Source of the DNA: Myxococcaceae bacterium
GTDB taxonomy: Bacteria; Myxococcota_A; Polyangia; Polyangiales; Ga0077539
Assembly (NCBI GenBank): GCA_004297725.1
Contig: SCUS01000042.1
Location: 1,048-65,047, forward strand
Reading direction: 5' to 3'
Length of the DNA: 64,000 bases
Below, piece after piece: positions 1 through 64,000 of this stretch. Numbering within the stretch: the first letter of the stretch is position 1; each line of letters starts with the position of its first letter. A program made the translations under genes and the position numbers. The notes below the pieces were generated by a model that searched no databases, was not told the origin of the DNA, and was given only the letters and a program-made list of their open reading frames with translations.

Positions 1-87
1 CACGTCATCGACCTGGTGCGGCGCGCGGGCGTGACCAAGTTCGCCATCCAGACGCAGGCCGAGGGCAACGCCGAGGTCACGCCGTGA
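1..87 (+). CDS. ExbD/TolR-family biopolymer transport protein, C-terminal fragment (5' end outside window)
   Basis: Frame +1 is open from base 1 and reads HVIDLVRRAGVTKFAIQTQAEGNAEVTP*. The stop TGA at 85-87 overlaps the GTG start of the downstream TonB-like gene (GTGA). The slot directly upstream of tonB is the usual exbD position. Confidence 0.5.
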   Translation, partial: HVIDLVRRAGVTKFAIQTQAEGNAEVTP

Positions 88-929
88 ATCTCGGCCCGGT
101 GCACGCGCCGCGGTCCAGGGTCGCCCGGGGGTTCGAGGGCCCCCAGAGGCTGCCCGGATCCCTGGCTGGCGCGGTGGCGCTGCACGGGCTTCTGGCGCTG
201 CTGCTGGTGGCCCTCAGCCGCATGGGGAGTCCGCATGAGCTCCCTGTCCCGGTGGTCTCCGAGGTCGACATCGAGGTGCCGCCTCCGCCTCCGCCTCCGC
301 CTCCGCCACCCGAGCCTCCGCCGCCTCCGCCTCCAGCGGCCGAGCCTCCTCCGCCGCCACCGGTGGCGAGGGCTGCTCCTGCGCCGCGCGCGCCCACCCC
401 TGCGCCCCCTCCGCCGCCCCCTGCGCCTACCGCGCCGCCTCCGCTGATGGTCGCCGAGGAGCAGTCCAACGAGCCGTCGACGGACACCGTGGCCACCGGC
501 ACCAACACCAACTTCCGCGGCGGAGACATCGCCAACAACGGCGTGGCCAACCAGGGTCCGGTGCGCAACGCCGACCCCAACGGGGTCCCCGGCGGAACAG
601 GCACCCGACCGGCCCCCCCGTCGACGGTGCCCGACACCGACCTCAGCGAGCGTCCCCGCATCGAGTGCGACGAAGACTCGCTCCGGAATTTCTTCCCCGA
701 TGAGGCCCAGGAGCGCGGGCTCACGGGCATGCGGGTGAGGGTTCGGGTGAGCGTCGACGCCGGCGGCCACATCACCCGCGCGCAGGCGATGGAAGACCCG
801 GGCTTCGGGCTCGGCCGCGCCGCCGAGCGCGCCGTGATGAACGGCTGTCGCGCCACCACGCCCCGCTCCAGGGACGGCCGGGCGGTCTCCACGGTGACCA
901 CCTTCCGTCTCAACTTCGAGCTGGAGTAA
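84..929 (+). CDS. TonB-family energy transducer
   Basis: N-terminal membrane anchor (LHGLLALLLVAL). Long poly-Pro/Ala linker (PPPPPPPPPPPEPPPPPPPAAEPPPPPP). C-terminal TonB-C-like domain (GMRVRVRVSVDAGGHITRAQ...VSTVTTFRLNFEL). Confidence 0.8.
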   Translation: MNLGPVHAPRSRVARGFEGPQRLPGSLAGAVALHGLLALLLVALSRMGSPHELPVPVVSEVDIEVPPPPPPPPPPPEPPPPPPPAAEPPPPPPVARAAPAPRAPTPAPPPPPPAPTAPPPLMVAEEQSNEPSTDTVATGTNTNFRGGDIANNGVANQGPVRNADPNGVPGGTGTRPAPPSTVPDTDLSERPRIECDEDSLRNFFPDEAQERGLTGMRVRVRVSVDAGGHITRAQAMEDPGFGLGRAAERAVMNGCRATTPRSRDGRAVSTVTTFRLNFELE

Positions 930-1040
930 CGCCCGGTCTCGTTCGCGCTTCGCGCTTGAGTCGGGCCGTCGCTCCGGGCGACACTGGACGCGGCGCGCCG
1001 GCGGCTCAACGGTGGCGGCGCACCCTCTGGAGGACGTCTC

Positions 1041-2993
1041 ATGCCCAAGCGGCGATTGGCGATGGTGTCGGGTCTCGCGGCGCTGTTCATGGCGCTTCCC
1101 GCGAGCGCTCAGACAGGTTCAGCTCCCTACGACACCAATATCGACTTCCAGCAGTTTCGCCCTGCGCCGGGGCCGTACAACTTCTTCACGGTGCAGGGCA
1201 GCCGCGTCGAGGGGCGCACCGCGCTCTCGCTGGGCGCCTGGGCCAATTACGCCTACCGCCCGCTGACGATCTTCGACGCCAACTGCCCGAGCGCCGTCAA
1301 CGACTCGGGCTGCACCATCGGCGCGGTCCGCTCTCGCCCCATCGAGCACCTCGCGACGCTCAACCTCCTCGTCGGGGTCACGCTCGCCAACCGAATCCTC
1401 CTCTCCGTCGACCTGCCGCTCACCGTAGAGACCGGGCAGGCGGTGGAGCGCAGCAGCGGCCGCCCCGTGCTCGACGCCTCCAGCACCGTGCAGTCCCAGA
1501 GCGCCGGCGGCCTCGGCGATCCCCGCATCGAGGCGAAGGTGCGCCTCGCGGGCTCCGGCCTCACCGGCGCCGGGCTCGCGGTGAGCGGATTCGTGACCGT
1601 CCCCATCGGGCAGTCTGCGGGCGCGGGAGACCACTTCGTCGCCGATCACAGCGCCACCTTCGGGGGTCGGCTCATCGGCGAGTACCGCCGCGGCCGCTTC
1701 GCCGTCGCGCTCAACCTCGGCGCCCTCGGTCGGCCCAGCACGCTCACGCTCTTCTCCACCGAGGTCGGCACCCGGCTCACCTGGGGCGCCGCGGTCGGCT
1801 TCGACATCTCGACCCGCCTCGCCGTCATGGCCGAGGGCTTCGGCGCCTCCGACCTGAGCAGCGCGCTGCAGAACAACAACGCCGAGGTGCTCGCGGGCGC
1901 GCGCTACCGCTTCAACGACCTGACCTTCACCGCGGGCGGCGGCAGCGGCGTGCTGCGCGGGGCGGGCTCTCCGGTGGCGCGGGCCTTCCTCGGGGTCTCC
2001 TGGGCCCCCTACCGGGTCGACAACGACAGCGACGGCGTGGGTGACAACGTCGACCGCTGCCCCACCGAGGCCGAAGACGCCGACGGCTACGAGGACGACG
2101 ACGGCTGCCCCGAGGTGGACAACGACGGCGACGGCATCCACGACGCCGCCGATCGCTGCCCCGACCAGCCCGAAGACCGCGACAACTTCCAGGACTCCGA
2201 CGGCTGCCCCGACCTCGACAACGACAACGACGGCGTCCCCGACGGGTACGACACCTGCCCGAGGGAGCCCGAAGACCGCGACGGCGACCACGACGAGGAC
2301 GGCTGCCCCGACAACGACCGCGACCGCGACGGCGTGCCCGACGATCGCGACCGATGCCCCGGCGAGCCGGAGGACACCGATGGCTTCCGCGACGAGGACG
2401 GCTGCCCCGACCCGGACAACGACGGCGACGGCATCCCTGACGCGGAAGACCAGTGCAGCGACCAGGCGGGCCCCGCCTCGGGCCATGGCTGCCCCGCGCA
2501 GTCCGCCGACCGTGACCGCGACGGTGTGCCCGACCAGAGCGACCGCTGCCCCGAGCAGGCGGAGACCGTCAACGGCGTCGACGACGCCGACGGCTGCCCC
2601 GAGCAGGCCGCGCCCTCGCTGGCGCAGATCGTCGGCGACCAGATCCAGGTGACGGGTACGGTGAACTTCTCCCGCTCCCGCGACGGCATCGAAGGGGACG
2701 AGAGCTTCCGGGTGCTGGAGTCGGTGCTCACCATCCTTCGCACCCACCCGGAGATCGCGCGCGTCGAGGTGCAGGGGCACACCGACAACGTCGGCAACGC
2801 CGAGCGCAACACGGCGCTCTCCGAGCGACGCGCCGAGGCGGTGCGCCGCTGGCTGGTCGAGCACGGCATCGAGGCCGGTCGCATCACGGCGCGCGGGTTC
2901 GGTCCGGCCCGGCCCATCGAGTCCAACAGCAGCGATGCGGGCCGTGCGCGCAACCGGCGCGTGGAGTTCCTCATCCTGCCGGCGACCCCTTAG
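1041..2993 (+). CDS. OmpA-family outer membrane protein with thrombospondin type-3 (Ca-binding) repeats
   Basis: Signal peptide ending ALPASAQT. About 12 DxDxDGxxDxxDxCP repeats. C-terminal OmpA/MotB peptidoglycan-binding domain (VEVQGHTDNVGNAERNTALSERRAEAVRRWLVEHGI...NRRVEFLI). Confidence 0.9.
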   Translation: MPKRRLAMVSGLAALFMALPASAQTGSAPYDTNIDFQQFRPAPGPYNFFTVQGSRVEGRTALSLGAWANYAYRPLTIFDANCPSAVNDSGCTIGAVRSRPIEHLATLNLLVGVTLANRILLSVDLPLTVETGQAVERSSGRPVLDASSTVQSQSAGGLGDPRIEAKVRLAGSGLTGAGLAVSGFVTVPIGQSAGAGDHFVADHSATFGGRLIGEYRRGRFAVALNLGALGRPSTLTLFSTEVGTRLTWGAAVGFDISTRLAVMAEGFGASDLSSALQNNNAEVLAGARYRFNDLTFTAGGGSGVLRGAGSPVARAFLGVSWAPYRVDNDSDGVGDNVDRCPTEAEDADGYEDDDGCPEVDNDGDGIHDAADRCPDQPEDRDNFQDSDGCPDLDNDNDGVPDGYDTCPREPEDRDGDHDEDGCPDNDRDRDGVPDDRDRCPGEPEDTDGFRDEDGCPDPDNDGDGIPDAEDQCSDQAGPASGHGCPAQSADRDRDGVPDQSDRCPEQAETVNGVDDADGCPEQAAPSLAQIVGDQIQVTGTVNFSRSRDGIEGDESFRVLESVLTILRTHPEIARVEVQGHTDNVGNAERNTALSERRAEAVRRWLVEHGIEAGRITARGFGPARPIESNSSDAGRARNRRVEFLILPATP

Positions 2994-3065
2994 CCCCCCC
3001 GTCCCTCCGCTCCCCTCCAGCCAGGAACTTGCCTCTCGCCCGCCGGGTCGGATACCGCGGCACCC

Positions 3066-3620
3066 ATGCGGCGCGCGCTCGGTCTCCTCCTTTCGACGGT
3101 GCTCCTGGGCGGCTGCGACGACGCCACGGAGGGCGAGCGGCTGGGCGTCTACTCGGTGATCGCCACTCGCACCCAGGACACCTGCGGATCGCAGCTGTCC
3201 GGCAAGGTCCAGCGGGCGCAGTTCAACGTGGTGCTGTCGCTGCGGCAGGGCGTGCTCCAGTGGACCCCCGCGGGAGCAAACGCCGCCAGCGGCACCTACA
3301 ACGTCTTCCAGGGCACCTTCCGCATCGCGGTCGAGGCCTCCACGCAGATGATCGCGCCCGACCGCCGGAGGGAGTTCCCGGGCTGCGTGTTGCGTCGGGT
3401 CGACGTGATCGAGGGCGCGGTCACGTCGAGCGCTGATGCGGGCGCGATGGCCAACGTCGACGCCGGCACGGTGCTCACGGGCTTCCAGGCCCAGGAGACC
3501 ATCGCCTACGGCACCGAGAGCGGCGACTGCTCGCCGCTGATCGGGGTCGGCGGGGGGCAGGCCTTCGCGCTGCCCTGCACCGTGGGCTACCGGATGGAAG
3601 CGACCCGCGTCGGCCCCTGA
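3066..3620 (+). CDS. Hypothetical lipoprotein
   Basis: Lipobox LLGGC after a short basic N-region. High GC3 frame. No recognised catalytic motif. Confidence 0.6.
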   Translation: MRRALGLLLSTVLLGGCDDATEGERLGVYSVIATRTQDTCGSQLSGKVQRAQFNVVLSLRQGVLQWTPAGANAASGTYNVFQGTFRIAVEASTQMIAPDRRREFPGCVLRRVDVIEGAVTSSADAGAMANVDAGTVLTGFQAQETIAYGTESGDCSPLIGVGGGQAFALPCTVGYRMEATRVGP

Positions 3621-3632
3621 GGCGCCGTCGGC

Positions 3633-5375
3633 TCAGTCGTCGCTGCTGGCGTGGTCGCCGTGGTCGTGCAGGTCGATCACCTCGGCGCCGCGCTTCTGCG
3701 CCAGGATGATCAGCTCGCGTGACGACGGGCCGAAGAACGCGCCCGGCGTGCGCACGTGGCCGCTCACCTCGAGGATGCGGAAGCCCGACTGGTGCAGCAG
3801 CTGCCCGAGCTCATGCAGGGAGTACAGCCGCACGGAGTACTCGATCTCCCGCTGGCGCCCGTCGTCGAAGATCACCGTGCGCTTCACGTTGAGTCGAGAG
3901 GTGATGTAGTTCACCGAGCTCTCCTCCATGCAGACGCATCCGTCGCCCTCGAACCACGCCATCGCGGGCTGCGACTGGATCGCGTGGTCGCGGTTGATCA
4001 CCTGAAGGAGGAAGGTGCCGTTGTCCTTGAGCGCGCGGTGGATGCGCGTGGCGACGTCGGCGTTGCGCTGGTCGTCGAAGTAGCCGAACGACGAGCCCAC
4101 GCAGAACGCCGCGTCGAAGCACTCCTCGTAGTCGAGCGCGAGCATGTCGACGACGGAGAAGGCGGGCTGTCGGGGAGCGCCGAGGCAGTGGCTCTGCGCG
4201 CGCTGCACCATCGTGGGCGAGAGGTCGACGCCGGTGACGTCGTAGCCGCGCTGCGACAGCGCGATCGCGTGGCGGCCCACGCCGCAGCCGACGTCGAGCA
4301 CCGCGGCGCCCCCCTCGACCCCGAGGGCGTGCTCGATCCAGTCGGCCTCTGCGACGATCTGCGCAGGGTTGAGCGGGGTGACGGTGCGGAGGTAGTCGTC
4401 GTTGAAGAGCTCCTCCCACCAGTGACGACGGCGGCGCCGGGGCTGCTCCGGCACCGTCACCGCGAGGGGACGGGCGGCGAGGGGCGGCGGCGGCGGCGCG
4501 GGCGGGCGGACCGAGCGGCTCGGCGGCTCTGGCGGCGGCGGCGGGATGCGGCTCGGCGAGACCCGCGGGGCGTGCGCCTCCTGGCCGATGGGCAGGTCGG
4601 CGAGGTCGTCGAGCAGCGCCAGCGAGGGGTCGCTCGACCGGATCGTCGGCATCTCGTCGTCGGGGTCGATGGTGAACTCGAAGGCGTCGTCGGAGGGCGG
4701 GACCGCGGCGACGAGGGCCTGCGGGACCGCGGGCGCGCGCGGGACCGCGATGCTCGGCGGCGGCATCGGGTCGGGGATCGGGGGGATGGTGGGCGCGGTG
4801 AAGATCGACGCGGCGTTGGCGGAGATCATCGCCGGGCGGGCGGGAGCGCGCGGCGGGGGCGGTCGGCTGGGGCGGACGGCGACGCCGGACTCCGTCGGGG
4901 GCGCGGGCGGCGGCGTCGAGGGCGACCGGGCGGGCGAGGGGACCATCGCGGCCCGGGGCGTATCGAAGGCGTCGTACGACGACGGCGGCGGCGCGTCGGA
5001 GCCGACCTTGCGGATGCGTCGACGCACCACGCGCATGCTCGACTCCGCGGCGATCGGCGCGACCGGAGCGACGGGCGGCGGCGGCATGGTGATCATCGCC
5101 GACTCGGTCTCCGAGACCGAGACCTCGACCTCGTCGCTGGCGGTGATCTCCACGTCGCTGCCCGTGTCGAGCAACACCGGGGTGTCAGAGAGCAGCGGCT
5201 CGTGTTCGAGGTCGGGCAGGTCGAGCTCGGAGGGCGGAGGGGCCGAGGAGAGGGCGCCGTGCGTCCCGGTCGGGATGCGCAGCCCGCGGCGGCTCTTGCG
5301 CAGGCGCCGCTCGCCGTCGGCCGGGGGGGCTTCAGAGTCCGGGCCATTCGGCGGATCGAGGCTGCGCTCATTCAT
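3633..5375 (-). CDS. Class I SAM-dependent methyltransferase with an approximately 300-aa Pro/Ala-rich N-terminal extension
   Basis: C-terminal SAM motif I/II (AAVLDVGCGVGRHAIALSQRGYDVTGVDLSPTMV). The N-terminal two thirds are low-complexity and proline-rich. The ATG shares one base with the psd stop (TGATG at 5373-5377). Confidence 0.75.
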   Translation of the reverse strand: MNERSLDPPNGPDSEAPPADGERRLRKSRRGLRIPTGTHGALSSAPPPSELDLPDLEHEPLLSDTPVLLDTGSDVEITASDEVEVSVSETESAMITMPPPPVAPVAPIAAESSMRVVRRRIRKVGSDAPPPSSYDAFDTPRAAMVPSPARSPSTPPPAPPTESGVAVRPSRPPPPRAPARPAMISANAASIFTAPTIPPIPDPMPPPSIAVPRAPAVPQALVAAVPPSDDAFEFTIDPDDEMPTIRSSDPSLALLDDLADLPIGQEAHAPRVSPSRIPPPPPEPPSRSVRPPAPPPPPLAARPLAVTVPEQPRRRRRHWWEELFNDDYLRTVTPLNPAQIVAEADWIEHALGVEGGAAVLDVGCGVGRHAIALSQRGYDVTGVDLSPTMVQRAQSHCLGAPRQPAFSVVDMLALDYEECFDAAFCVGSSFGYFDDQRNADVATRIHRALKDNGTFLLQVINRDHAIQSQPAMAWFEGDGCVCMEESSVNYITSRLNVKRTVIFDDGRQREIEYSVRLYSLHELGQLLHQSGFRILEVSGHVRTPGAFFGPSSRELIILAQKRGAEVIDLHDHGDHASSDD

Positions 5376-6256
5376 CAGGACGCTTCTCCATCGCGTGCGC
5401 GCGCCACCGCGTCCCCGACGCGCACCGGCGTCGGATCGACACCCCGCGCGGCCTCCCAGCGACCATGCGCCGCCGGGCCGAGGAGCACCACCACAGTCGA
5501 ACCGAGCTGGAAGGCTCCCAGCTCGTCGCCCTTCTCCAGCGTCGGCCTCGCGTCGCCCTCGAAGGCGCGCACCGCCGAGCGACCCCCGAGCTCGGGCCGC
5601 GGCGGCGCCTCGATGGTCAGGGTGATCTTGCCGACCACGAAGGCGCCGACGAAGACCACCGCGGCGGGGCCGAGCTCGGTGTCGACGTGAACCACCACCC
5701 GCTCGTTGCGCGCGAAGAGCCCGGGCACCGTGCGCACGCCCATCTCGTTGACCGGGAAGAGGTCGCCGGGGATGTGCCGCACCTCGCGCACGCGCCCGGC
5801 CACGGGGCTGTGCACCCGGTGGTAGTCGCGAGGCGACAGATACACGATGAAGTAATGCCCGCCCTCGTAGGCGCGCGCGGCCGCGGGGTCATCGAGCAGC
5901 GTGGCGGCGTCGTAGGACTGACCCTTCACGGTGAAGCGGCGGTCGGCGGAGACGGGGCCGCTGTCGTCGAGGCGCCCGTCGGCGGGGGAGACCACCGTGG
6001 CGGGATCGGGGTCGACGGTGTGGATTCCCGGGCGAAGCTGACGGGTGAAGAACTCGTTGAAGCTGCGGAAGCCCCCTTCGGGGACCACCGCCTCGTCGAG
6101 CGCGACGTCGTAGGCGCGGGAGTAGAGGTCGAGCACCGGGCGCAGCACCGGCCGCGGGATACGCGCCTCGGTAAAGCGCCCGAGCGCGCGGGTGATGCGC
6201 CCTCGGGGGAGGAGGTGCAGGAGGGAGGCGGCGGCGCGCGAACGGAGGGGAACCAT
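5375..6256 (-). CDS. psd: Phosphatidylserine decarboxylase proenzyme
   Basis: Family hallmarks are FFTRQLRPG, VSPADGRL, YLSPRDYHRVHSP and the C-terminal autocleavage site FQLGSTVV (LGST). Confidence 0.9.
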   Translation of the reverse strand: MVPLRSRAAASLLHLLPRGRITRALGRFTEARIPRPVLRPVLDLYSRAYDVALDEAVVPEGGFRSFNEFFTRQLRPGIHTVDPDPATVVSPADGRLDDSGPVSADRRFTVKGQSYDAATLLDDPAAARAYEGGHYFIVYLSPRDYHRVHSPVAGRVREVRHIPGDLFPVNEMGVRTVPGLFARNERVVVHVDTELGPAAVVFVGAFVVGKITLTIEAPPRPELGGRSAVRAFEGDARPTLEKGDELGAFQLGSTVVVLLGPAAHGRWEAARGVDPTPVRVGDAVARARDGEAS

Positions 6257-6350
6257 CAGGATTGGGCTCTGCGCGTCGTCGACGCGTCGGGGAGCCTAGA
6301 ATGCCGCGCGAAGCGGGGTCAACAGATGACTCTCGCGCGCCGCGCAGGAA

Positions 6351-7775
<1,425 letters not shown>

Positions 7776-7800
7776 AGCAGTCTCGTCAGCTCCTCTGTTT

Positions 7801-8184
<384 letters not shown>

Positions 8185-8259
8185 TCATCCGCGCATCGGC
8201 CGAGCGGCCTCGTCGGTATACTCCGCGGTCTTCTGCATCCCCACGAAGGAGCCTCCGCG

Positions 8260-10449
8260 ATGCCCCGCCTCTCGTTGCTTCCGGCCGTCCTGGTCTTCCT
8301 CGCCCTGGTCGGCTGCTCGGACGGCGAGGTGCCGGTCTTCGTCGACGCGGGGACCATGGACGCGCCCGAGGCGGAGGTCTTCACCAGCCGCAACGACGTC
8401 AACGTCCCCGAGGCGCGAGGTCGCGTGTGCGACCGCAGCTCGCAGTGCGACGACGGCGTCCCCTGCACGATGGACTACTGCTCCTCCGACGGGCGCTGCG
8501 CCAACGTGCCGGACACCATGGCCTGCGACGACAACGTCTACTGCAACGGCCTGGAGACCTGCGACCTGCGCCGGGGCTGCGTGCGGGGCGCTCCGCTGGC
8601 CTGCGACGACAACGACGCCTGCACCACCGACCGCTGCGACGAGTCGACCCGCGCCTGTCAGCACAGCCCTCGCGACTTCGACCGCGACGGAGACCCCGAC
8701 ATCGGCTGCCGCTCCACGCAGTGCCCCGACGGCGGCGCGCCGGGCGACGACGCCGGGCTCTGCTGGGTGGGCTCGGACTGCGACGACCGCGACCCTCGGG
8801 TGAGCGGCACGCTCCCGGAGATCTGCGCCGACGGCGTCGACAACAACTGCAACGGCATGGTCGACACGCGCGAGCCCGGCGGCTGCGTGCGCCCGCCGCA
8901 CGACCGCTGCGACGACCCGCTGGACGTCTCCGCCGGAGGGCGCTTCACCGTCGCGATGGCGGGCACCACCGGGGACTACATGTTCCGCTGCGGGGGAGGG
9001 ACGCAGGGCAGGGACGCCGTGCTCCGGCTCAACCTCACCAGCCCTCGCGACGTGGCCGTGACGGCCCAGTCCCGCACGGGCTTCAGCCTCGTCTACCTGA
9101 TGATCCAGAACCGCTGCGGCTCGACCATGGCCGCCGACACCCGCGACTGCCTCCTCGGCTTTCCCACCGTCTGGCGCACGCACAGCCTCCCGGCCGGCGA
9201 GTACTTCTTCCTCCTCGGCACCTCCGCGGGAAGCACCGGCGCCGCGGCCGACGTCCTCGTCGACGTGCAGCTGAGCGACCCGGTCGCGCCCGCGGCCAAC
9301 GACACCTGCTCCACCCCCACGGAGATTCCCGCCGCGGGCGGAACCTTCCGCGGAGACCTCATCGGCGTCACCGACGACGTGAGCACCCGCTGCGGCTCGA
9401 CCACCCCCGACGTGCTCTACCGCATCACCCTCACCGAGCCCCGTGACCTCATCGCCCGCGCGGTCGGGAGCTCCACCGACGCGGTCACCGTCTCCCTGCT
9501 CGACCAGTGCACCCGCTCTCCGATGACCCTCCGCTGCGACAGCGGCACCATGCCCTCCTTCATCGCCCGCTCGCTCCCCGCGGGCACCTACTTCATCGCC
9601 GTAGAGGGCCGAGGCCTCCCGGCCTACACGCTCACCGTGGAGACCGCCGCGCCCTCGTCGCCGCCCCCGGGCGACACCTGCGCGAGCCCCCTCCCGCTCA
9701 CCGCGGGCACCGCCGCGCGCGGCTCGTTCATGCCCTTCGAGAGCGACCTTCCCATCTCCTGCAACAGCGGCTCGGCGCGCGACGTGGTCTACGCCTTCCA
9801 GCTCACCGAGCGCCTCGACGTCACGCTCACCGCGCGAGGCGGCAGCGGCGACTACTTCTACCTGGCCCTCCAGACGACGTGCGGCGAGCGCAGCAGCGAG
9901 CGCGGCTGCCGCGGCGGAGCGCCCTCCCGGCTCACGCTGCGCGGCCTCGACCCCGGGCGGTACTTCGTCGTCCTCCGGGGAACCCGCCCGGTGGACTACG
10001 AGCTGCTGCTCGAGACCCGGCCCGCGCTCGTGCCCACCGCGGTCACGGCCAACGAGACCTGCGAGACGGCGCAGGCGGTGCCGACCGGCGGCGGGCTCTA
10101 CTCGGGCGACACCTCCATGATGGCCCACGAGTACACCTACCCCTGCGCGAGCGGCTCGATGGCCGGCGACGCCGTCTACCGCTATCGCGTCGAGCGCTCG
10201 GGCCGGGTGCTCTTCTCCACCGAGGGGTCTTCCTTCGACACGGTGCTCTGGGTCACCCGCGCCGACGCCTGCCCCGGCTCGGCGCTGCCGGGCGTGACGT
10301 GCAACGACGACGGCCCGGGCATCGGGCTCTCCTCGTCGCTGGAGCTCACCCTCAGCCCCGGGGACTACTACGTCCACGTGAGCGGCCTCTACACCACCGC
10401 CCGGGGGATGTACTTCCTCGCCGTGACGCCCTCGACCGCAGCTCCCTGA
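8260..10449 (+). CDS. Secreted lipoprotein with a Cys-rich (MopE-like metal-binding motif) region plus four tandem ~125-aa PPC-like beta-sandwich modules
   Basis: AAGGAG lies 8 nt upstream of the ATG. Lipobox LVGC. Cys-rich segment with DCDDRDPRV...CADGVDNNCNGMVD. Four modules each open with [HNG][DE][RT]C..P and end with PG.Y...V. It is a paralogue of the 33865-36414 gene. Confidence 0.75.
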   Translation: MPRLSLLPAVLVFLALVGCSDGEVPVFVDAGTMDAPEAEVFTSRNDVNVPEARGRVCDRSSQCDDGVPCTMDYCSSDGRCANVPDTMACDDNVYCNGLETCDLRRGCVRGAPLACDDNDACTTDRCDESTRACQHSPRDFDRDGDPDIGCRSTQCPDGGAPGDDAGLCWVGSDCDDRDPRVSGTLPEICADGVDNNCNGMVDTREPGGCVRPPHDRCDDPLDVSAGGRFTVAMAGTTGDYMFRCGGGTQGRDAVLRLNLTSPRDVAVTAQSRTGFSLVYLMIQNRCGSTMAADTRDCLLGFPTVWRTHSLPAGEYFFLLGTSAGSTGAAADVLVDVQLSDPVAPAANDTCSTPTEIPAAGGTFRGDLIGVTDDVSTRCGSTTPDVLYRITLTEPRDLIARAVGSSTDAVTVSLLDQCTRSPMTLRCDSGTMPSFIARSLPAGTYFIAVEGRGLPAYTLTVETAAPSSPPPGDTCASPLPLTAGTAARGSFMPFESDLPISCNSGSARDVVYAFQLTERLDVTLTARGGSGDYFYLALQTTCGERSSERGCRGGAPSRLTLRGLDPGRYFVVLRGTRPVDYELLLETRPALVPTAVTANETCETAQAVPTGGGLYSGDTSMMAHEYTYPCASGSMAGDAVYRYRVERSGRVLFSTEGSSFDTVLWVTRADACPGSALPGVTCNDDGPGIGLSSSLELTLSPGDYYVHVSGLYTTARGMYFLAVTPSTAAP

Positions 10450-10558
10450 TCCCCCGCGTAGGAATCGGGGGGCCTCCCGGACACTCCCGCTCGGTGCACT
10501 CCGGCCCCATTCCGGGTCTGCGATCGCATCGCGCTCGAAAGGAGAAGTCCACCTCGCA

Positions 10559-12115
10559 ATGGGCAACACGACTGATGAGCTGACGGGCCCTGACCTGGAG
10601 GCCGGGATCGCCGAGAGCGACCTCGCCGAAGGATCGAAGCTGCTCGGCCACGCGAAGGGCAGGGCCGTGCTCCTGCTCCGCTCGCCCAATGGGGTGTTCG
10701 CGATCGGCGCGACGTGCACCCACTACGGCGGTCCGCTGGTCGACGGGATCGTCGTCGGCGACACCGTGCGCTGCCCCTGGCACCACGCGTGTTTCAACCT
10801 CCGCAACGGCGCCGCGGAGCGCCCTCCCGCCCGCGACCCCGTAGATTGCTGGCAGGTCGAGCGGCAGGGCGACCGGCTCCGAGTCACGAGCCTCCTCGAT
10901 GCTCCGGAGAGCGGTTGCCCGGTCGAGTCCCCGTCGTCGGTGGTCCTCGTCGGCGGCGGCGCCGCGGCGAACGCTGCGGCCGAGACCCTGCGGCGCGAGG
11001 GCTACGAGGGGCCCATCACGATGGTGAGCGCCGACTCGGATGTCCCCGTCGACCGCCCCAACCTCTCCAAGGACTACCTCGCTGGCAACGCGCAGGACGA
11101 CTGGATCCCGCTGCGCCCGATGGCGTTCTACGAGGCGCATCGCATCCGGCTGCTGCTGTCGACGCGGGTGACCGCGATCGACATCTTCGCCCGGCGGGTG
11201 ACCCTCTCCGATGGGGCGTCGCTCGACTACGGGGCGCTGCTGCTCGCCACCGGGGCCGAGCCGATACGCCCTCCGTTGCCGGGCGCCGACGCGCCGCACG
11301 TGCACACCCTGAGGACGCTCGCCGACAGCCGCGCCATCATCGCCGCGGCGGCGACGGGGAAGACCGCGGTGGTCCTCGGGGCGAGCTTCATCGGGCTGGA
11401 GGTGGCGGCCTCGCTGCGCGCCCGCGGCGTCGCCGTGCACGTCGTGGCGCCCGAGAAGACGCCGCTGGCCCGGGTGCTCGGCGACGAGGTCGGCGCGCTG
11501 GTGCGCAGGGTCCATGAGGAGCACGGCGTGGTGTTCCACCTCGGGCAGACGGCGGCGAGCATCGGGGCCGATCAGGTGCTCCTCGAGGGCGGCGCCTCGC
11601 TGCCGGCCGAACTCGTGGTGCTGGGCGTCGGGGTGCGTCCCTCGACGGCCCTGGCGGCGGCCGCAGGGCTGTCCGTCGACCGCGGGATCCTGGTGGACAG
11701 CTACCTCGCCACCAGCGCGCCGCTGGTCTACGCGGCGGGCGACGTGGCGCGCTTCCCGGAGGGGCGGAGCGGAGAGCTGGTGCGCATCGAGCACTGGGTG
11801 GTGGCGCAGCGGCAGGGCCAGGTCGCCGCACGCAACCTGCTCGGCGCGAGAGAGCGCTTCGACGCGGTGCCCTTCTTCTGGAGCGCCCACTACGACATGA
11901 CGATCTCCTACGTCGGCCACGCGCTCTCGTGGGATCGCATCGACCTCGACGGGAGCCTCGACGCGAGGGACGCCGCGATCGCCTTCCGGCGGGGCGGTCG
12001 CACGCTGGCGGTCGCCACCATCGGCCGCGACAAGGTGGCCCTGGAGGCCGAGGCGGCGATGGAGCGGGGGGACGAGGCGGCGCTGAGGCGCATCGTTCCG
12101 GAGTCCGTGCCGTAG
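10559..12115 (+). CDS. Rieske [2Fe-2S] domain fused to an FAD/NAD(P)-dependent pyridine nucleotide-disulfide oxidoreductase (AIF/ferredoxin-reductase-like)
   Basis: Rieske ligands CTHYGGPL...CPWHHACF. FAD fold VVLVGGGAAANAAAETL. NAD fold AVVLGASFIGLEVAASL. Also YAAGDVARF. Confidence 0.85.
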   Translation: MGNTTDELTGPDLEAGIAESDLAEGSKLLGHAKGRAVLLLRSPNGVFAIGATCTHYGGPLVDGIVVGDTVRCPWHHACFNLRNGAAERPPARDPVDCWQVERQGDRLRVTSLLDAPESGCPVESPSSVVLVGGGAAANAAAETLRREGYEGPITMVSADSDVPVDRPNLSKDYLAGNAQDDWIPLRPMAFYEAHRIRLLLSTRVTAIDIFARRVTLSDGASLDYGALLLATGAEPIRPPLPGADAPHVHTLRTLADSRAIIAAAATGKTAVVLGASFIGLEVAASLRARGVAVHVVAPEKTPLARVLGDEVGALVRRVHEEHGVVFHLGQTAASIGADQVLLEGGASLPAELVVLGVGVRPSTALAAAAGLSVDRGILVDSYLATSAPLVYAAGDVARFPEGRSGELVRIEHWVVAQRQGQVAARNLLGARERFDAVPFFWSAHYDMTISYVGHALSWDRIDLDGSLDARDAAIAFRRGGRTLAVATIGRDKVALEAEAAMERGDEAALRRIVPESVP

Positions 12116-12229
12116 CTTCGCCCCGCTCGCTCCGCGGTCGTACATTCCAGTCGAGCTCGACCGGACGGACCAAGGGGGGCCGCTCCGTGTCCCCCCGGTA
12201 GGCCCGACCGACTCCTCGGAGGTGCTGTC

Positions 12230-12688
12230 ATGGAGAATCAATCAACCCTCGCCTGGATCGAGTCCCGGCGCGACCTCTGGCTCGACCTGCTGCGCATCTA
12301 TCTGGGCGCCGCGCTCTTCATCAAGGGCATGGTCTTCGTCGGCAACGCGGCGGCGCTGAGCGAGACGATGACCGCCTCGCACATCCCCTTCGGCGACGTG
12401 GGGCTGCTTCACTACGTGGTCACCGCCCACCTCGCCGGCGGCATCATGCTGCTCTTCGGCATCGCGACCCGCGCGGCCGCCGCGGCGAACATCCCGGTGC
12501 TCCTCGGGGCGGTGCTCTTCGTCCATCGTCGCGAGGGGCTCTTCGCGCCGGGGCAGTCGCTGGAGCTCACGCTGCTCGTGTTGTTCCTGCTGGTGCTCTT
12601 CACCATCAACGGCTCGGGGCGCCTCTCGGTGGACCACTACCGCCGCGCCTCGGGCTATGAGCCCCCGATGGAGCCGCACCCGGCCTGA
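12230..12688 (+). CDS. DoxX-family integral membrane protein
   Basis: GGAGGTG lies 6 nt upstream of the ATG. Four predicted TM helices. DoxX-like N-terminal segment DLLRIYLGAALFIKG. Confidence 0.6.
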   Translation: MENQSTLAWIESRRDLWLDLLRIYLGAALFIKGMVFVGNAAALSETMTASHIPFGDVGLLHYVVTAHLAGGIMLLFGIATRAAAAANIPVLLGAVLFVHRREGLFAPGQSLELTLLVLFLLVLFTINGSGRLSVDHYRRASGYEPPMEPHPA

Positions 12689-12774
12689 CTGGCGACCAGC
12701 GAAGACGCCTCCGCGGGGCCGCATGCCGAGAGGGCGCGGTCCCGCGGAAGGGGGGGGAGAGGAGCGCCGCGCGG

Positions 12775-13224
12775 TCAGTGCGTCGGCGAGGCGTTTCGGC
12801 CCTTGGTGGGCGCGACGTTGGAGGCCGCAGCCTGGTGCTGCTTCGCGAAGTTCACCATCTCCGCGGTCTCCCGACGGAAGACCTCGTAGTCGGTCTGCTG
12901 CGCGTTGAGGAACGTGCTCGCCATCATCGTGTGGCCCGCCATCATGCTGGCCTCGGCGATCTCCTCATCGGTGGCGCCGTTCAGCCGCGCCGCCTCGGTG
13001 TGGAAGAGAGCGCAGTAGCGGCACCGGGTCGCCCCGGCGATGCCGATGCCGATGAGCTCCTTGTACTTGGCGGGGATCTTCGTCTCCGCCAGGTAGAAGT
13101 CGCGCATCAGGCTCCAGAAGCCGTCGAGCGCCGGGTCGGGGAGCTGCTTCACCCAGGTCGGAACCTGGCCGAACATGCTCTCGACTTCCTTGTAGACATT
13201 GGCCTTGTTGCTCTGCGTGCCCAT
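12775..13224 (-). CDS. Carboxymuconolactone decarboxylase / AhpD-like peroxidase family protein
   Basis: CxxC active-site context GATRCRYCALFHTEAARLNGATDEEI. I chose the start at ATG 13224 because AAGGAG (13233-13238, minus strand) lies 8 nt upstream. The longer ORF to 13341 was rejected. Confidence 0.8.
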   Translation of the reverse strand: MGTQSNKANVYKEVESMFGQVPTWVKQLPDPALDGFWSLMRDFYLAETKIPAKYKELIGIGIAGATRCRYCALFHTEAARLNGATDEEIAEASMMAGHTMMASTFLNAQQTDYEVFRRETAEMVNFAKQHQAAASNVAPTKGRNASPTH

Positions 13225-13494
13225 AGGACGTTCTCCTTTGGCCATCCTCTCCACAGCGACGACCCGCGCCGAGTTGAGAAGACGGCAGCAAAAGAACCCA
13301 ACGCTCCGCGTCACCGCGGAACGCAGCTCGAAGCCATGCACCCGCGACCGCTCTCCCTCGCACGGCGAGGGCGAAGAGCCAGTGGATGCGTCAGCGTCCA
13401 GGCCGACGCCGCGGGAGCCCGATGGATGGGAGATCGGTCACTGGATGAGCCCCCCTCCTTCCAGCGGCCCGGTAGCAGCCGCGGAGCAAATTCT

Positions 13495-13516
13495 GCCGCC
13501 CGGGGGGGAGGGCGGC
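13495..13516 (-). terminator. Candidate terminator hairpin downstream of the IPT/TIG lipoprotein gene
   Basis: 7-bp GC stem GCCGCCC/GGGCGGC with an 8-nt loop, starting 11 nt after the stop at 13527. On the minus strand it is followed by AGAATTTGC, which is relatively T-rich for this genome. Confidence 0.35.
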
Positions 13517-13526
13517 AAGGCGATAG

Positions 13527-15632
13527 TCATCGAGTGAGGTAGGTGCCCCGGCCGGCGTAGGCGCTCCAGTACTGCTGCCCGATGGTGGTGTACGTGAAGC
13601 GGTTGAAGTCGAAGCCGTTGAGGCGGAGGCCGACCAGGGAGAGGTTGAGCGGAGAGCCGCTCGGCAGGTCGCTCAATCCCATCAACGAAGACAGGTCGGG
13701 GTACTGGAAGGTGCGCTCGGCGCCAGGGGCGATGTGCTGCCAGGAGCTTCCGGCCCACTGCATGGTGAAGAGCAGCAGGTCGGGCGACGAGCCCTCGATG
13801 GCCACGCGCACGGTGCGGTCGGTCGGCAGGCGCGCGCCCGCGGTGGGGGCGGTCATCCGGGGGATGCCCAGCCAGCCGCGCACCCGCACGGTCTCGTCGG
13901 GCGAGGTGATGCCCGAGAGCACGAGGCCGGTGCAGGGAGCGGGGGTGTCCTGGAAGGCCGTCGGGCCGGTGACGGCGCCCGACGCGAGGCGGGCGTGGAT
14001 GGTGAGCCGGGCGTCGGCGAGGTTGCGGTTGAAGGCCGGCAGACCCGACAGGCGATAGGCGCCGCTGTCGAGCCCGGTGACCGTCGCGTGGGGCATCGGC
14101 ATCACCCCTTCGCCGCCGAGGTCGATGAAGGCGCTCGCGTGAAACTGGTCGGGCGCGTCGACGTCGGTGCCCTCGAGCGGAGCGACCTCGAGCGGGGTCT
14201 CGTGGTCGAGGGGGATGTTCATGTCGATGACGACGTTTTCGATCGTCGCCCGGGGAGCCCCGAGGACGCTGCGGGCCACGCCCATCACCCACGGGGTGAA
14301 GCGCACCGGGGTCATGGAGCCCGCCGGGACGACGTTCTCCAGACCCGCGAGCGCGTAGACGGCCACCGCGGCGGGGCGCGCCTGGAGCTGGAAGGGATAG
14401 CCGCGGCCGCCGCCGGTGGCGGGGACGATCTCCAGCACCTGATCGCGCTGCTGCGCGAGCGCGGCGCCGGTGGGGTCGGCGGTGAAGATGTCCGGGCGGG
14501 AGACCCAGACGTAGGCCACCCGGCGGAAGCCCTCGCGGGGCTCCGGGATGTTCGACCAGGGGTTGGGGCCGAACTCGTTGGAGCCCGTCCAGACGAGCTC
14601 GCCCGAGATGGTGGCGGGGTAGACCGGGCGCTGCGGCATGCCCATCGGCATCCCGGGGCTGCCGCAGCCGGGGATCATCAACGGCTGCAGGTAGATGGTC
14701 GCGTTGCGGGCGTCGAAGGACTGGATCGTGGTGGTGGTGTGGCAGCGCTCCGAGGCGGTCACCGTCACCGGGGGGCGAAGCATCGGGGGAGAGAGGGTCA
14801 CCTGGCCGCGAGCGCTCGTCTGGCCTGCGCTCGGCGGCACGGCGCCGGGCTCGTTGTTGAGGAAGACGAAGGCCGAGGGCACCGGGTCGCCGGACATCGC
14901 ATCGAGCACCGTCACGGTGATGCTGCCCGCGAGCGTCCCTCCGGAGAGGCCGCCGCCGACGCTGTCGGCGCTGTCGGCGTAGGTGTAGCCGTCGGTGATG
15001 GAGAGCTGCTCGTCCTGGTTGTCGAGGGCGACCTCGACGCGGCCGTCGGGGTGCGCGGGCGTGAGGCAGGAGAGCAGCTCCGGCCCGGTGACCATGAGCC
15101 CGGTGCAGGGCGCTCCGTCGAAGGTCACCCGCATGCCGTCGCGGAAGTGGGTGCCGAGGCCGTGAACGCTCACCCTCGCTCCGCCCGTCGTGGGGCCGAG
15201 CGGCGGGTCGACGTAGAAGCTGTCATAGCGGTAGCCCCGGGGGAGCGTGCCCGTGCGGCCCGCGATCTCGACCTCGACGTCGACCTCCCCGGCGCGCCCG
15301 GCGGGGGTGCGCACGGTGATGCGGTTGCGGTCGACGAAGGTGGTGTAGCGGGGCTGCACCAGGTTGCCGCCGAAGCGCACGACGGCGTCTTCGGTGAAGT
15401 TCGAGCCGCGCAGCGTGACCTCGGTGCCGCCGAGGAAGGAGCCGTGCCCTGGCTGCACGCCCACCAGCGTCGGGGCGGGCATCGGGCGGGCGTCGGGCCC
15501 GGCGTCCACCCGGGCGTCGGCGCCGGCGTCGACGCGCTCGGGGGGCAGGGTCAACGCCTCTTCCGCGCACCCGCCCAGCAGTCCGAACGCGGCGAGAGAG
15601 AAAATACACCGACGGGTAAAGGCGACGCGCAT
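13527..15632 (-). CDS. Lipoprotein with two N-terminal IPT/TIG domains and a large uncharacterised C-terminal region
   Basis: Signal/lipobox LLGGC. IPT-like segments VGVQPGHGSFLGGTEVTLRGSNFTEDAVVRFGG...VDVEV and VDPPLGPTTGGARVSVHGLGTHF...VEVAL. Start taken at ATG 15632 (MRVAFTRR). Confidence 0.7.
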   Translation of the reverse strand: MRVAFTRRCIFSLAAFGLLGGCAEEALTLPPERVDAGADARVDAGPDARPMPAPTLVGVQPGHGSFLGGTEVTLRGSNFTEDAVVRFGGNLVQPRYTTFVDRNRITVRTPAGRAGEVDVEVEIAGRTGTLPRGYRYDSFYVDPPLGPTTGGARVSVHGLGTHFRDGMRVTFDGAPCTGLMVTGPELLSCLTPAHPDGRVEVALDNQDEQLSITDGYTYADSADSVGGGLSGGTLAGSITVTVLDAMSGDPVPSAFVFLNNEPGAVPPSAGQTSARGQVTLSPPMLRPPVTVTASERCHTTTTIQSFDARNATIYLQPLMIPGCGSPGMPMGMPQRPVYPATISGELVWTGSNEFGPNPWSNIPEPREGFRRVAYVWVSRPDIFTADPTGAALAQQRDQVLEIVPATGGGRGYPFQLQARPAAVAVYALAGLENVVPAGSMTPVRFTPWVMGVARSVLGAPRATIENVVIDMNIPLDHETPLEVAPLEGTDVDAPDQFHASAFIDLGGEGVMPMPHATVTGLDSGAYRLSGLPAFNRNLADARLTIHARLASGAVTGPTAFQDTPAPCTGLVLSGITSPDETVRVRGWLGIPRMTAPTAGARLPTDRTVRVAIEGSSPDLLLFTMQWAGSSWQHIAPGAERTFQYPDLSSLMGLSDLPSGSPLNLSLVGLRLNGFDFNRFTYTTIGQQYWSAYAGRGTYLTR

Positions 15633-15832
15633 GGGCGGATGAGCTCCTCGCGGGCGAGTATCCGGGAGTCGCACCCCCGAGCGCAACGCGCTCACCGGCG
15701 AAGCCCTGCGCCCCGCCGCTCCCCCTCCATTGGCGATATCGGTGCTTGACCTACATCGGCACCATGCCTTAGAAAGCGCCGCAAGCGGCGGCCACTTCGG
15801 TCGCGCGCCCCTAAAGAACGGTGGGTGCTGTC

Positions 15833-17455
15833 ATGGGAGCTCGACTGAAGCGATTCGGCTACGGGGTGTCTTGCGTGGCGCTGGTGCTCTCCGGGTGCGC
15901 CACCGACGAGGCCCTGCTGGAGGGCGACGACACCGAGTCGCCGACCGACCTCACGGTCAGCGAGCTCACCGGCGCCAACGCGGTGGGCCGCAACGCCACG
16001 GTGCAGAGCTACGTGCTGGTGCGTGTCGGCGCGAGCGACAGCGAGATCCAGCGCGCGGCGGTGCAGCAGCTCCGTCCCCTCTTCGGCGCCATGAAGGCCC
16101 ACGACATCGGCCTCGGCAACCGGCTCGACTCCCCGACCGCGACGAGCTTCATCGACGCCAGCACCTTCGTGCGCGACACCGTCGACGTGATCGACCCGGC
16201 GCACCCCGAGACCCGCGTCTCGCAGATGCAGCGCGTGCGCTTCACCTACCGCGATCGCGCGGTGGTCAATCTCCGCCACCAGTCGCGGCGCGCCTGGTCG
16301 ACCAGCTCGCTCTTCGGCGACTACAGCTCGCACGCGAGCGAGATCGTCCAGCAGTGCCAGAGCGAGCACCAGGACTGGGGCGCGTCGGGCATCTGGTACA
16401 ACTTCGAGCCGCACCTGAGCGCGTGTCAGTCGCTCATCAACGCCGAGGTCACCCGGCTCGCGGCGGAGCGGCGTCGCCTCCGTAACGGCGACCGCGAGAT
16501 CACCGTCGGGGAGAGCACCCGCTGGTTCACCCCCATCACCATCAAGCTCACGGCGATCTCCCGCACCGAGACCAAGTACCCCGACTACCACCGCCTCTGG
16601 GACGACGGTCGTCTGGTGATCGGTGCGTACTTCGGGGAAGACAAGCACGACGACGCCAACGACTACGGCGCGCGCAACCTCTTCCAGTACGTTCGCGCGG
16701 TGCTCCAGGCGCGGCCCGAGCTGCGGGCCTCGGCGCCGGGCACCGACCTCACCACGGTCTCCTTCGGCGGCGCGACCATCAGCAACGTCACGCCCCTCCA
16801 GGTCGCCCAGTGGATCGTCGACAAGAGCAACTACCCCGCGCAGGTGCCGTTCGCGATGCGCGACGCCTTCCGCCTGGCGGTGATTCGTCAGTGGCGCGAC
16901 AAGACCATCACCTTCGCCGCGCCGGTGAGCGTGTCCATCAACGGCGCCGCTCGCGCCGGCACCGCCGAGGTCCGCGTGTTCTACGGCGACGAGGAGAGCT
17001 TCAGCTCCGGCGCCGTGCAGCGCTACCAGGCGGCCTTCCGCGAGGTCGACGTCTTCCAGTACACCGGGCACTCGCACCTCGGGTCGGGCCCGCTCGACGC
17101 CCGTAACTACAGCGCAGCGAGCTTCCCCAATCGCTATCAGATCCTGATGGTGAACTCGTGCGTGTCGTTCAACTACTACAACGCGTACTTCGATATGCAC
17201 CCCGGCGGCACCGCCAACCTGGACACCGTGACCAACGGCCTCCCGGTCTACCTCGAGGGCTCCGGGCTCTCCGCGGGGCTCTTCGCGGTGGCCTTCCTCG
17301 ACGGCCGCTTCCGCTCCTACGCCGACATCCTCGGCTCGATGCGCGTCGACCTCCCCTGGGAGCGCGGACATGACGCCAACCGCGTCGCCGACGGGGAGAC
17401 CGACAACACCTTCACGCCGACCCGTCAGCGCATGACGCTGAGCTTCACCCGCTAG
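15833..17455 (+). CDS. Lipoprotein with a C-terminal caspase/gingipain-like (clan CD) His-Cys dyad signature
   Basis: Lipobox LSGC. A hydrophobic strand plus His-Gly (VDVFQYTGHSHLG) is followed 30 residues later by a hydrophobic strand plus Ser-Cys (YQILMVNSCVSF). The start could also be GTG 15821. Confidence 0.65.
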   Translation: MGARLKRFGYGVSCVALVLSGCATDEALLEGDDTESPTDLTVSELTGANAVGRNATVQSYVLVRVGASDSEIQRAAVQQLRPLFGAMKAHDIGLGNRLDSPTATSFIDASTFVRDTVDVIDPAHPETRVSQMQRVRFTYRDRAVVNLRHQSRRAWSTSSLFGDYSSHASEIVQQCQSEHQDWGASGIWYNFEPHLSACQSLINAEVTRLAAERRRLRNGDREITVGESTRWFTPITIKLTAISRTETKYPDYHRLWDDGRLVIGAYFGEDKHDDANDYGARNLFQYVRAVLQARPELRASAPGTDLTTVSFGGATISNVTPLQVAQWIVDKSNYPAQVPFAMRDAFRLAVIRQWRDKTITFAAPVSVSINGAARAGTAEVRVFYGDEESFSSGAVQRYQAAFREVDVFQYTGHSHLGSGPLDARNYSAASFPNRYQILMVNSCVSFNYYNAYFDMHPGGTANLDTVTNGLPVYLEGSGLSAGLFAVAFLDGRFRSYADILGSMRVDLPWERGHDANRVADGETDNTFTPTRQRMTLSFTR

Positions 17456-18288
17456 CGCTGCTCCTCGGGCACCCAGTACGTGTCCCGCCCGCCGATCTTG
17501 ATGACCTGCACCGCGCGCCCCGCCGGGTCGCTCTCCTTCCGATAGACCTTCATCACGTCGGTGTAGTCCAGGTCGCTGGCGATCACCGCGGCCATCAGGT
17601 CGACCACCGCGCCGTGCAGCACCGCCGCCTCCGTGGGGGTCACCGCGTTGGCCGCCCGGTTGGGGGCGATCTTCGCCCGGTAGAGCGCCTCGCACGCGTA
17701 CATGTTGCCAATGCCCGCCTGGTGACCCTGGTCGAGCAGTATCTCCTTCACGGCCTTTCGAGAGCCCGAGAGCGATCTTCGTAGCGAGTCCACCGTCCAG
17801 ACCTGTCGGTAGGCGGGGTCGGACTCCTCGGTGATGAGCACGTCGGGGCCGAGGGCCTTGAGCTCTTCGCACAGGGCGCTGGTGATCCCAGGGAAGGCGT
17901 GCACCTTGCCGCGGCGCTCGGGCTCGTTGAACTCCAGCCGACGGCCACGGGCCACGAGCCAGAACGAGCTGGCCTTCTTGTCCGGTGGCGACAGGTGGTG
18001 TCGATAGTTGGAGACATAGGGCTCATCGGACATCGTCCAGCGCCCGGCGTGCATCAGGTGCGAGGTGACCGTGCCGGTGGAGAGGGCCATCACGATGTGC
18101 TTGCCCCGCTGGGTGACCGAGGAGAGCGTCGCGCCGCGGAAGAACGCGTCGAGCTTCGCCTTGCGCTCGGGGTCGGTCTTCATCTCCGGGAAGTGCCCGC
18201 CGAAGTGGCCGTGGTCTTCGATGACCCAGCCGGTGACGCGCTCTCGAAGCCAGACGACCTGACGATGGACCTCGGGGAATTCAGGCAT
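17452..18288 (-). CDS. Fpg/Nei-family DNA glycosylase/AP lyase, zincless-finger variant
   Basis: N-terminus MPEFPEV (catalytic Pro2/Glu3). H2TH motif LLDQGHQAGIGNMYACEALYRAKI. The C-terminus GRDTYWVPEEQR sits where family members have the Cys4 finger. AAGGAG lies 7 nt upstream of ATG 18288. Confidence 0.85.
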   Translation of the reverse strand: MPEFPEVHRQVVWLRERVTGWVIEDHGHFGGHFPEMKTDPERKAKLDAFFRGATLSSVTQRGKHIVMALSTGTVTSHLMHAGRWTMSDEPYVSNYRHHLSPPDKKASSFWLVARGRRLEFNEPERRGKVHAFPGITSALCEELKALGPDVLITEESDPAYRQVWTVDSLRRSLSGSRKAVKEILLDQGHQAGIGNMYACEALYRAKIAPNRAANAVTPTEAAVLHGAVVDLMAAVIASDLDYTDVMKVYRKESDPAGRAVQVIKIGGRDTYWVPEEQR

Positions 18289-18311
18289 GACGGTGCTCCT
18301 TGGAAGTGGGT

Positions 18312-19970
18312 TCAGCCGTTCCAGTCGACGCGGAGGGATTGGAGCCACGAGGCGCGAGCGGCCAGCACCTCATCGGAGTAGAGGCCCGGCGCGTCGTCGA
18401 GGCGGGCTTCCTGGATGGTCCCGGTGGCGGCGTCGACCACGGAGAGCACCAGCACCCCGTTGGAGCGCACGTCGAGGCGCACCTCCGCGCGAGCGCCGTC
18501 GGGCATCGGCTGGGGGAAGGTCATCCGGTACTCGCCCACCCTCGTCGCCTCGCGCTCGCTGCGGCCCTCGAAGACCTCCACGGGCAGCACGCTCGACCCG
18601 CCGCGGACGCTGAACGTCCGTCGCCCCACGAAGGGGGTCGCCGTCCCCGCGGGCACCAGCGGGATCAGCACCGCCCGACGCCCGCCGGGGGACTCCGGGG
18701 AGGGCTCCCAGGCGCGCACCGAGAAGGTGTCGGGCACCACGCCGCTCAGCGCGACGCCCACCCGGGCGCCCCCCTCCGCGAGGGCCGCGCCGTGGATGGC
18801 CGCCCCCGAGGCGACGATGGTCAGCGGGTTCAGCGGGTGACCGGGATCGTCGTGGATACGCACCCTTGGGCAACGCTCGCGCATCCGTTGTTGGAGGGGC
18901 CAGAGCAGCGACGAGCCGCCCGTAAGCAACACCTCGTCGAGGGAGCTCCAGTCCAGCGAGGCCCGGCGGAGGGCCTCCTCGGCGCAGGCCATGGCGCGGT
19001 CGAGCTCGCCGCCGATGGAGCGGGAGAGCTCGGCGAGGGAGAGCTCGAGGGTGACCTCCTCGCCTTCGGTGTCCTGATCGAAGACCGGGGTGAACTTCCG
19101 GCGGCGCGAGCGGGAGAGCGGTGAGGGGTCCGTTCCGGCGTCGGTGTTGAGCGAGATCTTGAACCACTCGGCCAGCTCGAGCAGGCGCTCACGGGTGGAC
19201 TCGTTCACCGCCGCGAGGCTGAACGCATGATCCGAGGCGCGCTCGGCGTACTGGGTGACGAGCGCGTCGCGGATGCGCTGGTCGATGGCGAGCCCGCCGA
19301 GCTGCACGCCGTAGGAGTCGATCGCGTGGAGCTGCGCCACGCCCGGTCCCCCCTCGCGGCGGAGCAGGGTGACGTCGAGGGTTCCTCCGCCGAAGTCGAA
19401 GACCATGAAGGTCTGCGATGTCCCTTGAGCGCCGACGGCTCTCGCGTGGAGCCCATAGGCCCAGCCCGCCGCGTCGGGCTCGGTGATCATTCCCCACAAC
19501 GGGAGCCCGGCCATCTTCGCGGCCTGCCCCGTGGCGAGCTTCTCCCGGTTGCGGAAGCGCTGCGGGTGCGACACCACCACGCCGTCGAGCGGGGGCAGAG
19601 CGGGGCGCGCGCGCACCATCTCCGCGAGCGTGCGGAGGATCACCGCCGCGATGTCCGTGGAGTAGAGCTCGCGCTCTCCGAGGCGCCACGGAGGGCCGGC
19701 GTAGACCGAGCTTCCGACGCCCATGTGGTTCTTCGATCCGCGCACCAGCACCACGTCGCCGGGGGCTCTCTCGGCCTCTCCGACGAGCTCGCGGTAGGCC
19801 GACGGGGCGCGCGATCCGACGACCGCGCGGGGGCCGCCTCGGGAGGTGAGCAGCACCAGCGAGGCGAGGGTGGGGCCGCCGCCTTCGAGGGTGACCAGCC
19901 GGGGCTGGCCGCGCTCGACATAGGCGACGGAGCAGAAGGTGGTTCCGAGGTCGATGCCGTAGACCGCCAC
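18312..19970 (-). CDS. Hsp70-family ATPase (HscC/DnaK-like, short C-terminus)
   Basis: Phosphate-1 motif YGIDLGTTFCSVAY, phosphate-2 motif MVFDFGGGTLDVTLL and adenosine motif VLLTGGSSLLWPLQ. Beta-sandwich substrate-binding-like C-terminus. GTG start. Confidence 0.85.
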   Translation of the reverse strand: MAVYGIDLGTTFCSVAYVERGQPRLVTLEGGGPTLASLVLLTSRGGPRAVVGSRAPSAYRELVGEAERAPGDVVLVRGSKNHMGVGSSVYAGPPWRLGERELYSTDIAAVILRTLAEMVRARPALPPLDGVVVSHPQRFRNREKLATGQAAKMAGLPLWGMITEPDAAGWAYGLHARAVGAQGTSQTFMVFDFGGGTLDVTLLRREGGPGVAQLHAIDSYGVQLGGLAIDQRIRDALVTQYAERASDHAFSLAAVNESTRERLLELAEWFKISLNTDAGTDPSPLSRSRRRKFTPVFDQDTEGEEVTLELSLAELSRSIGGELDRAMACAEEALRRASLDWSSLDEVLLTGGSSLLWPLQQRMRERCPRVRIHDDPGHPLNPLTIVASGAAIHGAALAEGGARVGVALSGVVPDTFSVRAWEPSPESPGGRRAVLIPLVPAGTATPFVGRRTFSVRGGSSVLPVEVFEGRSEREATRVGEYRMTFPQPMPDGARAEVRLDVRSNGVLVLSVVDAATGTIQEARLDDAPGLYSDEVLAARASWLQSLRVDWNG

Positions 19971-19987
19971 TGGGGACTACCGGGGGC

Positions 19988-21469
19988 CTATTGCCGGGTG
20001 ACCCGGAGCGTCACGCGGTCGAGGTAGCCCTGTCGGTTGACGCCCGCGGCGATGACCGTGCGCGCCAGGTCGGCGAGCCCGAAGACCTTCTCCGGGCTGT
20101 CGTAGGAGGTCTCCGCGCTGCCGGTGGTGAACCACTCCGAGGCCATGGCGGCGGGGTTGACCGTCCATCGTCCGTAGAGCCCGAAGTTGTAGTCGCGGGT
20201 GCCGGGAGGGAGCTGCCGGCAGTCGATGCCGGTGCGCACCGTGAAGGGTCCGGGCAGGGTGCGCATGGCCTCTCGGGGCATGAGGAAGAAGCCGTCGAGG
20301 GGGGTGGGCGACTGCCAGGTGAGCGAGACCGTCGCGAGGGGCGGCGGGGGCATCGGGCCGAACTGGATCACGCCGTCGAGGCGGATGCGCGCCTGGCCGT
20401 GGACATCACAGCGGGCGGGGATGACCAGGGTCTCGCCCTGGCGCACCGGGCGGTCGACGAGGACGCTGTCCGCCGCGCCGCCGCTCTCGTTGCGCACGGC
20501 GTTGAGCACGCGCGCGGTGAGCCCCTCGAAGGGAGACCACTCGCTGAAGGCGATGTCGGCGGGCGACTGCCGCAGGGTGATGCGCTCGACGGAGAGGCGG
20601 CGCTGCATCTCGCCCACGAGCTGTCGCCCCCGGGGGATGTCCCGGGTGAGCACGAAGAGCAGCAGCGGGCGGGCGCCCTGCCAGCGGAAGGCGCCGGACT
20701 CGCCGTTCATGGCCGGAGAGCTGGCGGAGAAGCGCACGCCGTTCCACTCGGGGTCGGTGTTGAGGGCGGCGACGTGCTGGGTGATGCGCGACCACATGGG
20801 CGGGTCGAGCCTTCGCTCGGCGAAATAGCGGCCGTCGAAGGGCAGGATGAGGCGCCCCACCCAGAGGCCGTAGCCCTCCTCGACGCGCTGGCGGAGCAGG
20901 GCCGCGAGGCAGCTCGGGTCGGCGCCCGCGGTGCAGGCCACGTCGCCGCTCGCCCCCGGCTGGAAGGGCGTGCTGGTGCTCTGGAAGCCGTCGGTCACCA
21001 GCACGGTGACGTTGTAGGGGTCGAGGGGGTCGGGCTGCTGGAGGTCGGGCCTCGGGGCGCGCGGCGGCCGTCGGAGCGCGAGGTGCAGCGCCGAATACCC
21101 ACCACGGTATGTCGCAGGCAGCCGGGCCTGCTGGGCGGTGAGCTGCGGGGCCTCGCAGTGGACGGCGGTGTCGACGGCGCAGCGCTGGAAGGGGTTGTTG
21201 AGCTGGAGCGCCGAGAGGGAGGCCTCGATGACCTGGGCGTGGAGGGTCTGCAGGGCGGTGGAGCGGGTCGAGGTGAAGCCCCGGATGCTCTCGGAGACGT
21301 CGACGAAGACCTGGGCGCCCCGGCCGGGAGGCGCCGCGGGGGTTGCGGCGGGGGCGACAACGGAGGGCGCGGCGGGCGAGGGCGCGGGGGCCGGAGAGGG
21401 CGAGCGGGAGGGGTTGCACGCGGCCAGGGTGAGGAGCGCGGCGGCGGCGAGGGGGCGGGCGGCGAGCAC
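19988..21469 (-). CDS. Lipoprotein with a von Willebrand factor A (vWA)-like domain
   Basis: MIDAS-type DxSxS (VFVDVSESI) and VLVTDG lie about 100 aa apart. Lipobox LTLAAC. I preferred GTG 21469, which is 8 nt after the upstream stop and gives MLAARPLAAAALLTLAAC. The alternative start 21502 would overlap the upstream gene by 26 nt. Confidence 0.65.
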   Translation of the reverse strand: MLAARPLAAAALLTLAACNPSRSPSPAPAPSPAAPSVVAPAATPAAPPGRGAQVFVDVSESIRGFTSTRSTALQTLHAQVIEASLSALQLNNPFQRCAVDTAVHCEAPQLTAQQARLPATYRGGYSALHLALRRPPRAPRPDLQQPDPLDPYNVTVLVTDGFQSTSTPFQPGASGDVACTAGADPSCLAALLRQRVEEGYGLWVGRLILPFDGRYFAERRLDPPMWSRITQHVAALNTDPEWNGVRFSASSPAMNGESGAFRWQGARPLLLFVLTRDIPRGRQLVGEMQRRLSVERITLRQSPADIAFSEWSPFEGLTARVLNAVRNESGGAADSVLVDRPVRQGETLVIPARCDVHGQARIRLDGVIQFGPMPPPPLATVSLTWQSPTPLDGFFLMPREAMRTLPGPFTVRTGIDCRQLPPGTRDYNFGLYGRWTVNPAAMASEWFTTGSAETSYDSPEKVFGLADLARTVIAAGVNRQGYLDRVTLRVTRQ

Positions 21470-21476
21470 CCGGGCG

Positions 21477-21881
21477 TCAGTGGGAGGTGACGACGGCGGC
21501 ATCGACGTACTCGCGGTTTTCCACGGCGGCCTCGATGAGGGAGGCGGCTTCGATCTCCAGGCGCTGGTCGCGCGGGCCGCGGACGACGTAGACCGCGCGG
21601 CCGTTCTCGACGGTCTCGCGGACGGAGACCTCGTCCTGCAGCTCGACCGGGGCGAGCAGGGTGCCTTGCCGCACGACGGCCACGTAGGAGTAGTGGCCTC
21701 GGGCGCGGCCGCCGACGAGCACCGACCAGAGGATCTGCCCGTGCTGGATGCTCACCTGCCCGACGGGCTCGCGGTGCTGGTCGGCGTAGCAGAGGCAGTA
21801 GCGCACGCCCGGAGGGAGGGAGCAGAGGTCCTCGGGCTTGGCGTGGGGGCAGCGGACGGAGACGCGGAGTGGGCGTGCCAT
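21477..21881 (-). CDS. Hypothetical 134-aa protein (Cys cluster CPH-x6-C-x9-C-x-C at N-terminus)
   Basis: Very strong GC3 bias in this frame. Non-degenerate amino-acid composition. Operon position. No recognised family motif. Confidence 0.55.
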   Translation of the reverse strand: MARPLRVSVRCPHAKPEDLCSLPPGVRYCLCYADQHREPVGQVSIQHGQILWSVLVGGRARGHYSYVAVVRQGTLLAPVELQDEVSVRETVENGRAVYVVRGPRDQRLEIEAASLIEAAVENREYVDAAVVTSH

Positions 21882-21894
21882 GGCGGTATTGGGT

Positions 21895-22206
21895 CTACTC
21901 GATGGTCCAGAGGCGGCGGGCGAGCACGTGCTCCATGAAGAGCTCGAGGGGAGAGAAGCGAAGCCAGCGGGTGGTCCCGGGCGGAACGAGCGGCAACGGG
22001 GCGATGGCGTTCTTGGCGAGCTGGGCCTCGAGGGCCATCTTGGTGGCCTCGAGACCGGGGTCGATCTTCGAGGGCGACGGCAGCTCCGAAGGGAGCTTCG
22101 GGGTCTCCAGAATGCCCACCTGGACCTTCTGGGCGATGGGCTCCTCGCCGAAGCGGTAGTGCGCTCGCGTACCGATCACCGGCGGGGTCTTCGAGTCCTG
22201 GCTCAT
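21895..22206 (-). CDS. Hypothetical 103-aa protein
   Basis: Only the last 103 codons of the 1094-aa track ORF look coding (MSQDSKTPPVIGTRAHYRFGEEP...). The ATG overlaps the upstream stop (ATGA at 22203-22206). High GC3. Confidence 0.55.
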   Translation of the reverse strand: MSQDSKTPPVIGTRAHYRFGEEPIAQKVQVGILETPKLPSELPSPSKIDPGLEATKMALEAQLAKNAIAPLPLVPPGTTRWLRFSPLELFMEHVLARRLWTIE

Positions 22207-25200
22207 CGGGTTCCTCCGAAGGGTGGCATGCCGGGCATGGGGGGCATCCCGGGCATGGGGGGCATGCCGCCCGGGGTCGGGTCGGGCGGCGGGGTGAGCA
22301 TGGCGGTGAGCTGCTCCCATCGCTGCCCGGCGAGGAAGACCTCCGCGGTCTGTCCGCGCTGCGTCGCCTGCGACGACACGAAGGTCATCTGCTGGTTCTG
22401 CACCCAGGCGAGCTGCTCCGGGGTCATGCCCGGCATCACCATCGTCTGCATCAGCTTCTGCCACTGCTGCGCGGCCAGCATCCGCTCGGGAGACTGACCC
22501 GACTGGGCGGCCTGCGTGACCACCTGCTGCCAGAGCTGCCGCTGCGCGAACTCGACCGCCGTGACCCCCATCGTCGCGGCCTGCGCCGCGAGCATCGGCC
22601 ACTGCTGCACCAGCGCGAAGGCCACCATCTCCATCGGCATCGCGAAGCCCGGGAAGGCCCCCATGGGCGAGGGCATCGCCGCGGGCATCGCGGGCGTCGC
22701 GGGCATCGCAGGCATCGTGGGCATCGAGGGCATCGCGAGGGGGAGCATCGCGGGCACCGCCACCGGCGCGACGGGCGCTTCCGCGGGCGGAACGAAGACC
22801 TCGAACTGGCTCGGGTCGTCCTGCGCGGGCGGACCGAAGGGGCGGTACCAGGGCACGCGGCGGCTCTGGTCGTTGAGCCAGAGGTCGAAGCCCAGCACGC
22901 CGTGACGCTCGGGCGCGCGGTTCTTGAAGAAGCGGGCGGCGTCTTCGGTGCTGTGGTGGGCTCCGAGCAGCCCGAGGGCCACGGCGGCCTTGCGGTGCGA
23001 CCCCTCCGCGGGGAGCACGAAGGAGATGTCGAAGGTGAGCCTCGGGTCGAGCAGGCTGATGTCGCCGTCGCTGATCTCCCCGGCGATGTCGGTCTCGCGG
23101 AGCAGGTCGAGCAGCCGCTCGTAGACCCGGTGGGCCATCATCTGCTCGACGGTCTTCATGCCGTCGCGGACGATGTCTCCGAAGCCCCAGCCGTTGCCGA
23201 GCAGCACCAGGCAGAACTCCACCACGCGCTTCTGCTGGGGGCCCTTGTTGATCCCGAGGATCCACCGTCGCTGGGCGCCTGATCCGGAGAGCGAGAAGAG
23301 GCGGTTGTGCGAGAGGTCGAGCGCGCCCTGGGCGGTGCGCCCGTGCTCCAGGCAGACGCCCGCGAGGGTGCGCGCCACATACTCGACGATGTAACCGATG
23401 AAGACCCGGGCGCGGCGCTCGGCGGTGGCCTTGCGCGCCTCGGCGATGACGTGCGGCGACTCCAGCAGCGCCTTGGCCGACTGGCTCTGGCGCACCGCGC
23501 TCGCGAGCCGGGTGTACGAGCCGACGCCGGGCATCACGCAGGCGCCGCGGCGGTCGCCCTCGCCGGCGCCGACCAGCGAGCGGAGGTACACGCTGCCGCC
23601 GAAGAAGATCGAGGAGCTGAATACGTGGGGGTGTAAGCCGGAGTGGCCCTGGCTGTTGGTGCGGGCGAGGGTGTCGTCGACCAGCACCTCCAGCGATCCG
23701 CCGCCGAGGTCGAGGTAGACGCGGAACATCTTGTCGGACGAGGCGTGCCCCGCGGCGGCCTGGGCCTCGTCGATGAGGGGCGTCGCGGGGAAGACGAAGT
23801 CCGCGCCGGTGAGCTGCTTCAGGCGAGTCCCTGCCTCCTCGGCGGCGAGGCGCAGGGTCTCCAGGTCGCCCTCGTCGAAGGCCAGCGGGAAGCTGTAGTT
23901 GACGTTGACCGTGCGGGGCGCGGCCTCCTCCTCGGAGAGCAGCGACGCGGCGGTCATCAGCATCGCTCCCTCGAGGAAGCGCGACTGGAGCGCCTGCACG
24001 ATCTCCCGGCGGGCGAGGGCGCTCTTGTCCTTCTCCACGGCGCGCAGCCACTTGAACTCGCTCACCGTGTGCTCGGACGAGACCGCGCTGGAGGCGCCGC
24101 GCAGGGGCACGCCGAAGTCCTTGCCGAAGGAGAGGGCGTTGATGGCCGACTCGGAGGCCACGTCGGTCCACTTGCGGACGCAGCCGAGCTCGCTCGGGAG
24201 CAGGTCGTGCGAGGGGCCGGACCACTCGCCGCCGGGCCAGAGGTCGATGCCGCGGTGGATGGTGGGCGGGCCCCCGTCGAGGAGGTTGAGCGTGGTGGAG
24301 GTGCGGTCGCGGCTGCGCTCCGGGGCCACGCACTGCAGGCTCCCGTCGCGCCGCTTCACGGCGATGACCGTGTTGGAGGTTCCGAAGTCCACGCCGAAGG
24401 ACCAGGTGTCGCTCGGGAGCGCGTCGCCCGGAGGAGCGAGCGGGAAGAGCCCTCCGCCGACGGCCTCGGCGCCGCCTCCCTGCGTGGCCTGCATGAACTC
24501 CACGCTCACCCACGAGGGGCGTCCCTTTCGGGTGGCGCCGACGTAGCCCGTGGGTCCGCTCTCCCCCTCCCGGCCGACCTCCTGGTCGAGCGCGACCACG
24601 TCGAGGCGGGTCTCGCTGGTGGGCCGGCCGTCGACGTCGCTCGGGGGCACGAGCATCCGGGCGCGCAGCATCCTGCCCTGGGAGAAGAGCGCCATGCCCT
24701 CCTCGGTGGCCGCCTGGATGCCCACCACGTAGTAGCGCCACGCGTTGGTGGGGCGCTTGAGGTTGGGCCACACGCGCAGGGTGACGCCGCGGAAGGCCAC
24801 CGCGTCGACGTCGCCCGCGTTGGGAGAGAAGGGGTTGGCCGGGAGCAGGTCGCACTCGTAGGTGGGCCACTCGGTCTGCTTGAGCCCTCGCAGCGGGAGC
24901 ACGCACTGGTAGCGGGACTTGCCGCGCTCCTGGATGACCCGGCCGAAGAGGTGGGGCTTCTCCCGGGCGAGGCGCACCTGCGCCGGGTCGAGGCAGTCGA
25001 GGTACTCGGGCATCACCGGGAGCACCGGGATCTGCCGCTCGCCGCCGGACATGAACACCGGCACCGAGCGGAAGCAGATCTGCTCCTTGGAGAGCGACTC
25101 GATCTCGCTCTCGACGCGCAGCTTGAGGCGGCCGACGGTGATGACGTTGGCGGCTCCGGCGACGCCGCCCTCGCGCCACCGCACCCAGCGCCCGGAGTCG

Positions 25201-25364
25201 GCGCGAGGGAAGACCCGCTCCAGCGCGCGGATCTTCACCCGGTCGCTGCGGCAGATCGGGCAGTGCAGCTTGCGGGGCTCGGCGCCCTTGCGCGCGAAGA
25301 GCACCGTCATCTCCAGGCGGCTCAGGTCGAAGCCGCAGTGCTCGCAGTGATTTTCTTGCTCCAT
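22203..25364 (-). CDS. Large zinc-ribbon / ASKHA (Hsp70-actin-like) ATPase protein with a Met/Pro/Gln-rich C-terminal tail
   Basis: N-terminal CEHC-x26-CPIC zinc ribbon. ASKHA phosphate motifs WSFGVDFGTSNTVIAV and FRVYLDLGGGSLEVLV. C-terminal ~230 aa contain (MPx)n and GGMPPMPGMPPMPGMPPFGG repeats. Confidence 0.75.
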   Translation of the reverse strand: MEQENHCEHCGFDLSRLEMTVLFARKGAEPRKLHCPICRSDRVKIRALERVFPRADSGRWVRWREGGVAGAANVITVGRLKLRVESEIESLSKEQICFRSVPVFMSGGERQIPVLPVMPEYLDCLDPAQVRLAREKPHLFGRVIQERGKSRYQCVLPLRGLKQTEWPTYECDLLPANPFSPNAGDVDAVAFRGVTLRVWPNLKRPTNAWRYYVVGIQAATEEGMALFSQGRMLRARMLVPPSDVDGRPTSETRLDVVALDQEVGREGESGPTGYVGATRKGRPSWVSVEFMQATQGGGAEAVGGGLFPLAPPGDALPSDTWSFGVDFGTSNTVIAVKRRDGSLQCVAPERSRDRTSTTLNLLDGGPPTIHRGIDLWPGGEWSGPSHDLLPSELGCVRKWTDVASESAINALSFGKDFGVPLRGASSAVSSEHTVSEFKWLRAVEKDKSALARREIVQALQSRFLEGAMLMTAASLLSEEEAAPRTVNVNYSFPLAFDEGDLETLRLAAEEAGTRLKQLTGADFVFPATPLIDEAQAAAGHASSDKMFRVYLDLGGGSLEVLVDDTLARTNSQGHSGLHPHVFSSSIFFGGSVYLRSLVGAGEGDRRGACVMPGVGSYTRLASAVRQSQSAKALLESPHVIAEARKATAERRARVFIGYIVEYVARTLAGVCLEHGRTAQGALDLSHNRLFSLSGSGAQRRWILGINKGPQQKRVVEFCLVLLGNGWGFGDIVRDGMKTVEQMMAHRVYERLLDLLRETDIAGEISDGDISLLDPRLTFDISFVLPAEGSHRKAAVALGLLGAHHSTEDAARFFKNRAPERHGVLGFDLWLNDQSRRVPWYRPFGPPAQDDPSQFEVFVPPAEAPVAPVAVPAMLPLAMPSMPTMPAMPATPAMPAAMPSPMGAFPGFAMPMEMVAFALVQQWPMLAAQAATMGVTAVEFAQRQLWQQVVTQAAQSGQSPERMLAAQQWQKLMQTMVMPGMTPEQLAWVQNQQMTFVSSQATQRGQTAEVFLAGQRWEQLTAMLTPPPDPTPGGMPPMPGMPPMPGMPPFGGTR
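22225..22272. repeat. Coding tandem repeat, 18-bp unit x ~2.7 (GGCATGCCGGGCATGGGG)
   Basis: Direct reading. It encodes the PMPGMPPMPGMPP tail of the 1053-aa protein on the minus strand. Confidence 0.9.
22671..22757. repeat. Coding imperfect 9-bp tandem repeat (GGGCATCGC-like, ~9 copies)
   Basis: Direct reading. It encodes AMLPLAMPSMPTMPAMPATPAMPAAMP on the minus strand. Confidence 0.85.
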
Positions 25365-25460
25365 CCGTGCGCTCGGCGCGGGAGGATAGCCGAGATGCTC
25401 CTCGGCGGGGGGCGGAGGGAATTTCCAGCGGTCTCTACGACCACCGCGGCGACCGCCAGA

Positions 25461-25500
25461 GGCCCGCGAAGGCCCGCGAAGGCCCTCGAAGGCCCGTCAA
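25461..25500. repeat. Four tandem 10-bp repeats GGCCCnnnAA in a divergent intergenic region
   Basis: The copies ggcccgcgaa ggcccgcgaa ggccctcgaa ggcccgtcaa are read directly. They lie 97-136 bp upstream of the minus-strand operon start (25364) and 86-125 bp upstream of the plus-strand gene (25586). Confidence 0.9.
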
Positions 25501-25585
25501 GGGGCGCTCGACGGGGCGTGCTGCGTGGGCTGCGCCGCACGGGCGGCGGGCGGTCCGCCTTGGCCCTGGTGTATGAAAGTGCTCC

Positions 25586-27529
25586 ATGCGCAGCCCATCA
25601 CGCGGTCGGGGTCGCGGCCTGTGGGCGATCGCCCGCAGCCTGATGCTGTGCGCCGCCCTCGCGGGCTGTCGCTCCGAGGAGGAGCCCGCGCTGCGCCCGC
25701 CAGCGAGCCTCGGCGACGGCTTCGTGGACATCACCCCTGCGCTCCCGCCCGGCTTTCCCAGCGCGGTGGGCCGCGACGACGAGCCCATCGGCACCGCGGG
25801 GGCGCTCGCCGACCTCGATGGCGATGGCCTCGCCGAGCTGCTGCTCTCCGTCGCCAACGACCGCGCTCCCTCCTCGGGGACCGCGCTGGTCTACCGCTTC
25901 GACGAGGCCGCATCCCGCTTCGTGCCGGGCCCGAGCGTGCCCCTCTCCGACCGGTCGCTGGTGTTGGCCGCCGCGGACCTCGACGGCGACGGCGTCGCGG
26001 ACCTGCTCACCGGCATGGAAGATCCGCGGGTGGTGTGGGGCGAGCGCGGCGGCGCCTTCGGCTCCTCGACGCAGCTCGAGTCGGCTTCGCTGGTCCGGGG
26101 CGGCACCTCGATCGCGGCCGCGGCGCTCGAGGACCTCGACGACGACGGCTGGCTCGACGTGCTGCTGGGCAACGCGCGGTGCTGCCCCACCTGCCAGGCG
26201 CTGCACCCCTTTCTGCGCACCGGTCCTCGCGCCTTCGTCGATCGCCCCGACCTCGTCCTCGAGAACCCGGTCGGGGGGCTCTACGCCGTGATGGCCGCGA
26301 CGCTCGGAGCCCGCGGCCGGATGCTGGGCGCCCTCGGCGACGGCTGCGGCGAGCGGCCGCCGGCCTTCTTCCGGGCGTCGTCGCTGGGCGCCGACGGTCT
26401 GCCGCGCTTCTCGGCCTTCGACCCGACCCCGCCCGACGCGGTGTTTCGCCACGAGGCGAGCGCCGAGCGGCCGTGTCCCTCCATCGACTGCCGATCGCCG
26501 ATGGGCGCGGCGTGGGGCGACCTCGACGGCGACGGCCAGCTCGACCTCACGGTCAGCCTCGACCCCCTCCAGGCCTTCTTCCGCGGCGGCCCGGAGTGGC
26601 TCATGGCCGACCGCAGCGCGGGCACCGCGATGGAGGCGATCAGGGCCGACGGCGGTCGCGCCATGAAGCCCTGGGGCACCGCGCTCATCGACCTCGACCT
26701 CGACGGCCGCTCGGACGTGGTGGCCGTGCACGGCGACGACCACGAGTCGGCCACCAACCCGGCCTCCTTCGTCGGTCCGCAGCACGCGACGGTGCACTGG
26801 AACGGCGGCGACTTCCACTTCGCCGACCTCACCGCGCTCTCGCACCTCGGGCGACGGGGACAGTGGCGCTCGCTCTTCGTGGGCGACCTCGACCGGGACG
26901 GCGACGCCGACCTGATCGTGGGCGGGCTCGGCGAGGCGCCGAGGGTCTATCGCAACGCGATCGCGACCGGCAACGCGGGCCTCGCGCTGAGGCTGCGGGG
27001 TACCACGAGCAACGCGCTCGGGATCGGCGCGAGGGTGACGGTCTGGCCGTCCGAGGCGGGGCCCTCGCAGTCGTACCCGGTGGGAGGCAGCGCGTCGCCC
27101 TACGTGGTCTCCGACCCGCTGGTCTTCGTCGGCCTCGGCGGATCGAGGGCCGCGGCGAGGGTGAGGGTGACCTGGCCCTCGGGCACCGTGCAGGAGCTGC
27201 GAGGGCTGCGCGCAGGCACGGTGCACCTCGTCGAGGAGCCACGGCTCATCGACATCACCCCGTCCACGAGGCACCTGCCCGCGGACGGCCGCTCCGAGGC
27301 GGTGCTGCGCATCACGCCCCGGGCTCCCGACGGTTCGGTGAGGACCGAGGCCCGCGTCGAGGCCGAGTTGGTCTACGGCGCGGGGCGGCTCGCGGCGCCC
27401 GCGGCGAGGGAGGGAGACGCCTGGGTGGTGCGCGTCGTGGCCCCGTCGGCGCAGGGCTCGGGCGTGGTGGTCGTGCGCGTGGACGGCGTCGCGGCGGGCG
27501 TGCGCCCCCGCCTCTGGTGGGACGGTTGA
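25586..27529 (+). CDS. CRTAC1-family lipoprotein (FG-GAP/VCBS repeats plus ASPIC/UnbV domain)
   Basis: Lipobox LAGC. Repeated D-x-D-x-DG motifs (DLDGDGLAELL, DLDGDGVADLL, DLDDDGWLDVL, DLDGDGQLDL, DLDLDGRSDVV, DLDRDGDADLI). UnbV-like segment GIGARVTVW...RVRVTWPSGTVQEL. Confidence 0.85.
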   Translation: MRSPSRGRGRGLWAIARSLMLCAALAGCRSEEEPALRPPASLGDGFVDITPALPPGFPSAVGRDDEPIGTAGALADLDGDGLAELLLSVANDRAPSSGTALVYRFDEAASRFVPGPSVPLSDRSLVLAAADLDGDGVADLLTGMEDPRVVWGERGGAFGSSTQLESASLVRGGTSIAAAALEDLDDDGWLDVLLGNARCCPTCQALHPFLRTGPRAFVDRPDLVLENPVGGLYAVMAATLGARGRMLGALGDGCGERPPAFFRASSLGADGLPRFSAFDPTPPDAVFRHEASAERPCPSIDCRSPMGAAWGDLDGDGQLDLTVSLDPLQAFFRGGPEWLMADRSAGTAMEAIRADGGRAMKPWGTALIDLDLDGRSDVVAVHGDDHESATNPASFVGPQHATVHWNGGDFHFADLTALSHLGRRGQWRSLFVGDLDRDGDADLIVGGLGEAPRVYRNAIATGNAGLALRLRGTTSNALGIGARVTVWPSEAGPSQSYPVGGSASPYVVSDPLVFVGLGGSRAAARVRVTWPSGTVQELRGLRAGTVHLVEEPRLIDITPSTRHLPADGRSEAVLRITPRAPDGSVRTEARVEAELVYGAGRLAAPAAREGDAWVVRVVAPSAQGSGVVVVRVDGVAAGVRPRLWWDG

Positions 27530-27553
27530 CGCGACGGCTCCGGCGCGTCGCGT
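27529..27553 (+). terminator. Candidate hairpin immediately after the CRTAC1-like gene stop
   Basis: Stem ACGCGAC (27529-27535) / GTCGCGT (27547-27553) with an 11-nt loop. No U-tract, so this is weak. Confidence 0.25.
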
Positions 27554-27574
27554 AGCTCCCGCGGCAGCACCGAA

Positions 27575-27586
27575 CCCCGATCGGGG
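27575..27586. promoter_or_regulatory. Perfect 12-bp palindrome CCCCGATCGGGG upstream of the lipid-type cluster
   Basis: Read directly. It lies about 87 bp upstream of the SDR gene start and is a possible operator. No protein partner is identifiable from sequence. Confidence 0.2.
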
Positions 27587-27672
27587 AGATCGTGTCCAGC
27601 GCGCGACGCGCCGTACCCGGCGCTTGATCATCGTCATTTTGGATGCGGGCGGCCGGAGCAGCATCCGGCGCG

Positions 27673-28725
27673 ATGAGCCCTACGCCCCGGATCTCGAAGC
27701 CGCGCGCGCTCCTTCTTGGCTCGAGCGGCTTCGTCGGGATCAACGTCGCAGACGCCCTTCGCGCGGAGGGGCACCACGTCGCCGGGGCCTACCGGGGACG
27801 CGCGCCGGCCTTCTTCGTCCGGGGGCGCCTCGACGAGACGGTCGCGGCGGACCTCGCCGACCCGGGCTCGCTGCGCGCGGCCATGAGCGGGCGCGACGTG
27901 GTGTTTCACGCGGCGGGGCACTACCCGCGCTACTCCCTCGACCGGGTCGGAGCGATCGCGACGGCGCTGCGGGAGACGCGCAACGTGCTCGACGCCGCGA
28001 AGTCCGCGGGGGTGCGGCGCGTCGTCTACACGTCCTCGATCGGCGTGCTCGAGCGAGGCAGCGGGGCCGCCGCCGCGGAGGACGACGTCTCCCCGGAGGC
28101 TCCGGCGAGCTCGGTCTACCGCGCGGTGAAGTGGCACATGGAGCGCGCGGTGAGCGACGCCCGGCGCGGTGGCCTCGACGTCGTCGTGCTGCGCCCGGGC
28201 GGGTGTCTCGGGCCCTGGGACATGCACGTCGGCACCGGCGGCGTGGTGGTGGCGGTGGTCCGCGGCGCGGTCTCCTGGTGGGTCGACGGGCTCGTGCACA
28301 TGGTCGACGTGAGGGATGTCGCGCGAGCCCACGTGGCCGCGCTTGTCGCGCCTGCGCAGCGTACCTACAACCTCGCCGGCCACGGAGTGCGGGTCTCCGC
28401 GCTCCTGCGCGGCATCGCGAAGCGCTACGGCGGCGCGGTGCCCGAGCGCTCTCTCGCTCCCGACGCGGCCCTCGCTCGCGCTGACGACGAGGAGCGCGCC
28501 GCGGCCCCGGTTCGAGGCCGCGTGGTGTTTCCGCGCGAGCTCGTCGACATCGCCCTCTCCGGGGCGCCGGTCTCCGACGACCTCGCCCGGCGCGAGCTCG
28601 GCTTCGACCCGCGCCCGCTCGACGAGGCGCTCGACGCGTCCGTCGCCTGGTTTCGACGCACCGGCCACCTGCCGTCCCCGGCGCCGCATCCGGCGGCGCT
28701 CGAACTCTCCCAACGACCCTCATGA
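27673..28725 (+). CDS. NAD(P)-dependent epimerase/dehydratase-family (extended SDR, DFR/HpnA-like) reductase
   Basis: Rossmann motif ALLLGSSGFVGINV about 12 aa from the chosen ATG. Catalytic YxxxK (SVYRAVKWHME). The alternative start ATG 27643 adds 10 aa. Confidence 0.8.
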   Translation: MSPTPRISKPRALLLGSSGFVGINVADALRAEGHHVAGAYRGRAPAFFVRGRLDETVAADLADPGSLRAAMSGRDVVFHAAGHYPRYSLDRVGAIATALRETRNVLDAAKSAGVRRVVYTSSIGVLERGSGAAAAEDDVSPEAPASSVYRAVKWHMERAVSDARRGGLDVVVLRPGGCLGPWDMHVGTGGVVVAVVRGAVSWWVDGLVHMVDVRDVARAHVAALVAPAQRTYNLAGHGVRVSALLRGIAKRYGGAVPERSLAPDAALARADDEERAAAPVRGRVVFPRELVDIALSGAPVSDDLARRELGFDPRPLDEALDASVAWFRRTGHLPSPAPHPAALELSQRPS

Positions 28726-28741
28726 AAGCGCGATCGCACCG

Positions 28742-29038
28742 ATGACCACCAACGCCCTGCTCGTCGACCCCGCAGCCCGTGCCGTCCTGTCCGATGACCA
28801 GATCCGCGCGCGCGCCGTCCATCTCCTGGCGACCATCCTCGAGCGCGACCCCGAGACGGTGCAGCAGGCGCACTCGCTCCGCGCCGACCTCGGCATGGAC
28901 TCGCTGAGCGCGCTGGAGTTTCTCTCGTCGCTGAGCCACGAGTTCGACATCGACCTGGAGGTCGAGGAGACCTACGGGCTCACCACCCTCAACGAGGTGG
29001 TGGCGCTCGTCACCCAGAGGGTGCGGGGGTCGCTGTGA
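28742..29038 (+). CDS. Acyl carrier protein (stand-alone)
   Basis: 98 aa with the phosphopantetheine attachment motif DLGMDSLSALEF. Only the 3' third of track ORF 28316-29038 is coding. Confidence 0.85.
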   Translation: MTTNALLVDPAARAVLSDDQIRARAVHLLATILERDPETVQQAHSLRADLGMDSLSALEFLSSLSHEFDIDLEVEETYGLTTLNEVVALVTQRVRGSL

Positions 29039-30540
29039 ACGTCGCGGCCGACGCCCCGACCGACGGCGAGGTCATGGGCCTGCTCATCGAGGAGACCCGT
29101 CGCTTCCTCGCGCGTGAGGTCGACCCCGCCGCGATCGAGGCGAGCGGCCGCATCCCTGATCGCGTCGTCGCCGCGGCGGCCTCCGCGGGCCTCTTCGCGC
29201 TCACCCTCCCCGAGTCGCACGGCGGCCTCGGGTTGCCGCTCCGCTCGGCCGGCACCATCGTCGCGGAGCTCGCGAGGGTCGACCGCTCGGTGGCCACCAT
29301 GGTGGGCCTGCACGCCGGGCTCGGCACGCGCTCGCTGGTCGTCCATGGCAGCGACGCCCGGCGCGCCCGCTGGCTGCCCGCGCTCGCCGAGGGGGAGCGC
29401 GTCGGCGCCTTCGGGGCCACCGAGGCGGGCGCTGGATCGGACCTCCAGGCGATTCGCACCGTCGCCCGCCCGGAGGGCTCCGGACTGCGCATCGACGGGG
29501 AGAAGTCGTACGTGACCAACGGCGGCTTCGCGGGCCTCTACACCCTGCTCGTGCGCACGCCGGGCCTCGGGGGCGAGCGATCGTTCTCGATGGTGTGCGT
29601 CCCTCGGGAGACCCCGGGGCTCTCCGTGGGCCCGGAGGAGGACAAGCTCGGGATACGGGCCTCGTCGACGGTGACCGTGCGGCTCGACGACGTCTACGTG
29701 CCCAGCGACCACCTCCTCGGCGCACCCGGCGCGGGCATGGACCTCGCGCACGAGGCCCTCGGCTGGGGCAGGGTGGTGATGGCCACGGGCTGCACCGGCA
29801 CCGCCCGGTACGCGCTCGACGCGACGCTGGCGCACGTGACCGCCAGGCGGCAGTTTCACCGGCCGATCGGGGACTTCGACGCCGTGCGTATGCAGGTGTC
29901 GACCATGGCCGCGACGCTCTTCGCGATGGAGTCGCTGGCCGACCGCGCCGCGTGCGCGGCGGAGGCCGGAGGCGACCTGACCGGACTCTCGGCGGCCGCG
30001 AAGGTCTTCTGCTCCGAAGGGGCCTTCGCGATCTGCGACGCGGCGCTGCAGCTCCACGGGGCCATGGGCTTCCTCGAGCAGACGGGCGTCGCCCGGGCGC
30101 TGCGCGACTGCCGCATCACCCGGATCTTCGAGGGCGCCAACGACGTCCTGCTGGTGCACCTGGGCGCCGGGCTTCTGGTCGCCAGGGCCCGCCCGGAGGC
30201 GCCGTCGAGCGGTCACCCGGCCTTCGACGAGTTCGAGCGGCGCCTCTCCCGGCTGGTGGCGGAGAACCGCGCCGAGTTCGGGATTCGCGGCACCCAGCGG
30301 CAGCTTCTCACCTCGCGCCTGGCGCGGGCGGAGGTGTGCGCCCTGGCCGCGCGCGCCTCGCTCGACCGGGCGGCGACCGATCCGGAGAGCGCCGAGCTCG
30401 CTGCCTTCGCCGTCGAGCAGCTCACCCGCGAGGGCCATCGGCAGCTCGACGCGCTGCGTTTCATCCAAGAGGACGAGCGGGCCGCTGCCTCGCTCTCCAA
30501 GCGTTCTTACTCGCCCTGGGCGAGCGGGAGGTCTGCGTGA
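29035..30540 (+). CDS. Acyl-CoA/acyl-ACP dehydrogenase (long form with C-terminal extension)
   Basis: ACAD motifs GAFGATEAGAGSDL, YVTNGG and catalytic-base context RITRIFEGANDVL. The GTG start overlaps the ACP stop (GTGA at 29035-29038). Confidence 0.9.
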   Translation: MNVAADAPTDGEVMGLLIEETRRFLAREVDPAAIEASGRIPDRVVAAAASAGLFALTLPESHGGLGLPLRSAGTIVAELARVDRSVATMVGLHAGLGTRSLVVHGSDARRARWLPALAEGERVGAFGATEAGAGSDLQAIRTVARPEGSGLRIDGEKSYVTNGGFAGLYTLLVRTPGLGGERSFSMVCVPRETPGLSVGPEEDKLGIRASSTVTVRLDDVYVPSDHLLGAPGAGMDLAHEALGWGRVVMATGCTGTARYALDATLAHVTARRQFHRPIGDFDAVRMQVSTMAATLFAMESLADRAACAAEAGGDLTGLSAAAKVFCSEGAFAICDAALQLHGAMGFLEQTGVARALRDCRITRIFEGANDVLLVHLGAGLLVARARPEAPSSGHPAFDEFERRLSRLVAENRAEFGIRGTQRQLLTSRLARAEVCALAARASLDRAATDPESAELAAFAVEQLTREGHRQLDALRFIQEDERAAASLSKRSYSPWASGRSA

Positions 30541-31829
30541 AGATTCGTTTCGTCTATGCCCGCTTCGAGCGCCACGCCGACGCGCATCCGGAGCTTCGTA
30601 CCTTCGTCTCCGCCAACGAGTACTTCGGCCCGCCGTCGCTCGGCATCGCGAGCCTCGCGGCGGTCACTCCGCCGGACTGGGAGTTCGACTTCCGCGACGA
30701 CCGCGTCGACGACGTGGGCTTCGACGACGACGTCGACCTCGTGGCCATCTCCTGCTTCACCCCTTCGGCGAAGCGGGCGATGGAGATCGCCGACGGCTTC
30801 CGCGCCCGCGGCCGCACCGTGGTGATGGGGGGAATCTTCCCGACGATGCGCCCCGCGGAGGCGGGCGAGCACGCCGACGCCGTGGTCACCGGCGAGGGCG
30901 AGGTCGCGTGGCTGGAGCTGCTCTCGGACTTCCGCCGCAAGGCGCTCAAGCCGCGATACAACGGCGAGACCCCGGCGGATCTCTCGAAGCTGCCGGTGCC
31001 GCGCCTCGACCTCTACTGGGGGCGCGAGACCGAGAGCTACCACCCCGACGACTTCCCGGTGCAGCTCACCCGAGGCTGCCCGCTGCGGTGCGACGCCTGC
31101 GTGCTGCCCACGAGCATGGGCCGGCCGATGCGCCACCTGCCCATCGAGCACGTGCTCGGTCAGCTCCGGCAGATCGCGGAGCGAGGGCGCCTCGGGTCGC
31201 TCACCGAGGACACGAGCTTCCTCCCGGTCGCGGGCGCGCAGAAGCACCTGGGCGAGGTGCTCGACGCCATCGCCTCGGAGGACCTGCGCTGCGTGAGCTA
31301 CGTGGGCACCAGCATGCCCATGCTCCTCGCGACGCCGTCGTGGCTCTGGGACAAGCTCAGCAACGCGGGCGTACGGATGTTCTACCTGGTGGGCGGCTTC
31401 GACCCCATCACCCGCCGCGCCTTCAGCGGCGAAGACCCGGTGGCCTACCGCAAGGCCGTCGACGCCATCCGGCGAGCGCGCGACCACGGGATCGATCCGT
31501 ACACGTCGTTCATGGTCGGCAACGAGGGCGACGACGACGGGGTCTTCGACCGCATGCTGGAGTTCTCCGAAGCGGCGAACGTGCGCAAGGCGGAGTTCGC
31601 GATCTTCACCCCGTACCCCGGCACCCCCTCGTGGGATCGCCTGCGCGCCGAGGGGCGGATCCTCCACTGCGACTGGTCGAAGTACAACGACGCCAACGTG
31701 GTGTTCCGCCCGGCGAAGATGAGCCCCGAGCGGCTGCTGGAGGGCTACCTCCACCTCTGGCGCGAGTTCTACCGGGCTCGCCCTTCGATCCAGAACTCCG
31801 ACTACGCCGCGCGGACGGTGCAGTTCTAG
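30537..31829 (+). CDS. B12-binding-domain radical SAM protein (class B rSAM)
   Basis: N-terminal Rossmann-like B12-binding-type domain (DLVAISCFTPSAKRAMEIADGFRARGRTVVMGGIFPT). CxxxCxxC cluster TRGCPLRCDACVLP. The GTG start overlaps the ACAD stop (GTGA at 30537-30540). Confidence 0.85.
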   Translation: MKIRFVYARFERHADAHPELRTFVSANEYFGPPSLGIASLAAVTPPDWEFDFRDDRVDDVGFDDDVDLVAISCFTPSAKRAMEIADGFRARGRTVVMGGIFPTMRPAEAGEHADAVVTGEGEVAWLELLSDFRRKALKPRYNGETPADLSKLPVPRLDLYWGRETESYHPDDFPVQLTRGCPLRCDACVLPTSMGRPMRHLPIEHVLGQLRQIAERGRLGSLTEDTSFLPVAGAQKHLGEVLDAIASEDLRCVSYVGTSMPMLLATPSWLWDKLSNAGVRMFYLVGGFDPITRRAFSGEDPVAYRKAVDAIRRARDHGIDPYTSFMVGNEGDDDGVFDRMLEFSEAANVRKAEFAIFTPYPGTPSWDRLRAEGRILHCDWSKYNDANVVFRPAKMSPERLLEGYLHLWREFYRARPSIQNSDYAARTVQF

Positions 31830-31841
31830 CGAGGCGACGCG

Positions 31842-32729
31842 ATGAGCCATCCTGCCCACGCCGACGAGCTGCTCGACCTGGCGACGTGCCCGGCCGATCG
31901 GCTCTGGCGCTACCCGATCAGCCGCCTGCTCGTGGGGCCCCTCATGGGCACCCCCGTCACCCCGAAGCACGTGACGGTGTTCCACACGATCATGGCCGTG
32001 CTCGCGGGCGGCATCATCACGCTCGGGACCCCGCGGGCCCTCTTCGTCGCGGGGCTGCTCTTCGAGGGCAGGGCGATCCTCGACTGCCTCGACGGCGAGC
32101 TCGCCCGCGCGAAGAAGCTCTGCTCCCCCGCCGGCCGGGCGCTCGATCAGCTCGGTGACACCATCGGCTTCGCGTCGCTCATGATCGGCGGCTTCGTGTG
32201 CCTGTCTCGGGCCCACGGCCCCGCCGCGGCGGCGGTGCTGGTGCTGGCCACCGCGCTCATCGCCGCGAGCGGCTCGGCCGCCTGGGACTACTTCCGTCGC
32301 TCGCTCTCCTCGCTCCTCACCTGCGGCTACGACACCACCGCGGAGGAGCACCAGGCGCTGCGGCGCTCCTCCGACGCGCGCTCTCCCGCCGTGCTCCAGA
32401 TGAGCCGCATCGTCGACGGCTTCCAGTGGTGCGTGCTCGGCCCGCCGACGGCTCCGTGGCAGCGGGCGAGCGCCGGGCACTCGATGACCCCGCTGGGCCG
32501 CGCGGTGCAGGACGCCGCGGAGCGCGACGACCCCGCGCTGCGCTCGCTGCTCTGGAAGGTGGGCTTCGTCGGCGGCGACAACATCCTCATGCTGCTCACC
32601 GCGTCGCTGCTGCTCGGGCGCTTCGTCGAGGCCTTTCCGCTGGTGATCGTCTGGGGCATCGCCATCTGGGCGTATACGGTGTCGACGGTGAACCGCTACC
32701 TGCAACAAGGCTCTCGCCCGCGCGCATGA
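31842..32729 (+). CDS. CDP-alcohol phosphatidyltransferase family protein
   Basis: Exact family signature D-x2-DG-x2-AR-x8-G-x3-D-x3-D (DCLDGELARAKKLCSPAGRALDQLGD). Multi-TM protein. Confidence 0.85.
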   Translation: MSHPAHADELLDLATCPADRLWRYPISRLLVGPLMGTPVTPKHVTVFHTIMAVLAGGIITLGTPRALFVAGLLFEGRAILDCLDGELARAKKLCSPAGRALDQLGDTIGFASLMIGGFVCLSRAHGPAAAAVLVLATALIAASGSAAWDYFRRSLSSLLTCGYDTTAEEHQALRRSSDARSPAVLQMSRIVDGFQWCVLGPPTAPWQRASAGHSMTPLGRAVQDAAERDDPALRSLLWKVGFVGGDNILMLLTASLLLGRFVEAFPLVIVWGIAIWAYTVSTVNRYLQQGSRPRA

Positions 32730-33868
32730 ACCCCCCTCCGATGCACCTCACCGCCCACGACCGCCTGCGGTCGCAGGGCGTCGCGATCGCCCGCTGGCTC
32801 CTGGCGTGCGCCCTCCTGTGCTTCCTCATGCTGGTGATCGGCGGGCTCACCCGGCTCACCGGCTCCGGGCTCTCGATCGTCGAGTGGCGCCCGGTCACCG
32901 GGGCCGTGCCGCCGCTCGATCTGCGCGACTGGGCCGTGCTCTTCGAGCAGTACCGGCAGTCGCCGCAGTTTCGTATCGAGAACGCCCACATGACCCTGGA
33001 GGGCTTCCGGCGCATCTTCTGGTGGGAGTACATCCACCGCCTGATGGGGCGGGTCACGGGCCTTGTGTTCGCGCTCCCGCTGCTCTGGTTCTGGCGCAAG
33101 GGTCAGCTCCCGGCGGCGCTTCGGGTGCGGCTCCCGGCGATCTTCGCCCTCGGCGCGGCGCAGGGCGTGATGGGCTGGCTGATGGTCAAGAGCGGGCTGG
33201 TCGACGACCCCAGGGTGAGCCCGGTGCGCCTGGCGCTGCACCTCGGCCTGGCCTTCGTGCTGGTGGGGCTCCTGGTGCGCACGGCGCTCACGGTGCGTGA
33301 GGGAGCGGCCCATGCGCCGAAGCCTCCGTCGGCGCTGTCGCGCTCGGCGGATGTCCTCGCGGCGACGGTCTTCGTGATGGCGCTCTCCGGCGCGCTGGTG
33401 GCGGGCAACCACGCGGGGCTCGCGTTCAACACCTGGCCCCTGATGGCGGGGAGCCTGGTGCCGGCGGGGCTCTTCCCGATCCAGCCCTGGTACCTCGGGG
33501 CGCTGCTCGACGTGACCACGGTGCAGTTCGACCACCGGGCGCTCGCCCTGGTGCTCGCGCTCGCGGTGCCGGGCTTCTGGATCGCCTCGCTCCGCGCGCC
33601 CATCGACCGGCGCTCCCGGCGGTGGTGCCACCTGGTGATGGCGACCTTCGTCGCCCAGTTCTCGCTCGGCGTCGCGACGCTGCTCCTCGCGGTGCCGATC
33701 GCTCTCGCGTCGCTGCATCAGGCCAACTCGATGCTGTTCTTCGTCGCGACGCTGGGCGCCGGGCACGCGCTGCGTCGCTCGCCGACGGTCGAGCTGCAAG
33801 ACCTGGCGCCACCGGACGCAATCGCCCATCACGGCGAGCCCGATGGCGGTGATAGCGTCGAGGCATGA
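32726..33868 (+). CDS. ctaA: Heme A synthase (COX15/CtaA)
   Basis: Motifs LMLVIGGLTRLTGSGLSIVEWRPVTG, WEYIHRLMGR and QFDHR. Eight TM-like segments. The ATG overlaps the upstream stop (ATGA at 32726-32729). Only the 3' two thirds of track ORF 32198-33868 is coding. Confidence 0.9.
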   Translation: MNPPPMHLTAHDRLRSQGVAIARWLLACALLCFLMLVIGGLTRLTGSGLSIVEWRPVTGAVPPLDLRDWAVLFEQYRQSPQFRIENAHMTLEGFRRIFWWEYIHRLMGRVTGLVFALPLLWFWRKGQLPAALRVRLPAIFALGAAQGVMGWLMVKSGLVDDPRVSPVRLALHLGLAFVLVGLLVRTALTVREGAAHAPKPPSALSRSADVLAATVFVMALSGALVAGNHAGLAFNTWPLMAGSLVPAGLFPIQPWYLGALLDVTTVQFDHRALALVLALAVPGFWIASLRAPIDRRSRRWCHLVMATFVAQFSLGVATLLLAVPIALASLHQANSMLFFVATLGAGHALRRSPTVELQDLAPPDAIAHHGEPDGGDSVEA

Positions 33869-36414
33869 GTGAGCGTGGTGCCCGTGCGCGGGCGTTGAAG
33901 GTCCTCTTCGCAGGTGTCCTCTCGTCGTGTGCGCCGACGGTGATCAGCGGCCCTCCCACCCCGGATGGATCGGTCGCCGATACCCCCGGGGTCCTCGACG
34001 CGCCGGGGGTCGACGCGGGCTCGATCGACGCGGCGCGCCTCGATCGCCCCGTCGTCGATGCGACGGAGATCGACGCCGGCAAGGTGCTCCCCGACGCCAG
34101 CGACGAGGACGGGGGCGGCGCTCCCGACGCGACGATCGACGACGTCGTGACGCCGACGGACAAGCCCGTCACCCCCGAAGACGTCGTGGCTCCGACCGAC
34201 GCGCCCATCCCGCCTGACGACGTCCCGGTCGTGCCGGTCGATGCGCCCGTGTCGAGCTGCGGCGTCCCCCTCCAGCGCGCCCTCTCGCTCCCCGCCGACC
34301 GCGCGATGGGCACCACCTCGGGCGCCGGTCGGCTCACCGCGATGTGCGCCCAGTCCGGTGGCCCCGAGCACGTCTATCCGCTCCGCGTCGCCGCCCGCAC
34401 CGGCGTGCAGCTCGCGGTCAACGCTCCCTTCGACTCGGTGCTCTCGATCCGCCGCGTGTGCGCCGATCCGACGAGCGAGGTCGCCTGCAACGACGACGTC
34501 CCCGGAGGCAACAACGCCTTCCTCCGTCGGGTGCTCGAGCCCGGCGACTACTCGGTGCTGGTCGATCAGTTCGGCCCCACCACGGGGACGGGCGGCGCGT
34601 ACTCCCTCGACCTCCGCTCGTATACGCCCGCGGACAACGCGGAGTGCGCGGCGGGCGTCGCGCTCTCGGCCGGCGCCCCCGTGATGGGCGACTCCACCTC
34701 CGGCGGCGCCTCGGGCACGGCGTGTCTCGGCGGCTCGTGGGGGCCGCAGCTCTTCTACACGGTGCGGGTCCCCGCCGGGCAGCGCGCGGTGGTGACCGCG
34801 ACCCCGGCTGGAGCTCCTGCCTGGTCGGCCGTGGTGCGCGCCCGCGCCGGATGCGCGGCGAACGCCTGCCTCGCCGCGGCGACCTCGCCCACGGCGGGTG
34901 CCCCTGCGGTGGCCCGATACGACAACCGCACCGCCGCCCCGGTCGACCTCTCGCTCTCGGTCGCGAGCACCAGCGGAACCTCCGGCGGCGCCTTCTCCCT
35001 CGGCCTCGCCTTCGAGCCGGCTCCGGCGGCCCCTGCCAACGCCGCGTGCGCGTCGGCGAGGGTGCTGACGGCCGGGGCGACGCTCACCGGCGAGGACGCC
35101 TCGCTGGCCTCCGCGCGGCTCGGCGGCGTGTGCGTCGCGGAGGCCCAGGGGGCCTCTCTCTTCTATCGCTTGAGCGTGCCTTCGAGGGCGACCGCGCTGG
35201 TCACCGCCACGCCGCGCGGGGGCTGGAACCCCGTGGTCCGCGCGCTCGACGCGTGCGACTCCCGGTCGTGCGCGGCGTCGTCCAGCACCGCGGGCGCCGA
35301 CCAGCCCGAGACGCTCACCTGGGTGAACCCCGACGCCACCGCGCGCGACATCGTGCTGGCCGTCGGCTCGCTGGAGCCCTCCAACGGCGGCCGCTTCGAC
35401 CTGAGCGCGACGATCGTTCCGGCCCCGTCCAACGTGAGCTGCGCCACGGCCGCCGTGGTGGCCAACGGGGCGCGGCTGACCTATCAGAACGCCGCCGTCG
35501 CGAGCGACAACGCCACCGGGGCCTGCCTCCCGGCCGCGACGGGGACGGCGCTCTGGTACCGCGCGGTGGTCCCCGCAGGGCAGACCCTGACCGCCCGCGC
35601 GACGCCGCTCGGGGCGATGGACGCGGTGGTGCGCGTGCTGTCCGCGTGCGGCGCCACGACCTGCCTCGCGAGCGCCAACACCGGCGCGGCGCGCGCGGCC
35701 GAGCGGGGGGAGTACACCAACACCACCGCGGGCGATCAGACGGTGCTGCTGGCCGTGGGCGGCGCGACCAACGCGACCAACGGGCTCTTCGACCTGGAGG
35801 TGTCCATCGCGCGGCAGTACCAGGAGTCCGTGGTGGTCACGGCCTGCGACGACATGGCCGCCGGGGTCCCCGTCATGGGCATCGCCGGCGACGACACGGT
35901 CTCCCCCGCGGTCGACCTGCCCTTCCCGGTGACCTTCTTCGGCCAGCGGATGCTCGAGTACAGCGTCTCGTCCAACGGGCTGCTGCAGCTCTTCCCCGCC
36001 ATCACCGGGGCGATGCCCAGCAACTCCTACGGCAACACGGCGATCCCCGATCGCGGCGTGCCCAACGGGTTCATCGCGGCGTTCTGGGATGACCTGCTCC
36101 CGGTGATGGGGTCGCGCGTGCTGACCCGCACCCTGGGCGTCGCGCCCGACCGCCGCTTCGTGGTGCAGTGGACGCAGTACGCGATCTACGGCGACGAGCG
36201 GGCGCGGCTGACCTTCCAGGCGAAGCTCTTCGAGGGCGCCGGAGCCATCGAGCTCCACTACTGCTCCATCACGCCGGGGGCGGACGCTCCGCGCGCCACG
36301 GGGTCTTCGGCCACCGTGGGCATCGAGTCGCCGGACGGATCGGCGGGACGGCAGCACTCCTTCAACGACCCGACGGGGATCAGCACCGCTCGCGCGATGC
36401 GCTTCGTCCCGTGA
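33865..36414 (+). CDS. Secreted lipoprotein with an Asp/Pro-rich linker, about five PPC-like modules and a C-terminal NIDO-like domain
   Basis: Lipobox VLSSC. The ATG overlaps the ctaA stop (ATGA at 33865-33868). The repeated ~125-aa modules are paralogous to 8260-10449. C-terminal segment FPVTFFGQRMLEYSVSSNGLLQLF...FIAAFWDDL. Confidence 0.75.
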   Translation: MSERGARARALKVLFAGVLSSCAPTVISGPPTPDGSVADTPGVLDAPGVDAGSIDAARLDRPVVDATEIDAGKVLPDASDEDGGGAPDATIDDVVTPTDKPVTPEDVVAPTDAPIPPDDVPVVPVDAPVSSCGVPLQRALSLPADRAMGTTSGAGRLTAMCAQSGGPEHVYPLRVAARTGVQLAVNAPFDSVLSIRRVCADPTSEVACNDDVPGGNNAFLRRVLEPGDYSVLVDQFGPTTGTGGAYSLDLRSYTPADNAECAAGVALSAGAPVMGDSTSGGASGTACLGGSWGPQLFYTVRVPAGQRAVVTATPAGAPAWSAVVRARAGCAANACLAAATSPTAGAPAVARYDNRTAAPVDLSLSVASTSGTSGGAFSLGLAFEPAPAAPANAACASARVLTAGATLTGEDASLASARLGGVCVAEAQGASLFYRLSVPSRATALVTATPRGGWNPVVRALDACDSRSCAASSSTAGADQPETLTWVNPDATARDIVLAVGSLEPSNGGRFDLSATIVPAPSNVSCATAAVVANGARLTYQNAAVASDNATGACLPAATGTALWYRAVVPAGQTLTARATPLGAMDAVVRVLSACGATTCLASANTGAARAAERGEYTNTTAGDQTVLLAVGGATNATNGLFDLEVSIARQYQESVVVTACDDMAAGVPVMGIAGDDTVSPAVDLPFPVTFFGQRMLEYSVSSNGLLQLFPAITGAMPSNSYGNTAIPDRGVPNGFIAAFWDDLLPVMGSRVLTRTLGVAPDRRFVVQWTQYAIYGDERARLTFQAKLFEGAGAIELHYCSITPGADAPRATGSSATVGIESPDGSAGRQHSFNDPTGISTARAMRFVP

Positions 36415-36421
36415 CCTCTGC

Positions 36422-36461
36422 CCGAGCGCGGCGTCCGTCCCGCCGGGGCGGCGCCGCTCGG
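36422..36461. terminator. GC-rich hairpin between convergent genes (possible bidirectional terminator)
   Basis: CCGAGCGCGGCG (36422-36433) pairs imperfectly with CGCCGCTCGG (36452-36461). There is no clear U-tract. Confidence 0.25.
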
Positions 36462-36469
36462 TCCCTCGA

Positions 36470-37369
36470 CTACCGAGACACCATCGCGCCCCGCGCGTGC
36501 ACCGTGAGCGCGCGCATCGTCACGGCCGTTCCCACCCGGTCGTAGGCCGCGCGCATCGCCGCCGAGACCTTCGCCACGCGCTCCCGGTCGTCGCGCACCA
36601 GCGCGATGGACGACGAGCCCGCGCCCGAGAGGAAGGCCCCGATGGCGCCCGCCTGCTGCGCCGCGGAGATCGCCTCGGGGAGCCCCGGCAGGAGGGGCGC
36701 CCGGTACGGCTGGTGGAACGCGTCGCGGAAGGCCCAGGCAAGCCCGTCGGTGCGCCCGTCGCGCAGCGCGTGGGAGAGAAACACCGCGCGCCCGAGGCTG
36801 GCCGTCGCGGCCTTGTGGTCGAGCGTCGCCGGGAGCGCTCCCCGGGAGGCCTTCGTGGGAAACATCCCCTCCGGGGAGGCCACCACCGCGCGCACGTCCG
36901 CGAGGCTGGAGATGCACGCCGCGTGGACGTCCTCGTCGACCACCGCGCAGCACAGCCCCCCGAGGATCGCCGGCGCCGCGTTGTCGGGGTGCCCTTCGAC
37001 CCGGGTGGCGGCGCGGAGCACGTCGATGGGGTCGTGCGCGCGCCCGGCGAGCGCGTCGGCGGCCATCACGCCGGCGACCACCGCGGCGGCGCTCGATCCA
37101 AGCCCGCGGCCCGTGGGGATGGCGCTGCGCAGCGTGGCGGCGAAGGGGTCGTCGGCGAGGCCGAGGGCGCTGCGGCGGTGAGAGAGCGCCCGAAGGAAGA
37201 GGTCGTCGGCGTCGGTCACGGCGGAGAAGAGCTCGTCGCCGTGGCGGGTGACGGTGCGCGCCTCCGAGGGGCGGAGCTCGACGTCGAGGGAGAGCGAGAG
37301 CGCGAGGCCCAGGCTGTCGAAGCCGGGGCCCAGGTTGCTGGTGGAGCAGGGGACCGAAATGCGGATCAT
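36470..37369 (-). CDS. thrB: Homoserine kinase
   Basis: N-terminal VPCSTSNLGPGFDSLGLAL and GHMP kinase motif PTGRGLGSSAAAVVAGV. Confidence 0.9.
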   Translation of the reverse strand: MIRISVPCSTSNLGPGFDSLGLALSLSLDVELRPSEARTVTRHGDELFSAVTDADDLFLRALSHRRSALGLADDPFAATLRSAIPTGRGLGSSAAAVVAGVMAADALAGRAHDPIDVLRAATRVEGHPDNAAPAILGGLCCAVVDEDVHAACISSLADVRAVVASPEGMFPTKASRGALPATLDHKAATASLGRAVFLSHALRDGRTDGLAWAFRDAFHQPYRAPLLPGLPEAISAAQQAGAIGAFLSGAGSSSIALVRDDRERVAKVSAAMRAAYDRVGTAVTMRALTVHARGAMVSR

Positions 37370-37407
37370 GGGCGGCCCACTCTACCGCCGGGCGAGCACC
37401 GCGGGGT

Positions 37408-40400
37408 TCACCCGACGACAGGAAGGGCGCGGAGGTGCCGATGCCCGGTGGAGCACTTCGCCTTCCAGCCGCAGCGGGCGCAGTCGCGGGACGGTCCCCG
37501 GTCGCCGCGGGCGATGGCGTCGGCGAGGTCGGCGAGGCGGTCGTGGGTCGCCTCGGGGTCGAAGGGGTCGGTGAGCGTCAGCAGCGTCCCGGCCGCGGGG
37601 ATCGCCAGGTGGCGGCCCAGCACGGGCATCCCCGTGAGGCGGTGGAGCGCGAGCGCGTAGGCGTCGAGCTGCGGCCGGTAGTAGCCCGCCCAGCGGGGCA
37701 GGTCGGCGCTGCGCAGCGGGTGGGTCTTCAGGTCGATGACGTGGAGCCCGTCGCCCGCGCGAACCACGAGGTCGACGATGCCGTGCAGGGTGGTGCCGCG
37801 CAGGTCGAGCACGAAGGGGATCTCCCTCGCGGGCTCGGCCACGGCGCGCAGCTTGTTCACGCAGGCGCGCAGGCTCACCAGCGTGTCGACGATGAGCAGC
37901 GAGAGCGCGGCCCGGTGCTCACTCTGCCCGTGCTGGGTGAGCACCGCGTCGGCGAGCTGCTCGTCCGTGGGGTCGTAGGCGCTGGGCGCGAGGAGGCTCG
38001 CCTTGCTTACCGCAGCGTGCACCAGCAGACCGACGCGGGAGGGAGCCACCTGGTCGCGCTCGATGGCGAGCCGCGACGCATACGCGTTGGGGACGCCCAC
38101 CCGCAGCACCTCGGCCCCTTCGCTCCGGGCCATCAGGTGCTCGCCGTGATGCACCCTCGCGAGGGTCAGCACCTCGGGGCAGTCGGCGACCTTGCAGAGA
38201 TCCGTCGGCGTCACCCGGGCGAGCAGGGCCACCGTGCTCCTCGGGGCGTCCGCGGCGGTCGGCGCCGAGGGGTCGTCGACGAGGGCCCGCCAGGGGGCGA
38301 GGTCGACCGGAGGCGGCGCGGCGGGCTGCGCCTCGGGGCCCGCCTCGGCGGCGGTGAAGACCCGGACGGCGGCGTCGATCCAGCGAGCGTCGACGCCCTC
38401 GGCACGGCCCTCGGGGAGGTCCGGGAGCATCGGCCCGAGGGCGTCGCGGAGGAGGTAGCGGCTGCTGCTGGCTGCGAGCGTGGGCCACGTCACCAGCAGG
38501 TGGTCGCGCGCCCGGGTGACGCCCACGTAGAGCAGGCGGAGGGACTCTCGCAGCTCCTCGGCGAGGTCGCCCAGGCGCACCCGCAGCAGCTCGTCGACCG
38601 GGGGCATCCCCGTCTCGGGGATACACCGCACGGTAAAGCTACGGAGCGCGTCGGGTCGCAGCAGCGCGGCCGCGTCGGTCGGTCGCAGCACGTCGACGCG
38701 GGGCACCCGCACCTTGAGCTCGGTGTGCAGCAGGTCGACCAGCACCACCGGAAACTCCAGCCCCTTGGCGCCGTGGAGGGTCATCAGCCGTACGGCGTCG
38801 ACGTCGTCGTGCAGGGCGACCGGCTGCCTCGGCTTCTCGTAGGAGAGCGCGTCGAGGTGCAGCAGCAGGTTCTCCAGCGTGGCGCCGGTCGCACCGCCGA
38901 GCTCCAGCGCGTGGTCTCGCCGGCCGCCGAGCGCGTGCGCCTCGGCCACCAGCCAGCCGAGGTTGGCGCCGAGCTGCGCGGCCTGCGCGGCGTCGCAGCG
39001 GAGGGCGAGGCGCTCCCGGAGGCTCACCCGCTCCAGCACCAGCTCGGTGGCCTCTCCCAGCGGGAGCGAGCGGAGCGCGTCGCGGCAGTGCCGGAGGTCG
39101 GCGTCGCAGCGCTCCAGGGCGCGGCGCTCGAAGTCCGTGAGGGGAAGGCGCTCGGGCTCGCTGGTGGCGAGCTCCAGGGCGCGACGGGGAGAGCCGCTGA
39201 GCTTCTCCACCGAGAGGGCGACCACGGTGCGCTGGCGCAGCCCGTAGAGCTCGGAGAGCAGCACCATGGCGCTGGCCGACCGGTCGCGCGGGGAGGCCAG
39301 CATCGCCAGCCACGCGCGCGCCAGCCGGATCTCCAGGGTGTCGAAGAGGCCGTCGGACTCCTGGAGCACCGGGAGCCCTCGGGCCCGCAGCGCCTCGGCC
39401 CACTGGGAGAGCTGCGAGCGCTGGCGGCCGAGCACGGCGATGTCGCCAGGGCGGACGGGGCGGAAGGCGCGGGTCGAGCGGTCGAGCACCGTGAGGCCGG
39501 AGCGCAGGAGGTCGCGGATGCGGTCGGCGCCGAGGTCGATGCGGGGGCCGTTGCGGTGGCTCGACGGGACGCGGAGGAGCTCCACGGCACCGATGCTGGG
39601 AGGGGCGTCGGCGCGGGTGTAGTCGTTGTCCGCGGTGAGCGGGTCGAAGGGGATGCCCTGGCGAGGGAGCACCCGGGAGAAGAGCTCGTTGGCGAAGCGC
39701 ACGAGCTCCGGGCGGGAGCGGCGGGAGCGGTCGAGCACCTCCGGGGGAGTTCCGGACTCGGAGGACCAGGTGAGGAGCGCGCTGAAGAGGGAGGAGTCGG
39801 CGCCGCGGAAGCCGTAGATGGCCTGCTTCAGGTCGCCGACGTAGCAGACCTCCGCGCCCGCCGAGCGCAGCACCTCGAAGAGCCTGAACTGCAGCGGGCT
39901 CGTGTCCTGGAACTCATCGACCACGATGTACGGCAGCTCCGCCACGACGGAGCGCGCGTAGCGGTCGTCGGGCTCCGTGAGCAGCCCGAGCGCCCGCCGC
40001 TGCATCTCCTCGAAGTCGAGCGCGCCGCGGCGCTGCTTCTCGTCGCCGTAGCCCTTCGCGGCGGCGGCGCCCAGGTGGAAGAGGCGCTGCACCGCGGCGT
40101 CGATGCGGCCCCGGGCGTCGGGGTGCAGCAGCGCCATCGCCTCGGCCGCGGGGAGCAGCGCGGGCAGCTCCTTGGAGAAGGTCTTGGTGGGCTTCGCGGC
40201 CCGCAGCACTCGGATCGCCGCGTCGAGCAGGTCGCCCGGCATGTTGCGTCGCAGCAGGCGAAGCTCCCGGCGGATGCCGTCGTCGCCCACGCGGGCCTTG
40301 GCGCGGAGGTCGAGCCAGTCGAAGGCCTCGTCGAGGGCGGCGCGGAAGGTCGCGTCGAGGGTCGCGCCGTCGAGCGGTGGGGAGAAGGCGCTCGCGATCC

Positions 40401-40878
40401 AGGCGGCGGCGAGCGGGGCCTCGCGTCGGAGGTCCTCGTCGTCCTTGCCGAGGGAGCGGGCCTTCTCGACCAGCGTGGCGATGAGCTGCGCCGTGTCCTC
40501 CTCGAGCTCCGCCCCGTCGGCGCGCAGGGCGGCCTGGAGCGCCCGGTGGAAGAGCGCCGAGGCCTCGTCCTGCTCCAGCACCATCGGGTCGGGCGGGAGC
40601 GCCGCGGGCAGCGGGAATCGCCGCAGCAGGGTGAGGGCGAAGCGGTGGATGGTGCAGATGTTCGCGCGCTCCACCCTCGCGGCCTCGGCGGTGAGCCCCC
40701 GCTGCTGGAGCCCGGCGCGGATGCGGTCCTGCAGCTCGCTGGCGGCGGCCTCGGTGAAGGTCACCGCCGCGATGCGGTCGAGCGCGAGGCCCGCCTCCAC
40801 GCGGGAGACGACCTCCTGCACGATGCGCCAGGTCTTGCCGCTCCCGGCGCCCGCGGAGACCAGCCGCAGGGTGCTCAC
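37408..40878 (-). CDS. UvrD/Rep-family helicase fused to a PD-(D/E)xK nuclease (AddA/RecB-like subunit)
   Basis: Walker A SAGAGSGKT, motif II VVDEFQDTSPLQ, motif III VGDLKQAIYGFRGA, nuclease IVDLV...VIDLKT, and a C-terminal C-x2-C-x5-C. I preferred GTG 40878, which overlaps the upstream stop (GTGA). The track start is 40908. Confidence 0.85.
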   Translation of the reverse strand: MSTLRLVSAGAGSGKTWRIVQEVVSRVEAGLALDRIAAVTFTEAAASELQDRIRAGLQQRGLTAEAARVERANICTIHRFALTLLRRFPLPAALPPDPMVLEQDEASALFHRALQAALRADGAELEEDTAQLIATLVEKARSLGKDDEDLRREAPLAAAWIASAFSPPLDGATLDATFRAALDEAFDWLDLRAKARVGDDGIRRELRLLRRNMPGDLLDAAIRVLRAAKPTKTFSKELPALLPAAEAMALLHPDARGRIDAAVQRLFHLGAAAAKGYGDEKQRRGALDFEEMQRRALGLLTEPDDRYARSVVAELPYIVVDEFQDTSPLQFRLFEVLRSAGAEVCYVGDLKQAIYGFRGADSSLFSALLTWSSESGTPPEVLDRSRRSRPELVRFANELFSRVLPRQGIPFDPLTADNDYTRADAPPSIGAVELLRVPSSHRNGPRIDLGADRIRDLLRSGLTVLDRSTRAFRPVRPGDIAVLGRQRSQLSQWAEALRARGLPVLQESDGLFDTLEIRLARAWLAMLASPRDRSASAMVLLSELYGLRQRTVVALSVEKLSGSPRRALELATSEPERLPLTDFERRALERCDADLRHCRDALRSLPLGEATELVLERVSLRERLALRCDAAQAAQLGANLGWLVAEAHALGGRRDHALELGGATGATLENLLLHLDALSYEKPRQPVALHDDVDAVRLMTLHGAKGLEFPVVLVDLLHTELKVRVPRVDVLRPTDAAALLRPDALRSFTVRCIPETGMPPVDELLRVRLGDLAEELRESLRLLYVGVTRARDHLLVTWPTLAASSSRYLLRDALGPMLPDLPEGRAEGVDARWIDAAVRVFTAAEAGPEAQPAAPPPVDLAPWRALVDDPSAPTAADAPRSTVALLARVTPTDLCKVADCPEVLTLARVHHGEHLMARSEGAEVLRVGVPNAYASRLAIERDQVAPSRVGLLVHAAVSKASLLAPSAYDPTDEQLADAVLTQHGQSEHRAALSLLIVDTLVSLRACVNKLRAVAEPAREIPFVLDLRGTTLHGIVDLVVRAGDGLHVIDLKTHPLRSADLPRWAGYYRPQLDAYALALHRLTGMPVLGRHLAIPAAGTLLTLTDPFDPEATHDRLADLADAIARGDRGPSRDCARCGWKAKCSTGHRHLRALPVVG

Positions 40879-43800
40879 GAGGCTCCTCCGGCGAGGCCCA
40901 CGCGGCACCCGAGCCGAGCGTCGCAGCGGGGGCAGGGGAGCGCCTTCACCTTCTCGAGGCTCTCCGCGCGGTCGGCGTCGAGGGGGGCGAAGAGGCCCTC
41001 TTCTTCGTCGATGGTGGCCAGCGCCTCGGCGATGCGGGCGCTCGCCGCGGTGGCGTGGTCGTCGAGGGTGAGCTGGGCCTTGTGGATCAGCTCGTTGCGC
41101 ACGGCGCCCGAGACCACGGCGTCGAGCACCGCGTCGGCGTCCGGCGCCTCCTCGGCGGTCATCACGTCGACCGCCGACGAGGAGAGGTTGAGGCGCATCA
41201 CGGCGCCCGCTCCCTGCGCCAGCAGCGCTCCCTCCACGTCGAGCCCGACGTCCCGGCGCGACGGCAGCGACGAGGCCCTGGCGCGGGTGAGCTGCACCAG
41301 CACCGGGGTCTCGGCGCCGCCCTCGTGGGTGACGCGCAGCGTGGTGGCGACGGGCATCTCGACCAGCAGGGGAGATCCGTCGTCGAGCGAGAGCAGCGGC
41401 CGGGGGGAGGCCTCGGCGACGGGCTCGACCGTGGCGCCGGCGACGGCGTGGCGCAGCTCCAGGTAGCGGTCGGCGAGGTCGAGGCAGTCGGCCACGAGCG
41501 CTCGTCGGAGGTCTCGCTGGTCAGGGCGCTCGGACCAGGGAGCGTGCTGCTGCACCACCGACTCGACGGCCTCCTCGATGGCCTTGCGGGGCACCGAGGG
41601 AGAGCCCGCGAGGGCGTCGTCGAGCCTGGCCAGCACCGAGCGACCGACCACGTGGCGCACCGACTCGCTGAGGCGAGGACGGCGTCGAAGCGGCGCGGGG
41701 CGCAGGTCGAGCAGCGAGGTCATGAGGTAGCGGTAGTGGCAGGTGAGCAGGGACTCGAGGTCGGCGGCGTCGTGGAGGCGGGAGCGCACCAGGGAGCGCA
41801 CCAGCGCCCCGACGGAGAAGCTCCGGTCGGGGCGTAGCCGGGCGGCGAAGAGGTCGCGCCAGGCGAGGTCCGAGCGGGCGAGCTCGGCGCCCGAGGCGAG
41901 CGCGGCGGAGAGGTCCCCGCGGCCGAGGTCTCGGATGGTCGCGGCGGCGCGGGAGCGGGGCGCGGACGAGGGGAGCTCCCGCGGAGGGGTGGCGCTGTCG
42001 GGCAGGCGGTCGAGCAGGTCGCGGAGCGCGAGGGCCACCTCGCCGTGGTCGCCGTCGGCGGTGCGTCGGGGGGAGAGCAGCACCAGGCGACGGCGGGGAG
42101 AGGAGAGCATCCGGAGCGTGGCGCGGCGCGCGAGGGCGTGGAGCACCTCCTCGTCGGGCAGCGCCCGGAGGTCGTCGGAGAGCGTGGCGAGGAGCGCTCG
42201 CTCGGCGGGCCCGAGGAGCAGCGAGGGGCCGGGGATGCGGGGATGGCGCCCGCGGAGGAAGCCCGTGACGATCAGGACGCCCGGGTGGTCGCAGCGCCAG
42301 GAGTCCTCGCCGAGGAGCGCGACGCCGTCGCGGCGGGCGGCGGGCGCGCTGTCGCGGAGTACGGGGAAGGTGGCCTCGAGGTCGGTGAGCAGGCGCTCCA
42401 CGTCGTGGAGGCGGCGGGAGCGATGGGGGGCGCTCGCGAGGCGTCGGCGCACCAGGTCGAGGGCCGAGCGGATGGCGTCGGCGGCGGCGATCCAGACGGC
42501 GCAGGCGCGAGGGTCGTGGACGGCGCGGGCGATGGCCTCGGGGTCGAGCAGCGGGACGACGACGCCCTCGATGACCTCGGGGAGCAGGTCGGCGCGCTCG
42601 TCGGGAGAGCGGCGATGGAGGGGCCCCGCGGCCTCCCAGGCGGAGAAGAGCGGCCCCACGCGCTTGCGGATCTGCTCTCCGCGGGCGCGCCGCTCGGCGT
42701 CCGAGGGGTCGGGCGCGGCGTTGGAGGGGTCGGCCCCGATGGTGGCGTCCTCGACGGCGGTCGACTCGTCGAGGAGGGCGCGCACCTCGGCCCAGGTGGA
42801 GGGCACCCGGCGGCGGAGCTGGGAGAGGAAGTAGTCCCGGTCGGAGCCGTAGATGCCAGAGCCCGGAGCGGCGAGGACCGTGGCGAGGTCGATGGCGTCG
42901 GGGCCGTTCCAGGCGAGGCGCAGCGAGGCGCGGACGATCTGCCAGAGCGGCGACTGCTGCACCGGGAGCGATCCGCCGCCGTTCCAGGGGATGCCCCATC
43001 GGTCGAGGGCGCGCGCCACGCGAGGCCACGCGCCGCACTCGGGCCCGCAGACCACGGCGACGTCCTCCGCGGTCCCACCCGCGGAGAGGTGCGCGTCGAT
43101 GAGCGCCGCGACGGCCTCGGCCTCCTCCAGCGGATCGGTCGCCAGGTGCACCGAGAGCGAGCCGTCGTCCGTGGCCGCCCTCGCGGCGCCTTCGCGGAGC
43201 GCATCGAGCAGCGTGGCGGCGGTGGCGTCGGGGTCGAGCGGGTCGACCGGTTGGTCGATCCAGGGAGGGAGCGAGACCGTCGCCCCGCAGGCCGCAGCCA
43301 GCGTGAGGGCGTGGCGCTCGCGGGGGGAGAGCCGGTCGGTGCCGTCGACCCAGAGCAGCACGCCGCGCAGCGCCGGGCGGGGGGGAGCGAGCGCCACCCG
43401 GGCGAGGCGGTCGGGGAGGTCCGTCGAGGCGGTGGCCGCGAGGTGCGCGGACAGGGCGACGTTTACCTTGGAGAGTATGCCCAGGTGGCCGAGCGCGACG
43501 CGGGCGGCGTGGGCGTCGGCGGGCGAGGGGAGCTCACCGTCCCAGCCGTGGAGGCGGAGCGTGTCGATGACCCCGGCCACGGCGTGGGCCACGTCGAGGG
43601 CGTTGCCCCGGAGGGCGGCGGTGAGCGCGCGGTCGTGGGCGGCGGCCTGCTCCAGGGCGGACTCCACCACCAGCAGCCGGTCGGAGGGAGCGAGGAGCGG
43701 GCGAGACTCGAGGCCCAGGCGGTGCTCCATCAGGTCGAGCGCGCCGTGCCAGTCGAGGGGGTGGATCCAGCCGCCGCCCGCGCGGGCGATGTGGTCGAGG

Positions 43801-43931
43801 AGCGCGCCCCGGCGGCCCTCGTGGGGGCAGAGCAGCCAGAGCGGGCCGTCGAGCCCGCGGGAGCGCACGGCGGAGAGCAGCGCCTGGACCCGCGCCTCCT
43901 CGCGCGCGGGAGTGAACGCGGTGGCGGTCAT
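40875..43931 (-). CDS. AddB-like PD-(D/E)xK nuclease-family subunit of the helicase-nuclease complex
   Basis: Start at ATG 43931 (MTATAFTPAREE), overlapping the plsC stop (ATGA). C-terminal C-x2-C-x5-C (CPRCDARLGC) is typical of Fe-S AddB nuclease domains. The Arg-rich 132-codon N-terminal extension of the track ORF was rejected. Confidence 0.7.
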   Translation of the reverse strand: MTATAFTPAREEARVQALLSAVRSRGLDGPLWLLCPHEGRRGALLDHIARAGGGWIHPLDWHGALDLMEHRLGLESRPLLAPSDRLLVVESALEQAAAHDRALTAALRGNALDVAHAVAGVIDTLRLHGWDGELPSPADAHAARVALGHLGILSKVNVALSAHLAATASTDLPDRLARVALAPPRPALRGVLLWVDGTDRLSPRERHALTLAAACGATVSLPPWIDQPVDPLDPDATAATLLDALREGAARAATDDGSLSVHLATDPLEEAEAVAALIDAHLSAGGTAEDVAVVCGPECGAWPRVARALDRWGIPWNGGGSLPVQQSPLWQIVRASLRLAWNGPDAIDLATVLAAPGSGIYGSDRDYFLSQLRRRVPSTWAEVRALLDESTAVEDATIGADPSNAAPDPSDAERRARGEQIRKRVGPLFSAWEAAGPLHRRSPDERADLLPEVIEGVVVPLLDPEAIARAVHDPRACAVWIAAADAIRSALDLVRRRLASAPHRSRRLHDVERLLTDLEATFPVLRDSAPAARRDGVALLGEDSWRCDHPGVLIVTGFLRGRHPRIPGPSLLLGPAERALLATLSDDLRALPDEEVLHALARRATLRMLSSPRRRLVLLSPRRTADGDHGEVALALRDLLDRLPDSATPPRELPSSAPRSRAAATIRDLGRGDLSAALASGAELARSDLAWRDLFAARLRPDRSFSVGALVRSLVRSRLHDAADLESLLTCHYRYLMTSLLDLRPAPLRRRPRLSESVRHVVGRSVLARLDDALAGSPSVPRKAIEEAVESVVQQHAPWSERPDQRDLRRALVADCLDLADRYLELRHAVAGATVEPVAEASPRPLLSLDDGSPLLVEMPVATTLRVTHEGGAETPVLVQLTRARASSLPSRRDVGLDVEGALLAQGAGAVMRLNLSSSAVDVMTAEEAPDADAVLDAVVSGAVRNELIHKAQLTLDDHATAASARIAEALATIDEEEGLFAPLDADRAESLEKVKALPCPRCDARLGCRVGLAGGAS

Positions 43932-44641
43932 CGCGTGGGGGCGTCGCCCAGGCCGGAGGCGATGGCGTCGCGCACGGCGGCCATGAAGTCTTCGCGCGTC
44001 GCGAAGGCGTCGCGGCGGATGCGGGGGTGGATGGTGACGCGCACGCCCTGGTCGCGGCGGAGGTCCCAGGTGCGCGCCGGGAGGATGGTGGAGGTGCCGT
44101 GGATGGAGATGGGGAGCACCGGGACGTTCATCTCCTCGGCGAGCACGAAGCCTCCCTTCTTGAAGGGCAGGAGCGAGCCGTCGCGGCTGCGGGTGCCCTC
44201 CGGGGCGATCCAGACGAGCACGCCCTCGTCGAGCTTCGCCCGCGCCTCGCCGAGGCTTCGGATGGCGGCCTCGCGGTTGCGGCGGTCGACGAAGATGAAG
44301 CCCGAGGCGCGCATCGCGGCGCCCCACACGGGAACGCTCGCGAGCTCGACCTTGGAGACCATGCGCAGGCGCTGGTCGATCACCTGGAAGATCACCGGGA
44401 TGTCGTAGAGCGACTGGTGGTTGGACATCACGATCATCGGCGAGCGAGGGCTCAGGTGCTCGAAGCCCTGCGCCTCGATGCGGATGCCCACGTCGTCGAG
44501 GAGCGCCCGCGACCAGCTCTTCAGCCGGCGGTCGCAGGCGTCCATGCTGGTGCGACCGAGGAGCTGGTCGAGCACCGTGGGAAAGCTGATGGCGAGGGTT
44601 CGCGCGGTGGCGGTGGCGAGGGTCTGGATGCGGCCGGACAT
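43928..44641 (-). CDS. plsC: 1-acyl-sn-glycerol-3-phosphate acyltransferase
   Basis: Acyltransferase motifs NHQSLYDIPV (HxxxxD), FVDR and APEGTRS. Confidence 0.9.
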   Translation of the reverse strand: MSGRIQTLATATARTLAISFPTVLDQLLGRTSMDACDRRLKSWSRALLDDVGIRIEAQGFEHLSPRSPMIVMSNHQSLYDIPVIFQVIDQRLRMVSKVELASVPVWGAAMRASGFIFVDRRNREAAIRSLGEARAKLDEGVLVWIAPEGTRSRDGSLLPFKKGGFVLAEEMNVPVLPISIHGTSTILPARTWDLRRDQGVRVTIHPRIRRDAFATREDFMAAVRDAIASGLGDAPTR

Positions 44642-44724
44642 GTCGTGGGCGCCAGTAGGGGGGGTTGGGAGAGGGGCGCGCGAGACTACAACGGACCCGG
44701 CCGGCGGAGGGGCCCGTTGCGAGC

Positions 44725-45534
44725 TCAGAGCCCCCGGCCGCGGAGCCAGCTCAGGCAGTGCGCGGCGATCTCAGGCCAGCCGCTGTCGATGACGAGCGAG
44801 TGGCCGCGCCCCTCGAAGGCCTTGTACTCGGTGACCGCGGGAGAGGCCCCGTACTGCTTCAGCGCCCCCCGCACGACCGCCGAGGGGACCGTGTGGTCCA
44901 GCTCTCCAGCGAGCAGCAGGAGCGGCCCGCGGCTGGCGTTGGCGACGTTCACCCGGGTGGCCGCGTTGGGGTTGAGCGCCGCGGTGGCGGCCTGGAAGAG
45001 CGGGCGCGCCGGGGCGGGCATGGCGTACCTCGCGTAGAGCTCGCGGGACTCCGCTTCGGAGACGGCGTTGGTGAACGCGTAGCGGAACTGCGCCTCGGTG
45101 AGCGACACCGCGCGGTTGAAGTTGAAGGGGTTGGCCACCACCGGGAGCACGGCTCTCAGCGCCGAGGCGGGCAGCTCGAGCACCCCTTTGATGGGCGCCG
45201 GGTCGATGGCGATGGCCGCGGCGGCGAGGTCGCGACCCAGGAGGTTCTGCGCGAGGAGTCCGCCGAAGGAGTGGCCGATGACGATGGGCTTCTGGGGGAG
45301 CCCGGCGAGCTGCCCGGCGATGTGGTCGGCGATCTCGGCGACGCCGTAGCCCGCGAGCGCGCCGGGGTTGTTGCGCGTGGCCTCGGTGGTCTCCGAGTCG
45401 CCGGGCCAGCTCGCCGCGACGGCGTCGTAGCCGCTCTCGCGGAAGAGCCTGACCCAGGGGCTCCACGACTCGGCGTGGAGCCAGAGACCATGAACGAAGA
45501 CTACGGGCCTCCTGGAGGCGCTCTCGGATGACAT
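44725..45534 (-). CDS. Alpha/beta-fold hydrolase
   Basis: Oxyanion VVFVHGLW, nucleophile elbow IGHSFGG and late GRGHSL (His). Confidence 0.8.
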   Translation of the reverse strand: MSSESASRRPVVFVHGLWLHAESWSPWVRLFRESGYDAVAASWPGDSETTEATRNNPGALAGYGVAEIADHIAGQLAGLPQKPIVIGHSFGGLLAQNLLGRDLAAAAIAIDPAPIKGVLELPASALRAVLPVVANPFNFNRAVSLTEAQFRYAFTNAVSEAESRELYARYAMPAPARPLFQAATAALNPNAATRVNVANASRGPLLLLAGELDHTVPSAVVRGALKQYGASPAVTEYKAFEGRGHSLVIDSGWPEIAAHCLSWLRGRGL

Positions 45535-45629
45535 GCGTGCTTGGACCCCTTCGCGGAAAGCGTTCGCGCGTCCATACGTCGCGAGGGGCGCGGTCGGTTA
45601 CGTCGCGCCGGGGCGGTGGCTCCAGGCCG

Positions 45630-47021
45630 CTACCGTCGGCGTCGCCGTGAGCGCTGCGTGGCGACCGCGCCGAGCACCAGCGCCGCCACGATCGACCCCC
45701 GCGCGCCGCCCCGGGCGCCCGCCGCGCCCACGTCGCAGGTCGTGACCTCCGTCGGTGCGACGTCGACCAGGGACTCCTCGACCGACGGCTCGCCCCCGTC
45801 GGGGTCGGTCACCGCGGCGTCGTCCTCCTCCGCGCCGCCGTCGCCGCTCTCGCCCGCATCGTCGCTCGCACCCGCGTCGTCGCTCACGCCCGCGTCGTCG
45901 CCAGCGAGCCCGCCGTCCCTCGTACCCGCGTCGTCCGCGGGCGCTCCCGCGTCGCCGACCGAGGTCCCGGCGTCCCGCAGCGGCGCCCCGGCGTCGCCCG
46001 CGCAGCCCTCGTCGATCATCCCGTCGCAGTCGTCGTCCGCCCCGTTGCCGCAGGCCTCTGCGCGCGCTGCCGCGGGCACGCAGGCCGCCATCCGCCCGCC
46101 GGCGCAGCTCACGGTGCGTCGGCACGCGCCCACCCCGCAGCTCACCGCCGCGATGCCGTCGTCCACCCGGCCGTCGCAGTCGTCGTCGACCCCGTTGCAC
46201 AGCTCCGCGACGGGCCGGCCCGCGGTGCACGTCGCCATGCGTCCGCCGGTGCAGCTCGCGGTGCGCCGGCACGCGCCCACCCCGCAGCTCACCGCCGCGA
46301 TGCCGTCGTCCACCCGGCCGTCGCAGTCGTCGTCACGCCCGTTGCACACCTCCGCGGAGGGCGCGCAGATGCGCCAGAAGGCCGCCCCCACCTCGCTCTG
46401 CACCGAGAGCGTCGCGTCGCGGTAGCGCGCGGCCTGCGAGGCCGATCCGCAGGCGCCGTTGTAGCGGCACGCCAGGATGGCGACCCAGCGGGTGAAGCGC
46501 GCGTCGGTGCGAGCGACGGTCATGCCGTTCATCCACGCGAGGGCCTCGGCGCGGTTGTCCACCCCGGCGACCTCCTGGTCGACGATGTTGACGACGAAGT
46601 CCACGGCGTGGCGGATGTTGCCGTCGAGCGTGAGGATGTCTCGGCCGTCGCGCGCCAGCGTCTGCGAGAAGGTGCCGCCGTCGAACTGGAACATCCCCAG
46701 GCCGCCCTGCTGCGCCGAGCAGGGTCCGTCCGAGGCGCCAGCGATCACCGGGCCGCCGCCGCAGCTCGTCGAGTTGGGCCCGCGGCACGCCCAGGTCGCC
46801 TCCGACCAGCAGTGCGACAGGCCCGTCTCGACCTGCGCGATGCCCGCGAGCAGCACCCCGTTGGTGAGCCCCGCCGCCGCCGCCACGTCGCGGATGCGCT
46901 GGAGCCTCGGGCGCCGCGCGGCGCCGGTGAGCCCCTGGATGTCCGTGTCGATGTTGCCGTCGTCGTCGATGGGCGCGCACGCCGCGAAGAAGGCCACGGC
47001 CACCAGCGCAAGGCGCTGCAT
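45630..47021 (-). CDS. Secreted lipoprotein with an SLT/lysozyme-like domain, duplicated MopE-type Cys-rich modules, an acidic linker and a MYXO-CTERM-like tail
   Basis: Lipobox FFAAC (start ATG 47021, MQRLALVAV). SLT-like GIAQVETGLSHC and GGLGMFQFD. Two copies of CNGxDDDCDGRVDDGIAAVSCGVGACRRT. C-terminus C[34 protein letters not shown]. Confidence 0.7.
   Translation of the reverse strand: MQRLALVAVAFFAACAPIDDDGNIDTDIQGLTGAARRPRLQRIRDVAAAAGLTNGVLLAGIAQVETGLSHCWSEATWACRGPNSTSCGGGPVIAGASDGPCSAQQGGLGMFQFDGGTFSQTLARDGRDILTLDGNIRHAVDFVVNIVDQEVAGVDNRAEALAWMNGMTVARTDARFTRWVAILACRYNGACGSASQAARYRDATLSVQSEVGAAFWRICAPSAEVCNGRDDDCDGRVDDGIAAVSCGVGACRRTASCTGGRMATCTAGRPVAELCNGVDDDCDGRVDDGIAAVSCGVGACRRTVSCAGGRMAACVPAAARAEACGNGADDDCDGMIDEGCAGDAGAPLRDAGTSVGDAGAPADDAGTRDGGLAGDDAGVSDDAGASDDAGESGDGGAEEDDAAVTDPDGGEPSVEESLVDVAPTEVTTCDVGAAGARGGARGSIVAALVLGAVATQRSRRRRR
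46120..46334. repeat. Intragenic 147-bp duplication with a 68-bp identical core (46120-46187 and 46267-46334)
   Basis: Direct comparison of the two stretches cggcacgcgcccaccccgcagctcaccgccgcgatgccgtcgtccacccggccgtcgcagtcgtcgtc. Confidence 0.9.
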
Positions 47022-47267
47022 CGTCGTGCGGAGGGGATGGGCCTGGGCGGTCATCGATGGCGGCTTTCTTCGGGTGGACGAGCGGACCGTCTCGGGCACC
47101 CGCTCTGCCAGCGGCGTACCACCCTCGGAGAGCACGGACTCCTACGGGAATTTCAGCCGATCGTGAGGGTCCGCGCTGGGGGCGCATGGTCAGCGTGGGC
47201 TCCCTCGGGGCCTCCGATCGATGGGGCTCCGGTGACCACCGGGAGAGGAGTGGGGGCAGCCGGGTGG

Positions 47268-47915
47268 CTACGGCGCTCGACGCAGCGTCGGGTGCACTTC
47301 GACGTCGCCGCCTGCGGTCACGGTGACCTGCTGCGACGTGGTCGGCAGTCGCTCGCTCCAGACCTTGAGCGTGTAGGTCCCCGGGGGGACGTTGGGGATG
47401 CGGAAGGCCCCTTCGGCGTCGGTGACGGCGAAGTAGGGATTCGCCAGCACCACGACGAAGCTCTGCATCTCGGGGTGAATCTGGCAGAGCTGACGGAAGA
47501 CGCCGACCTGCGCGAAGGGGGTGGAGCGCACCTCGCCCTGCGGCCACGAGCCCAGGTTGTACCGGGTGCCGTCGGGGGTGAAGACGTTGTGGCGGACGTT
47601 GTCGCTGTTGAGGAAATCCACCGTGGTGCCTCGCAGGACGGCGAGCACGTGGGGGATGAACTGCAGCCCGCGCTGATCGACCCGGGCGTGCGCGGGGGGC
47701 GGGCGGAAGGTCCCGGGGACGGTCTCGAGGTAGACCACCGCCGAGGCGCGGGCCGCGGCCGGGCGGGCGTCCACGGTGCCATGGAGCGCCCCGCTCGGAG
47801 GGCTCGGCTGCGCCGAAGCGATGGACGCGTGGGCGAAGACACCCAGCGCACACGCGGCCGCCAGCAGCGCGGACGAGCGACGGTCGGTCGAGGAATCAAT
47901 GGAGCGGTCGGTCAT
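47268..47915 (-). CDS. Type-1 copper (amicyanin-type cupredoxin) domain fused to a CarboxypepD_reg-like beta-sandwich, secreted
   Basis: Signal peptide ending ASIASAQ. Copper ligand set DNVRHNVF ... C-Q-I-H-P-E-M (C-x2-H-x2-M, as in amicyanin). C-terminal FAVTDAEGAFRIPNVPPGTYTLKVW. Confidence 0.75.
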   Translation of the reverse strand: MTDRSIDSSTDRRSSALLAAACALGVFAHASIASAQPSPPSGALHGTVDARPAAARASAVVYLETVPGTFRPPPAHARVDQRGLQFIPHVLAVLRGTTVDFLNSDNVRHNVFTPDGTRYNLGSWPQGEVRSTPFAQVGVFRQLCQIHPEMQSFVVVLANPYFAVTDAEGAFRIPNVPPGTYTLKVWSERLPTTSQQVTVTAGGDVEVHPTLRRAP

Positions 47916-47951
47916 GGCTACACCTCTCGAAGCGTGGAAGGGCCGTTGGAG

Positions 47952-49901
47952 TCAGCGTGCATGGCGCGCACCGTGGATGGGCGTGCGAGGGGAGGGCGCC
48001 CACCCCCGGAGGAAGGCCACGAGGTCGGCGACCTGGGCCGGGAGCAGCCGGGCGCGGAGCGCGTCGCCGGTGCCGAAGCGGGGCATCTCGGTGCCGGGGA
48101 AGCCCCGCACGATCGACGCCGTGAGGTGGTCGTCCGTCGCGGAGGCGAGGAAGCCTGCGTTGCGGAGCGAGGGCCCCCGGCCGCCCTCGCCGCGTCGTCC
48201 GTGGCAGGTCGCGCAGTGCGTCGCGAAGAGGCCCTCGCCGCGCGCGGCGTCGCCGGGCCGCCGGGTCCAGCCGGTGCGCGCCATCGGCGGGGGCGGCAGC
48301 GCTCGGACCGTCGCCACCAGGGCCCGGAGGCTCCTCGCGTCGAGGTGGCGAAACGAGCGCATGGCCGTGTCGTTCACGCCGTTGGTGAGCGTCCCGAGGA
48401 TGGGGCTGTCCGCGCGGGTGGTGAGGTTGTCGGGCGCTCCGAGCGGAGGCGCGATGAGGTTTCCCTCCCCGCGATCGCCGTGGCATCCCGCGCAATTCTC
48501 CGCGAAGAGCCGTAGGCCGAGGGCCTCGTCGACCGGCTCCGCGAGCACCGCCTCGGGCTCCGGGCTCGCGCGCATGAAGCCCCGCAGGTAGCCCACCAGC
48601 GCGTCGATCTCGGCGGGACGGAGCCCCGTGTCCGTCGAGCCGAACGCGGGCATCAGCCGACCCGGTCGGCCGCGGGCGATGCTCTCTCGCAGGTAGCGAT
48701 CCTCCGCGATGGCCAGGAACTCCGGGTCGCCGATGGGGGGCACGCGCGACGCGAGCGTGGGCAGCTTCGATCCCTCGCCGCGACGTCCGTGACAGCCCAC
48801 GCAGAACACTCCGAAGAGCGACTCGCCATCCGCGGCGAAGTCACGCTGTCGCAGCCCGAGGCCCCGGACGCGGTCGGGCGGCGCCTGCTCGAGGGGCATC
48901 GTCGCCGCGCGGAGCGAGAGCACATAGGTCGTCAGGAGCCCGGCGGCCTCGTCGGACAGCCCGAGGCCGGGCATCGCGCTCTCGGGCACGACGGACTGCG
49001 GGTCGAGGAAGTGCGCGCGCAGCCAGCCTGGCAGCGTATGCGGCCCTCGCACGGCGCTGAAGTCGAGGCCCTCCATGGGGCGGCGGCCCTCGCCCGTGAG
49101 GTCGGGTCCGACGTCGCCGCCCACCCCTTCGATGCGATGGCAGCCGCGGCAGCCGGACTCCGCCGCGAGCATCCTCGCCGCCATGAGACGGGGCGCCCCG
49201 ACCAGGGTGGAGAGCCACGCCGTGACGGGCGCGATCTCCTCGTCGGCGAGCGGTCCGAAGGAGACGTCGCCGACGGTGCGGCCCAGGTGGGTCGCGTGCC
49301 AGTCGGCGGGGACCCCGCGCAGCCCGACGCTCCGCAGGTCGCGCTCGCCCGAGTGGCAGTCGCGACAGCGGACCTCCTCGACGATGCGCCGTCCCTGCTC
49401 GGCCGCCGCGCGGCTCGGCGTGGGGAGGTGCGAGTGGCAGCTCCCGCACCCGGCCTCGACGTCGGCCCGGGCGAGCAGGGCCTCGCCGCGGAAGCGGACC
49501 TCGCCGTGGGCCTCGCGCTGGCTGGTCGCGCGCCCCTCGCCGCCGTGGCATGGCGTGCAGCCGAGCTTGCGCGGATCGTGCGGGATGACCGGGTGCGCCG
49601 CGAAGAGGCGATCGCCCTCGATGGGGCGCGCGACCCCGGCGGAGAGATGGCAGGTCGGGCAGCGATCGACGACGCCGCGCTCGGGGATCCAGACCTGCTT
49701 GATGCCCACCGTGACGGGTCGCCCGTGGGTGCGGGCGACGAGCGTGTTGTATCGCCGCTGTATCCGGCGCCACCCGGTGAAGTAGCTGCGCGCCGGGGCC
49801 AGCGCGAGCGTCGCGACGAGCAGCACCGACAGGATCGCCAGCGCCGCGAGGAGCGCCGTGAAGTGCAGCGGAGGTCCGGCGGTTGGGGCCTTGCTCTTCA
49901 C
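47952..49901 (-). CDS. Membrane-anchored octaheme c-type cytochrome (5 N-terminal plus 3 C-terminal class-I-like heme sites)
   Basis: N-terminal TM helix. Eight CxxCH motifs: CPTCH, CTPCH, CGSCH, CRDCH, CRGCH, CVGCH, CAGCH, CATCH. Its start overlaps the cytochrome b stop by 4 nt. Confidence 0.85.
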
Positions 49902-51265
49902 AGGTACAGCCCGCTGCGCCAGGGGTAGACGAAGCTCCAGCCTGGTCCTCGGAAGAGGGTGCCCACCACCGTGAGCACCACGACGATCACCAGGAACCAG
50001 GTGAAGATCCAGAAGGGGAGGCTGCGCTCACGTATCGCCCTCGCCGCACCGCGCTTTCCTTGCACGAAGGCGCCGAGGCTCATCACGACGCCGATGCCCC
50101 AGAGCGGGACCATGATGGCCCACACCGGGTGCGCTCCGGACTTCCAGAAGAGGGCGGTGAGCAGCGCGATGGCGGCCCAGAGTCGGGCGAGCGTGCGTCT
50201 GCGCGGAGACTCCCAGAGCGGTCGCCGATCGAGGTTGATCTGGAAGTACGGTATCGCCGCGAGCGCGACCAGCGTCAGCACGGGGAGCAGCACGCCGGAG
50301 ATGGAAGGGCGCCAGTAGTGGAGAAGCTCCTGGAGCCCGAGGAAGTACCACGGTGACTTCGCCGGGTTGGGCGTGCGGTCGGGGTTGGCGATGTCCTCGA
50401 GCGGCGCGTCGGCGAGCAGCGCCCCGAGGCTCAGCGCGAGGGTGAGCGCGACGCCCGCGACGCCCTCCCGCAGCAGCAGGTGCGGAAAGGTCATCGCGGT
50501 GGGCTCGTCGGCGGGCTCGTCGCCCGAGGACTCGACGCTCCCCGGGCGCGGGGGAAGGTAGATCCCGCGGTCCTTGCGGATGCGCCAGATGTGCAGGCCG
50601 ATGCCGAAGCCGACCGCGAGGGGCAGCACGACGCAGTGGAGGACATAGAAGCGGATCAGCGTGCTCTCGCCGATGCGCCCGGCGCCGAGCAGCAGCCGCT
50701 TGATCCAGTCGCCGAGAAAGGGGGTGGCGCCGGCCATGTTGGTGCCGACCGTGACTGCCCAGTAGGCGAGCTGATCCCACGGCAGGAGATACCCGGTATA
50801 GGAGAGCAGCACCGTGCCCACGAAGAGGAGCACCCCGATGACCCAATTGAACTCCCTGGGTGGTCGATAGGCCTTCCGATAGAAGGTCAGGGCCATGTGG
50901 GCGAAGACCAGGGCGACCATCGCGTGCGCGGCCCAGCGGTGGAGGTTGCGCTGGAACATTCCAGTGAACACCACGAACTCGATGTCCTTCATGTCGTGAT
51001 AGGCCTGCGGGACGGCCGGACGATAGAAGAACATCAACAGGGTGCCGGTGATGATCAGCAGCGCGAAGCACCCGATGGAGAGCCCGCCCAGGTAGAGCGT
51101 CCGGCTGAACGCGAAGGCCCGCAGCCGCGCCTTCACGGGGTGCGCGTGAAGGAAGAAGTTCGAGAAGACGAGGAGCGTGCGGTTCTTGTTGGTGTCGGGA
51201 TAGCCGTGCCGGACGATCGACTTCCAGACGCGGTTGCGGGTGAGCGCGTCGAGCAGCCGGCTCAT
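49898..51265 (-). CDS. Cytochrome b (fused b6 plus subunit IV-type) of a bc-type complex
   Basis: Typical N-terminus [21 protein letters not shown]. Conserved PEWY-region analogue [12 protein letters not shown]. More than 8 TM helices. Its start overlaps the Rieske stop by 4 nt. Confidence 0.9.
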
Positions 51266-51756
51266 GCGGGCACCGTGAAGGCGGCGCGGTCTTCGGTGAA
51301 GGCCCCGGCGTCGACGATCAGCAGTCCATCCTCGACGGAGATGGGGTGTCTGCGAAGTTCACGAACGGCCGGGCCGAGGCGCACGGTGCCTTCCGCCCGG
51401 AAGCGGCTGCCGTGGCAGGGGCACGCGAAGCCGCCCGACCCGGCCTCCGGGCGGACGATGCAGCCCAGGTGCGTGCACACCGTGGAGAGCGCGATGAAGC
51501 CGGCCTCCGTGCGCAGCAGGTAGACCTTCCCGCTGGCGAGCACCAGCACGGTGCCCACCGCGATCTCCTCGGGCCTGCCGACGGCGATGCGCTTGTCCTC
51601 CTCGTAGACGACGCTGGGCTCGATGAAGCGCAGCGTGGTGATCGCGGCCCCGAGCGCGCCGACGCCGAGCGCCCCGCCGCCGACGGCCGCGAGGAAGCGC
51701 CGTCGCGCGGACTCCTGCGAGGTCGGGGGATGCTCTAGGTCGTCGACGAGCGCCAT
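51262..51756 (-). CDS. Rieske [2Fe-2S] subunit with a Tat signal
   Basis: Tat motif [13 protein letters not shown]. Cluster boxes CTHLGC and CPCHGSRF. Start taken at ATG 51756 (MALVDDLEH). Confidence 0.9.
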
Positions 51757-51793
51757 GGGGATGACCGGGTGGCGGGTGAAGTGGGCGCCCTCA

Positions 51794-52576
51794 TCAGTGC
51801 ACGTGACTCGGGGCTTCGGCCTCCGCGGGGGCGCTCCCCGCCGACGTCGGCGCCGCGGCGCTCGTGGGCACCACACCCCGGAGGATCACGGCGGAAAGCG
51901 TCGGGGCGTCCGCGCCCGACTCGCTCTCCACGGTCACCGCCACCTCGTGGCGCAGCGCGGTCGCGCCGAGGTTGCTGAAGGACACGGTGCCTCGGACGTA
52001 GGTGCGTCCGACGAAGGTCGCCCCGGCGCCCGCGTCGCCCGGCGCGTGCGACCCGATGAGCCAGATGCCGTAGAACATGCGCGAGCCCAGCAGCGGGAGG
52101 GAGGGCGCCGAGAGGGTGAGCGTGCCGTCCGCAAGCTCGGCGGTCGCCGTGAGCCCGGTGATGCTCCCCTCGACGGCGGCGGCGAGCGTCGCGCCGGCAG
52201 CGCCTCGGAAGAGCACGTGGATCGACGGCGCCGCGGGCGTCGCCCCCGCGCTCTCCTCGGTGATCACCACCTCGTGGACCTGCGCCCAGTCGACGCCCAG
52301 GGCGCTGCCATCGAGGAAGCTCGGCGCCGCAGCGGACAGCTCGCCCCCCCGCACCACGCGTCCGTCGTGGAGGTGCAGCCAGGCGTGCATGGCGGCGCTC
52401 GCGCCCAGAGGCTCCATGTGGGCGACCTCGACCCGCAGGGCGTTGTTGAGATAGCTGGTCTGAGCGCGCGGCCAGCCCTCCTCCGCGGCGAGCTGGACGT
52501 GACGCCGCACGGGCTCCTCGCCGCACGCAGGGAGCAGCGCGGAGAGGGCGAGAATGCAGTGTGCGAAGCGGTTCAT
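51794..52576 (-). CDS. Hypothetical lipoprotein in the bc operon
   Basis: Lipobox LLPAC. GGAGAG lies 8 nt upstream of ATG 52576. No recognised motif. Confidence 0.55.
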
Positions 52577-52595
52577 CGGATAGCTCTCCATCTCT

Positions 52596-53924
52596 CTAGA
52601 AGCCGAGGGCGACGGTTCCCTGGAGCGCCGTGAAGTCGAGGTGCCCTTCGCTGGGCTGCTCGAAGATGGCAGTCACGGAGGTGCGGATGTTGGCCCGGAC
52701 GAGCGCGTAGACCTGTCCGATGAGTCGGGTGCGCGCGTGCCCGTCGACGTAGTTCTGCTCCGCCCGGATGCCCGGGACGAGCCAGGGGAAGAGCACGTAG
52801 TCCACCTGGGCCATCCAGTGGTGGGTGGTGGGCGAGAGCGTCGGGTCGGCCAGCGAGGGGCGCGAGTTGCCACCCATCGAGTACGCCGCGATCAGGATCA
52901 GGTCGCCGAGGTGGGCGTTGATGTCCGCGCCCGCCACGACGAAGCGGTCTTCCTGCGTGGCCGCCGCGGGATTGCCGATGAGCGCCCGTCCGAGATATCC
53001 GAAGACGCCGAACTGGATGCTCCACTCCCTCCATGGCTGGGGGGCGGCGATGTCCACGTCGCCCGCGGAGCTCATCCCGTCGAGGCGCAGCCCGCCGAAC
53101 TTGTAGCCGAGGCGCCCGTAGACGTCCTTGGGGAGGTTGAGCTGGTTGCCCGCGCCTTCGACGAGCCCGAGCGCATAGGTGCCGCGCCCCCGTACCGCGA
53201 CGCCGGAGGCCTCGAGGCCGAGCTGCGTGGGCTCGAGGGTGAACTGGTTGTCCCGCACCGGGGTCCCGACGATCCAGGGCATCGGGCCCGGGAGCCGGTG
53301 CATCGAGAAGCCGAAGACGCCAGGCTCGAAGCGCCCCACGCGGAGGTTGAGGTACGGCCTGCGGAAGGGGGTCACCGAGAGGAACGCGCGCTCCAACGAG
53401 ACCGAGGCGGTCTCGCCGGTGCCGGCCGAGACGTTCACCCCGGCCCAGGCCGAGAAGCGCTCTCCCAGGTTCGCCGCGGCGGTGACGCGGACGGTGCCTC
53501 CGAGCCCGGCGAAGCTCGCCCTCGCGGGGTCGCTACGGTCGTAGGAGGCCGTGGACGACATGAAGACGGCGAGCGGAATCGCGCTGGGGATCTCGCCCGG
53601 CCACACCGAGTTGGGGAAGAGGTCGCGGTATGCGCTGGCGCCCAGGGCCAGGGGCTCCTGACGTCGGAAGTCCTCGTCCTGCCCGCCCGGAAAGCGGTGG
53701 CCGTTGCGTCGGAAGGCCTCCCCGAAGGGCGTCAACCTCGGAAACACCACGTGGCAGGTCTGACAGCTCGTTCCGTAGCGACGCGCGAAGGCCGGGACCG
53801 CCTCCGAAGGGCGCGGTGCGAGGAGGCCAGCCAGGCACAGCACCGCGAGCAACCACGCTCGCTGCCGTACGAGTGCCGCGATCAGCGCCGACGAGATGCA
53901 GGCATGCGCCTTGAGCTGGTCCAT
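52596..53924 (-). CDS. Outer-membrane beta-barrel-type protein with an N-terminal CxxCH heme-binding motif
   Basis: Signal peptide ending PSEA. AFARRYGTSCQTCHVVFPRLTPFGEAFRRNGHRFPG follows immediately. The rest shows an alternating amphipathic beta pattern and ends with the aromatic C-terminus TVALGF. Confidence 0.7.
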   Translation of the reverse strand: MDQLKAHACISSALIAALVRQRAWLLAVLCLAGLLAPRPSEAVPAFARRYGTSCQTCHVVFPRLTPFGEAFRRNGHRFPGGQDEDFRRQEPLALGASAYRDLFPNSVWPGEIPSAIPLAVFMSSTASYDRSDPARASFAGLGGTVRVTAAANLGERFSAWAGVNVSAGTGETASVSLERAFLSVTPFRRPYLNLRVGRFEPGVFGFSMHRLPGPMPWIVGTPVRDNQFTLEPTQLGLEASGVAVRGRGTYALGLVEGAGNQLNLPKDVYGRLGYKFGGLRLDGMSSAGDVDIAAPQPWREWSIQFGVFGYLGRALIGNPAAATQEDRFVVAGADINAHLGDLILIAAYSMGGNSRPSLADPTLSPTTHHWMAQVDYVLFPWLVPGIRAEQNYVDGHARTRLIGQVYALVRANIRTSVTAIFEQPSEGHLDFTALQGTVALGF

Positions 53925-53963
53925 TCGATTGCCTCCGCGCGGGGAACCGTCGCCCCGGCGACC

Positions 53964-54317
53964 TCAGTGCCCGTGGTGCGCGTCTGCCGCAGCGTCGGCC
54001 ATGTCCTGGTGCGGGGCGTCCACGGCGGCGTCCGCGGAGGCGTCCGCGGAGGCGTCCACGGAGGCGTCGGTCACGCCGCTGTCGGTCGGCGGCACGCAGG
54101 CGGCGAAGCACTCGGCCTGGCGGGCGCGACACGTCGTGGCGTTGTTGGAGTCACCGACCTCGTGGCACTCGGTCGGTAGCCCGGGAATCGACGCGTAGGG
54201 GTGACAGCGCGCGGTGATGGCCGAGCAGATCGGGTCCGTGACCGCCGCGACCGTCGGGCTGGGATCCGAGCAGCCGACGATGCCAGCAGCGAAGAGGACG
54301 AGTGCGATTGTCTTCAA
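53964..54317 (-). CDS. Small Cys-rich lipoprotein with a (DAS/VA)n repeat and a His-rich C-terminus
   Basis: Lipobox IVGC. Six further Cys residues. C-terminus DASVDASADASADAAVDAPHQDMADAAADAHHGH. High GC3. Confidence 0.6.
   Translation of the reverse strand: MKTIALVLFAAGIVGCSDPSPTVAAVTDPICSAITARCHPYASIPGLPTECHEVGDSNNATTCRARQAECFAACVPPTDSGVTDASVDASADASADAAVDAPHQDMADAAADAHHGH
54015..54074. repeat. Coding tandem repeat, 12-bp unit x5 (GGCGTCCRCGGA)
   Basis: Read directly. It encodes the DASxDASADASA segment on the minus strand. Confidence 0.9.
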
Positions 54318-54464
54318 GGGAGTGCCTCGTAGCGGAAGGAGTCATTGCCAGCGCAATCGGGACCCGAGCGGTCGCGCGCCAGGCACAACCACCGTCACCA
54401 CCACCGGACGCCGGTGTGCGGGCGCTGAGCAATGTTCGCGCCTCGGCTGTGGCGCGCGCTCCGT

Positions 54465-54491
54465 CACTGAAAATAGAAAGTGAGAGTGATG
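54465..54491 (+). promoter_or_regulatory. AT-rich island (cactgaaaatagaaagtgagagtgatg) in a divergent intergenic region; possible promoter element for the hybrid kinase gene
   Basis: This is the only markedly AT-rich stretch in the 276-bp spacer, about 105 bp upstream of ATG 54594. No consensus -35/-10 could be assigned. Confidence 0.2.
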
Positions 54492-54593
54492 CGCCGACCT
54501 GGGACGTCGTCAGGGGTCGGTGCAAGACCTGCGCGGTCAGCGCAAGCGCCGGTGAGGCGCCGTGCGGTGCACTGCTCGTGGCAGAATGCGGGC

Positions 54594-56480
54594 ATGACTT
54601 CGGGGCACGACAGTGCTGCCCTCCCCGTTGCTGGCGACGAGAGCCGGGCGTCGGTCAAACAGCCGAGCCGCGAGATCGTGCTGGTCTGGCGACGCGTGAT
54701 GCTCGAGCGGGTGCTTTGGGCCGTATGGGGCACGCTCGCGCTGGTCGTCGTCTTCATGCTGCCTCGGGCGCTGCAGACCGGGCAGTGGACGGTGCTGGCG
54801 ATGATGACGGGCGCCTGGATGGTCGTGGGGCTCTCCGCGTGGCTGCGGCAGCTCGACCTGCGCGTACGCGGGCTGGGCCTCTATCTCGGCATGGTGACGG
54901 CGTGCATCGGGGCCGTGTCCTTCGGCGGCGTGCGCGCGCCCAACGCCTTCCTCGGCTTGATGATGGTCGTGGTGCTGCTCGCGCTCGGGCTGGGCACGCG
55001 CGCCGCCTGGATGGCCCTGGCCGCGAGCGTGGTCGCCCTGGGCGTCATGGCCGCGCTCTTCACCAGCGGCTACACGGTGCCCGACCCGGGGATGGTCAAC
55101 CCCCTCGAGGCCGGCAACTGGATCCGGGTGATCGCCACCTTCGCCGCGGTGACGGGCGCGACGGTGGTGTGCGTCGCGTTCCTGATCTCCAAGCTCGAGA
55201 GCGCGATGCTGGGAGGCCAGGCCCTGCTCGACGCGCTGGCGCGAGAGAACGCGCAGCGGCTCGAGGCGCTGGAGCGGGAGCGAGCGCTGTTCGCGCAGCT
55301 CCAGCAGGCGCAGAAGCTCGAGTCGGTCGGCACCCTCGCGGGCGGGGTGGCGCACGACTTCAACAACCTGCTGCTGGTGATCCTCAGCCACGCCGAGGGG
55401 ATGCGCCGGCGCCTTCCGGGCGACGCGCCGGAGCTCGCCGACTCCGTCACGGCGATCGAGGGCTCTGCGCGGCGCGCGGCCGAGCTCACCCGGCAGCTGC
55501 TCGCGTTCAGCCGTCAGCAGGTCGCCGACCGTGACGTCTTCGAGCTCAACGCCACGACCGAGCACTCGCTGACGCTGATCCGCAGGCTGCTGCCGGCGTC
55601 GATCGCGCTGCGCGTCGAGCGCGCCGGGGAGCCCATCGCCGTGTGGGGCGCTCCGTACGAGCTCGACCAGATCCTGATGAACCTCTGCGTCAACGCCCGC
55701 GACGCGATGCCCGACGGCGGGTCGCTCGAGGTCAGCACCGCGCTCTCGCCGCGACGGGGCGCCGACGGGGTCGAGAAGCCCCACGCGTGCATCCGGGTGC
55801 GCGACGACGGCGTGGGGATGACGCCCGAGCAGCGGGCGCGGATCTTCGACCCGTTCTTCACCACCAAGGGGCCCGACCGCGGCACCGGGCTCGGGCTGAG
55901 CGTGGTGCACGGCATCGTCGCGCAGTGGGGCGGCTCCATCGAGGTGGAGTCCAAGCTGGGCGAGGGCACCACGATGTCCGTGTTCCTGCCGCTCAGCGAG
56001 GAGCGCATGCGCGCCGCTGCCCGCGTGGCCACGGCGGGCGGCGCGCTGCGCGGCGACGAGACCGTGCTCCTGGCCGACGACGAGCCGCGGGTGCGGCAGG
56101 TGGTCGAGTCGATGCTCTCCGACGCCGGCTACCGCGTGATCGCGTGCGGCGACGGGCTCGAGGCGCTCGAGCGCTTCCGCGCAGCGCCCGATGCGATTGA
56201 CATCCTGATCACCGACGCGGTGATGCCGCGCATGGGCGGGCGCGAGCTCTACGAGGCGCTCGCCGTCGACCGGCCCGCGCTGCCGTGCCTCATCTGCAGC
56301 GGCTACACGGCCGAGACCGTCACTCCCGACTTCCTGCTGCCCGGGAGGCGCGAGTTTCTCCAGAAGCCCTTCGCCTCCGACGAGCTGCTCGGCCGCACCC
56401 GCGCGCTGCTCGACGCCGCGTCGCACCAGCGCCCGGGCCGGGCGCCTCGCGCCGAGGTGCTCAGGTCCCTCGCCCCCTGA
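54594..56480 (+). CDS. Hybrid sensor histidine kinase (multi-TM sensor, HisKA, HATPase_c, C-terminal receiver)
   Basis: H-box LAGGVAHDFNNLL, N-box MNLCVNARDAM, G-boxes DDGVGM and GTGLGLS, and receiver TVLLADDEP...ILITDAVMP. About five N-terminal TM helices. The start is uncertain (track start 54480). Confidence 0.85.
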   Translation: MTSGHDSAALPVAGDESRASVKQPSREIVLVWRRVMLERVLWAVWGTLALVVVFMLPRALQTGQWTVLAMMTGAWMVVGLSAWLRQLDLRVRGLGLYLGMVTACIGAVSFGGVRAPNAFLGLMMVVVLLALGLGTRAAWMALAASVVALGVMAALFTSGYTVPDPGMVNPLEAGNWIRVIATFAAVTGATVVCVAFLISKLESAMLGGQALLDALARENAQRLEALERERALFAQLQQAQKLESVGTLAGGVAHDFNNLLLVILSHAEGMRRRLPGDAPELADSVTAIEGSARRAAELTRQLLAFSRQQVADRDVFELNATTEHSLTLIRRLLPASIALRVERAGEPIAVWGAPYELDQILMNLCVNARDAMPDGGSLEVSTALSPRRGADGVEKPHACIRVRDDGVGMTPEQRARIFDPFFTTKGPDRGTGLGLSVVHGIVAQWGGSIEVESKLGEGTTMSVFLPLSEERMRAAARVATAGGALRGDETVLLADDEPRVRQVVESMLSDAGYRVIACGDGLEALERFRAAPDAIDILITDAVMPRMGGRELYEALAVDRPALPCLICSGYTAETVTPDFLLPGRREFLQKPFASDELLGRTRALLDAASHQRPGRAPRAEVLRSLAP

Positions 56481-56525
56481 GAGAGGGGCCCGCGGTCGCC
56501 GCGCGGGGCCACGTCGGCGTGCGCG

Positions 56526-56535
56526 GTGACGTCAC
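56526..56535. promoter_or_regulatory. Perfect 10-bp palindrome GTGACGTCAC between the kinase gene and the DUF2382 stress genes
   Basis: Read directly. It partly overlaps a second palindrome, CACAGCCTGTG (56533-56543). Function unknown. Confidence 0.15.
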
Positions 56536-56685
56536 AGCCTGTGGCGCTTTTGCCGGCGCTGTGACCCTCGTGATTGCCTGTAGAACAAGGCCAATTCGCG
56601 CGCCGGTCGCGTCGGCCCGATCGCTGCAAACTGGCTCTGGGCGGTCGCAGGGAGCCACCGCCGCAGCGATGGGAGCAATCACGCG

Positions 56686-56865
56686 ATGGCTGATCCAGCG
56701 CCTTCGACCCAGGGAGCGACGCCGGGCCGTGTCTCGATGCCCGGCGGCGTCGGGGTCTACGAGCGACCGCGCACGGCCTGGGCACGCGAGCACATCGGTC
56801 TGCTCCTCGGGCTGCTCCTGTCGCTCGTGGGCTTCGCGATCTTCGCGATCCGGCAGTGGGCCTGA
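56686..56865 (+). CDS. Possible 59-aa single-TM small membrane protein
   Basis: Not in the ORF track, probably because it falls below the track's minimum ORF length. Reads MADPAPSTQGATPGRVSMPGGVGVYERPRTAWAREHIGLLLGLLLSLVGFAIFAIRQWA*. Good GC3 and one clear hydrophobic helix. Confidence 0.4.
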   Translation: MADPAPSTQGATPGRVSMPGGVGVYERPRTAWAREHIGLLLGLLLSLVGFAIFAIRQWA

Positions 56866-56900
56866 GAGGGCCGGTGGTGCGGAGGGAGGAGAGACAGCCG

Positions 56901-57497
56901 ATGGAGATCCAGAAGGACGGAAGGGTGCTGCTGCAGGACGGCGTCGGCGGGCGCGTGGAGGCCTGGCAGGCCGACCAGGGCCACGGGGCGCAGGCGCTGA
57001 TCCTCCTCGATGACGGCAAGCGGCTCTGGGTGCCCGCGAGCGCCCTGCGCGCCGGGCCCGACGGGAGCTACCTGCTGCCCATCGGGCGCGATCAGCTCCA
57101 GGCGGCGCCGGTGGTGATCCCGGTGATGGCCGAGCGGCTGGACGTCGGGCGGAAGGTCACCGAGACGGGCACCGTGCGGCTGCGCAAGGTGGTGCACGAG
57201 CGCGAAGAGCTGGTCGACGAGCCGGTGACGCGCGAGACGGTGAGCGTCGAGCGGGTGCCCGTGAACCGCGTGGTCGATGGCCCCGTGGCGCCGCGGCAGG
57301 AGGGCGACACGCTCATCCTTCCGGTGCTGGAGGAGGTGCTCGTGGTCGAGCGCCGCCTCGTGCTGAAGGAGGAGGTGCGCGTGGTGCGGACGCGGGTGAC
57401 CGAGCCTGCGCCCCAGCGAGTGACCCTCCGCCGCGAGGAGATCGTGGTGGAGCGCGACGGCGACGCCGACGCGGGCCGCCCCTCCCTGCCGCACTGA
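56901..57497 (+). CDS. DUF2382 (YsnF/AvaK-like) stress-response domain protein
   Basis: GGAGGGAGGAGAG lies upstream of ATG 56901. Repeated motif VIPVMAERLDVGRKVTETGTVRLRK ... VLEEVLVVERR ... LRREEIVVER. Confidence 0.8.
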   Translation: MEIQKDGRVLLQDGVGGRVEAWQADQGHGAQALILLDDGKRLWVPASALRAGPDGSYLLPIGRDQLQAAPVVIPVMAERLDVGRKVTETGTVRLRKVVHEREELVDEPVTRETVSVERVPVNRVVDGPVAPRQEGDTLILPVLEEVLVVERRLVLKEEVRVVRTRVTEPAPQRVTLRREEIVVERDGDADAGRPSLPH

Positions 57498-57595
57498 GCG
57501 CCCTCAGGGAGGATCCCCCCCCGAAGGACTTTCCCCCGCCGCGCGCTGCGGCGGTGGTTCGCAACGCAACGACTCGAACGAAGGAGAGAAGCCCC

Positions 57596-58630
57596 ATGGC
57601 CAAGACGATCGTTGGATTGTTCGATGACGCCTCCGACGCCCAGGCGGTGGTGCGCGAGCTCGGCGAGCTCGGCATCGACCGCGACCAGATCAGCCTGATG
57701 GCCAACCGCAGCGGCGATGCGCTGACGAGGGACACGGCCCCGGAGGTCACCACCACCGGGGAGGACGCGATGGCCGGCGCTGGCATCGGCGCCGTCGCCG
57801 GCGGCATCGGCGGGCTCATCGTGGGCCTGGTGGCGCTGCCGATCCCGGGCCTCGGGCCGGTGATCGCGGCGGGCCCCATCGCCGCCGCGCTCACGGGCGC
57901 GGGCATCGGCGCCGTGACCGGCGGAGTGATCGGCGCGCTCACCCACGTGGGCGTCCCCGAGGAGCACGCGCAGCACTACGCCGAGGGCGTGCGCCGCGGC
58001 GGCACGCTGGTGACCGTGAGCTCGCCGGACGTGCTGGCGCAGCGGGTCAGCGACGTGATGACCCGCTACCACGCGGTGAACGTGAGCGACCGCGCGGCGA
58101 AGTGGCGCGAGAGCGGCTGGAAGGGCTTCGACGCGAGCGCCCCGGCGCTGACGGCGGAGGACATCCGGCGCGAGCGGGCGCTCTACGCCAACCGCGACCT
58201 CGACCGCGGCCGGGTGGCCATCCCGGTGGTGGAGGAGAGGCTCTCCGTCGGCAAGCGGGAGGTCGAGCGGGGGGGCGTGCGCGTGTCGAGCCGCGTGGTC
58301 GAGCAGCCCGTCGAGCTGCAGGTGAGCCTGCGCGACGAGCGCGTGAAGGTGGAGCGGCGCGCCGTCGACCGGCCCCTCAACGCGGCCGACCAGTCGGCCT
58401 TCCGCGAGGGGACCATGGAGTTCAAGGAGACCGTCGAGGAGCCCGTGGTGGCGAAGACCGCGCGGGTGGTCGAGGAGGTCGTGGTCAACAAGGACGTGCG
58501 CCAGCGGACCCAGACCGTGCGCGACACGGTGAAGAAGACCGAGGTCGACGTCGACCAGGACGCCCTCGAGCGCCTCTCGCAGCCGGGCGAGCGCCTCTCC
58601 GGCGAGCCCAACGCCCCCAGCCGCCGCTGA
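57596..58630 (+). CDS. General-stress-protein-17M-like N-domain plus Gly-zipper segment plus DUF2382 (YsnF) domain protein
   Basis: AAGGAGAG lies 7 nt upstream of ATG 57596. N-terminus MAKTIVGLFDDASDAQAVVRELGELG. Gly-rich TM-like segment. IPVVEERLSVGKREVERGGVRV...VSLRDERVKVERR. Confidence 0.8.
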   Translation: MAKTIVGLFDDASDAQAVVRELGELGIDRDQISLMANRSGDALTRDTAPEVTTTGEDAMAGAGIGAVAGGIGGLIVGLVALPIPGLGPVIAAGPIAAALTGAGIGAVTGGVIGALTHVGVPEEHAQHYAEGVRRGGTLVTVSSPDVLAQRVSDVMTRYHAVNVSDRAAKWRESGWKGFDASAPALTAEDIRRERALYANRDLDRGRVAIPVVEERLSVGKREVERGGVRVSSRVVEQPVELQVSLRDERVKVERRAVDRPLNAADQSAFREGTMEFKETVEEPVVAKTARVVEEVVVNKDVRQRTQTVRDTVKKTEVDVDQDALERLSQPGERLSGEPNAPSRR

Positions 58631-58764
58631 GCGGGGCCCTCCTTGCGGAGTCGCGGGACCCGGTCCCATCATTCTCGGAGCGTCTCTCCTGAGGGGAGAT
58701 TCATGCGCCCGACGCTCCCTCGGGTGGGGCGTCCCGCGACCTCCGTCAATCGAGGACCGTGCCC

Positions 58765-60576
58765 ATGTCCCAAGGCAACGCCGACGATCATGCGCTCGTG
58801 GTTCGGGTCCTCGAGAGCATGAGCGAGGCGCTCGTCATGCTCGACCGGTCGTGGCGCTACACCTACGTGAACCAGCGCGCGGGCGCCCTCCTGGGCCGCG
58901 AGCCGCGCGACCTCGTGGGCCGGCCGATCTGGGCGGAGTTCTCCGATGGGGTGGGAGAGCCCTTCCGCCGGGCCTACGAGGCCTCGATGGCCGACCTCCT
59001 GCCCCGGCAGATCGAGGCCTTCTACGCCCCGCGCAACCGCTGGTACCAGAACCGCATCTGCCCCTCCGAGGACGGCCTCGCGATCTTCTTCTCCGACGTC
59101 ACCGAGCGCAGGCTCGCGGAGCTCGCCGAGCGCAACCTCGCCGCGGCCCGCGATCAGGCCGAGCGCATGGCCCACCTCGGGTTCTGGCGCTGGGACGTCG
59201 TCTCCAACCACGTGACCTGGTCGGACGAGCTCTATCGCATCTACGGCACCAGCCCCGACGAGTTCGGCGCCTCCTTCGAGGGCTACCTCTCTCGCGTCCA
59301 TCCCGACGACCGCGAGCGCGTGCGGGGCATCCTCTCCAGCGCGCTGCGCGAGCGGCGCGCGGCGTCCTTCGGCGAGCGCATCGTGCGGCCCGGCGGCGAG
59401 GTGCGGTACCTGCACTCCTGGGCCGCGGTCTCCGTCGACGAGCTCGGCGTCGCGCGGGAGATGTTCGGCACCTGCCTCGACCTGACCGAGCTCGTCGAGA
59501 CCGCGGCGGACCTTCGCCGTAACGAGGCGTGGCTCTTCCGCGCCCTGGCGGCGGCGCGCGTGGGGCTCTGGGACTGGGACCGGGCGAGCGGCCGGGTGCA
59601 GTGGTCGCCCGGCTTCGAGGCGCTGTACGGCGTCACCTCGGAGCGCTTCGGCAGCTCCTACGACGACGCCCTCGCGCGGGTGGCGGAGGAGGACCGCGCC
59701 GCCGTGAAGGCGAGCCTCGACGCGGCGCTGGCGAGCGGCACGGAGTTTCACGTCGAGCACCGCGTGCGGTGGCCCGACGGCACCGTGCGCTGGGTCGCCT
59801 CGCACGGGACCATCGAGCGCGACGCGGGGGGCCAGGCCGCGCGGATGAGCGGCTCGGTCGTCGACATCACCGCGCTGAAGGAGGCGCACGAGGAGCGTGA
59901 GCGCGCCCGCGAGGCGCTCCTGCACACGCAGAAGCTCGACGCCATCGGGCGCCTGGCGGCCGGGGTCGCGCACGACATCAAGAACTTCCTGAGCATCGTG
60001 GACATGTCGAGCATCGCGCTGTCGCAGCGGGTGGGGGCCGAGCCGACGCTGGTCGAGCTGGTCACCAACATCCACCTGGCCAGCGCCCGCGCCGCGGCGC
60101 TGACTCGCCAGCTCCTGACGCTGGGGGCGCAGCAGGCGCCGCAGCTCGCCGAGCTCGACCTCGCCGAGGTGATCGGGGCCATGACCCCGCTGCTTCGGGC
60201 GGCGGTCCCTCCCTCGGTGGTGCTGGAGACCCGCTACGAGCCGGCGCCCGCGTTCGTCGACCGCCACCAGGTCGAGCAGCTCGTCGTCAACCTGGTGATG
60301 AACGCCCGCGACGCGATGCCCGAGGGCGGCACCCTCGCCATCGCGACGGCGACCGCGGGCGACGAGGTCTCGCTCGAGGTGCGCGACACCGGCGCGGGCA
60401 TGACGCCCGACGTGCAGGCCCGGATCTTCGAGCCCTTCTACACCACCAGGGAGCACGGCTCCGGCGTGGGGATGGCGACGGTGCGGGACCTCGTGGCCCA
60501 GAGCCGCGGCCGCATCGACGTCACCAGCGCCCCGGGGGCGGGCACGACGGTGCGGGTCGTGCTGCCGAGGGCCTGA
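58765..60576 (+). CDS. Cytoplasmic multi-PAS sensor histidine kinase
   Basis: Three PAS-like modules (W.W/WDW signatures, RWV...G). H-box LAAGVAHDIKNFL, N-box VNLVMNARDAM, G-boxes DTGAGM and GSGVGM. Confidence 0.85.
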   Translation: MSQGNADDHALVVRVLESMSEALVMLDRSWRYTYVNQRAGALLGREPRDLVGRPIWAEFSDGVGEPFRRAYEASMADLLPRQIEAFYAPRNRWYQNRICPSEDGLAIFFSDVTERRLAELAERNLAAARDQAERMAHLGFWRWDVVSNHVTWSDELYRIYGTSPDEFGASFEGYLSRVHPDDRERVRGILSSALRERRAASFGERIVRPGGEVRYLHSWAAVSVDELGVAREMFGTCLDLTELVETAADLRRNEAWLFRALAAARVGLWDWDRASGRVQWSPGFEALYGVTSERFGSSYDDALARVAEEDRAAVKASLDAALASGTEFHVEHRVRWPDGTVRWVASHGTIERDAGGQAARMSGSVVDITALKEAHEERERAREALLHTQKLDAIGRLAAGVAHDIKNFLSIVDMSSIALSQRVGAEPTLVELVTNIHLASARAAALTRQLLTLGAQQAPQLAELDLAEVIGAMTPLLRAAVPPSVVLETRYEPAPAFVDRHQVEQLVVNLVMNARDAMPEGGTLAIATATAGDEVSLEVRDTGAGMTPDVQARIFEPFYTTREHGSGVGMATVRDLVAQSRGRIDVTSAPGAGTTVRVVLPRA

Positions 60577-60580
60577 CCGG

Positions 60581-62482
60581 CTACGCGTTGGACCAGAAGT
60601 GCTTCGCGCCGCGGGCCACGCGCTCTCGCGTGAGCTGGAGGTCGTAGCGGGCGTCGTGCTGCCCGGAGTGGCCGCGAGCGAGGCACGCGTCGATGCGCGC
60701 GAGGACCTCGTCGCGAAGCTCGGGGTGGTGGTGCGCCACCCAGGTGATCGCCTCGCCGAAGCGCCGCAGGTCGTCGTGCGCGAGGGGCGCCGCCACCGCG
60801 GACTCGAAGAACGCCAGCAGCAGCGGCATCCCCTCGGCGTCGAGGTGACGGGCGATCATCTTCGAGAGCATGTGGGACGTGTCGCGGTTGCGGTAGCGCG
60901 TGAAGGCCTCGCGCCCCGAGAGCGCGGCGCGCGCGTGGTCGAGGGTGATCGGCTCGGAGCGCCACGCGTCGGGGATCGACGTCACGGCCCAGCCGTTGGC
61001 CGCGAGGGTCTCGAGCGCCGCCCGCAGCGCCATGCGCTCCCCCTCCGCCTCGAAGGGAAACGCGTTGGGGCGCGGCGCGCTCGGGATGCCGAGCCCGTTG
61101 TCGTAGGCGCTCCCGAGCATGCCGGCGACGTCCGTGGGGATCACGTCGTGCGCGATCATCCACGCGAGCAGGGCGCGCACCTCGTCGAGCGACGCGGGGC
61201 CCGAGTCCTGCGAGTAGCCGCCCTCGCTGCCGAACGACGACCACCGGTGCCCGTGCGTGTGGAGCTCGACGCGGTTGTAGAGGTCCTGCACCAGGGCCTC
61301 GGCGACGCGCCCCGCGAGGCCCGTCGGGAGCGGGGGCTTCCACCCGGAGAGCGAGACGCGCGGCTCCTTCGGGTGGCGCTCGAAGGCCGAGAGGCACACC
61401 TCGATGTGCATCGCGCGCAGCGACTCGTTGAGCTGCGCGTAGCGCTCGAGGAGCAGCCGGCGGAAGGGCCCCGCCGCGGCGTCGAGCCCGCGCGGGTGAG
61501 ACGCGCTGCGCCCGAGGTCGACGGCGAACTCGCGGTGCCACGGCACGAACCACCGCTGAGCCCCTCGCACGGCGAGCACCCCCGGGAAGCGCGTCGGCAT
61601 CGGAGGTACGCCCCGCGGGTAGGCCTTGCTCTCCGGCTCCTCGGCGGGGTGGGCGTTCCAGGCGGTGACCTCGTAGCGCTGCTCGCTCCCGTCGGTGAGC
61701 GAGCGCGCCACGACGGTGTGGCTGTCTGGCTGCGTGAGCATCACCGCGTCGTCGACCGCGGGCGCCGCGAGGCTCGGTCGGGTGATCTCTCGCACGGTCC
61801 CGTCGCGCTCGACGGAGAGCGCGTAGACGAGCTCGGCGGCCGCGTCGCGCACGAAGATCCAGGCCGTCGTGCCCGCCATCGAGAGCGTCACCTCGGCGCT
61901 GCAATGCGCCGAGAGGGGGAGGCGCCACCACACCTCGTCGCGGGCGTCGTCGGCGCCCACGCGCCCCGCGAAGACGGCCTTGTGGCCGCGCGCGACGAAG
62001 CGCCCGTCGGGCGCGACGTAGAGCGCGTTGTGGGGGTGCCCCTCGGCCTGCGGTCCGACGGCCTTCGCGTCGAGCGAGCGCGCAGACTTCGCCGCGAGGT
62101 CGAGCTTGCGCTCCTCGTAGAGCGCGCCCCCCTGGAGCGCGTAGACGATCAGCGCGTCGTTCGAGGAGAGGGTGACGACGCGGTCGCCGGCCTCGGTGGT
62201 GGTGATCGCGTGCGGGTCGTGGTTCGCCGCGAGCTTGTCCCGAATGCCGAGCGCCGGGAGCCCGACGGTGACCACGGCGGTGCTCCCGTACGCGCCCGTC
62301 TGCACGCGGCCGCGCACGAGGGCGAGCGTCGCCGAGGCGTTCATCGAGAGGTCTCCCACGGCCGAGGAGACCTTCGCGGTGTGCTTCGCCTTCACGGTCT
62401 TGCCGAGGGCGAAGCGGGTGACGCCGAACACGTCGGCGAAGAGGAGTGCGCTCCCGTCGGAGCTGAAGATCGCGTGGGTCAT
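60581..62482 (-). CDS. Hypothetical 633-aa cytoplasmic protein (N-terminal beta-rich region, C-terminal helical region)
   Basis: Long frame with non-degenerate composition and high GC3. No signal peptide and no motif I recognise. Confidence 0.6.
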   Translation of the reverse strand: MTHAIFSSDGSALLFADVFGVTRFALGKTVKAKHTAKVSSAVGDLSMNASATLALVRGRVQTGAYGSTAVVTVGLPALGIRDKLAANHDPHAITTTEAGDRVVTLSSNDALIVYALQGGALYEERKLDLAAKSARSLDAKAVGPQAEGHPHNALYVAPDGRFVARGHKAVFAGRVGADDARDEVWWRLPLSAHCSAEVTLSMAGTTAWIFVRDAAAELVYALSVERDGTVREITRPSLAAPAVDDAVMLTQPDSHTVVARSLTDGSEQRYEVTAWNAHPAEEPESKAYPRGVPPMPTRFPGVLAVRGAQRWFVPWHREFAVDLGRSASHPRGLDAAAGPFRRLLLERYAQLNESLRAMHIEVCLSAFERHPKEPRVSLSGWKPPLPTGLAGRVAEALVQDLYNRVELHTHGHRWSSFGSEGGYSQDSGPASLDEVRALLAWMIAHDVIPTDVAGMLGSAYDNGLGIPSAPRPNAFPFEAEGERMALRAALETLAANGWAVTSIPDAWRSEPITLDHARAALSGREAFTRYRNRDTSHMLSKMIARHLDAEGMPLLLAFFESAVAAPLAHDDLRRFGEAITWVAHHHPELRDEVLARIDACLARGHSGQHDARYDLQLTRERVARGAKHFWSNA

Positions 62483-62521
62483 GGGGTTGAGGGCGCGGAC
62501 TGTACCAGCGGTGGGGCTCCC

Positions 62522-63142
62522 TCAGCGCAGGCCGAGGCGAGAGCGGCAGCGGGCGCAGAGGTGCCCCGTGGTGTGGTCGACGGTGCGCACCAGCCCTCGC
62601 GCGTCGGTCATCAGGCAGGCGGTGTCGGGGCAGTGCTCCAGGCCCAGCGTGTGACCGATCTCGTGGATGCAGGTGGTGACCATGCGGAAGTGCGTCTGCG
62701 CCTCGCTCGGGGAGTTCATCCGGCAGCGGAAGGTCGAGATGACGCAGCCGAGGCCCCCGAGGTCGCCCAGGCCCAGCACGCCCCAGTCGTGGACCCCGTG
62801 CGCGGTGGTCGAGATGTCCGCCTGGGTGACGCCCAGCACCCGCGTGGCGGGCGCCCGCACCATCGGCCGGAGGAAGTCGATGAGCCGCTCGGCGCGGTAG
62901 CGACGGCGCGGCGGGTACCACGCCGCCCGAGGGAGCGGTGAGGGCGGCAGGAGCAACACGGCGACGCCGAGCTCGGCGCGCAGCCCGGCCTCGATCTCGG
63001 CGAGGAAGGACGGGGGAAAGGCCCCGAGGGGCGCGAGGGCGACGGTCGCGATCGGGCCCGCGGGGCGCTGCGCGAAGGCCCGCGGCGCGGCCGCGAGCAC
63101 GGAGACGCCAGCGAGCGATCGGACGAAGGTGCGACGGTCCAT
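62522..63142 (-). CDS. Archaemetzincin-type zinc metalloprotease (peptidase M54-like) with a Tat-type signal peptide
   Basis: Exact signature HExxHxxGx3Cx4CxMx17CxxC (HEIGHTLGLEHCPDTACLMTDARGLVRTVDHTTGHLCARC). N-terminus MDRRTFVRSLAGVSVLAAAPRAFAQ. Start taken at ATG 63142. Confidence 0.85.
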   Translation of the reverse strand: MDRRTFVRSLAGVSVLAAAPRAFAQRPAGPIATVALAPLGAFPPSFLAEIEAGLRAELGVAVLLLPPSPLPRAAWYPPRRRYRAERLIDFLRPMVRAPATRVLGVTQADISTTAHGVHDWGVLGLGDLGGLGCVISTFRCRMNSPSEAQTHFRMVTTCIHEIGHTLGLEHCPDTACLMTDARGLVRTVDHTTGHLCARCRSRLGLR

Positions 63143-63236
63143 CGGGGGGATCGAGGCGGAGTGTCCGATGAAGCGCGCCCGGACGCGAGGGGCGCCACCG
63201 GTTCGCTCGCGCCGACCGACCCGGTATCGTCGGCGC

Positions 63237-64000
63237 ATGTGGTCCCGCCTCGCCGTGCGCGCCGCGCTGCTCCCGCTCGCGCTGGTGGCAGCCTGCCATC
63301 CCCGCGTCCTGCCGCCGACCGCGCGCCCGACCCCGACCCCGACCCCGTCCCCGACCGAGCGCCCTGCGCCAGAGGCGCCGCGCGCGAGGGTCGTCGCGAG
63401 CGTGATCCAGCCGACGGCGCTGCTCGCCCTCTCCGACCGCCTCATCGTGCCCGAGACGACCAGCGACTCGTTCGTGCTGCTGCCGCTGCGCGGAGACTCA
63501 CCCAGGACCGTGGTGCGCGGCGTCGGCTTCTACCCGAGGCGCCTCCTCGCCGACGGCGACGACGCGTGGATCGCGCCGTACTCCGACGCGGTCCTCCACG
63601 TGACGGCGGCGGGGATGCACACGCCCCTGGTCTCGTCGCAGCCCGTGTACGCGATCGCCCGCGACGCCACGCACCTCTACTATCTCTCGGCCAACGCGCC
63701 GAACCTGCGGCGGGTTCCGCGCCTCGACGCCCAGGGGCGCGCCGTCGCCCCGGACCGGGCGCGCGACCTCGCCGAGGGGCTCACGCACGTCCCGGGCGCG
63801 GTGGACCTCGCGGCGATCGACGGGGACGTGTACCTCGCCACGGCCGACGCGGTCGTGCTCGTGCGCCCGGGGGCCGCCCCGCGGAGGCTCTCGGCGCTCC
63901 CGTCCGCTCCGAGCGTGATGACCGTCGATGCGCGCGACGTCTTCGTCGGCACCGACGGCGGCCTCGTGGTGCGCGTTCCCCGCGACGGAGGGCGCGCGGT
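63237..64000 (+). CDS. Hypothetical lipoprotein, 3' end outside window
   Basis: Reads MWSRLAVRAALLPLALVAAC (lipobox) followed by a PTPTPTPSP linker. The frame is open to the window end. Repetitive beta-propeller-like segments (YY.S / VY.A). Confidence 0.5.
   Translation, partial: MWSRLAVRAALLPLALVAACHPRVLPPTARPTPTPTPSPTERPAPEAPRARVVASVIQPTALLALSDRLIVPETTSDSFVLLPLRGDSPRTVVRGVGFYPRRLLADGDDAWIAPYSDAVLHVTAAGMHTPLVSSQPVYAIARDATHLYYLSANAPNLRRVPRLDAQGRAVAPDRARDLAEGLTHVPGAVDLAAIDGDVYLATADAVVLVRPGAAPRRLSALPSAPSVMTVDARDVFVGTDGGLVVRVPRDGGRA

Follow-up and report, generated by a model that had tools for sequence, protein, structure and literature searches.

Pairs of an atypical Hsp70 with an Hsp70 are represented by Hsp110-Hsp70 and by Ssz1-Ssb in the ribosome-associated complex, both of them eukaryotic. 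The vWA proteins that form pairs with MoxR ATPases are usually described as residing in the cytoplasm.

Two published studies bear on the locus described here. By comparative genomics, Makarova & Koonin (2010, Biol Direct 5:33; PMC2875224) predicted FtsZl1-vWA operons and assigned them a role in membrane remodelling, as a function prediction only. In the supplement of that paper, two vWA genes have a DnaK-family gene as neighbour, and an FtsZl1 gene adjoins one annotated as GrpE; the main text does not mention Hsp70, nor does it name the protein with a Zn ribbon and an Hsp70 nucleotide-binding domain (NBD) that we call G1, or the small proteins G2 and G3. Kaur, Burroughs, Iyer and Aravind (2020, eLife 9:e52696; PMC7159879) described conflict systems that centre on GTPases and whose themes include tubulin, vWA and HSP70/GrpE. 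The view of the earlier note on this DNA, that no described system combines Hsp70-type ATPases with a vWA protein, is contradicted by the latter paper and by the supplement of the former.

Composition of the cluster

We analysed a window of 64,000 nucleotides (the whole stretch of DNA under study) from an uncultured myxobacterium whose genome has 72% GC. The features of its six-gene cluster are as follows.

G1: 22203-25364, minus strand; cytoplasmic protein of 1053 aa, GC3 0.96.
Hsp70-type (ASKHA) ATPase domain of G1: 22845-24407, minus strand; predicted from invariant motifs, profile matches, the AF2 model and Foldseek.
G2: 21895-22206, minus strand; cytoplasmic protein of 103 aa whose start overlaps the G1 stop, GC3 0.92.
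G3: 21477-21881, minus strand; cytoplasmic protein of 134 aa, GC3 0.93.
G4: 19988-21502, minus strand; predicted vWA-like lipoprotein of 504 aa, or 492 aa from GTG 21466.
G5: 18312-19970, minus strand; protein of 552 aa with an NBD and a beta-sandwich substrate domain, helical lid absent.
G6: 17452-18288, minus strand; zincless Fpg/Nei-family DNA glycosylase/AP lyase of 278 aa.
-10-like element TATCCT: 25383-25388, minus strand; within the conserved GGCTATCCT block, the G1 start following about 20 nt downstream.

All six minus-strand ORFs were found where the earlier note had placed them, and the motifs that it quoted for G1, G4 and G6 are all present. The GC3 of the six ORFs ranges from 0.88 to 0.96 and matches the coding signature of the genome, which alternative frames do not show. 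Against two genus-level relatives, dN/dS lies between 0.08 and 0.36 for all six genes, indicating purifying selection, and because of this we take the small ORFs G2 (0.16-0.23) and G3 (0.10-0.13) to be real genes. That they are genuinely coding, as had been proposed, also agrees with their HMM-detected conservation in relatives.

The cluster looks like an operon, and the tight packing claimed for it was confirmed. G1 and G2 overlap by 4 nt (ATGA), and gaps of 13, 17 and 23 nt separate G2 from G3, G4 from G5 and G5 from G6, respectively, with AAGGAG 10 nt past the G5 stop. At the G3/G4 junction, the longest G4 ORF creates a 26-nt overlap and the GTG start at 21466 a 10-nt gap. A minus-strand scan inside the cluster found no terminator-like site. 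The flanking genes are convergent (15821-17455, plus strand) and divergent (25586-27529, plus strand). A stretch upstream of G1, GGCTATCCT...GCGAGCGCACGGATGGAG, is common to the window and three relatives (L008, L034, L036). While a consensus sigma-70 scan for a promoter gave no match, the TATCCT element within this stretch is a candidate operon promoter.

Properties of the encoded proteins

None of G1-G4 matched any Pfam, NCBIfam, PADLOC or PHROGs model. From the N-terminus, G1 comprises a four-Cys zinc ribbon (aa 1-55, C7xxC10...C35xxC38), a beta-rich domain of unknown fold (aa ~60-310), an Hsp70-type NBD (aa ~320-840), a disordered Pro/Met linker (aa 857-907) and a five-helix Met/Gln-rich bundle (aa 911-1021) followed by a PPMPGMP tail. 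No TM helix was found in it, and a Walker A motif is absent from G1 as well as from every conserved component. The G1 of the window carries DFGTSNT and DLGGGS; across the 38 clusters of its family DFGTSNT, DEAxAA, DxGGGS and LGNGW are invariant, the phosphate-1, connect and phosphate-2 motifs among them. The family profile matched Hsp70 NBDs in the PDB (E 3e-4), and when the AF2 model (pLDDT 80, pTM 0.73) was searched with Foldseek, 49 of the 50 top structural matches were of the Hsp70 family (E 3e-9), the atypical Hsp70 Ssz1 (4gni) ranking among the best. These motifs, profile matches and model support a predicted Hsp70-type ATPase domain in G1, and the earlier description of it as a zinc-ribbon protein with an ASKHA/Hsp70 ATPase holds.

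G2 ends in a C-terminal motif, RW(L/F)RFSP(L/F)E(L/V)F(M/L)E.VLA, and its HMM gives weak (E 0.0035-0.23) yet collinear matches to the C-terminus of G1 in L002, L013, L015 and L016. Because the homologous segment is the extreme C-terminus of G1 in these distant relatives, G2 is most likely a split-off C-terminal module of G1 and a partner of G1. In the window, the N-terminal Cys cluster (knuckle) of G3 consists of four Cys, two of which are invariant among eight aligned members; the body that follows is beta-rich and matched nothing in the PDB or Pfam. Altogether 10 loci have G3 3' of G1/G2, and L013 and L015 gave weak G3 matches (E 7e-5 to 9e-5).

The GTG start at 21466 gives G4 a classic lipoprotein signal. 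The protein has a lipobox Cys29, a Pro-rich linker, an alpha/beta domain and a Cys-containing, beta-rich C-terminal half. The residues of its metal-ion (MIDAS) site are D68-x-S70-x-S72 and T170-D171-G172 (DVSES...VLVTDG), and in the alignment D68, S70, T170, D171, G172 and the Cys residues are invariant. The family amounts to 279 representative clusters. Distant members carry DxSGSMxGF...GxTxL...TDG, and with their profile the top four and most of the weaker PDB matches were vWA-domain proteins (E 1.2e-5). The hhalign comparison of A2 with A5, which bears on the same assignment, gave a probability of 99.8%. The vWA lipoprotein named in the earlier note thus stands on the conserved MIDAS site, the distant-family profile and hhalign, but Pfam models did not detect a vWA domain in G4 and a Foldseek search of its confident AF2 model (pLDDT 85) did not find a vWA structure. 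Taken together, this evidence indirectly supports G4 as a predicted exported lipoprotein having a divergent vWA-like domain with a MIDAS site.

G5 matches Pfam HSP70 (1e-40) and, over residues 4-533, DnaK in the PDB (1.7e-34); its scores against NCBIfam equivalogs are all far below the cutoff. The earlier note was right in calling it an Hsp70 with a beta-sandwich, but not in calling its size normal, as it has 552 aa against 638 for DnaK and ends just after the beta-sandwich. Judged from its sequence, G5 is a divergent Hsp70 without the helical lid. The operon-linked Hsp70s of relatives all have 530-552 aa and, by pairwise scores, are not clearly monophyletic; the closest to G5 is that of L017 (291 bits), as compared with 136 bits for DnaK and 110 for HscC. 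G5 is missing from several close relatives (L003, L007, L009, L011, L012), and therefore G1 is not strictly dependent on a dedicated Hsp70. With E. coli queries, neither a J domain nor GrpE was found in the window, in line with what had been reported. G6 begins with MPEFPEV, lacks C-terminal CxxC pairs and Cys, and matches H2TH (1.7e-18) and Fapy_DNA_glyco (8.7e-13) in Pfam, all of which bears out its identification as a zincless Fpg/Nei enzyme.

Conservation in relatives

The gene-neighbourhood check proposed beforehand showed conservation well beyond the strain: in Myxococcota and Acidobacteriota, G1-G4, often with G5, keep their synteny at identities between 98% and ~25%. The order G1-G2-G3-G4 is kept in L003, L004, L007, L008, L009, L011, L012 and L034-L036; L002, L013, L014 and L016 have G1, a small ORF, G4 and G5 in synteny; and in L001, L015, L017 and the P0084 contig the module is rearranged. 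These comparisons show G1-G5 to be a conserved module by synteny, so far uncharacterised. In genus-level relatives it occupies a stable chromosomal site, with thrB-like and AddA-like genes upstream and a TIG-domain gene downstream; in the window, ~11 kb is inserted between the module and the upstream pair.

In all relatives at or below ~35% identity, a tubulin-like gene and a partner protein lie immediately upstream, and so they do in loci found via distant G4 homologues. The tubulin-like gene is fused to its partner in L018, and in L025 OmpA and a coiled-coil protein belong to the same operon. Members of this GTPase family carry PF13809 (Tubulin_2) or PF00091 matches. Because the distant relatives carry this tubulin/FtsZ-like GTPase, we place the module in the FtsZl1-vWA group of operons. 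No tubulin-like gene was found in the window, whose link to the FtsZl1 systems comes through homologues; on this reading, its module is a tubulin-less descendant of the wider FtsZl1-vWA operon family.

Proposed function, alternatives and known systems

We give an even chance to the proposal that G1-G5 build an envelope-linked two-Hsp70 machine, with Fpg outside it. G1 (with G2 and G3) and G5 would act as an atypical-Hsp70/Hsp70 pair, their NBDs touching each other as in Hsp110-Hsp70 or Ssz1-Ssb, and this pairing could stand in for the missing J-protein and GrpE. The pair might spend ATP on holding or remodelling a client on the inner side of the membrane; hydrophobic or Pro-rich segments could be bound by the helical, Met/Gln-rich bundle of G1. 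G4 would work on the periplasmic side, capturing a ligand via its MIDAS site. The overall role would be in cell-envelope assembly or remodelling, not in general protein folding or DNA repair. In the window we found no membrane-spanning component that would join the ATPases in the cytoplasm to the lipoprotein in the periplasm; the distant operons have a small membrane protein, which is missing from the window.

The earlier note had tied the glycosylase to the Hsp70 and vWA genes, which would make a single six-gene system coupling Hsp70-type ATPases and a vWA protein to base-excision repair via Fpg/Nei. G6 is probably co-transcribed with the module, given the 23-nt gap to G5 on the same strand, and the arrangement recurs in L008 (a 98%-identical MAG) and in L036 (one of two ~90% relatives). 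These two and the window are, however, the only places where Fpg follows the module: it is absent from L034/L035, whose G1-G5 are ~89% identical, and, among the more distant loci examined, from those that continue beyond the module. G6 also carries its own strong ribosome-binding site and, with the highest dN/dS (0.36), is the least constrained of the six genes. The neighbourhood comparison already speaks against the repair system, which it largely refutes and which we hold to be very improbable; G6 is best described as a recent, lineage-specific 3' addition outside the conserved module. Still less probable is an ordinary specialised chaperone operon (HscC/DjlC-like or HscA-like) beside unrelated genes. 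G5 is a genuine Hsp70 and about as long as HscC, and the HscC of the E. coli HscC-DjlB/DjlC locus is likewise a short Hsp70 (~556 aa) outside the DnaK/DnaJ/GrpE triad. G5, though, has no specific similarity to HscC, to which it is no nearer than to DnaK, and the J-proteins and DUF1266/Sel1 neighbours of the E. coli locus are absent here. Moreover, G1, G3 and G4 co-occur with G5 across phyla, and this conserved synteny contradicts identity with a known HscC-type operon.

A biological-conflict (anti-phage or programmed-death) system, in which an Hsp70-type NTPase switch and a vWA co-factor gate variable effectors or sensors, seems rather unlikely to us. The effectors or sensors would be the lineage-variable 3' genes (Fpg/Nei, TIG or invasin-like Ig, zinc-ribbon protein), and the genes 3' of G4/G5 do differ among lineages. 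The theme also fits the systems that centre on GTPases and contain tubulin, vWA and HSP70 (PMC7159879); components such as tubulin and Hsp70 are lost patchily; L001 adjoins TerD and MoxR genes, and one relative a resolvase, an IS66 fragment and HTH genes. Against this, a DO-GTPase is absent, no conserved component has a Walker A motif, and neither a recognisable GAP1 nor a nuclease, peptidase, TIR or other classic effector was found; G1-G4 match nothing in PADLOC or PHROGs. The neighbours of the module are constant in the genus of the window (thrB-like, AddA-like, TIG-domain gene), and joint divergence under purifying selection looks like vertical inheritance rather than a mobile defence island. 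We find it improbable that G1 is a filament-forming, actin-like (MreB/ParM-type) protein instead of a chaperone, forming with the tubulin-like GTPase of the ancestral operons a cytoskeletal, membrane-remodelling system of which the window keeps an actin-only remnant. MreB/Mbl appears at Foldseek rank 12 (TM-score 0.58), MreB profile matches are weak (E 0.09-0.2), the ancestral operons hold a tubulin/FtsZ-family protein, a coiled-coil protein and OmpA, and membrane remodelling is what was predicted for FtsZl1 operons (PMC2875224). In the G1 profile search, nevertheless, MreB matches are two to three orders of magnitude weaker than those to Hsp70 NBDs, Hsp70-family structures make up all but one of the 50 top matches, and G1 is accompanied by a true Hsp70 that has a substrate-binding domain.

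Compared with known systems, the module resembles the MoxR-vWA pairs (RavA-ViaA, CoxD-CoxE) in that a chaperone-like ATPase is encoded beside a MIDAS-bearing vWA protein. MoxR, however, is an AAA+ and not an Hsp70-type ATPase, G4 is a predicted exported lipoprotein, and the cluster holds no MoxR gene. With Hsp110-Hsp70 and Ssz1-Ssb it shares a divergent Hsp70-fold ATPase encoded with a canonical-type Hsp70, without GrpE; G1 lacks the Hsp70 substrate-binding domain and instead has the zinc ribbon, the beta-rich domain and the Met/Gln-rich tail, and a G1-G5 heterodimer is our inference. In the DO-GTPase/GAP1 systems (PMC7159879), too, NTPases occur together with vWA proteins, HSP70 and homologues of tubulin; the core NTPase has N-terminal zinc ribbons, components are membrane-proximal, and one variant has an HSP70 domain without the peptide-binding domain. 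The window differs from them in lacking the defining DO-GTPase pair, GAP1 and a Walker A motif, and GrpE, DnaJ and an FNIII-repeat protein were not found here. In those systems tubulin and HSP70 occur in separate themes, in Firmicutes and Actinobacteria, whereas the present family combines the two, in Myxococcota and Acidobacteriota.

As for the FtsZl1-vWA operons, distant homologues of G1, G3, G4 and G5 lie in operons led by a tubulin/FtsZ-family GTPase, which include a vWA protein with intact MIDAS and, in one case, OmpA, matching the published signature. The FtsZl1-vWA operons are in turn similar to the conflict systems of 2020 with HSP70, tubulin and vWA. The window, unlike these operons, lacks a tubulin-like gene, a partner protein, OmpA, a GTPase and a kinase, and its vWA lipoprotein escapes all Pfam VWA models. 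With its G1-type protein, G2 and G3, all unnamed in the 2010 main text, the module appears to be a tubulin-less variant of a predicted kind of operon.

The gene cluster and its proteins

The cluster lies on the minus strand between two lipoprotein genes of the plus strand. The features are as follows.

25586-27529, plus strand: divergent FG-GAP/ASPIC lipoprotein gene, upstream of G1
22203-25364, minus strand: G1, zinc-ribbon protein with an Hsp70-like nucleotide-binding domain (NBD)
21895-22206, minus strand: G2, small protein
21477-21881, minus strand: G3, small protein
19988-21502, minus strand: G4, vWA-like lipoprotein
18312-19970, minus strand: G5, Hsp70
17452-18288, minus strand: G6, Fpg/Nei glycosylase
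15821-17455, plus strand: convergent lipoprotein gene, 544 aa, no family match

The G+C content of the window is ∼72%, and therefore long ORFs crowd every frame. We observed that the six minus-strand ORFs have a third-position GC of 0.88–0.96 and a second-position GC near 0.5, whereas the overlapping alternative ORFs show the opposite pattern. G1 and G2 overlap by an ATGA, and the G2/G3, G4/G5 and G5/G6 junctions measure 13, 17 and 23 nt, the last one containing AAGGAG. The longest ORF of G4 overlaps G3 by 26 nt; starting instead from the GTG at 21466 leaves a 10-nt gap and yields a predicted textbook lipoprotein signal. Comparison with two genus-level relatives gave dN/dS values of 0.08–0.36 for all six genes, which indicates that the small 'orphans' G2 and G3 are true genes. 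Third-position GC, junction inspection and dN/dS thus confirmed the six ORFs and tight junctions claimed in the earlier note. Scanning the minus strand within the cluster revealed no terminator-like hairpin, a scan that is uninformative in a GC-rich genome, and a promoter scan gave nothing informative for such a genome either.

Upstream of G1, at 25456–25495, there is a perfect to near-perfect triple direct repeat (minus strand, GGGCCTTCG[A/C]G three times), preceded by CCCTTGACG. L008, a 98%-identical MAG locus, has only the CCCTTGACGGGCCTT part in common, which points to a local tandem expansion. At the other end, the stop regions of the convergent lipoprotein gene (15821–17455, plus strand) and of the Fpg gene overlap by 4 nt.

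Among the six proteins, the library models recognise only G5 and G6. G1 to G4 have no match in Pfam, NCBIfam, PADLOC or PHROGs, and this includes both small proteins, G2 and G3. Transmembrane segments are absent from G1, G2, G3, G5 and G6.

G6 starts with MPEFPEV and so has the catalytic Pro2/Glu3. It matches the Fapy_DNA_glyco N-domain (PF01149, 49 bits, cutoff 25.5) and H2TH (PF06831, 67 bits, cutoff 34.7). No Cys of a four-Cys zinc finger was found in its last 40 residues and PF21025 stays under its cutoff (24.4 bits against 27), so the description of G6 as a zincless Fpg/Nei enzyme was borne out.

G5 matches PF00012 with 140 bits (cutoff 20.6; E = 1e-40) over residues 3–535, as an NBD followed by a beta-sandwich substrate domain. 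It aligns to DnaK residues 5–504, which span the NBD and the beta-sandwich, and ends there. As the chain stops ∼15 residues past the beta-sandwich (552 aa, compared with 638 aa in DnaK), the C-terminal helical lid is absent from G5. All the NCBIfam equivalogs score 66–155 bits on it against cutoffs of 620–1019, below assignment at the DnaK, HscA or HscC level. Pairwise scores showed no monophyly of the operon-linked Hsp70s; a common origin would have only their lidless length and a shared C-terminal motif in its favour.

The G1 family has 38 clusters at 90% identity in a database of 5.8 billion proteins, and the members that have names carry annotations of MAGs from Myxococcales or Deltaproteobacteria. 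D326 FGTSNT, D532-E533-A-x-A-A, D552-x-GGGS and LGNGW are invariant in the alignment, so that the ASKHA phosphate-1, connect and phosphate-2 motifs stand in order, as in the ASKHA fold. A single-sequence phmmer search of G1 against the PDB returned nothing useful; the family profile matched Hsp70 NBDs (E = 3e-4) in two collinear stretches, at phosphate-1 and phosphate-2. From the AlphaFold2 model (pLDDT 80, pTM 0.73), Foldseek retrieved the Hsp70-family NBDs of Hsc70, BiP, DnaK and Ssz1 at E ∼3e-9 (best E = 3.4e-9, probability 1.0, TM-score 0.45–0.58 on the target). In this model, an N-terminal zinc ribbon precedes a beta-rich domain (aa 60–310) without an assigned fold. No Pfam or NCBIfam match places G1 in the Hsp70 family proper, and no substrate-binding domain follows its NBD. 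That position is taken by a Pro/Met linker, which is disordered, and by a bundle of five helices, rich in Met and Gln and well predicted.

The earlier note had described G4 as a lipoprotein with a vWA signature. Its lipobox, LLTLAAC, has a nearly invariant Cys29, and the sole hydrophobic segment is N-terminal; G4 is hence predicted to be a bacterial lipoprotein. In the alignment of the close family (54 clusters), the MIDAS residues D68-V-S70-E-S72 and T170-D171-G172 are invariant or nearly so; D68, S70, T170, D171, G172 and several Cys are fully invariant. The AlphaFold2 model (pLDDT 85) alternates beta and alpha elements over residues 63–306, which places the DxSxS ... T ... D pattern on an alternating core. 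Direct recognition of the domain failed: Pfam gave no vWA match for G4 or 30 close relatives, neither the close-family profile nor single-sequence phmmer found anything useful in the PDB, and Foldseek of the confident model returned nothing below E = 1e-3 and no vWA structure in its top 50. The vWA fold is therefore not confirmed by a whole-chain fold search.

The evidence for it is indirect. An exhaustive profile search extended the family to 279 representative clusters, whose distant members carry a canonical DxSGSMxGF ... GxTxL ... TDG; one of 67 matched Pfam VWA_3, weakly. With their profile, the top four PDB matches were all vWA proteins (8s05_A, 1.2e-5; ITIH4, 2.5e-4; TRAP; ITIH1), and vWA proteins such as Ro60 and integrin alpha-X also made up the majority of the weaker matches. 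By hhalign, a subgroup of these distant members aligns with the G4 family at full length and with a probability of 99.8%, MIDAS positions in register; at the middle Thr position G4 has YSAL and the subgroup TNL. We accept G4 as a divergent vWA-like lipoprotein on this evidence from family comparison.

Conservation of the module and the tubulin-like gene

By scanning 185,579 species genomes and by homologue look-ups, followed by tblastn and ORF clustering, we obtained ∼30 loci of relatives, which sort into three identity tiers.

Loci of relatives, by identity tier
Tier (a), same genus, ∼85–98%: L008 (MAG AalW_18-Q3-R10-53_BATAC.29), all six genes
Tier (a): L036, G1 to G5 and Fpg
Tier (a): L034 and L035, G1 to G5 without Fpg
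Tier (b), Polyangiales, 50–76%: L003, L004, L007, L009, L011 and L012, only G1-G2-G3-G4
Tier (c), 25–35%, including Pyrinomonadaceae (Acidobacteriota): L002, L013, L014 and L016, G1, small ORF, G4, lidless Hsp70
Tier (c): L015, G1, small ORF, Hsp70; G4 gene upstream
Tier (c): L001, L017 and the P0084 contig, G1-G2-G3-Hsp70, G4 gene convergent

These loci define the conserved unit as G1 to G4, usually with G5. The neighbourhood-conservation check proposed in the earlier note thus found the G1–G4 module far beyond this strain and across phyla. We conclude that the module is real and conserved and that four of its protein families are without annotation. The loci also show two predicted Hsp70-fold ATPases with intact catalytic motifs co-inherited with a putative exported MIDAS lipoprotein across phyla.

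The small genes are tied to G1 by their profiles. In four loci of tier (c), the G2 HMM matches the C-terminal ∼55 residues of G1, with P..IDP.L and WF..SP.E..LE..L in common, which suggests that G2 is a tail detached from G1. The G3 HMM matches, in L013 and L015, the small ORF that follows G1; the G3 profile gave only noise against the PDB. In a clade of ∼35% identity (P0084 contig; P0030–P0034 of the G1 alignment), the C-terminus of G1 is a domain resembling GYF_2 (weak Pfam match) in place of the Met/Gln-rich bundle. GYF domains bind proline-rich peptides; the tail of the window G1 is itself Pro/Met-rich.

In the tier (c) loci with sufficient upstream sequence, two further genes lie directly upstream on the same strand. 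The product of the first (450–500 aa) has tubulin T1 and T4 loops (GGTGQH; GS.VGGTGAG) and repeated sub-threshold matches to Pfam Tubulin and Tubulin_2. Its PDB matches are nearly all FtsZ, TubZ, RepX or CetZ, and 20 of the 68 members of its family carry precomputed PF13809 or PF00091. The second, its partner (570–640 aa), gave no matches and is fused to the first in L018. Loci from distant G4 homologues keep the same order of tubulin-like gene, G1-like Hsp70-NBD protein and vWA lipoprotein, and the lipoprotein of L025 is followed by a coiled-coil and an OmpA protein. The tubulin-like gene is present in relatives at or below ∼35% identity and in the loci from distant G4 homologues; it is absent within 10 kb upstream in relatives of at least 50% identity.

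Several features of the flanks vary among the loci. A TIG-domain or invasin-like Ig protein comes after G4 in tier (b). The window has a 722-aa IPT/TIG-domain lipoprotein gene (13527–15695, minus strand) after the module, as do L034–L036 and L007 (directly after G4), and invasin-D3/FecR-like secreted proteins take its place in the 50%-identity clade; the TIG lipoprotein may be a partner of G4 that recurs on the extracytoplasmic side. The 544-aa lipoprotein occurs in L008 and L034/L035 and not in L036, and hence varies independently of Fpg. Between G1 and a thrB-like GHMP kinase gene (36470–37369) lie ∼11 kb (25586–36414) that include the FG-GAP/ASPIC lipoprotein and, in addition, a lipoprotein-like ORF of 849 aa. 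As the kinase is almost adjacent to G1 in L034 and L036, the window lineage has here an insertion or a rearrangement of its own. Further along, two very large minus-strand ORFs (37408–44327; 1166 and 1150 aa) look like an AddA/AddB-type helicase-nuclease pair, the L034 homologue of the first having UvrD-helicase and PDDEXK_1 matches. At 6351–8139 (minus strand), a P-II-like ORF of 112 aa precedes one of 500 aa; judged by eye, the two are probably an amtB-glnK pair.

In L008 (13434–16942), each of the G3, G4 and G5 matches is split into two frames; these breaks look like assembly frameshifts and not real pseudogenes. In L002, an Acidobacteria-type locus, the Hsp70 is followed on the same strand (15924–18227) by a 767-aa protein whose N-terminus has a zinc ribbon and then by an ORF of 261 aa; both may be further components, specific to that lineage. 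L001 (15614–18227), a Polyangiales-like MAG, has two TerD genes and one MoxR-type AAA+ gene on the opposite strand, immediately downstream of the module; they are not conserved elsewhere. In the P0084 contig, resolvase, IS66 and HTH genes adjoin the module.

Proposed function and alternatives

We propose that G1, G2 and G3 would pair with G5 as an atypical Hsp70 with an Hsp70, in the manner of Hsp110-Hsp70 and Ssz1-Ssb, Ssz1 being among the best structural matches of G1. The pair would act on the inner side of the membrane, and G4 outside it. Two problems stand against this envelope model: the window encodes no link that would span the membrane, and G5 is missing in tier (b). In its full form, the proposal would be a self-contained, J-protein/GrpE-free machine of G1+G2+G3, lidless G5 and G4, in which the Hsp70-fold ATPase regulates or polymerises with the true Hsp70 and so drives an event across the inner membrane, one that in ancestral operons was coupled to a tubulin-like GTPase. 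We regard this full form as unlikely; if true, it would be a new envelope or cytoskeletal apparatus joining actin/Hsp70-fold and tubulin-fold NTPases in bacteria.

The other readings weighed were a conflict system, an actin-like filament former, coupling to DNA repair and an ordinary chaperone operon. A conflict system would resemble in theme those of Kaur et al. (2020; PMC7159879), with tubulin, vWA and HSP70, whose defining components are DO-GTPases and GAP1. The module keeps a stable place next to thrB-like and AddA-like genes and is under uniform purifying selection, which favours a housekeeping role in the envelope over a defence island that moves. A filament former would draw on the ASKHA fold of G1. 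DNA-repair coupling would give G6 a place in the module, as the earlier note had it. Fpg is limited to part of one genus, however, and the glycosylase linkage fails the neighbourhood test. An ordinary chaperone operon would accord with the Hsp70 match of G5. As that note also claimed, the 64-kb window holds no DnaJ or GrpE: tblastn with the E. coli J-domain and GrpE found no match at E <1, and none of the eight window proteins scanned had a J-domain or GrpE Pfam match. An HscC/DjlC-type operon was considered and rejected.

The locus and its relatives define a compact accessory set: a zinc-ribbon/Hsp70-NBD protein and the tail split from it, a protein with a Cys knuckle, the vWA lipoprotein and the Hsp70 that lacks a lid. 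The set outlasts the loss of the tubulin-like gene, which points to a functional core independent of tubulin. Of the four families that Pfam, NCBIfam, PADLOC and PHROGs leave unmatched, two now have structure models of good confidence, and the resulting small operon suits biochemical study.

Comparison with known systems

The statement that no Hsp70 plus vWA system had been described does not hold, as similar Hsp70/tubulin/vWA combinations are already in print. DO-GTPase/GAP1 systems have one TRAFAC-clade GTPase, or two, bearing the Walker motifs A and B; none is encoded in the module. The [GA]xxxxGK[ST] motif is absent from G1, G5, the tubulin-like protein and its partner, and a DO-GTPase system was rejected for want of a Walker A motif; no Pfam match suggested a three-domain GAP1, the comparison having no GAP1-specific model. 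A CoCoNuT/McrBC-Hsp70 system was rejected because McrB/McrC and a TerY-P triad are lacking. In a MoxR-vWA pair an AAA+ ATPase stands beside the vWA gene; the window cluster has no AAA+ match, and the MoxR gene near L001, on the opposite strand and not conserved, does not make such a pair. Hsp110-Hsp70 and Ssz1-Ssb, to which we likened the G1/G5 pairing, are eukaryotic; if the two Hsp70-type proteins do pair, they would be a bacterial counterpart to either arrangement.

The closest likeness is to the FtsZl1/Tubulin_2-vWA operons, which were predicted sixteen years ago and are widespread. The order of tubulin-like and vWA(-OmpA) genes in the distant loci is, as read from gene content, the signature of FtsZl1-vWA(-OmpA) operons, for which Makarova and Koonin (2010; PMC2875224) predicted membrane remodelling; their supplement lists DnaK-family and GrpE-annotated genes in two FtsZl1 neighbourhoods. 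The searched literature showed no later experimental work on these operons. The window shares with them a vWA protein with an intact MIDAS, often secreted or membrane-bound, here G4, but by tblastn it lacks the Tubulin_2/FtsZl1-family GTPase gene. Hence, the module of the window is a tubulin-less variant of a predicted operon class and not a categorically new system.

Follow-up and report, generated by a model that had tools for sequence, protein, structure and literature searches.

Do five tightly packed genes in the 64,000-nucleotide stretch of DNA analyzed here (the window) encode a single lipid pathway, and which of them belong to it? The earlier note on this DNA had proposed that an SDR, a dedicated ACP, an acyl-CoA dehydrogenase (ACAD)-family enzyme, a B12-type radical SAM enzyme, and a CDP-alcohol phosphotransferase act together on an acyl chain. 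Confirming its description of the locus, we found five same-strand genes at 27673-32729 (Table 1), with gene frames supported by GC3 frame analysis (0.90-0.95 for the called frames) and translation. The gaps between genes were also as described (16 nt, a GTGA overlap, a second GTGA overlap, and 12 nt), the motifs claimed for all five proteins were found at the respective genes, and the Pfam matches of all five proteins exceeded gathering thresholds.

The earlier note missed that the operon runs past 32729. The start of ctaA, whose product scored 328 bits on Pfam COX15-CtaA, overlaps the transferase stop (ATGA), and the ctaA stop in turn overlaps the start of an 849-aa open reading frame (ATGA), for which GC3 analysis allows an alternative start at 33895. 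This last reading frame had no Pfam match and is probably the operon tail, without evidence of a functional link to the genes upstream.

Table 1. Positions, within the window, of the genes and the candidate operator
Feature	Position	Strand	Description
Candidate CRP/FNR-family operator	27624-27637	.	TTGATCATCGTCAT; TTGA-N6-TCAA with one mismatch
SDR	27673-28725	+	350 aa; core cassette member
ACP	28742-29038	+	98 aa; core cassette member
ACAD-family flavoprotein	29035-30540	+	501 aa; core cassette member
Radical SAM enzyme	30537-31829	+	430 aa; signature gene of cassette
CDP-alcohol phosphotransferase	31842-32729	+	295 aa; lineage-specific, between radical SAM gene and ctaA
COX15/CtaA heme A synthase homologue	32726-33868	+	380 aa; recurrent cassette neighbour
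Probable secreted protein	33865-36414	+	849 aa

Synteny of the locus across Myxococcota

We compared the locus with its orthologues in a set of 75 non-redundant loci, counting each gene only where flanking DNA was sufficient; the named loci all came from Myxococcota or "Deltaproteobacteria" MAGs. The ACAD gene was syntenic in 41/44 loci and the SDR gene in 33/36, the cassette genes shared one strand, and their order differed only in a second clade. Of the five genes that had been taken as one cluster, those for the SDR, ACP, ACAD, and radical SAM enzyme held together and that for the transferase did not. Judged by this conservation, SDR-ACP-ACAD-radical SAM is a genuine, widely syntenic functional unit.

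The usual fifth gene of the cassette encodes a fatty acyl-AMP ligase (FAAL; 19 of 22 loci), identified by 394-453 bits on the PRK09192 FAAL model, 270-320 bits on the MbtM model, and a match to PDB 3pbk at E=3e-83. Because orthologous cassettes open with a FAAL-type ligase, a fatty chain held on a private ACP, as had been suggested, is the best reading. We did not detect a FAAL homologue within the 64-kb window at E<1e-8, and the ligase gene was missing in the window and its two nearest clades (window, L011, and L015), so that ACP loading there is unexplained by our model. We propose that the cassette FAAL of the window's species may lie elsewhere in the genome or may have been replaced. Our preferred reading, which we consider fairly likely, is that 27673-31829 holds all but one of the five genes that make up a (FAAL)-SDR-ACP-ACAD-radical SAM cassette that would tailor a long-chain acyl group on its own ACP.

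None of the five proteins reached a curated equivalog cutoff. Such a cassette was also not described in the literature searched, which included a review from 2026 on lipid radical SAM enzymes. Both results bear out the view that this is not a known lipid gene set, and the cassette, conserved in uncultured Myxococcota, is new relative to the literature searched. Regarding the sphingolipid cluster (Spt, ACP, CerR, and ACP synthetase), no class I/II aminotransferase was found in the window or conserved neighbours, and the sole PLP enzyme seen near cassettes was a tryptophanase-like lyase (5 loci).

The CDP-alcohol phosphotransferase

The exact D81-x2-DG-x2-AR-x8-G-x3-D-x3-D106 motif and a match to Pfam CDP-OH_P_transf (PF01066, 46.8 bits) place the transferase in the CDP-alcohol phosphatidyltransferase family, with AF2299/DIPPS as the best PDB match. 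Scores fell below cutoff on the models for PgsA (19 versus 109 bits), PssA (21 versus 107), PIP synthase (31 versus 170), and archaetidylinositol-P synthase (37 versus 180). The proposal that this enzyme performs the last pathway step failed the synteny test, as its gene adjoined the cassette only in same-species loci and L089 (85% identical) and in 0/44 other loci. In L011, L015, and L017 (79-80% identical), ctaA or other genes directly followed the radical SAM gene. Because it is non-syntenic in other genomes, the transferase is not a core component, and its distribution indicates that it is a recent local insertion in the window's lineage. Members of this small family (38 clusters) at 75%, 67%, and 52% identity occur in unrelated contexts, either standing alone or, once, in an aminoethylphosphonate (AEP) cluster (the 52%-identical member).

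These observations bear on whether all five genes could form one pathway, in which the transferase would give a tailored lipid alcohol or glyceride its polar head group to produce a new phospholipid class. The location of the gene 12 nt past the radical SAM gene and its overlap with ctaA argue for co-transcription; both transferase and ctaA are co-transcribed with the cassette in the window, yet neither is core. L089 keeps the same arrangement, the transferase resembles AF2299/DIPPS-type enzymes with a CDP-activated head group, and the AEP-phosphonate cluster homologue makes it plausible that this family attaches head groups to lipid acceptors, for which a fatty alcohol, if the SDR releases one, would serve. 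However, one would expect the gene for a core step to accompany the cassette, and its absence from all 44 other loci, including those 79-80% identical to the window, together with the unrelated contexts of its homologues, makes a single five-gene pathway quite unlikely. The transferase may or may not use the cassette product.

Predicted chemistry and control of the cassette

The ACP contained DLGMDSL at residue 49, scored 49.5 bits on PP-binding PF00550, and had a DSL phosphopantetheine serine that was invariant in 23/23 orthologues. Every ACP equivalog model was below its cutoff for this protein, including that for AcpP (TIGR00517, 36 bits versus 70), so that it is distinct from this housekeeping carrier. 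In our preferred reading, the fatty acyl-AMP ligase, on the basis of its family and synteny, probably loads a free fatty acid onto this ACP as a first step.

The ACAD protein matched the N, M, and C domains of Pfam Acyl-CoA_dh (84, 75, and 119 bits, respectively) and contained RIFEGAN at residue 363. The glutamate of RIFEG, which we take to be the catalytic base, was kept in 42/42 orthologues, and the three domains along with this residue indicate that the protein belongs to the acyl-CoA/ACP dehydrogenase family. Its best PDB matches included VLCAD and ACAD9, and its C-terminal extension was VLCAD/ACAD9-like; as an MbtN-type acyl-ACP dehydrogenase it fell far short of the cutoff (NF037942, 67 versus 700 bits). 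We infer acyl-ACP as its substrate from synteny only. Considering the conserved catalytic glutamate, a second, MbtN-like step to a 2,3-enoyl-ACP by this VLCAD-like enzyme is likely.

For the radical SAM enzyme, the cluster motif (C181-x3-C185-x2-C188, with CxxxCxxC invariant in 30 homologues), Pfam Radical_SAM (PF04055, 42.5 bits), and an AF2 model (pLDDT 92) whose fold matches were radical SAM enzymes throughout all agree on the superfamily. The best fold match was AprD4 (TM 0.76, E=4e-19), followed by MgmA, TsrM, CysS, and TokK, and the tail of the protein matched DUF4070 (25.5 bits). The enzyme falls in no named NCBIfam family: the best model, TIGR04013, gave 66 bits where 251 are required, and scores were similarly below cutoff for HpnR (40 versus 650), HpnJ (29 versus 578), BchE (40 versus 481), QCMT (39 versus 360), TIGR04072 'ladderane' (33 versus 360), and AprD4 (NF033070, 25 versus 500). 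The B12-type N-domain described in the earlier note was present as an N-terminal Rossmann domain matching B12-binding PF02310 (39.7 bits versus gathering 32.1), but B12 dependence is not secure, because AprD4 has a domain related to the B12-binding one yet binds no cobalamin (PMC12931638). Cobalamin binding by the window's enzyme is accordingly uncertain. In a third step, the enzyme would abstract a hydrogen atom and alter the chain. If cobalamin is bound, C-methylation near the thioester is the most likely outcome, although its chances are somewhat short of even, and we hold the alternative without cobalamin (dehydration, cyclisation, or desaturation) to be equally tentative. The fold matches to CysS and TokK with pantetheinylated ligands provide a precedent for carrier-tethered substrates.

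Relatives of the radical SAM enzyme with 36-41% identity were fused to a FabF-type KS, a CrtI-family desaturase, or an MMPL/HpnN-like transporter, partners that appear to tie this clade to lipids, and one clade of loci contained an additional stand-alone KS upstream. The KS fusions and KS neighbour indicate chain building, which argues against a catabolic role in the oxygen-independent breakdown of unusual lipids, fatty acids among them. The combination of an acyl-activating enzyme with an ACAD and a dehydrogenase does resemble beta-oxidation, and CRP/FNR-type control combined with radical SAM chemistry would fit anaerobic activation of inert carbon. However, an ACP of its own and a ligase of the FAAL type, which charges ACP and not CoA, are hallmarks of a biosynthetic system, and hydratase and thiolase were not conserved in the cassette, leaving catabolism highly improbable.

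The SDR contained GSSGFVG at residue 16 and Y149-x3-K153, with Y-x3-K kept in 29/29 orthologues, and its ATG start at 27673 was conserved when aligned with relatives. Matches to Pfam Epimerase (101 bits) and 3Beta_HSD (57 bits) and to PDB 3wj7 and 2x4g, then cinnamoyl-CoA reductases, mark it as an extended SDR of the HpnA/3-beta-HSD/cinnamoyl-CoA-reductase kind. The protein reached 54 bits on a thioester-reductase model and 26.7 bits on NAD_binding_4; as HpnA proper, it scored 192 bits on TIGR03466, below the cutoff of 368, and no shc/hpn genes were found in the window or fetched orthologous loci. We see about an even chance that this enzyme performs a fourth, NAD(P)H-dependent step by reducing either the thioester, with reductive release as an aldehyde or alcohol comparable to cinnamoyl-CoA reductase, or a keto group from the radical step, comparable to AprD3 acting after AprD4. 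The closest family to the SDR is HpnA, for which we know of no reaction, and this weighs against our best explanation.

A candidate CRP/FNR box lies 36 nt upstream of the SDR start codon, and its TGA-N6-TCA core was invariant in an upstream alignment of the window, L001, L011, and L015. Across 25 non-redundant loci, a box with ≤1 mismatch was present at the cassette start in 14, the window among them, and perfect boxes were observed 7 times versus ~0.33 expected. Given how often the box recurs at this place, the cassette is probably under CRP/FNR-family control in response to low oxygen, NO, or redox state. Weighing against our best explanation, the window's own box carries one mismatch and no regulator gene was found within the window; Crp/FNR-type regulators with N-terminal Cys motifs adjoined the cassette in ~12 loci, and RIC/hemerythrin and nor-like genes were near some cassettes.

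Other neighbours also recurred. We observed ctaA near the radical SAM gene in the window, L089, L011, L017, L027, L033/L077, L040, L041, and L061 (at least nine lineages), tryptophanase-like genes adjoined the cassette in the 5 loci noted above, and in L008 an AhbD-like radical SAM protein fused to protoporphyrinogen oxidase was located with nor-like genes beside the cassette. Through these CtaA, tryptophanase-like, and AhbD-HemY genes there are hints of a connection to heme or respiration, which lies outside our best explanation. They would suit an ACP-bound acid destined for a non-membrane product, such as a diffusible signal, the lipid tail of another metabolite, or a compound related to a cofactor or to heme and required for low-O2 respiration, and the mycobactin tail is likewise built by FAAL-ACP-ACAD logic. 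We give such a product a slim chance, considering that each heme gene occurred in a minority of loci, where sharing of a regulon may suffice, that no NRPS, PKS, acyltransferase, or exporter was consistently linked, and that a VLCAD-like ACAD and a FAAL suggest long chains typical of membrane lipids.

Returning to the preferred reading of a cassette that tailors a long-chain acyl-ACP, a more far-reaching form would be an O2-independent, CRP/FNR-type-controlled route in which the radical SAM enzyme adds methyl branches (or rings or unsaturation) to a fatty acyl-ACP. We consider this form unlikely as it stands, but if true, it would be the first case of a radical SAM enzyme shown to use fatty acyl-ACP as its substrate, and the cassette would become a candidate for the origin of the additional methyl groups of branched or 'overly branched' bacterial lipids from anoxic settings.

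Comparison with known systems

The transferase shares its exact CDP-alcohol motif with AF2299/DIPP-synthase, to which it has its best PDB and NCBIfam likeness, but it is far under all equivalog cutoffs. As in ElbD/carboxylic-acid-reductase logic, where adenylation, carrier, and thioester-reductase functions lead to fatty alcohols and ether lipids, a separate ligase, ACP, and NAD(P)H reductase could turn a fatty acid into an aldehyde or alcohol. In contrast to ElbD, however, the cassette SDR does not belong to the terminal reductases of the NAD_binding_4 type (26.7 bits), an acyltransferase domain is lacking, and the ACAD and radical SAM steps are additional. AprD4 and AprD3 are a radical SAM 1,2-diol dehydratase and its NADPH reductase, a pairing that resembles the cassette, where the reductase gene is of the SDR type; AprD4 is 21% identical and acts on an aminoglycoside, whereas the cassette has no evident diol. 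CysS and TokK, cobalamin-dependent radical SAM C-methyltransferases for pantetheine-tethered substrates, and QCMT/MgmA share a fold class with the window's radical SAM enzyme, with MgmA (9ccb) the closest solved sequence (E=1.5e-10), but identity is only 14-18% and the substrates are unrelated.

The proposed ladderane cluster of anammox bacteria consists of amxACP, FabZ, FabF, a phytoene-desaturase-like enzyme, and a B12 radical SAM enzyme (PMC13459092). It resembles the cassette in having its own ACP, a flavin desaturase, and a B12-type radical SAM enzyme, for which joint action on a fatty chain carried by the ACP has been proposed (PMC13459092), and the fusion of relatives of the window's radical SAM enzyme to FabF and CrtI-type desaturases adds to this likeness. 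The cassette differs in being without FabZ, FabF, and PDH, in having an ACAD as the desaturase, in entry via a FAAL, in the presence of an SDR, and in its Myxococcota hosts.

In the mycobactin lipid-tail module MbtM/MbtL/MbtN, as in the cassette, a FAAL loads a fatty acid on an ACP reserved for it, which an enzyme of the ACAD family then desaturates at C2-C3. The cassette ligases remain below the MbtM cutoff of 621 bits and have no siderophore NRPS context, the cassette ACAD has a VLCAD-type C-terminal extension relative to MbtN, and a radical SAM enzyme and an extended SDR are present in addition.

Gene content and extent of the operon

Because the window is ~73% G+C, genes were called by third-position GC. 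All five genes that the earlier note had joined into a lipid cluster ending in a CDP-alcohol transferase lay at the coordinates it gave, with GC3 values of 0.90-0.95 and every Pfam match above its gathering score. The spacings of 16 nt, GTGA, GTGA, and 12 nt were exact, and every motif quoted was found. Two points had been overlooked: the operon continues into ctaA and a gene for an 849-aa protein, and the usual fatty acyl-AMP ligase (FAAL) is missing. The ATGA overlaps of these two genes with those preceding them indicate an operon ~3.7 kb longer than reported.

Features of the operon and its upstream region
Feature	Coordinates	Strand	Evidence
Candidate CRP/FNR-type box TTGATCATCGTCAT	27624-27637		36 nt before SDR ATG
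SDR	27673-28725	+	GC3, Pfam above gathering score
ACP	28742-29038	+	GC3, Pfam above gathering score
ACAD	29035-30540	+	GC3, Pfam above gathering score
Radical SAM	30537-31829	+	GC3, Pfam above gathering score
CDP-alcohol transferase	31842-32729	+	GC3, Pfam above gathering score
COX15/CtaA heme A synthase gene	32726-33868	+	Pfam 328 bits; ATGA overlap with transferase stop
849-aa probable secreted protein	33865-36414	+	No Pfam match; ATGA overlap with CtaA stop

None of the five proteins reached a curated equivalog cutoff. The SDR is an extended SDR for which the closest model was HpnA, with a score of 192 bits where 368 are required, and its best matches among solved structures were two uncharacterised proteins followed by cinnamoyl-CoA reductases. 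The ACP scored 36 bits against the housekeeping AcpP model (cutoff 70), which ruled out that identity. The ACAD is VLCAD/ACAD9-like with a C-terminal extension, and the glutamate of its RIFEG motif was kept in 42/42 orthologues. The transferase carries the exact family motif and was nearest to AF2299/DIPPS and inositol-phosphate synthases, far under their cutoffs; PgsA, PssA, and PIP synthase were tested and rejected. Hopanoid (hpn) and sphingolipid (Spt) families were likewise rejected on testing, in agreement with the earlier view of the cluster as distinct from both sets.

An Rfam search of the whole window found no cobalamin or SAM riboswitch, and a scan for sigma-70 promoters and terminators yielded nothing exceeding chance. 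A strong negative AT skew (-0.27) at 32000-34000 lies over the genes for two polytopic membrane proteins, the CDP-alcohol transferase and CtaA, and is probably a codon-composition effect. Elsewhere in the window, at 3633-6256 (-) and 22 kb away from the cassette, a phosphatidylserine decarboxylase gene abuts one for a 580-aa protein with a weakly CMAS-like C-terminal SAM methyltransferase domain; both count as ordinary phospholipid genes. A further run at 18312-25364 (-) encodes an Hsp70-like protein, three ORFs without a Pfam match, and a 1053-aa protein, also lacking a Pfam match, with an N-terminal CxxC...CxxC and a Pro/Met-rich C terminus containing PMPGMPP repeats.

Conservation of the cassette and position of the transferase

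The radical SAM protein had >1000 homologues at E<=1e-10. The best 120 were >=58% identical and all unnamed or generically named; by the names attached to protein matches, those among them with an organism were Polyangiales, Sandaracinaceae, Myxococcales, Myxococcota, or "Deltaproteobacteria" MAGs. In a genome-contig scan with a single-protein query, the sole true orthologue was a 98%-identical same-species locus in an Aalborg West activated-sludge MAG. The comparative counts rest on 75 non-redundant orthologous loci, with those having enough DNA as denominators; window proteins were mapped onto 6 loci obtained by exact-protein look-up and 75 from metagenomes.

The earlier proposal of a syntenic five-gene unit held for four of its members. 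In 41/44 loci the ACAD and radical SAM genes were neighbours, the SDR was found in 33/36, and the ACP was seen in every locus where it was detectable, whereas the transferase was beside the cassette in 0/44 other loci. An AMP-binding gene was present in 19 of 22 loci, and its product is a FAAL (PRK09192, 394-453 bits; MbtM, 270-320 bits; PDB FAAL 3pbk, E=3e-83). Because these ligases are clearly FAAL-type and not amino-acid adenylation domains, an aminomalonyl-ACP type logic (ZmaG-J) was considered and dropped. The cassette genes share one strand, and ligase-SDR-ACP-ACAD-radical SAM is their usual order; the order in a second clade is methyltransferase-KS (ketosynthase)-ligase-SDR-ACP-radical SAM-ACAD. 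Neither the window nor the two clades nearest to it (loci L011 and L015) had a FAAL at the cassette, and no FAAL homologue was found across the 64-kb window. The cassette is thus real and conserved in a corrected form, with the CDP-transferase out of the core, FAAL added, and the operon extended to ctaA. In L011, whose radical SAM protein is 79% identical, a 1046-aa protein with BcrAD_BadFG and DUF2229 domains is encoded ~4.5 kb upstream of the cassette, at 1-2748 (-); the Ger/PlsA ether-lipid reductase is marked by the same domain combination (PMC13159169).

Apart from same-species loci, the only one in which the transferase gene came after the radical SAM gene was L089, where the radical SAM protein is 85% identical. 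In L011 and L017 (both 79%), ctaA directly followed the radical SAM gene, and L015 (80%) had neither gene. Only 38 clusters make up the transferase family, and homologues at 75%, 67%, and 52% identity occurred in unrelated contexts. Because of these contexts and the absence of the gene from other loci, its position ahead of ctaA seems to reflect a recent insertion behind the radical SAM gene, and by the synteny criterion that the earlier note had set for itself, the head-group step of its model does not hold. One 52%-identical homologue lies inside a putative aminoethylphosphonate (AEP) cluster in another locus (L091, 6014-11751), together with a PEP-mutase/nucleotidyltransferase fusion, a phosphonopyruvate-decarboxylase-like TPP enzyme, an aminotransferase, and a second nucleotidyltransferase. 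Judged by this setting, the family may move CMP-activated head groups onto lipid acceptors. The homologue is a possible phosphonolipid head-group transferase, and the family may be a lead to such transfer in bacteria. In this lineage, the co-transcribed transferase might act on the cassette product, but comparison across loci speaks against a general role, and we consider the full five-gene head-group model unlikely.

The radical SAM enzyme and a proposed acyl-ACP pathway

The radical SAM enzyme contains CxxxCxxC and DUF4070, and its N-domain is of the B12-binding type (39.7 bits, with a gathering score of 32.1). Among named families, TIGR04013 came closest, with 66 bits against a cutoff of 251, and the models for HpnR, HpnJ, BchE, the "ladderane" family TIGR04072, QCMT, and AprD4 were all far under cutoff. 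Membership in the ladderane family was rejected on this score. An AlphaFold2 model built with 30 homologues (pLDDT 92) was compared with the PDB by Foldseek, which ranked AprD4 first (TM 0.76, E=4e-19), followed by MgmA/QCMT (PDB 9CCB), TsrM, CysS, and TokK. Since AprD4, the best fold match, binds no cobalamin (PMC12931638), B12 dependence is only a candidate property of this enzyme. The structures of CysS and TokK contain pantetheinylated ligands and provide a precedent for carrier-tethered substrates.

An exhaustive HMMER search gave 809 representatives at E<=1e-30, including relatives of 36-41% identity fused to FabF-type ketosynthases (P0166 and P0168), a CrtI-family desaturase (P0178), and an MMPL/HpnN-like transporter (P0304); none of these four reached the TIGR04072 cutoff. 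These fusions, together with a KS neighbour in one locus (L096), link the clade with the assembly and export of fatty-acid-type lipids. A tblastn search of plasmids found only relatives of 25-32% identity, too distant for function to be transferred from them. On the Citrobacter portucalensis plasmid NZ_CP134684 (L097, 51.4-63.5 kb), five paralogous radical SAM genes with products ~30% identical to the window enzyme accompany GH3-family, N-acetyltransferase, PAP2 phosphatase, and fatty acid desaturase genes, in what is apparently another lipid-related radical SAM cluster.

The cassette probably performs ACP-tethered fatty-acid tailoring. FAAL would load a long-chain acid onto the private ACP, and the ACAD would form a 2-enoyl-ACP, like MbtN. 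The radical SAM enzyme would then take a hydrogen atom and alter the chain, by methylation if cobalamin is used or, if it is AprD4-like, by cobalamin-independent dehydration, cyclisation, or desaturation. QCMT, its closest sequence relative, methylates the carbon alpha to a carbonyl. Finally, the extended SDR would reduce either the thioester, in a cinnamoyl-CoA-reductase-like release, or a carbonyl from the radical step, like AprD3. Catabolism by the same enzymes is disfavoured by the ACP, FAAL, and KS links, and we regard it as very improbable.

Regulation and relation to known lipid-modifying enzymes

All ORFs of the loci were clustered and scanned with Pfam and NCBIfam. Crp/FNR-type regulators with N-terminal cysteine motifs adjoined the cassette in ~12 loci; the neighbours also included a second small radical SAM protein (9 loci) and a tryptophanase-like lyase (5 loci), and none of these three was found in the window. 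RIC/hemerythrin genes were near the cassette in L012, L013, and L089, and CtaA was beside it in at least nine lineages, counting the window and L089. One locus (L008, 11304-21296) carries, beside the cassette, genes for a tryptophanase-like lyase, a Crp-type regulator, and an AhbD-like radical SAM/SPASM protein fused to protoporphyrinogen oxidase, as well as a norCBQD-like set (cytochrome c, COX1-family, CbbQ/NorQ-like, and a large downstream protein). The presence of CtaA and heme genes near the cassette hints that the product may not be a membrane constituent, or that the role is linked to a cofactor or to heme, a reading that we judge unlikely; ACP-tethered tailoring of fatty acids is the reading that we retain.

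In L008, L009, and L068, a perfect TTGAT-N4-ATCAA palindrome precedes the ligase start by ~50-105 nt, and six perfect boxes occurred across all loci against 0.2 expected. A scan from -300 to +60 of the cassette start found TTGA-N6-TCAA with <=1 mismatch in 14 of the 25 loci in which that start was definable; seven boxes were perfect (~0.33 expected). The TGA-N6-TCA core of the window box was invariant in an alignment with L001, L011, and L015. Because the box recurs at the cassette start and its core is invariant, CRP/FNR-family control appears to be a conserved feature of the cassette, and the predicted operator is a new lead. Radical SAM enzymes are oxygen-sensitive, and from this property, the cysteine motifs of the regulators, and the neighbouring genes, we infer a response to low oxygen, NO, or redox state. 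If real, this control would show how lipids are remodelled in largely aerobic-looking Myxococcota at scarce oxygen.

We know of no radical SAM enzyme that acts on a fatty acyl-ACP, and no published description of the cassette gene combination was found in the full-text literature searched. The cassette represents a large, uncharacterised family widespread in sludge, sediment, and soil Myxococcota, and its clear set of partner enzymes makes it directly reconstitutable. It could account for methylated bacterial lipids that serve as palaeoclimate proxies. A 2026 review, which makes no mention of Myxococcota or acyl-CoA dehydrogenases, describes lipid-modifying radical SAM enzymes as few and acting mostly on archaeal ethers or hopanoids, and covers Tes, Mss, Gms, GrsA/B, Gmm, Cds, HpnH/J/P/R, Jaw5, along with ladderane enzymes, which are as yet hypothetical (PMC13459092).
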